A DNA stretch of 23,402 bases, taken from assembly GCA_044869275.1 (NCBI GenBank), contig JBIOXB010000100.1, positions 1 to 23,402 of the forward strand. The letters are read 5' to 3'. Below the pieces are notes generated by a model. It had not been told where the DNA came from. It ran no database searches and saw only the letters and a program-made list of their open reading frames with translations. Positions 1 through 23,402 of this stretch are shown here, piece after piece. Origin of the DNA: a bacterium (GTDB lineage: Bacteria > Zhuqueibacterota > Zhuqueibacteria > Zhuqueibacterales > Zhuqueibacteraceae). The first letter of the stretch is position 1; every line of letters begins with the position of its first letter. Position numbers and translations under genes: made by a program.

Positions 1-2
1 CT

Positions 3-758
3 TCAGTTCGCTTTGTTCTTCGGCAGAATAAAACGCAACAACTTCTGAACCGGATCGTAGAACTCGTCGACGACGCGTTCCTTGAGCGGGATGATCGCGT
101 TCTCGGTGATCGTGATCTGTTCGGGACAGACCTTGGTGCAGCATCGTGTGATGTTGCAGTAGCCGACGCCCTGATCTTCCTTGAGCGCAGGCAGCCGATC
201 CTCGACATCGAGCGGATGCATTTCGAGCGCCGCTGCGTAGGTCAGGAACCGCGGACCGATGAACGCGTCGTGCAGTTTGTGATCGCGCAGGATGTGACAG
301 ACGTCCTGACAGAGAAAGCACTCGATGCACTTGCGGAATTCCTGTACGCGATCCACGTCTTCCTGGCTCATGCGCCAGGTGCCATCGGCGGCATCGGGCG
401 GGCGTGGTTTAAATGGCTTGAGGTTCTTTTTCACGCGGAAATTCCACGACACATCGGTGACCAAATCCTTGACGCGCGGGAAGGCTTTCTTCGGTTCTAC
501 TGTGACCGGCTTCTCCAGTGGCAAATCGCTTAGCCGCGTCATGCACATGAGCTTGGGATTACCGTTGATCTCAGCCGAGCACGAACCGCACTTGCCCGCT
601 TTGCAGTTCCAGCGCAAGGCCAGATCGGGCGCTTGCTGGGCTTGAATACGAAGCACGGCATCGAGCACCACCATGCCTTCGGAAATCTCGGTGGTGTAGT
701 CTTGAAAACTTCCGGCTTGCGCATCGCCGCGCCAAATCTTGAACGTTGCCGCCGCCAT
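3..758 (-). CDS. sdhB: Succinate dehydrogenase/fumarate reductase iron-sulfur subunit
   Basis: 2Fe-2S motif CKAGKCGSC...C, 4Fe-4S motif CIECFLCQDVC and third-cluster motif CNITRCCTKVC; start overlaps the flavoprotein stop (TAATG). Confidence 0.95.
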   Translation of the reverse strand: MAAATFKIWRGDAQAGSFQDYTTEISEGMVVLDAVLRIQAQQAPDLALRWNCKAGKCGSCSAEINGNPKLMCMTRLSDLPLEKPVTVEPKKAFPRVKDLVTDVSWNFRVKKNLKPFKPRPPDAADGTWRMSQEDVDRVQEFRKCIECFLCQDVCHILRDHKLHDAFIGPRFLTYAAALEMHPLDVEDRLPALKEDQGVGYCNITRCCTKVCPEQITITENAIIPLKERVVDEFYDPVQKLLRFILPKNKAN

Positions 759-2569
759 TACTTCATCTCCTGGATGATCGTTCGTAATGCCTCGGGCATG
801 GCCGGTATCTCGGCACGCTGCACTTGCATTTCGCCGCGCGCGTCTTGGCGCACCACGAGATTGGCTTTTCCAAAAACTTCGTCTTTGTCGGCGTAATCTT
901 CACGAAAATGCGCGCCACGGCTTTCCTGGCGCGCCAGTGCCGGCAAGGTGATTGCTTCCGCCACGGTGAGCAGATTATTGAGATCGAGCGCCGTGTGCCA
1001 GCCCGGATTGTACTCGCGATTGCCGGTGACGCTCACACAGCTGGCGCGCTCGCGCAGGGCTTTGATGCCTTCGCGTGCGCGCTGCATTTCGTGTTCTTTG
1101 CGCACGATGCCGACCAGCTCTTGCATCATCTCCTGCAACTCATGTTGAATTTGGTAAGGACTCTCGCCGGCTGTGCGCTCGAAGGGCGCGAGCGCCGCCT
1201 TTGCGGTATTTTCGATTTGCTGCGTGTCGATCCGTGCAACACTATTTTTCCTGGCGAATTCTGCCGCATACTGGCCCGCACGTTTGCCGAAAACCAAGAG
1301 ATCGGAAAGGGAATTGCCGCCCAGGCGGTTTGCGCCGTGCAAGCCGGCGGCACACTCTCCCGCGGCGAACAAACCGGGAATGGTCGACATTTGCGAATCC
1401 GCGTCCACGCGCACTCCGCCCATCATATAATGCGTAGTCGGGCCGACTTCCATCGGCTCTTTGGTGATGTCGATGTCCGCCAATTGCTTGAACTGATGAT
1501 ACATGCTCGGCAGTTTTTTCTTGATGTACTCCGCCGCGTGCGGAATCCTTTCCTTGATCCACGAGATATCGAGAAACACGCCACCGTGCGGACTGCCCCG
1601 CCCTTCTTTGAGTTCGCGCACAATGCAGCGCGCCACGTGATCGCGCGTGAGCAGCTCCGGCGGACGGCGCGCATTCTTGTCTCCCTGGCAATAGCGCCAG
1701 CCTTCTTCTTCATTGTCGGTGGTTTGCTGGCGATACAGCTCGGGAACGTCGTCGAACATGAAGCGCCGGCCTGCACTGTTGCGCAACACACCGCCTTCGC
1801 CGCGCACGCCTTCAGTCACGAGAATGCCTTGTACGCTCGGCGGCCACACCATGCCGGTCGGGTGAAACTGCACGAACTCCATATCCATCAGCTCGGCACC
1901 GGCGTGATAAGCCAGCGCGTGGCCATCGCCGGTGTACTCCCAGCTATTGCTGGTAATTTTATATGCGCGGCCAACGCCGCCGGTGGCGAGCACGATCGCT
2001 TTTGCCTGAAACAGCTTGAAGCGGCCGCGCTCGCGGTCATAGCCGAATGCCGCCACGACCCGGCCATCGTCTTTGAGCAAGGCCAGGATCGTGCATTCCA
2101 TGTGAAAGTCGATGCCCTGATGAATGCCATGATCCTGCAAAGTTCGAATCATTTCGAGGCCGGTGCGGTCGCCCACGTGCGCCAGGCGCGGATATTTATG
2201 GCCACCAAAATTGCGTTGCAGAATGCGGCCATCTTGCGTGCGGTCGAAAAGCGCGCCCCAGGCCTCCAACTCGCGCACCGTTTCCGGGGCTTCCTTGGCA
2301 TGCAACTCCGCCATGCGCCAGTTGTTGAGATATTGCCCGCCCCGCATGGTGTCGGCGAAATGAACTTTCCAACTATCGCGATCGTCCACGTTCGCCAACG
2401 CCGCCGCAATGCCGCCTTCGGCCATGACCGTGTGCGCCTTGCCGAGCAGCGATTTGCTGATGACGCCTACCGTAGCACCTGCGGCGGAGGCGGCAATGGC
2501 GGCGCGAAGGCCGGCACCGCCAGCGCCGATGACCACCACATCATGCTTGAACTCTTCATATTGCGCCAT
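758..2569 (-). CDS. sdhA: Succinate dehydrogenase/fumarate reductase flavoprotein subunit
   Basis: GAGGAG Rossmann motif, AHTVMAEGG (covalent FAD His), QFHPT, EGVRGEGG, THYMMGG, HGANRLGGNSL, ESRGAH. ATG at 2569 chosen because a GGAGG SD precedes it. Confidence 0.96.
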   Translation of the reverse strand: MAQYEEFKHDVVVIGAGGAGLRAAIAASAAGATVGVISKSLLGKAHTVMAEGGIAAALANVDDRDSWKVHFADTMRGGQYLNNWRMAELHAKEAPETVRELEAWGALFDRTQDGRILQRNFGGHKYPRLAHVGDRTGLEMIRTLQDHGIHQGIDFHMECTILALLKDDGRVVAAFGYDRERGRFKLFQAKAIVLATGGVGRAYKITSNSWEYTGDGHALAYHAGAELMDMEFVQFHPTGMVWPPSVQGILVTEGVRGEGGVLRNSAGRRFMFDDVPELYRQQTTDNEEEGWRYCQGDKNARRPPELLTRDHVARCIVRELKEGRGSPHGGVFLDISWIKERIPHAAEYIKKKLPSMYHQFKQLADIDITKEPMEVGPTTHYMMGGVRVDADSQMSTIPGLFAAGECAAGLHGANRLGGNSLSDLLVFGKRAGQYAAEFARKNSVARIDTQQIENTAKAALAPFERTAGESPYQIQHELQEMMQELVGIVRKEHEMQRAREGIKALRERASCVSVTGNREYNPGWHTALDLNNLLTVAEAITLPALARQESRGAHFREDYADKDEVFGKANLVVRQDARGEMQVQRAEIPAMPEALRTIIQEMK

Positions 2570-2603
2570 TATTCGAAAATCCTCCACTCCTCAACTCGCA
2601 TCT

Positions 2604-2659
2604 TTTTTGCTTCTTGCGCTTTGTCTCTTGCTCTTTGCTTTTTGCTCTTTGCTTTTTGC
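2604..2659. repeat. Eight degenerate tandem heptamers (consensus TYTTTGC)
   Basis: tttttgc ttcttgc gctttgt ctcttgc tctttgc tttttgc tctttgc tttttgc in the anchor-sdhA spacer. Confidence 0.85.
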
Positions 2660-2663
2660 CTCA

Positions 2664-3467
2664 TCAAAAAATCCTCCCATCCGACCAGATACCCATGCTG
2701 CACATGCGCACGTAAACATCCGAAAACGCCACGGAAAACAGGCTCGACCAGGCCCACAGCATGTGCCGTCGATTGAGACAACTCGAACAGTTGTAGGCTT
2801 GCTGTCGCAGGGAGGCTTTGGTGAGACGGTCGAAACGCCCGCCGATAACGTGGCGCAGTGAATGGCAACCGAAAGTGTAGCAGCTCAAGAGCGTGACGTT
2901 GGCCGCCAACACCAGCGTGCCCACGCCGATGCCGAAAGACACCGCGCCGGTGCCGGGGTCGGTAAACCACATCGCTTTCCAAACATCATGAGCGAGGATC
3001 ACGATAAAAATCAAAGCGAGATAGAGAAAGTAGCGATGCACGTTTTGCAGAATGAGCGGGAAGGAATGCTCACCACGATATTTTTTGCGCGGTTCCGTCA
3101 CGGTGCAGGAAGGCGGATCGGCCCAAAAGGCTTTGTAATACGCGCCGCGATAGTAATAGCACGACAGACGAAAGCCGCCCGGCGCCCAAAGAATGAGCAA
3201 GGCCGGCGAAAACGGCAACAGCATCGGCCACCAGCCTGGCTTGGGGCCGAACCAACTGTGCGGCGAATCGCCAAAAATTTCAGGCGAGTAAAACGGGGAG
3301 AGATAAGGTCCCCAATAATAGTGGCCGGCTTGAAACGCCGCCCAGGTTGCATACACGATGAAAGCAGAAAGTCCGAGAAAAGTGAGCAGCGGCTGCAGCC
3401 ACCAAGCGTCGCGGCGCATGGTTTGACCGAAGCTGCTTCGTTGCAGAGAGACGGTTGCAGGAGCCAT
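2664..3467 (-). CDS. Succinate dehydrogenase membrane anchor, Rv0249c/Sdh1-like
   Basis: Several hydrophobic segments with YLSPFYSP, FRLSCYYYRGAYYKAFW, NVHRYF, GCHSLRH and LNRRHM motifs; directly upstream of sdhA. ATG 3467 has a GAGG SD. Confidence 0.85.
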   Translation of the reverse strand: MAPATVSLQRSSFGQTMRRDAWWLQPLLTFLGLSAFIVYATWAAFQAGHYYWGPYLSPFYSPEIFGDSPHSWFGPKPGWWPMLLPFSPALLILWAPGGFRLSCYYYRGAYYKAFWADPPSCTVTEPRKKYRGEHSFPLILQNVHRYFLYLALIFIVILAHDVWKAMWFTDPGTGAVSFGIGVGTLVLAANVTLLSCYTFGCHSLRHVIGGRFDRLTKASLRQQAYNCSSCLNRRHMLWAWSSLFSVAFSDVYVRMCSMGIWSDGRIF

Positions 3468-3615
3468 AGAGGTCCTCGATCGCGCGGAGTGAGTAAGAAT
3501 CGCGTTCCTCTGAGGGGCTTTTAAGTGGGGCAAAAGATAATGTCAGCGCTTTCGAAGCGCAAGCGAAAAATTGTGGAAAGACCTCTTCTGCCCGAGCAAA
3601 ACTGTGGGCAATCAA

Positions 3616-3637
3616 TTCGCGAGAATTTTCTTGCGAA
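3616..3637. promoter_or_regulatory. Near-perfect 22-bp palindrome in the sdh/kor divergent region; possible operator
   Basis: TTCGCGAGAA-TT-TTCTTGCGAA, 9 of 10 arm positions complementary. Confidence 0.35.
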
Positions 3638-3819
3638 AATCAAATTTTTTATGCATCTCTATTCAAACTCGAATAAGCGAAGTTCGTTCCCACAATATCC
3701 TCAACAGCTCGTCCGAGATCTCAGTCCGCTGAACTCCGAAAAACTTGACCCGCCAAGCCTCAATCAGGCTGAGACCCGGAGGGCAAAATGATTCCTTCAC
3801 GCGAAGGAGGTTTCAAACC

Positions 3820-5667
3820 ATGCAAAAATCCGAAATCACGGTTGGCATCGGCGGCGCCGCGGGCGACGGCCAGGCCTCCATTGGCGACACGCTGGCCAAG
3901 ACCTGCGCCCGGCTGGGATTGCATATTTTCGTTTACAACAGCTACCAGTCGGTGATTCGTGGCGGTCATGTCTGGCTGCGCTTGCGCGCCTCCGAAAAAA
4001 AGGTTTACTCCCACGGTGATCATCTCGATGCGGTGATTGCGCTCAATCAAGATTGCCTCGACCGGCACGCTGCCGAAGTGGACGAAGGCGGTGTCGTCAT
4101 TTTCAACTCGGACAAGCTCGTGTTGGAGACAAGCCAACTCAAGCCTAAAGTTCGAGAGATCTCCCTGCCCATGGCAGAACTAATGGCGCCGTTCGGCCGG
4201 CAACCTGCGGTGATGCAAAATACGGTGGCATTGGGCGCGCTAACTCATCTCGCCGATCTCGATTTTGATTTTCTCAAAGGTGTGCTCGGAGAGCTCTTCC
4301 AGCGCAAAGGCGAGGAGGTGATCAACACCAATGTGGGCCTGGCGCAAGCCGGATTCGAATACGCGGCGGCGCATTTCGCGCAAATGGGCTATGATTGGAA
4401 GTTCACGGGCAAGCATCGCGCCGTGATCTCCGGCAATGAAGCTTTCGGCATCGGAGCGGTCACCGCGGGTTGCACCTTTTATGCCGCGTATCCCATGACG
4501 CCGGCCAGCTCGATCCTCCACTTCATGGCAAACCACGCCGAGAAGTATGGCATTGTGGTCAAGCAAGTGGAAGATGAGATTGGCGTGCTCAACATGGCAA
4601 TCGGCGCCGGCCACGCTGGGGCGCGCGCTTTGGTCGCCACTTCCGGCGGTGGCTTTTCCTTAATGACCGAAGCAATCGGCCTGGCCGGGATGACGGAAAC
4701 GCCGGTAGTGATCATCAACTCCATGCGTGGCGGGCCTTCCACCGGCTTGCCCACCAAAACCGAGCAAGGCGATCTCAATCAAGTCTTGGGCGCTTCGCAA
4801 GGAGAATATCCGCGCATGATCGCCGCGCCCAGCGATCCGGTTGACGCATTTGGCACGTTGGCCGAAGCGTTCAACATTGCCGAGAAGTATCAAGTTCCCG
4901 CCATCGTGATTTCAGATCTTTTGCTCTCCGAGCACCGCGAAACCGTGGATCCTGACCAATTCGATTTCGAGGTGCCGATCGTTCGTGGAGAGCTTGCCGG
5001 CAATGACCGTGAGGCCGGGAACGGGGAATATAAACGTTATGCGTTCACCGCCTCCGGCATTTCTCCACGCGCGCTGCCCGGCAGTGCAGATCCGGATACC
5101 GTATATGTCGCGGCCAGTGACGAGCATGACGAGCATGGCATCCTCATCAGCGATGTTTACACCAATCCGGTGACTCGCAAACAAATGATGGAAAAACGCA
5201 TGCGCAAGATGGAGGGCATCCTTCAGGAGCTGGAACCGCCGAAGCTCGAAGGCGAGGCGCAGGCCGAGGTCACGCTGATCGGCTGGGGCTCATCCCAAGG
5301 CGTGATCAAAGAAGCGATCGCGCAACTCGCAGAAGAGGGCGTCACCGCCAATCAATTGCACATCAAATACCTGGCGCCGTTCCATGCCGAAGCCGTTGCA
5401 GGCATCCTGGCACGCTGCCGCCGCACCGTGTGCGTGGAAGTCAACTACACCGGCCAGTTGGCGCGGCATCTGCGCGCCGAGACCGGTATCAAAGTCGATC
5501 ATAAGATTTTGCGCTATGATGGTGAGCCTTTCGAGCCCGGACAAATCGCCGCTCATGTCAAAGCTTTCTTGCGGACGGCCGGGGCAGAGCAGCCTCAGGC
5601 TGCTCAAAATGTCAAGTCTCAAAAAACAAAATCCAAACAAATTCCGATTACCAATGATCAAATTTGA
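3820..5667 (+). CDS. korA: 2-oxoacid:ferredoxin oxidoreductase alpha subunit (gamma-alpha fusion)
   Basis: GGAAGDG, YQSVIRGGH, AYPMTPAS, QVEDEI, TSGGGFSLM, MRGGPSTGLPTKTEQGDL; AAGGAGG SD before ATG 3820. Confidence 0.93.
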   Translation: MQKSEITVGIGGAAGDGQASIGDTLAKTCARLGLHIFVYNSYQSVIRGGHVWLRLRASEKKVYSHGDHLDAVIALNQDCLDRHAAEVDEGGVVIFNSDKLVLETSQLKPKVREISLPMAELMAPFGRQPAVMQNTVALGALTHLADLDFDFLKGVLGELFQRKGEEVINTNVGLAQAGFEYAAAHFAQMGYDWKFTGKHRAVISGNEAFGIGAVTAGCTFYAAYPMTPASSILHFMANHAEKYGIVVKQVEDEIGVLNMAIGAGHAGARALVATSGGGFSLMTEAIGLAGMTETPVVIINSMRGGPSTGLPTKTEQGDLNQVLGASQGEYPRMIAAPSDPVDAFGTLAEAFNIAEKYQVPAIVISDLLLSEHRETVDPDQFDFEVPIVRGELAGNDREAGNGEYKRYAFTASGISPRALPGSADPDTVYVAASDEHDEHGILISDVYTNPVTRKQMMEKRMRKMEGILQELEPPKLEGEAQAEVTLIGWGSSQGVIKEAIAQLAEEGVTANQLHIKYLAPFHAEAVAGILARCRRTVCVEVNYTGQLARHLRAETGIKVDHKILRYDGEPFEPGQIAAHVKAFLRTAGAEQPQAAQNVKSQKTKSKQIPITNDQI

Positions 5668-5763
5668 AACACGCATGTCAACCATTGGATTTTGAAATTT
5701 GTTCGGTCATGCCATTTCTCCACGAACACTAAAACCCTCAAGTCTTCGACGAGGAGGCAGATC

Positions 5764-6654
5764 ATGACAACCGCAATCGCATCTCCCGTAAAGCTCCCGA
5801 TCGCAAAATACAAAAGTTCGGTAGAGCCGGATTGGTGCCCGGGCTGCGGCGACTTTGGCGTGCTGCGCGCCTTACAGACCGGCCTCAGTGAATTGGGCAT
5901 TCATCCCAAGGATGTGCTGATTTCCTCGGGCATTGGCTGTTCTTCGAACCTGCCGGGATTCATTCACGCCTATGGCTTTCATGGCTTGCATGGCCGCGCG
6001 CTGCCGGTGGCGCAGGGCGCGAAGCTGGCCAACCCCGATTTGACCGTCATCATCACCGGCGGTGACGGCGACGGCTATGGCATTGGCGCCGGCCACTTTC
6101 TGCATGCCATGCGCCGCAATATCGATCTCACCTACATCGTGATGGACAACCAGATTTACGGTCTCACCGTTGGCCAGGCTTCGCCCACGAGCATGCGCGG
6201 TCACAAAACCAATTCCACGCCCTGGGGCAATCTCGAAATTCCCATCAATCCGATTGCGCTGGCATTGGTGAGCGGCGCCACGTTCGTGGCGCGAGGCTTT
6301 TCCGGCGAAGCCAAACAGCTCGCGCAGATCTTCCTGCAGGCGATCAGCCACAAAGGCTTTGCGTTGGTGGATGTATTCAGCCCGTGCGTGACGTACAACA
6401 AGATCAATACTTATGCCTGGTTCAAGGAGCGGGTTTACAAGCTCGAGGAACGCAAACACGACACTTCCGATTTCAAGCTCGCGCTGGAGACCGCGTGGCA
6501 ATGGGGCAATGAGATTCCGATCGGGGTTTTCTATCAAGCAGAGCAAGAAAGGTATGAAGCGCTCGACGTCGGACTCAAGCAGGGGCCACTGGTGAAGCGC
6601 AAACTGGGGATGAGCAATGCTGCGGGGAGGGAATTGTTGCGGGAATTTATGTAG
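5764..6654 (+). CDS. korB: 2-oxoacid:ferredoxin oxidoreductase beta subunit
   Basis: WCPGCGD, SGIGCS, HGLHGRA, TPP motif GGDGDG...DNQIYG, SPCVTYN; GAGGAGG SD before ATG 5764. Confidence 0.94.
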   Translation: MTTAIASPVKLPIAKYKSSVEPDWCPGCGDFGVLRALQTGLSELGIHPKDVLISSGIGCSSNLPGFIHAYGFHGLHGRALPVAQGAKLANPDLTVIITGGDGDGYGIGAGHFLHAMRRNIDLTYIVMDNQIYGLTVGQASPTSMRGHKTNSTPWGNLEIPINPIALALVSGATFVARGFSGEAKQLAQIFLQAISHKGFALVDVFSPCVTYNKINTYAWFKERVYKLEERKHDTSDFKLALETAWQWGNEIPIGVFYQAEQERYEALDVGLKQGPLVKRKLGMSNAAGRELLREFM

Positions 6655-6669
6655 AACAAGCGTGCTAGG

Positions 6670-6990
6670 TCAATGGGTTGCTTCATGGACCACTTTCCCT
6701 TCTGTCAGCGCCCAGTAAAGCGTGGTGCTGGGCAGGTGACCCCATTCATCGATTTCCGCCTTTGAAGCCACCAGCACATCGACTGGAATTCGCAAGGGAC
6801 GCAGCACCCTTCGCAAGCGCACCATTTCCTGGTGCTTGTTTGTCAAAGTCGGAAAGATCACCAAAAAATCCAGATCGGAATCCTCGCCCGCTTCACCTCG
6901 AGCATAAGATCCAAACAGTATGATCTTGGCTGGATGGGCCGATGCAGTGAGCTATTGCACGGCTTGTTCGATGGTTTGTTGTGTGATCAT
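6670..6990 (-). pseudogene. Minimal nucleotidyltransferase (MNT antitoxin-like) with a premature amber stop
   Basis: Frame from ATG 6990 reads MITQQTIEQAVQ*LTASAHPAKIILFGSYARGEAGEDSDLDFLVI...VDVLV...EGKVVHE (GS...DxD motif); TAG at 6952-6954. Confidence 0.85.
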
Positions 6991-7217
6991 ATGATTAAAC
7001 CCTTCCTGGAAGCTACATAGCTTTACTCGAAAAGGCAAGCTGAGTTCGCGCTGGCATCTTCATCCTTTGAGGTGTTTCTACTTTTTCAACCGGTCATCCA
7101 CATCGATCCGCTTGTCATTTTTTGCAGCTTCGCCACACGAATTTCTCACCTTCAAGAATCTGCACGAATTCCATATGTAGAAGGGGGGTTATCTCCTTGA
7201 TTCTGTACGCGTGTTCT

Positions 7218-7233
7218 TGGCATGGCCCTTGTA
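7218..7233 (+). promoter_or_regulatory. Putative sigma54 (-24/-12) promoter of the kinase-protease-regulator operon
   Basis: TGGCATGGCCCTTGTA versus consensus TGGCACGNNNNTTGCW; -12 is GT instead of GC. Confidence 0.6.
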
Positions 7234-7324
7234 ATTATTCGATACGATGCCACCGCTGCGTTGGTCGGTGCCGGCGACGCAATCGCGAAGGGGCACAGCG
7301 CGCACAGAACTGCACGGATCCCGC

Positions 7325-8959
7325 ATGAAACTCCTGCCGCAAAAACTGGCTGTGAAGCTCATTCTCTCGCTGACGATCATCATCGCGCTGCTGGAAGGGA
7401 TTTCGGGTTTCCTCGGCTTGCAGAATCAGCAACGCCAGCTGCTGCAGGCCATGATCATCGGTGCCGATCAGCTCTCGAAAAGCATCACCAGCGCTACCTG
7501 GCACTCGATGCTGGCTGATCACCGTGCGGCGGCTTATGAGATGATGCAAACCATTGCCTTGAAGCAGGGCATCAGGCGCATTCGTATTTTCAACAAAGAA
7601 GGCCGGGTGATGTTCTCCACCATGCCGGGCGAGGCGATGCAGGTGAACAAATACGCCGAGGCGTGCTACTTTTGCCACGCCAGCGCCGAGCCGCGGGTCA
7701 AAGTGGATGTGCCCTCGCGTGCGCGCATTTTCAGCGGTGCGGATGGCCGCCGCCAACTGGCCATGGTCACCCCCATTTATAATGAACCGGCGTGCAGCCA
7801 GGCTGCGTGCCACGCGCATCCGAGAGATGTGAAAGTGCTCGGCGTGCTGGATGTGGCGCTGGATTTGGAACCGGCGGATCGCGAGTTGGCCAAGGCGGAA
7901 TGGCGCATGGTGGTAGTCACGGCGGTTCATATCGCTCTCATCGCGCTGTTCATTGTTTTTTTCACGCGCTATTTTGTGAGCCGGCCGATCCAAAAACTAA
8001 TCGCGGGCACGCGCGCCGTGAGCGCCATGCAGCTCGATCAGCCCATAGCCATCGACTCCAGTGAAGAGCTGGCGGAACTGGCGCGTTCGTTCAACCTCAT
8101 GCGCGAGCGCCTGCAAGTGGCGATTTCCGAAACCAACCAATTCGCGCAGAGCCTGGAAACCAAAGTCATGGAGCGCACCGAACAGCTCAAAGTCGCGCAT
8201 CAAAAACTCCTGCAAAGCGACCGCCTGGCGTCGTTAGGCCAGCTCTCGGCCAGTGTGGCGCATGAGATCAACAATCCGCTTTCCGGCGTGCTCAATCTCT
8301 CCATGCTGATGCAACGCATTCTCCGCGAGGATGGCGTTCCGCTGTCGCGTTTGCCGGAATTTCGCAAATATCTCGGCCAAGTGGTGCATGAAACCTCGCG
8401 CGTCGGCAGGATTGTATCCGATTTGCTGGCCTTTTCGCGGCGCTCCAAGCCGCAGAGCACGCGCGCCGACCTGAACAACATCGTGAAAACCACGCTCTCG
8501 CTGTTGGCGCACAAATTAAAACTCAGCAACGTGGAAGTGGCGCTGCGGCTCGAAGAGAATTTGCCGCCGGTGCGTTGTGACAGCTCACAGATGCAACAAG
8601 TGGTGATCAACTTGGTCATGAATGGTGCAGAGGCGACGCAGGCGCGCGGCCAGGGGCAGGTGACCATCGCCACGCGCAGCCAGCCGAAGCAGCACAGTGT
8701 CATTTTGGAAGTGCAGGACAACGGCGAGGGCATTCCGCCGCAACAACTCACGAAAATCTTTGATCCGTTCTTCACGACCAAGGAAGAGGGCAAAGGCATC
8801 GGCCTCGGCTTGTCCGTTGTTTATGGCATCATCGAAGCGCACGGCGGCGACATCGAAGTGCAAAGCAAAGCGGGTGAGGGCGCACGCTTCATCGTAACCC
8901 TGCCGTTTTCCCAGGAGAATGGCGTCGCGGCCTCGCCGGCAAACGGGCCGCCCGCGTGA
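7325..8959 (+). CDS. Membrane sensor histidine kinase (NtrB-like) with a heme-c-motif periplasmic domain and HAMP
   Basis: Two TM helices flank a domain with CYFCH and CSQAACH; HAMP; H-box [10 protein letters not shown]-box [27 protein letters not shown]. Start uncertain (7325 preferred, 7247 possible). Confidence 0.93.
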
Positions 8960-9531
8960 AACCGATCTGCGTCGTTGCCGTGGGCGCCGTCGCCGAGGAG
9001 ATTCTGGTTAAAATCGAAATGTGCCTCATACGGCGCTTTGGCATTACGACACGGCGGCTGCCGCCGTTGCCCGAGCCGGTGCAGGCCTGGGAGGCGCAGC
9101 GCGCGCAATACAACGTCATTGCGGTCATGCGAGAATTGTTGGGAATCTGTCCGCCCAATGCCGCACGGCTGCTCGCGGTGACGGAAAAAGATTTGTTCAT
9201 CCCCATGCTGAGCTTTGTGTTCGGCCAGGCGCAATTAAATGGGTCGATTGCCATCGTTTCCCTGGCGCGTTTGCGGCAGGAATTCTACCAATTACCGGCC
9301 AGCGCCACATTGTTGCTGGCGCGCGCACTGAAGGAGTCCGTTCATGAAATGGGTCACACCTTCGGGTTGACGCATTGTTTGGATAAGAACTGTCCCATGT
9401 CGCTATCGACCAATATTCAACAAGTGGACGCCAAAGGCGAAATATTTTGCGCGAATTGCACGATTGTGCTGCGCGAGAGCCTGAATGCGCTGCCGCCCTC
9501 AGGGTTTTCACGTTTGGAGAAAAAAGAATGA
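8956..9531 (+). CDS. Archaemetzincin-family (M54) Zn metalloprotease
   Basis: HEMGHTFGLTHC...CPMS...FCANC (HExxHxxGxxH plus the Cys4 Zn site and Met-turn); FVFGQA; GTGA and ATGA overlaps with both neighbours. Confidence 0.9.
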   Translation: MKPICVVAVGAVAEEILVKIEMCLIRRFGITTRRLPPLPEPVQAWEAQRAQYNVIAVMRELLGICPPNAARLLAVTEKDLFIPMLSFVFGQAQLNGSIAIVSLARLRQEFYQLPASATLLLARALKESVHEMGHTFGLTHCLDKNCPMSLSTNIQQVDAKGEIFCANCTIVLRESLNALPPSGFSRLEKKE

Positions 9532-10886
9532 AGATGCCTTGGGAAATCTTGGTGGTGGATGATGAAGAAGTGATGCGCGAATCGCTGGCGGCGTGGCTGC
9601 GGGAAGACGGCTACGTCGTGGACACCGCCGCCTCCGGCGCCGAGGCCATTGCCAAGTCGCGCACGAAAGACTACGCCATTTACTTCGTCGATCTGAAGAT
9701 GCCGGGCGGCATGGACGGCATCGAAACCATGATGGAAATCCGCAAACTGCACGCCGACGCTGCGATCATCATCATTACCGCTTACGCCACAGTCGATACG
9801 GCCATCACCGCCATGAAAGAAGGCGCACAGGAGTACATCGTCAAGCCCTGTAACCCGAGCGAGATTTCTCTGCTGGTGAACCGCATCATTAAGGTCAAAA
9901 ACCTGCAGCGTGAGAATATCATTCTGCGCAAAAAGCTGACGCGGCAATATAGCTTTCACGACATCATCAGCAAACATCCCAAAATGCTCGACCTGTTTCA
10001 GCTCATTCGTGACATCGCGAGCTTGCGCAGCACCGCGCTCATTCACGGCGAGAGCGGCACCGGCAAAGAATTGATTGCGCGCGCCATACACTTTTCCGGC
10101 GACCGCGCCGGCAAGCCGTTTGTCGGCGTGTCCTGCGCGGCGCTGGCCGAAACCTTGTTGGAATCCGAACTCTTCGGCCACGAGAAAGGGGCATTCACCG
10201 GGGCGGTGGCGCAAAAAAAAGGGAAATTCGAACAGGCGGAAGGTGGCACGATTTTTTTGGATGAGATCGGCGACATTTCCCCCAAGCTGCAATTGGACTT
10301 GCTGCGCGTGTTGCAAGAACGCAGCTTTTATCGCGTGGGCGGCTCACAGGAAATCCACGTAGAAGTGCGCGTGATCGCGGCGACGCACGTCGATTTGCAG
10401 GAGGCGGTGCAGCACGGCCGTTTCCGCGATGACTTGTTCTATCGCCTCAATGTCATCAACATTCACATTCCGCCGCTGCGCGAGCGCCGCGAAGACATTC
10501 CGTTGCTGGCGCGCCATTTCCTCGAGCGGTTGACGCACGAGCTCAGCAAGGAAGTGGATGATCTCACCGAGAGCGCCTTGCGGCTGTTGCTGGATTATGA
10601 ATGGCCGGGCAATGTGCGCGAATTGGAAAACGCCGTCGAGCGCGCCATTGTGACCTGCCGCGCGCGGGTGCTCACGGATGATGATTTTGCTTTTTTGAAT
10701 CACCACAGACTCGAACGGCGCGAGTGGGCCGTGCCGGCCAACATGTCGCTCGCAGAGGTGGAAAAGCAGATGATCGCCGCGACCCTGCAGCGCACACAAG
10801 GCAACATCAAGGAAGCAGCGAGCATTCTAGGAATTGATCGTTCGACGATTTACGATCGCATCAAGAAGTACAATATCCCGCGTTGA
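9528..10886 (+). CDS. Sigma54-dependent Fis-family response regulator (NtrC/AtoC/ZraR-like)
   Basis: Receiver (VVDDE, DLKMP, TAY, KP), Walker A GESGTGKE, ESELFGHEKGAFTGA, FLDEI, WPGNVREL, C-terminal HTH. Confidence 0.96.
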   Translation: MKMPWEILVVDDEEVMRESLAAWLREDGYVVDTAASGAEAIAKSRTKDYAIYFVDLKMPGGMDGIETMMEIRKLHADAAIIIITAYATVDTAITAMKEGAQEYIVKPCNPSEISLLVNRIIKVKNLQRENIILRKKLTRQYSFHDIISKHPKMLDLFQLIRDIASLRSTALIHGESGTGKELIARAIHFSGDRAGKPFVGVSCAALAETLLESELFGHEKGAFTGAVAQKKGKFEQAEGGTIFLDEIGDISPKLQLDLLRVLQERSFYRVGGSQEIHVEVRVIAATHVDLQEAVQHGRFRDDLFYRLNVINIHIPPLRERREDIPLLARHFLERLTHELSKEVDDLTESALRLLLDYEWPGNVRELENAVERAIVTCRARVLTDDDFAFLNHHRLERREWAVPANMSLAEVEKQMIAATLQRTQGNIKEAASILGIDRSTIYDRIKKYNIPR

Positions 10887-11071
10887 GCGGACGCCCTCCG
10901 CGGCTGTTCTTATCCACCATGAGGTTAAACCATGGCTGAAGGAATTGCCGGCCACATTACCAAAGGGTGAGTGAAATCGTCTACGTTTTGGAAACCGCAT
11001 TTACCGCCTCACAAAAGGAAGCCAATGTTTTTCTCGGGCTGAGATAACTGCCCCGCCGCCGCCTTTCCGCT

Positions 11072-11908
11072 TCACGGCTCCAAAAAGAGATCACCCAACA
11101 CCGCGTCCCACTTTGCTTCAGGATTTTCCCTGGTGATATCCTCCACTGGCACACCACCATCCGCGAGCATGGGCCCCACGCCGGCGGGCGCCAGGGACAA
11201 TTGCAGCCGTTCCATTTCCCGCAACAGCCACGGCCGGATTTCCGCGCCGCGCAGCAGATGGCGCAAGTCCGCGCCAGGTTTGCAAGGGCGCACGCGCAAA
11301 TACCAGCCCTTATCCGGGCCGCCGGTGGCAACCACTTCGCCCTCCACCGGCGCGAGGATGCGCAACCGCTGCTTTTGTTTGAGCAGGTGCCAGCCCGCGC
11401 CGTTCACGTGTACCTGCGTGCCCAGCGCCGGCAGATCCACACCATCCGGTTTGCCGATCACGCGCGTGCTAAAATCATCAAGGCCCACGGTGAACGTGCC
11501 ATCCGCTTCGGGCCGCGCCCAGGAATGGCCGCGGTGATAAAAACGATCGAGCGGCATGTGCAGGCCGAAAATCTCCTCCTCCTGTTCTCGGACTTGCGCA
11601 GCCGGAAGCGGTGCTTGTGCGAGAATTTTGCCATGCGTCGCACAAGTGCGGCAATCAAATCCGTGATCACACTTGCGCCGGGACACGGCGCCGCGCAGCT
11701 CGTGCCGGCAGGCGCGCACCGCCATGGGCAAATCCTCGAAACCGGCATGCCACATGATTTCGTCTTGTTCCTGAGTTTTGAAATCTCTACGGGCATTGAG
11801 CAGCGCGCGCACCAGCGTAACGGCGATTACAAGCACGACGCCGTAGAAAATGCCCAGAAAGATCACATGTCCGGCATCCCAACGGAAACCATGCGCCCAA
11901 GGTAACAT
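11072..11908 (-). CDS. Membrane-anchored GcvH-like (lipoyl-fold) protein with a Cys4 domain
   Basis: N-terminal TM helix; C-x12-C-x5-C-x2-C; FYHRGHSWAR...VGLDDF...APVEGEVV...GWY; GGAGG SD before ATG 11908. Confidence 0.8.
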   Translation of the reverse strand: MLPWAHGFRWDAGHVIFLGIFYGVVLVIAVTLVRALLNARRDFKTQEQDEIMWHAGFEDLPMAVRACRHELRGAVSRRKCDHGFDCRTCATHGKILAQAPLPAAQVREQEEEIFGLHMPLDRFYHRGHSWARPEADGTFTVGLDDFSTRVIGKPDGVDLPALGTQVHVNGAGWHLLKQKQRLRILAPVEGEVVATGGPDKGWYLRVRPCKPGADLRHLLRGAEIRPWLLREMERLQLSLAPAGVGPMLADGGVPVEDITRENPEAKWDAVLGDLFLEP

Positions 11909-12023
11909 GTTGAACCTCCACAATTATGCTATGCTGGCCTGGTGCTGCCAGTTCGCGGCAAAAACTTCTTTAACCAGTCGTTGAGAAATCAGTTCACAAA
12001 CTCCGTGCACAGTCGCACGCTTG

Positions 12024-13265
12024 CTAATCCCAGCGCGTGTAGCTCAATTCCCTTTCCTGCGGGAAAAGGGTGAGATAGCGAAACGAGAAGGAGTACAGCA
12101 AAACACCGTAGGCCACCACGGCCAGAAAGGTGGCGATCTCCTGCCAGCTCGGAATATAAGAGAGAAACTCATCGAACGGCAGCGTGGGCAAGGCCAGCGT
12201 TTGAATCGTCATCACAAAACGATTCAAGGCCACGCCGGCGCAGGCCAAAAACGCGGCGCTCACCAGCCAGGATATGCCTAGCTGCCGGCGTTGGTTGAGC
12301 AGCATTAACGCCGGCAACAGACCCAGCAGCACGATCTCTGTAAACAAGATCCACGAGCCGAATTCCTTGCGGGCATAATACTCAAACGCCGGAAAACCCG
12401 CGCCCGGCGAAGTATTGTTGATCCAGATGAAGGTATCGACCGCCTTGAACAGCACATACACAATCAACAACGCCCCGGAGATTTTTCCCAACAAACGAAA
12501 CACCTCCGGTTTCACCAAAGTTTTCTTCGAGAGTTTTGACACCAGCCAGGTGGTCAATAAGACGAAACTCGGCCCCACAGCCGCGGCGGACAAAATAAAA
12601 AGGAAAAAGGTCGAAGGCCAGATGCCGAGCGCTTCCCGGAACGCGAACGGGCGGCCGCGTAGCACGCCGTACAATCCGCCTAGCGAGCCTTGGTGAAAGA
12701 AGGACAAAAACGTGCCCACGCCGGCGAACACGTACATGAATTTATGCAGCTCGAATTCAAGCACTAAAAACGCGGGAATCTGCCGGATTCTGCGATTCTT
12801 CAACACGATGGGCGCGTATTCAATCGCGAGCACGAGCAAATAACAAGTCAAACAGAAGGTCACTTCCGTGAGCATCGAATGCACGTTGGGATGCCAAAAC
12901 GTGAACCAGGCGCGCAGCGGCTGGCCCACGTCCACCATGAGCACGGCAATGGCGCCGCTGTAGCAAATGAATCCCAACACCACTGCACTGTTGATGACGG
13001 CCTTCAATTCATCGCGGCGCAGGAGATACAGCAAAAAACCGGTGAAAAACGCGCCCGCGCCCAGCGCGATCACCGTAAGATCGAGGTAAATCCACAAACC
13101 GAACGCGAAGCGATTGTCCATGTTGGTTTGATTCAAGCCCACCGCGAAGCACAAGTAAGTCGCGTACAGCCCCACCAAGAGCAGCGCGGCCCAGGGCAAA
13201 ATCCACAACACGAATTTCCAGAACGGGCTGCGCTGCAGGCCGCGTGCGATGAGATGCTTATCCAA
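12024..13265 (-). CDS. NrfD/PsrC-family quinone-interacting membrane subunit (QrcD/ActC-like)
   Basis: FGLWIYLDL..IALGAG, DVGQPLRAW, HQGSLGGLYG, NRFVMT, YIPSWQE; highly hydrophobic. Confidence 0.92.
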   Translation of the reverse strand: MDKHLIARGLQRSPFWKFVLWILPWAALLLVGLYATYLCFAVGLNQTNMDNRFAFGLWIYLDLTVIALGAGAFFTGFLLYLLRRDELKAVINSAVVLGFICYSGAIAVLMVDVGQPLRAWFTFWHPNVHSMLTEVTFCLTCYLLVLAIEYAPIVLKNRRIRQIPAFLVLEFELHKFMYVFAGVGTFLSFFHQGSLGGLYGVLRGRPFAFREALGIWPSTFFLFILSAAAVGPSFVLLTTWLVSKLSKKTLVKPEVFRLLGKISGALLIVYVLFKAVDTFIWINNTSPGAGFPAFEYYARKEFGSWILFTEIVLLGLLPALMLLNQRRQLGISWLVSAAFLACAGVALNRFVMTIQTLALPTLPFDEFLSYIPSWQEIATFLAVVAYGVLLYSFSFRYLTLFPQERELSYTRWD

Positions 13266-14031
13266 GAATCGCCTCCTTCCTGGTTCGCGCTAGACGGGCT
13301 TCGGCCAGGCGTTGCACCCATGGTTGCGTGGAATGATAGAAGACCTTGGGCGCAGTGCCCAGCCGCACCAAGAATTGAAACGTGTTCGGACTGCGCGCAA
13401 GTTTCGCAACGGCACTGTTTTCGTCGGCGAGATCGCCGAACACGATTGCGCCCTGTGGGCAGGCCTCGGCGCATGCTGGCACATATTCGTTCTCGTGCAC
13501 CTCGCGCCGGCCCTCGGCCGCGGCTTGCGCGCGCGCGGCTTGCAGGCGGCCGTGGCAAAAATTGCATTTCTCCACCACCCCGCGCATGCGTGGCGCAACG
13601 TCAGGGTTCAGCGTCTTTTCCATGCCGGCAGGCCATTCCGGGTCCCACCAATTGAAGTAGCGCGCGTGGTACGGGCATGCGGCCATGCAGTACCGGCACC
13701 CCAAACAGCGCACCGGCACCTGGGTCACGATGCCCGTGGCCTGATCCACTTCCACCGCGTTCTGCGGGCATACCGCGACGCATGGCGTTTCCTGCTCGCA
13801 TTGCTGACAGGGCATGGGCACAAATACGCTGCGGCTTTCCGGATGCTGCGTCCCGTTGTCAACTTTGAACACGCGCAGCCAGGTGATGCCGGTGCGGTCA
13901 CTGGCTTTGGGCTGTGCTGGCGGCACATTGTTTTCCACGGCACAGGCTACCATGCACGCGCCGCAGCCGTCGCAGCGATCGAGATCGATCACCATGCCGT
14001 AGCGGGATTTGCTGTTCTCGATTTTCTCCAT
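13258..14031 (-). CDS. 4Fe-4S dicluster electron-transfer subunit (QrcC/NrfC/DsrO-like)
   Basis: IDLDRCDGCGACMVAC, PCQQCEQETPCVAVCP, CLGCRYCMAACPY, VEKCNFC, PACAEACP. Confidence 0.94.
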   Translation of the reverse strand: MEKIENSKSRYGMVIDLDRCDGCGACMVACAVENNVPPAQPKASDRTGITWLRVFKVDNGTQHPESRSVFVPMPCQQCEQETPCVAVCPQNAVEVDQATGIVTQVPVRCLGCRYCMAACPYHARYFNWWDPEWPAGMEKTLNPDVAPRMRGVVEKCNFCHGRLQAARAQAAAEGRREVHENEYVPACAEACPQGAIVFGDLADENSAVAKLARSPNTFQFLVRLGTAPKVFYHSTQPWVQRLAEARLARTRKEAILG

Positions 14032-14033
14032 GG

Positions 14034-16244
14034 TCAAACCCTTGCGACCTTGGCCGGCGTCACGCGCCAAGAGCCATCTTCTTGCAGAGCGCACAAAGCC
14101 AGCACGTTTTCTTCCGTTCCATTCACGCCGGCGGCGCCGTTGGGCAATGGCGCCACCGCCACCTGCACTACGCCCGGCTGCACTGCAGCATCAAAGTGCA
14201 ATCGCACGCGCATCACCCCGGTCGAGGTCTGCAAACGTGCCGGACCCTCCTCCGCTATGCCGTGTGCGCGGGCAGTGTCAGGATTGATGAAAGCTTGATT
14301 CGCCGCTTCGCGCAGCTCAGATTCCTGGTAGATTTTGCTCAACAGTGGCGAAATCTGTCCGTTTCCCACGGCGCCACGCCAGCCAAATGGCATAAGAAGC
14401 AAAGAGGAGGCGGCCGGTGTTTGCGCTCGAACACTGGCATTGCCTTCGGCCGCTGCCAGCAGCCATTCATAGTTATTCTCGCCTTTTCCCAGCATGGAGA
14501 AACGCGGGAGCGGCGCGGGAGCGCTTTCCTGATCTTGCCAGCATGCACCTTGTGCGAACAATTCCCACAACTGCTCTCCTGATCCTATCGCACTCATATC
14601 CTGCCATTGCTTTTGTTCGAAAATAAAAACCTGGCCGCGGCCAGTTCGCTGTAACGCGGCCACGCGATTTTTGATCAGATCAGCGTGCGCCATGCCCGCC
14701 CAGTTCATGCCGAGGCCGGCGGCGAGACGATTCAAAAGCTCAACCGGTTCAACAGCACTCGCAGGCGGAGCCAGCAATGGAACCGAAATGCTGAACGAAG
14801 CGAGCGGGGCCGCGCTCGGCGTGGTGGCTTCCTGTAACGATTCAAAGGGCGCGGGCGCAGGAATGAGATAATCTGCATGCCGCGCCCAGCCGCTGCGAAA
14901 GGGTGACAGACTAATGACCAACGCGCGCTCCGGCACCAGCTTTCTCTCCAAAAGCGGCCACGGCATCGCGTAGCCGGATTCTGCTGCATCGATGATGAGA
15001 ACACGAATGGAATGATCCGGCATATCAGCGATTGCCGTGGCCGGCATAGTTGCGCAGTTACTGGCGATGTCGCCGAAAGGCACCTCTCGTCTAGGTACGA
15101 TCCCGCCTTTTTTGCCGACATTGCCGAGCAGTAGATTCAATCCCGCGATGGCGATTTCTGTGGCTGCGCCCAAGGGACCACCGCCGGGATCAGCACCGCC
15201 AATGGCGACGGCAGGGCCGCCTTGCGCCACTTGTCGAGCTGTGGAAATTATGCTGTCCACAGCAATGCCTGTGAGTTTTGCTGCGCGCTCCGGAGGAAAA
15301 GCCGCAACCAAATCGCAATATGAACGGCCGCCACCACACTGAAAATCACGTGACTGCCGCTGCAACGAATGGCGATCGCACAACTGCTCGCGCACGATCA
15401 CATGCGCCAAGCCCATTGCCAGCGCCGCCTCAGAACCGGGTTTGACCGGCAGCCAAGAGCTGCTTTGCAGTGCGGTGCGCGATTGGCGTGTTTCGATTTG
15501 AATAATTTGCAGACGTGCGCCGTTCGACTGTTGCAGTTGTGGGCGGCGCAAGTGGCTAATTCGGCCGGGTGTGTCCCAGCCGTCACAAATCGGTGCGCCA
15601 AAACTGAGTAGCGTGGCGGTGTTCTCCACGTCCACGCCGAGCGGGCCGCAAGGCGTTTCGAATAATTCCTGAAGTGCGGCAAGCGTGGCATCTTCCCGTC
15701 CGGGTGAAGTGAGATAAGCCGCCCGCGGAAACTGCGCAAGAAAATGCTGATACAACCGTGATATCGTGCGGCCTGGCCGTTCATCGAGCACCGCAACATA
15801 CCCATGATGTGCCGCGGCCATCTCCGCCAGAACATTTGCAATCCCAGCCGCGGCTTCGTCAATTGCCAGCGGGACCAACTGAATGTTGCCGTTTTTGCTC
15901 TCAAGCCGCAAGGGCTGCGCAGCGCGCAGAGGATGATAAGCGAGATGATGGCCTGCCAGTCCCATGGGGCACAACGCGCCGTGGCTTTGCGGATGCGCCG
16001 TGACTCCCGCCAAACTCACGGGTTGCGCACCCACGCAGCGCGCGCGCACGGCGCAACCCGCCGGACACAAGGTGCATACGCTAAAGCGCGTGCTGTGTTC
16101 GCCGTGCGGAGGCTCCCACGCTCCCTTTTGTGTCCAAATGGCAAGATCGTCCAGCACTTTCCAAGGCACCGGCGTGAACAACAAACCCAGCGCCGAACCA
16201 CCGGCCAGCTTCAAAAGATCCCGTCTTGTGATATTCATCGCCAT
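14034..16244 (-). CDS. Tat-exported molybdopterin-oxidoreductase-like subunit (QrcB/ActB-like)
   Basis: Tat motif TRRDLLK, WTQ, CTLCPAGC...LCPMG, PVKPGSEAALAMG, ADYLIPA, INPDTARAHGI. Confidence 0.88.
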   Translation of the reverse strand: MAMNITRRDLLKLAGGSALGLLFTPVPWKVLDDLAIWTQKGAWEPPHGEHSTRFSVCTLCPAGCAVRARCVGAQPVSLAGVTAHPQSHGALCPMGLAGHHLAYHPLRAAQPLRLESKNGNIQLVPLAIDEAAAGIANVLAEMAAAHHGYVAVLDERPGRTISRLYQHFLAQFPRAAYLTSPGREDATLAALQELFETPCGPLGVDVENTATLLSFGAPICDGWDTPGRISHLRRPQLQQSNGARLQIIQIETRQSRTALQSSSWLPVKPGSEAALAMGLAHVIVREQLCDRHSLQRQSRDFQCGGGRSYCDLVAAFPPERAAKLTGIAVDSIISTARQVAQGGPAVAIGGADPGGGPLGAATEIAIAGLNLLLGNVGKKGGIVPRREVPFGDIASNCATMPATAIADMPDHSIRVLIIDAAESGYAMPWPLLERKLVPERALVISLSPFRSGWARHADYLIPAPAPFESLQEATTPSAAPLASFSISVPLLAPPASAVEPVELLNRLAAGLGMNWAGMAHADLIKNRVAALQRTGRGQVFIFEQKQWQDMSAIGSGEQLWELFAQGACWQDQESAPAPLPRFSMLGKGENNYEWLLAAAEGNASVRAQTPAASSLLLMPFGWRGAVGNGQISPLLSKIYQESELREAANQAFINPDTARAHGIAEEGPARLQTSTGVMRVRLHFDAAVQPGVVQVAVAPLPNGAAGVNGTEENVLALCALQEDGSWRVTPAKVARV

Positions 16245-16255
16245 GACTCATGCTC

Positions 16256-16843
16256 TTATTTGTGACAGTCGAGGCAACCGGAATTCTTGCCGTGCTGCTG
16301 GTGGCAGCGCACACACTCGTCCATTTTCTTGCCATCCCAGGGCTGCCGGCGCAGCCGCGAAAGCGATTGGCCCCAAAGGTCGCGGCTGTAGCCGCTGATG
16401 CGATTCACTTGCAACGGTCGCAAGGTGTTGCTCGTGCCATGCGCGCCGTGGCATTGCGCACATTCGATTTCCGCGCGCTTGACGTGCTGAAGATGCGAGA
16501 AGTAAGCGTTGCCGGGCTGGCGTGAATAGACCAGCCAGGGAATCTCGCGATTGGGGACGACGTACTCTTCCACAAGTTTCTTTTCCGCTTCCGTCTCGCC
16601 CAACTGCGCGCTGTGGCACTCCGCGCATTTTGCCAAGGCAGGAATACCTTGAAAGCGTCCATTCGCTGCAAACGCATGGCAGTCGGCGCACGCCATCCCC
16701 ACGTTTTCGCCGGTGTGCACGCTGTGGCTGAATTGCAGCGGCTGCTCCACGCTGCGATAGAGTGCATGCGGAAAACCGAACCACCCCAACGCCAGGCCTG
16801 CGGCCAGGCCGGTCCAAAACAAAATTGTGCCTTTGCTGGTCAT
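16256..16843 (-). CDS. Membrane-anchored pentaheme cytochrome c (QrcA/ActA-like)
   Basis: TM anchor, QPLQFSHSVH, five CxxCH (CADCH, CAECH, CAQCH, CVRCH, CLDCH), YFSHLQH, MDEC. Confidence 0.93.
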   Translation of the reverse strand: MTSKGTILFWTGLAAGLALGWFGFPHALYRSVEQPLQFSHSVHTGENVGMACADCHAFAANGRFQGIPALAKCAECHSAQLGETEAEKKLVEEYVVPNREIPWLVYSRQPGNAYFSHLQHVKRAEIECAQCHGAHGTSNTLRPLQVNRISGYSRDLWGQSLSRLRRQPWDGKKMDECVRCHQQHGKNSGCLDCHK

Positions 16844-16845
16844 AC

Positions 16846-17802
16846 TCACTCTCTCCATCCGGCATGGGGCGAGAAAAACTCATTGAACAATTGCAGCACC
16901 TCCTCGCGGCTCAGCTGCTGCGCCAGACCCTGACAAAAAACTCCGCCATCGGCCAGCAGCGGCTGGTCCTGCAAAGTGAAGCGTGCGAGTTTTTCGTGTA
17001 CGAATTCAGAAATGCGCTGCACTTCGTGCTGCATCCAATCATGCGCCTCCCTGCCGCACCGCAGGCCGGCGGTCACCGCAGCATTGCCAACGCCCGGCGC
17101 TGATTTGTTTTCAGCGCCCTCGAAAAGCCAGCCCGAATTGTAAGGATCAGAGGTGAGTTTCTCGGGATGGCTGCGCAGCCACGCATTGGGGCGAAAGATG
17201 GCCAGGGCATTCGGAAACACCATTTGCAAATCCACGCCGCGCACGGTGAGCACGGCGGCAGGCCGGTTGACGCCTTTGGCGGTCACAAAGCTCAAGCCCT
17301 CCACGCTTCCCAGAACCGAGGCGAGAAAGGCGTCGATGCCGATGTGGTAGCTGCCCTCGGTGCCGCTGTCCAGCCACAGGTGATTGGCGGAATAGAGCAG
17401 ATGTTCGGGCAGCGGCAATGCTGCGCACGCCGGCATGGAACCTGCGCGTGCGTGATGATCGGCCGCGGCTTCGCTAGACGCAGAGACGTTGGCAAGTGCG
17501 GCGTAAAGCTCACAGTACCGATGATTCTCGCTACCGCAGCGCGACAATGATGGCTCGCTATAGGGAATAAACTTGATCTCGGCGGCAGCGGAGCAGTATT
17601 GCATCAACGCCTCGGAGAGAAACGGGCAATGGGCCTGGCTGGGAAAATCCTCGTGGCGCTGCTTCGCCGCCGTGCAATTGACGTGGTCGGGAGAGGAGCA
17701 CTTCTCGTGCTCCGTCTGCCCGAGCGCGCGCACGATCATCTTGCGAAACGGCGACGCCTGGCAGAATTTCACTTGCGCTTCTCGAAGAAAAGGGCATCTC
17801 AT
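16846..17802 (-). CDS. GcvH-like protein with a duplicated N-terminal Cys-rich repeat
   Basis: Two CPFL-x7-C...C-x4-H-x2-C repeats; LYSANHLWL...IGIDAF...PEKLTSDPYNSGWLF typical of H-protein. Confidence 0.8.
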   Translation of the reverse strand: MRCPFLREAQVKFCQASPFRKMIVRALGQTEHEKCSSPDHVNCTAAKQRHEDFPSQAHCPFLSEALMQYCSAAAEIKFIPYSEPSLSRCGSENHRYCELYAALANVSASSEAAADHHARAGSMPACAALPLPEHLLYSANHLWLDSGTEGSYHIGIDAFLASVLGSVEGLSFVTAKGVNRPAAVLTVRGVDLQMVFPNALAIFRPNAWLRSHPEKLTSDPYNSGWLFEGAENKSAPGVGNAAVTAGLRCGREAHDWMQHEVQRISEFVHEKLARFTLQDQPLLADGGVFCQGLAQQLSREEVLQLFNEFFSPHAGWRE

Positions 17803-17838
17803 GAGGCACTCCCGCGCGATTGCGCCGTGAGCTGAACG

Positions 17839-18129
17839 CTAATTTTCCGAACGCTGAATATGCGCATCTTCCTCGGGCGCAGGCGGCGCCGGCATGGCGG
17901 CCGGCTTGTCCAGCCGTTCGCCACCGTCCGCCATGGTAATGCCCAGCTCGGGAATCGCAAAAGCATGATCGTCCTGCGGCATCAAGGCCGGTACGCGTTT
18001 GCGTGCGCGCCGCAGCACTTCCTGCAACGCCACGCCGGCAACGGTCACGACACAGATCAAGGTGACCACGCCCAGCGCAATATTGGTGACATTCAACCAG
18101 AAGGTCTCTGGATCATCGATGATAAACAC
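17839..18129 (-). CDS. Small single-TM hypothetical protein with a LGITMADGGE motif
   Basis: AAGGAGG SD before GTG 18129; TM helix NIALGVVTLICVVTVAGVAL; first gene after the sigma54 promoter. Confidence 0.78.
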   Translation of the reverse strand: MFIIDDPETFWLNVTNIALGVVTLICVVTVAGVALQEVLRRARKRVPALMPQDDHAFAIPELGITMADGGERLDKPAAMPAPPAPEEDAHIQRSEN

Positions 18130-18186
18130 GATACACCTCCTTGCACAATGCGGGATGAGATTCACCGACTATTATCCTGATGTCCG

Positions 18187-18202
18187 TACAAAGGATGTAC
18201 CA
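18187..18202 (-). promoter_or_regulatory. Putative sigma54 promoter of the GcvH-like/Qrc-like cluster
   Basis: Minus strand TGGTACATCCTTTGTA, about 58 nt upstream of the first start codon. Confidence 0.62.
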
Positions 18203-18287
18203 TGCGCAGGAAATAGGCTAGCGCTCTTTGTTTACAAGAAGTTTGACCGTCATTCGATATATTGAAAGACAAGACGGGGGGTAGTGC

Positions 18288-18369
18288 GTGTTGGAGTTTC
18301 CGGCACGCGCGTCGGCATTTCCGGCACGCCGGTGTCGAATATTCGGAAGTGGTGTCGAAAATTCCCTCG
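18288..18369. promoter_or_regulatory. Four tandem enhancer-like (UAS) imperfect palindromes
   Basis: GTGTTGGAGTTTCCGGCAC (18288), GCGTCGGCATTTCCGGCAC (18309), GTGTCGAATATTCGGAAG (18332), GTGTCGAAAATTCCCTCG (18352). Confidence 0.65.
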
Positions 18370-18547
18370 GCTAGTCAAAATCACTGTCGCGTTGTGCAAA
18401 CGGTATTGCCGCGCGCATTGGCAAAAGCGAGGAAGATGACGGGTTTGCGGTTCACGGAAAATCCCTTCAAAAATCGTTGCGAAAAACCTTTTCAACACAA
18501 AGGCAGGAGTTTCACAGCGCGGCAGAGCCGCAACCAAAATGGCTGCT

Positions 18548-18605
18548 CACGGATCAAAAAACCACACGGAAATTTTTAACTATCTGCGTGGTTTCTTAAT
18601 CCGCG
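18548..18605. repeat. Imperfect 23-bp inverted repeat with a 12-nt loop
   Basis: CACGGATCAAAAAACCACACGGA and TCTGCGTGGTTTCTTAATCCGCG; 18 of 23 positions complementary. Confidence 0.7.
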
Positions 18606-18659
18606 TGGAATTAATCTTTGCTTTTTCGCTTCAAACACGCATGTCTCCCAGCTTCGCGC

Positions 18660-18688
18660 TTGACATTTTAAGCCTTTTCGTTTATATT
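18660..18688 (+). promoter_or_regulatory. Sigma70-type promoter of the cytochrome b operon
   Basis: TTGACA-N17-TATATT. Confidence 0.75.
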
Positions 18689-18752
18689 GCGCGGCATCAA
18701 GAAATCCTGCCTCATCAAACTTCGAGCGGTTCTTTCTAACAAAGGAGCGGTG

Positions 18753-19526
18753 ATGCGAGCGGTTCTCGACAAGATGCGGGACAACCTCATCAAATCCCCT
18801 GTCTGGAAATCGATGTTCCGGCACGATTACGAAGATTCGCAGCGTAATCGCCTGCTGCAAGTGCTCGACAATTTTTGGATGCATCTGCATCCCACCAAAC
18901 TGCCCCGCCACGGCACCTACATCCGCTTCACCTGGTGCATGGGCGGAATTACGTTTTTGCTGTTTTTGGTCACCGCGGTCACCGGCGTGTTGCTGATGTT
19001 CTACTACCGCCCCACCGCGGAGTACGCCTTTGCCGACATGAAGTATCTGCAATTCGACGTGCCCTTCGGTATGTTTCTGCGCAATATGCACCGCTGGGCC
19101 GCGCATGGCATGGTCATCGCCGTTTGGCTGCACATGTTTCGCGTCTTCCTCACCGGCTCTTACAAACCGCCGCGCGAATTCAACTGGGTCGTGGGTGTGA
19201 TCCTGTTGACGACGACGCTGCTGCTTTCTTTCACCGGCTATCTGCTGCCCTGGGATCAGCTTTCCATTTGGGCCGTGACCGTCGGCACCAATATGGCGCG
19301 CGCCACACCGCTGCTCGGTCATGAAGGCCCATTCGGCCCGCAATTGGGCATGCGGCCGGACAATGACGTTCGCTTCCTGTTGCTCGGTGGCACGCAAGTC
19401 GGCCCGCCGACCTTGCTGCGTTTCTACGTGCTCCACTGCATTTTCCTGCCGTTGTTTGCCGCCGTGTTTATCGGCGTGCACTTTTGGCGCGTGCGCAAAG
19501 ACGGAGGCATCTCCGGCCCGCTGTGA
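18753..19526 (+). CDS. Cytochrome b N-terminal part (cytochrome b6/QcrB-like, split type)
   Basis: [44 protein letters not shown]-x14-H, terminal GISGPL; AAGGAG SD. Confidence 0.94.
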
Positions 19527-19544
19527 TCGAAGTTGTGCTCGTTC

Positions 19545-19635
19545 AGATTTACAAATCAACCGGGCAGTTTACGTATTACGTTTTCATGCGGTATTTCCGT
19601 AAAATGTAACGCGTAATGCGTGTAAATCTTTTTTT
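19545..19635 (+). terminator. Nested hairpin followed by a T-tract; possible terminator or processing site
   Basis: AGATTTACA...TGTAAATCT outer stem, TTACGTATTACGTTTT/AAAATGTAACGCGTAA inner stem, then a T run. Confidence 0.4.
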
Positions 19636-19656
19636 GCTTTTTCGGAGCTGGAGTCT

Positions 19657-20538
19657 ATGGAGAATCTCAAGCATATCTTGAGCAATCCCGATAACGTTCC
19701 AGTTGTCGGTATGTTGTTTTTGATTACTTTTTACGTCTGGCTATGGTGGCGCCAAGCACGCCAAAACGACGCCCGTATTGCGGCCGGCGAATACAAGAAA
19801 ATGACTGAAGAGAACCAGGATCGCATTCACACCTGGCCGTATCTCACCCGCGTGGAATTTCTCGCCTCCATCATCCTGATGATCGTGTTAACGGTCTGGT
19901 CGATCGTGCTCGATGCCCCGCTGGAGGACCCGGCCAATCCCACGCGCACGCCCAATCCTTCCAAGGCGCCCTGGTACTTTCTCGGGCTGCAGGAAATGCT
20001 GGTGTATTTCGATCCCTGGATTGCCGGCGTGTTCCTGCCGACGCTGATCATCGTGGGCTTGATGGCGATTCCGTATATCGATCCCAACAAAAAGGGCAAC
20101 GGCTATTACACCTGGAATGAGCGCCCGTTCGCTCTCAGCGTTTTTCTGTTCGGTTTTTTGATTTTGTGGCTGTCGCTGATCATCATGGGCACGTTTTTAC
20201 GCGGCCCGGGCTGGAACTTCTTCGCGCCCTGGGAATTGTGGGACGTGCACAAAGTGGTGGCGATGAGCAACGTGGACATGCACGAATTCTTTGGCATCCG
20301 TTCCAAGCTCGGCGCGGGGATTTTCGGGTTCACCATCGTGGGCGCGTATTTTAGCTTGATTCCGGCCATTTGGTTCTGGAAAAAGAAAACTTGGAAAGTT
20401 CTGGAAGAGTTGGGGCCGCTGCGCTACGGCGTGACGGCGTTTCTCTTTTTCTCGATGATGGGCTTGCCCATCAAGATGATCATGCGGGTGGCATTCAACA
20501 TCAAATATATTTGGGTTACGCCATGGTTCAACGTGTGA
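19657..20538 (+). CDS. Cytochrome b C-terminal part / subunit IV-like (PetD/QcrC-like), extended
   Basis: TWPYL, APLEDPANPTRTPNPSKAPWYFLGLQE, IPYID, ERPF; extra TM helices; GGAG SD. Confidence 0.88.
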   Translation: MENLKHILSNPDNVPVVGMLFLITFYVWLWWRQARQNDARIAAGEYKKMTEENQDRIHTWPYLTRVEFLASIILMIVLTVWSIVLDAPLEDPANPTRTPNPSKAPWYFLGLQEMLVYFDPWIAGVFLPTLIIVGLMAIPYIDPNKKGNGYYTWNERPFALSVFLFGFLILWLSLIIMGTFLRGPGWNFFAPWELWDVHKVVAMSNVDMHEFFGIRSKLGAGIFGFTIVGAYFSLIPAIWFWKKKTWKVLEELGPLRYGVTAFLFFSMMGLPIKMIMRVAFNIKYIWVTPWFNV

Positions 20539-20687
20539 GTTTGGCCCTGCTATAGGACTGGCCATGCTCCAGGAATCTGCTTATGGTCTTGCCCGTACGC
20601 CAAAAGATTTCCGCGGCATGGCATTGAAAACTCGAAGTGTTTCCAAAGAAAAATGCGACCTCTGTGACGACCCGAAAGGAACAAGCC

Positions 20688-23312
20688 TTGGCCAAGCGAT
20701 CCGACACTCCGATTGAAGAACGTGATTACAGCCACATGTATTTCATTTGCAGCGCGTTGCTGGCGTTGACCACCTTCTGGGCGGTATTCGACATGATTTG
20801 GGTGCGCTCGCCCTGGCAACGCACGCAGCAGGAATTCAATCAGCTCGAAAAGAACGATCTGGTCGCCGCGCGTGATGAAAAACTGGCCGCCATCGATCCA
20901 GCGGCTTACCAACAACTGCGAGCGGACCTGGCAGCAGCAATCAAGGAGCTCGACAGCGCCGATTACAAACAAGCGCTGCAGGATTCGGCCAAAGCCGCGG
21001 TGGAAATCGCCAAAGCCGTGCAGCAATATCGTTTCACCAAGAGCGAGGCCGATGCGGAGTATTATCTCTTCAAGGAAGCGCAGTACCATAACGAGAAATC
21101 CGGCTATGAGAAACACGGCAAAAAATATGAGAGCTTGACCTCGCGAGCTGCCGAGCTCAAGCAAAAATGGGATGAGGCCGCAGCGCACAAAGCTAAAGTG
21201 TTGCAGCGGCTGGCCGGCTATCGTCAAAAAGTCACCGATCTGCAAGCGCAATTGGAGGCGATGACCAAGGAAGTGGATGAGCTCAATTTTCGCATCGATC
21301 GCATCGACCAGCGCAGGATCAAAATTCAACAAGTGGTGATGCCGGAATTCGTCAAGAACAATTTTGGCGCCTTCATCAATAACGTCGATCGTTGCCACAC
21401 CTGCCACACCTCCGCCACGCGCAAAGGCTTTGAGCATCTGGAGAATCCCCACAAAACGCACACCTCCTTGGACACCTTGCTGCGCCTGCATCCGGTGGAC
21501 AAATTTGGCTGCACGCCCTGCCACGACGGCCAGGGTCCGGCACTGCAAAACGCCGATCACGCGCACGGGGAAGTCAAACACTGGGAACATCCGCTGCTGC
21601 GCGGCGAGTTTGCGTACGCCGGCTGCAACAAGTGCCACGCCAAGGAATTGCGCCTCGCGCACGCGCCGAGCTTGAACCGCTCCAAGCGCATGCTGGTGGA
21701 TTTGGGTTGTTACGGCTGCCATGAAATTCGCGGATATGAAACCGCGGAACGCATCGGCCCGGACCTCAGCCGCGTCGGCCAAAAGCTCACGCCGGCCTGG
21801 GTGTATGGCTGGTTGCGTGACAATCGCGAATTTCGGCCGCACACGCGCATGCCGAATGCGATGTACACCAAGGCCGAAGCCTCGGCGGCAACTGCCTATC
21901 TGTTCAGTGTTTCGAAAAGCGATTGGTCGCCGGTAACCATGAACGCGCGCGGCAGCGCGGCAAACGGCGAACGCCTGATTGCGACCGTGGGCTGCAAAGC
22001 CTGCCACGTGGTTACTCCAGAAGATCGCGAGCATCGCACCAACGGCTTGCCCTACGACATTGGCCCGGATCTCGGCACCGTCGCCAAGAAAGTCAATGAA
22101 GATTGGCTGTATGATTGGATCAAAAATCCCAAGCATTATTCGCCGCAAACGCGCATGCCGAGCTTGCGCTTGTCCGATCAAGAAGCGGCGGATATTGTCG
22201 CCTATTTGATGCAAATCGGCCGCCCAGCGCCGTTGCCGGAAAATTATACGCAGGAAATGCCGAATCTCAGCGATCCGGCTTTGATTGCGGAAGGCCGCGC
22301 GCTCGTGCGCAATTTCGGCTGTCACGGCTGCCACGTGATTCCCGGGATGGAACGCGAAGGGCGGGTCTCGGTCTCATTGAATGAATTCGGCGCCAAATTG
22401 CCAGATGAGCTTTTTTATGGCGACGCGCTGGCCAACGGTACCGTACCGCAAAAAACCTGGGAAGGTTGGGCCATTGGCAAGCTCAAAAACTCGCGCGCAT
22501 ACGCAACTGAAGCTGTGATCCAACGCATGCCGAATTACCAAATGGCGGATAGCGACGCCGTCAACCTGACGGTGCTGTTGCGCTCATGGGATGGCCGCGT
22601 GTTCGGCGAGCGTTATGTGAAGCCCTGGGGCGGCCGCGAAGAAAGCATTGAAAAGGGCCGTTTGCTCGTGCGCCAGCTCAATTGCACCGGCTGCCACATC
22701 ATCGAAGGCGAGGGCGGAGATATTCAACCGGCGCTGACCTCCGCTTTGATGAAAGAAGGTTTGGATGAAATCGCGGCCTCGGCTTATGCACCACCGAATT
22801 TGCTGGGTGAAGGCAAAAAGGTGCAAAGCGAATGGCTGTTCCGTTTCTTGAAGGAACCGACGACCGGCCGGATTCGCCCATGGCTGCGCTCGCGCATGCC
22901 GACTTTCGCACTGACGGACGAGGAGGCCAACTCGCTCATCAATTATTTCAAAGCCGAAGCCGACGAAACGCCGGGTTTCACCTTTTTGCCCGAGTTTCAA
23001 CTGACTGCCGAGCAGCGTTCTGGTGCGTCGAAGCTCACCGCGCGTGATTATTTCGCCTGCTTCTCCTGCCACCAACAGGGCGCGAAAAAGCCCGAGGGCC
23101 CGCCCGACGGCTGGGCGCCGGATTTGGCGATGGCGAAACAACGTCTCAATCCGAATTGGATCGCAGACTGGATTCGCGATCCGCAGAAACAGCTTCCCGG
23201 CACACGCATGCCCTCGTTCTACCCGGATTCATATCCCCCAGACGTTCTGAGTGGGGATCCGGAAAAACAGATTGTGGCATTGCGCAATTATTTGTTGAGC
23301 TTGGGAAACTGA
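20688..23312 (+). CDS. Membrane-anchored octaheme cytochrome c with a coiled-coil stalk
   Basis: Eight CxxCH (CHTCH, CTPCH, CNKCH, CYGCH, CKACH, CHGCH, CTGCH, CFSCH). TTG 20688 follows GAAGGA; GTG 20637 is an alternative start. Confidence 0.92.
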   Translation: MAKRSDTPIEERDYSHMYFICSALLALTTFWAVFDMIWVRSPWQRTQQEFNQLEKNDLVAARDEKLAAIDPAAYQQLRADLAAAIKELDSADYKQALQDSAKAAVEIAKAVQQYRFTKSEADAEYYLFKEAQYHNEKSGYEKHGKKYESLTSRAAELKQKWDEAAAHKAKVLQRLAGYRQKVTDLQAQLEAMTKEVDELNFRIDRIDQRRIKIQQVVMPEFVKNNFGAFINNVDRCHTCHTSATRKGFEHLENPHKTHTSLDTLLRLHPVDKFGCTPCHDGQGPALQNADHAHGEVKHWEHPLLRGEFAYAGCNKCHAKELRLAHAPSLNRSKRMLVDLGCYGCHEIRGYETAERIGPDLSRVGQKLTPAWVYGWLRDNREFRPHTRMPNAMYTKAEASAATAYLFSVSKSDWSPVTMNARGSAANGERLIATVGCKACHVVTPEDREHRTNGLPYDIGPDLGTVAKKVNEDWLYDWIKNPKHYSPQTRMPSLRLSDQEAADIVAYLMQIGRPAPLPENYTQEMPNLSDPALIAEGRALVRNFGCHGCHVIPGMEREGRVSVSLNEFGAKLPDELFYGDALANGTVPQKTWEGWAIGKLKNSRAYATEAVIQRMPNYQMADSDAVNLTVLLRSWDGRVFGERYVKPWGGREESIEKGRLLVRQLNCTGCHIIEGEGGDIQPALTSALMKEGLDEIAASAYAPPNLLGEGKKVQSEWLFRFLKEPTTGRIRPWLRSRMPTFALTDEEANSLINYFKAEADETPGFTFLPEFQLTAEQRSGASKLTARDYFACFSCHQQGAKKPEGPPDGWAPDLAMAKQRLNPNWIADWIRDPQKQLPGTRMPSFYPDSYPPDVLSGDPEKQIVALRNYLLSLGN

Positions 23313-23315
23313 TTC

Positions 23316-23348
23316 TTACACATTACACGTGTAACGTGTAATGTGTAA
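23316..23348. repeat. Perfect 14-bp inverted repeat built from heptamers
   Basis: TTACACATTACACG-TGTAA-CGTGTAATGTGTAA, starting 3 nt after the stop codon. Confidence 0.85.
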
Positions 23349-23402
23349 CGTGCCTATCGTGCACTCGTTCGAATAGAAAAAACTCTGAAATCGTACTCCA
23401 GG

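Follow-up and report, generated by a model that had tools for sequence, protein, structure and literature searches.

Archaemetzincins are found in archaea, bacteria, and vertebrates (AMZ1/2), and in their solved structures the active site is intact but occluded. The natural substrates of the family were stated as not known in 2012, and the solved archaeal enzymes were inactive on every substrate tried (PMC3427221). A later literature search found no natural archaemetzincin substrate. For AMZ-tk, casein and FS-6 served as assay substrates (PMC4681839). An archaemetzincin fold also acts in transcription control through protein binding, namely in CarG of the Myxococcus xanthus CarD-CarG complex (PMC3427221). 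The BccR-controlled cbcBA genes of Geobacter sulfurreducens provide a case in which a sigma-54 activator induces a neighboring quinone/cytochrome module as the redox potential falls (bioRxiv 10.1101/2021.04.15.440034). The likeness to BccR concerns the regulator alone, and the word "protease" is absent from the main text of that preprint.

The window, the whole stretch of 23,402 nucleotides analyzed here, holds four core genes in the order of the QrcABCD menaquinone reductase of Desulfobacterota. In contrast to the latter, its operon adds three motif-bearing genes and is accompanied by its own kinase-archaemetzincin-regulator unit. The window archaemetzincin (AMZ) belongs to the same family (MEROPS M54) as AfAmzA (4axq/3zvs/4a3w), MkAmzA (2x7m), 3lmc, and AMZ-tk, and its profile matched the four solved sequences with E values of 4e-46 to 6e-39. 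The HExxHxxGxxHC signature, the Met-turn, the Cys4 site, and the S1' residues E127/K160 (AfAmzA E114/K146) are all kept. Unlike the known archaemetzincins, it is part of a kinase/sigma-54 unit, and neighboring genes encode a candidate substrate motif. CarG binds CarD and is without the catalytic Glu, which the window AMZ keeps. In a literature search of main texts, few of them from subscription journals, no paper on the motif or on an AMZ linked to a two-component system was found.

The archaemetzincin and its regulatory unit

7218..7233, plus strand: putative sigma-54 site (-24/-12) ahead of the kinase gene, a consensus match only
7325..8959, plus strand: membrane-bound sensor histidine kinase whose outer domain carries CxxCH and CX4CH motifs
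8956..9531, plus strand: archaemetzincin of family M54, the proposed motif reader, in which HEMGHTFGLTHC and the Cys4 site are intact
9528..10886, plus strand: sigma-54 response regulator (NtrC/AtoC-type)

The AMZ gene overlaps both the stop of the kinase gene and the start of the regulator gene. Its product matches the active-type pattern HExxHxxGxxHC-x4-C-x-M-x17-CxxC with HEMGHTFGLTHC, C146, M148, C165, and C168. Among the AMZs of such loci, H130, E131, H134, H140, and the four Cys are kept in 82/82 and M148 in 75/82. The window AMZ scored 145.8 with NF033823 (cut-off 145) and 103 with the non-proteolytic family NF033824 (cut-off 250).

The Qrc operon and its motif-bearing proteins

11072..11908, minus strand: protein A, 278 aa, with one TM helix, a Cys-rich segment, a GcvH-like domain, and a DGG tail
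11153..11167, minus strand: motif LADGG of A, residues 248-252, in the loop that joins the last GcvH helix to the C-terminal helices
12024..13265, minus strand: QrcD/NrfD membrane subunit, above the cut-off
13258..14031, minus strand: QrcC-like Fe-S subunit, 358 bits (cut-off 400)
14034..16244, minus strand: QrcB-like molybdopterin-fold subunit, 262 bits (cut-off 440)
16256..16858, minus strand: QrcA multihaem cytochrome c, above the NCBIfam cut-off
16846..17802, minus strand: protein B, 318 aa, soluble, with a Cys-rich N-terminus, a GcvH-like domain, and a DGG tail
16942..16956, minus strand: motif LADGG of B, residues 283-287, with only DGG invariant in orthologues
17839..18129, minus strand: peptide C, 96 aa, with a GTG start after GGAGG and a single TM helix; first gene of the operon
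17917..17973, minus strand: extended motif of C, residues 53-71 (DDHAF..LGITMADGGE); the segment modeled within the AMZ cleft spans residues 61-74
18187..18202, minus strand: candidate sigma-54 -24/-12 site upstream of C, weakly supported

The genes of A, B, and C flank QrcABCD. QrcB and QrcC score below their curated cut-offs, yet Qrc is the best family for each. The motif system was also found with HmcBC/NrfCD-type modules without QrcAB, and GcvH-like accessory proteins occur with Qrc/Hmc-type complexes in Acidobacteriota, Bacteroidota/Ignavibacteria, and the phylum of the window. Conservation of the sigma-54 promoter was weak, with the strict pattern present in 9/81 upstream regions compared to 4/81 on the reverse strand.

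A shares the H-protein fold of GcvH (PF01597), LbpA, and GcvH-L (Foldseek E 8e-9 to 1onl; Pfam), while B was assigned to this fold by weak Pfam/NCBIfam matches and its BLAST match to A. At the lipoyl-lysine column, Lys occurred in 13 motif-bearing proteins and Gly in 61. The window A has K179 there, although only 6/120 of its relatives have Lys, and B has Arg. A and B are GcvH-like proteins without a conserved lipoyl lysine, a residue strictly kept in LbpA proteins (PMC6067878). They differ from LbpA and GcvH by an extra TM or Cys-rich N-terminus and by the DGG tail, which lies outside every match to a solved H-protein.

C consists of the TM helix followed by basic residues, the motif, and a variable tail, which would be cytoplasmic; A, B, C, and AMZ would have this side in common. 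No Pfam match was found for C, and its model is a helix (residues 7-45) followed by coil, which bears out the original prediction that the motif occurs outside the GcvH fold. In the ESM Atlas, C matched only unnamed clusters. A profile-profile comparison of C with A matched over the 22 motif columns only (probability 82%). LG-x-TMADGG is near-invariant in the C family, the rest of which is only about 30-65% identical, and at least two further kinds of small TM peptide carry the motif.

Position, conservation, and core of the motif

The three copies lie on the minus strand at 11153-11167 (LADGG), 16942-16956 (LADGG), and 17920-17934 (MADGG) and are encoded by different codons, both as originally described. 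No [LMIV]?ADGG match beyond these copies appeared in the six-frame scan of the window. Genome-wide, the six-frame rate of this pattern was 27 in 12,986,194 residues, so that by chance about 2e-4 matches are expected in a protein of 96 aa, and 6-7e-4 in A or B.

All three accessory proteins carry the motif as predicted; A and B are paralogous (BLASTP E 6e-6) with their motifs aligned at the same place, so that the independent contexts are two and not three. The motif had been put forward as [LM]ADGG and is indeed conserved, but the conserved unit is D-G-[GA], as B orthologues often read CDGG, NDGG, or MDGG. This core stands within a wider consensus of G-x-T-[ML]-[AQ]-D-G-G, in which D and the first G are the only invariant residues and the residue before D varies widely (A, Q, N, C, M, P). 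Homologues conserved the motif in 147/150 cases for C, the D in 115/120 for A, and the motif in 73/74 for B; DGG is invariant in alignment A4, but this alignment leaves out 3 motif-less and 12 N-terminally extended matches and adds 5 closer relatives, and the count used is 147/150. The reported distance from the C-terminus holds within the window, where 26, 31, and 26 residues follow the motif in A, B, and C, but not as a common signal. While 26 residues follow in nearly all A orthologues and about 26-38 in those of B, the range of 7-34 among C relatives led to rejection of a fixed distance as part of the signal for C, in which the similar spacing is incidental.

With a matrix built solely from 187 distinct GcvH-like tail motifs, A (28.4 bits), C (22.3 bits), and B (19.9 bits) came out as the top three ORFs of the genome, followed by the next at 18.6 bits, a ranking whose circularity concerns A and B and leaves C unaffected. 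In the own genome and the fetched loci, no convincing carriers were found beyond GcvH-like proteins and small TM peptides. LADGG ORFs in loci L307-L315 were rejected, as they look like opposite-strand frames. Mimicry of the sigma-54 AAA+ loop FE[LM]ADGGT was likewise rejected, since the loop is too poorly conserved, with D in 40/76 AMZ-adjacent regulators compared to 9/34 activators in the genome of the window. Exact [LM]ADGG occurs in 23/76 of the AMZ-adjacent regulators, and the window regulator reads FEQAEGGT. The loops of AMZ-adjacent regulators show a mild D enrichment.

Rather than forming a buried turn, the motif belongs to a loop modeled with low confidence in A (pLDDT of 60-70 compared to 84-96 in the GcvH core) and to the coil of the C model. 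It has the character of a short linear motif, being a conserved island in a flexible region of unrelated carriers that co-occurs with a protease.

Model of the motif in the archaemetzincin cleft

Co-folding of C with the protease, a check proposed with the original prediction, placed the motif in the active-site cleft of AMZ with ipSAE values of 0.88/0.76/0.88. The best of three controls scored 0.01, a value recorded with AMZ swapped for an unrelated protein. In the benchmark, which applies only roughly here, the score mark was reached by 116/157 solved and 2/215 mismatched pairs. The runs shared at least 89% of contacts, and the partner pLDDT was at least 59. The modeled peptide follows the edge strand (AMZ 90-94) and crosses the zinc histidines. 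T65/M66 come to lie on H134/H140, and A67/D68 on V88-G90, an arrangement that points to the bond between M/L and A/Q as the scissile one, with that between A/Q and D as the alternative. The pass may reflect a metzincin-peptide geometry common among solved structures, and the varied residue before D sits awkwardly with the small closed S1' pocket described for AfAmzA (PMC3427221).

AMZ could bind the motif without cutting it, the loop serving as an inhibitor or docking handle, and this reading is possible if somewhat unlikely. The invariant Asp would then possibly sit on the catalytic zinc, and AMZ would be a CarG-like adaptor held or released at the membrane. The Myxococcus protein CarG, an archaemetzincin that does not act as a protease, belongs to a transcription complex, and the carboxylates malonate and citrate ligate the zinc of AfAmzA and open its cleft (PMC3427221). 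The tail of C after the motif is unconserved and down to 6-7 residues long, so that cutting C would leave no obvious product, and the limitation of invariance to D and the first G also suits binding alone. However, the catalytic Glu that is lost in CarG is kept as E131 in 82/82 locus AMZs, and the model lists M66, not D68, beside H134/H140.

Co-occurrence of the motif and the archaemetzincin

In counts that are not phylogenetically independent, as the genomes are related and the DGG systems may be one clade, a full-tail GcvH-like match in Acidobacteriota was accompanied by AMZ in 52/52 genomes (43 within 12 kb) compared to 75/251 overall, a regulator-adjacent AMZ occurred in 32/35 genomes of the own phylum in which a DGG tail was read, and in the class of genome G152 the C family was found in 16/151 genomes, all 16 with AMZ, compared to 69/151 overall. 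Of the 52 Acidobacteriota tails, 49 were read and all had DGG or DGA. AMZ was present elsewhere in the genome in 15/15 tested cases where the flank of the C locus showed none. Within-locus co-variation of motif variants (1.21 compared to 0.99 identical residues of 3; permutation p 0.007) was set aside, since a control position had a similar excess (0.88 compared to 0.66), which points to shared ancestry.

Among the proteins tallied, a D-G-[GA] tail was present in 137/139 non-receiver GcvH-like proteins compared to 0/64 receiver fusions. Acidobacteriota genomes with receiver fusions had the motif in 0/20 and a partial AMZ match in 1/20, and no AMZ over the cut-off was found in the 22 genomes of the own phylum read with receiver-fused GcvH-like genes and no DGG tail. 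The motif also decayed where AMZ was absent, in G105 (96% complete, 50 contigs) and G131 (74% complete). Both keep orthologues of the kinase (62/59%) and regulator (76%) of an AMZ locus as well as NrfCD genes, while their Cys-rich GcvH-like protein, 48/41% identical to a motif-bearing one, reads ILLDDMG and QAGDDGR. The two represent one loss event, as their regulators are sisters (support of 92, in a quick tree only), and this event also replaced neighboring genes.

The association has exceptions. Motifs were intact in G087 (98% complete, 700 contigs) and G111 (85%, 560 contigs), in which only an unrelated AMZ type was found, with no AMZ of the two-component type and no orthologous regulator. 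No AMZ match was found in G116, though its kinase runs off the contig end, in G144, which has a strong A-type match, or within the fetched stretch of four metagenome loci with DGG-type genes. Conversely, 23/75 AMZ-positive Acidobacteriota genomes had no tail match, and a second AMZ type is without DGG neighbors.

That the motif binds another partner (the kinase, the sigma-54 activator, a Qrc/NrfD subunit, or a GcvH-like domain in trans), with AMZ merely a member of the same ancestral operon, is unlikely. The kinase, regulator, and NrfCD-type genes do travel with the motif as well, the counts above are non-independent, and G087 and G111 fit such a partner. However, the motif decayed where these orthologues remained and AMZ was missing, the motif is missing from receiver-fusion systems even though kinases, NrfCD genes, and GcvH-like domains are present there, and the model passed with AMZ but not with an unrelated protein.

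Asp-Gly pairs are known to be prone to succinimide formation and to tight turns, and D-G is the sole invariant part of the motif. It is nevertheless improbable that Asp-Gly is itself a modification or structural site (isoaspartate/succinimide, a metal or phosphate loop, or a tight beta-turn) without a dedicated protease. The loop is low-confidence coil in the A and C monomer models, and receiver fusions keep the same terminal helix without D-G, so the fold does not need it. Among the labeled genes, which are part of the neighbors, no recurrent modifying enzyme except AMZ was found, and the link to AMZ would be left unexplained. Chance or descent, with A and B alike by ancestry as paralogues and C accidental or a mimic of the sigma-54 loop, whose activators make 5 of the genome's 27 six-frame matches, can practically be dismissed, as LG-x-TMADGG is near-invariant in an otherwise divergent C family and further kinds of small TM peptide bear the motif.

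Proposed function

The co-encoded AMZ probably recognizes the motif, as a short linear site, through its active-site cleft. The original suggestion of such a site is supported by co-occurrence in three lineages, decay without AMZ, and the cleft model; conservation, the intact protease site, and co-occurrence form the sequence basis, while the flexible loop and cleft binding come from models only. If AMZ recognizes the motif, cutting is somewhat favored over binding alone.

Under AMZ recognition, A and B would probably be cut, while C would act as a membrane tether or decoy. Cutting would release the last ~28-33 residues of A and B, comprising the terminal helices, by which the Qrc accessory proteins would be switched or turned over. 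In C, the contact segment is the longest and most conserved, and the tail is dispensable, which suggests the role of a tether or competitor. It may hold AMZ at the membrane, or compete for AMZ once the operon is induced, and so could feed back on the kinase-AMZ-sigma-54 unit. The related systems without motif and AMZ, in which a receiver is fused to the GcvH-like protein, suggest phosphorylation as an alternative control of the same module.

Taken jointly, and only tentatively, D-G-[GA] would be a natural AMZ cleavage site and AMZ a third, proteolytic arm of a sigma-54 two-component system that senses haem, clipping terminal helices off non-lipoylated GcvH-like redox relays. Small membrane decoys, arisen several times, would titrate AMZ, and in sister systems a phosphorylated receiver on the same GcvH-like protein would replace this arm.

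For archaemetzincins, the finding names a peptide, a likely scissile bond, and controls, which makes the question testable with one protein and one synthetic peptide. For the Qrc/Hmc-type respiratory complexes, it would offer a first handle on their undescribed GcvH-like accessory proteins.

Occurrence and conservation of the motif

The [LM]ADGG motif was found, as originally noted, in the GcvH-like paralogues A (278 aa) and B (318 aa) and in the 96-aa membrane peptide C, at positions 11153-11167, 16942-16956, and 17920-17934 of the minus strand with differing codons, followed by 26, 31, and 26 residues to the C-terminus, respectively.

11072-11908, minus strand: A, motif-bearing gene
16846-17802, minus strand: B, motif-bearing gene
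17839-18129, minus strand: C, motif-bearing gene

These genes flank a QrcABCD-type operon, whose first gene is C and which converges on a unit of kinase, archaemetzincin (AMZ, an M54 zinc protease), and sigma-54 regulator genes. With the genome translated in six frames (12,986,194 residues), the pentamer is found 27 times, including five times in sigma-54 activators; for a protein of 96 aa, the chance of containing it is about 2e-4. As A and B are paralogues with aligned motifs, C is the independent case.

Divergent from C, genes for cytochrome b6-like, PetD-like, and 891-aa multihaem cytochrome c proteins (18687-23312, plus strand) form a bc-type module that has its intergenic region in common with the Qrc operon; PetD-like and cytochrome c genes were not seen beside C in 80 related loci. 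Upstream of the kinase, positions 3-6654 hold, on the minus strand, succinate dehydrogenase/fumarate reductase-like genes and, on the plus strand, 2-oxoacid:ferredoxin oxidoreductase alpha and beta genes, all named from translations. Short ORF remnants between oxidoreductase and kinase (6670-7020, minus strand) resemble, by eye, a nucleotidyltransferase/HEPN-type pair. The outer domain of the kinase (7325-8959, plus strand) carries CYFCH and CSQAACH, and this sequence suggests c-type haem sensing.

Conservation among homologues was found in all three families. In the best 120 of 374 relatives of C, L62, G63, M66, A67, D68, G69, and G70 were invariant, T65 was kept in 117, and the tail beyond the motif was unconserved and 7-34 residues long. 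DGG occurred in 147 of 150 more distant representatives (best 150 of 601). Both of these searches score the motif itself and are thus biased towards motif-bearing sequences, with the N-terminal half aligning too. The D, G, and G were kept in 115, 115, and 119 of 120 relatives of A (best 120 of 843), and in 73, 72, and 73 of 74 B ORFs from 80 C loci and the window, where the preceding residue was C, A, N, or M. The consensus across divergent GcvH-like proteins was G-x-T-[ML]-[AQ]-D-G-G, and four Acidobacteriota loci showed DGA as a variant. B orthologues of the Acidobacteria loci L036-L078 read PGCDGG, with Cys directly before Asp (30/74), which could make recognition redox-sensitive. An Asp in the AAA+ loop before Walker B was seen in 40 of 76 AMZ-adjacent regulators (L001-L150) compared to 9 of 34 activators of the own genome, an excess possibly due to ancestry.

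The noted independence from the GcvH fold also held, as C was modelled as a single helix (7-45) followed by coil and its homology to A is confined to 22 motif columns. The motif is therefore real, conserved, and independent of that fold. Small TM peptides of L122, L129, and L232 carry LG[LF]TMADGGE with an unrelated TM sequence. Those of L205 (ATMFDGG) and of L282, L283, and L301 (FAQDGGE) have TM segments resembling, by eye, those of TM-GcvH-like proteins, and such peptides may derive from GcvH domain loss. Stand-alone Cys-rich proteins of about 120 aa, similar to the N-terminal Cys module of B and without a GcvH domain, were seen at L327:3953-4318 and L334:7275-7640.

Co-occurrence of the motif with AMZ

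Among GcvH-like proteins in the loci read from genomes, the motif was carried by 137 of 139 without a receiver domain (a tally from which one spurious ORF had been dropped) compared to 0 of 64 receiver fusions, in which the GcvH-like protein is joined to a receiver domain; a share of the 64 have no tail at all. In the own phylum, where as elsewhere the relatedness of genomes makes co-occurrence counts overstate independence, AMZ was over the cut-off in 37 of 151 genomes, denominators here taking in the unpublished genomes G088 and G144. Among the matches listed (150 of 320, weak ones outside), regulator-adjacent AMZ was found in 32 of 35 genomes with DGG tails read. Of the remainder, G116 has a contig break inside the kinase gene, while the only AMZ found in G087 (700 contigs) and G111 (560 contigs) was of a second, unrelated type, and neither yielded an orthologous regulator. 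In G144 (unpublished data), outside the genomes read, an A-type gene was matched strongly but AMZ gave no match. No DGG gene was found in three AMZ genomes of the phylum (77-82% complete), and AMZ was over the cut-off in 0 of 22 genomes read with receiver fusions and without a DGG tail.

In Acidobacteriota, AMZ occurred in 52 of 52 genomes with a full-tail match compared to 75 of 251 overall, within 12 kb in 43 of the 52, and all 49 full-tail genomes read had DGG or DGA. The 20 receiver-fusion genomes yielded the motif in none and a partial AMZ match in one. AMZ was present in 16 of 16 genomes with C in the class of G152, compared to 69 of 151 overall. No AMZ was found in 80 receiver-fusion-type metagenome loci (best 80 of 573, many of them short). 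In two of these fusions a DGG was present off register and lacked the usual prefix, and DGG-type genes were also found in four of the loci.

The own genome offers a natural contrast on contig C92, where a receiver-fused GcvH-like protein lacking DGG is encoded next to a kinase and NrfCD genes, with no AMZ. This TM-receiver-GcvH-like fusion (L111:11657-12844) represents a sister system that is widespread and has no motif; it is often accompanied by another receiver-GcvH protein, which lacks the tail and ends in a conserved PC[SG]SD-like sequence. The DGG-type loci L237 (G011:C25) and L241 (G017:C157) have kinase and regulator without adjacent AMZ; their genomes have an AMZ linked to a two-component system (TCS) on a different contig, which would fit action in trans. 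A second bacterial archaemetzincin type (L112, L114, L116, L121, L124, L125) has no kinase, regulator, or DGG neighbours and is followed in every case by one and the same gene, which begins 'VGCCG'.

The two of the 139 proteins that lack the motif are informative exceptions and belong to G105 and G131, which kept orthologues of the AMZ locus L118 (kinase 62 and 59%, regulator 76%) nested inside the AMZ-linked regulator clade and gained receiver fusions. No AMZ was found in either, G131 being only 74% complete. The Cys-rich GcvH-like protein of these genomes can be aligned over its full length with relatives that bear the motif, the motif site reading ILLDDMG and QAGDDGR. The motif was thus changed where AMZ is missing and kinase and regulator are kept, and so follows AMZ rather than the latter two, in what counts as one evolutionary event.

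Structural setting and complex model

Modelled with AlphaFold2 (mean pLDDT 85.7), A comprised a TM helix and an H-protein core (Foldseek E 8e-9 against 1onl), with the motif in a loop of pLDDT 60-70 that joins helix 221-242 to the terminal helices. While LbpA keeps the lipoyl Lys (PMC6067878), this column is unconserved in the motif-bearing GcvH-like proteins. With basic residues after the TM helix in A and in C, and no such helix in AMZ or B, all four proteins would meet in the cytoplasm.

The complex of AMZ 1-180 and C 38-80 was modelled from alignments of 82 and 118 rows, respectively, in the presence of two zinc ions. The model placed the motif in the AMZ cleft with scores of 0.88, 0.76, and 0.88 compared to 0.01 for the best of three controls, none a mutant peptide or alternative neighbour. 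The score mark is attained by 116 of 157 solved pairs and 2 of 215 mismatched ones, but these rates apply only approximately here, since the alignments were our own and a ligand was included. Contact agreement between runs was at least 89% and partner pLDDT at least 59. C 61-74 touches AMZ 82-95, 127, 130-131, 134, 139-140, and 150-153, which map to the bulge and edge strand, zinc ligands, catalytic Glu, and S1' wall of the archaeal AfAmzA (PMC3427221). T65/M66 rest on A92-L94 and on H134/H140; A67/D68 are placed on V88-G90. The model supports binding of the C motif by AMZ, though likeness to solved metzincin-peptide structures may contribute to its score. None of four solved archaemetzincin sequences found was titled as a substrate complex; 4AXQ has a crystal-contact peptide on zinc. 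By general metzincin geometry, the model suggests M66-A67 as the scissile bond, with A67-D68 possible instead, and the listed contacts fit both.

Proposed mechanism

The motif is probably read by the AMZ cleft. Its proposed role as an AMZ recognition site is likely on the grounds of conservation, co-occurrence, and the model, with cutting itself predicted only. Cutting would be somewhat favoured over binding alone, since the catalytic Glu is invariant, and in A and B it would remove the terminal helices. The suggested role of C as a membrane tether or competitive decoy appears a better fit than a productive substrate, given its extra conserved contacts (D53, H55, F57, L62, G63) and disposable tail. 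The system may also feed back on the sigma-54 unit, and the AMZ arm may be equivalent to receiver phosphorylation in the sister systems.

Archaemetzincins have unknown natural substrates and an occluded cleft, and CarG is non-proteolytic (PMC3427221). Two further sources describe AMZ-tk activity on casein and FS-6 (PMC4681839) and activation of cbcBA by BccR (bioRxiv 10.1101/2021.04.15.440034). Literature searches turned up no account of the motif or of an AMZ linked to a TCS. While the class of mechanism is familiar, the motif, its carriers, and the enzyme-substrate pairing appear undescribed in print, and the motif probably serves an orphan protease family as its recognition site.
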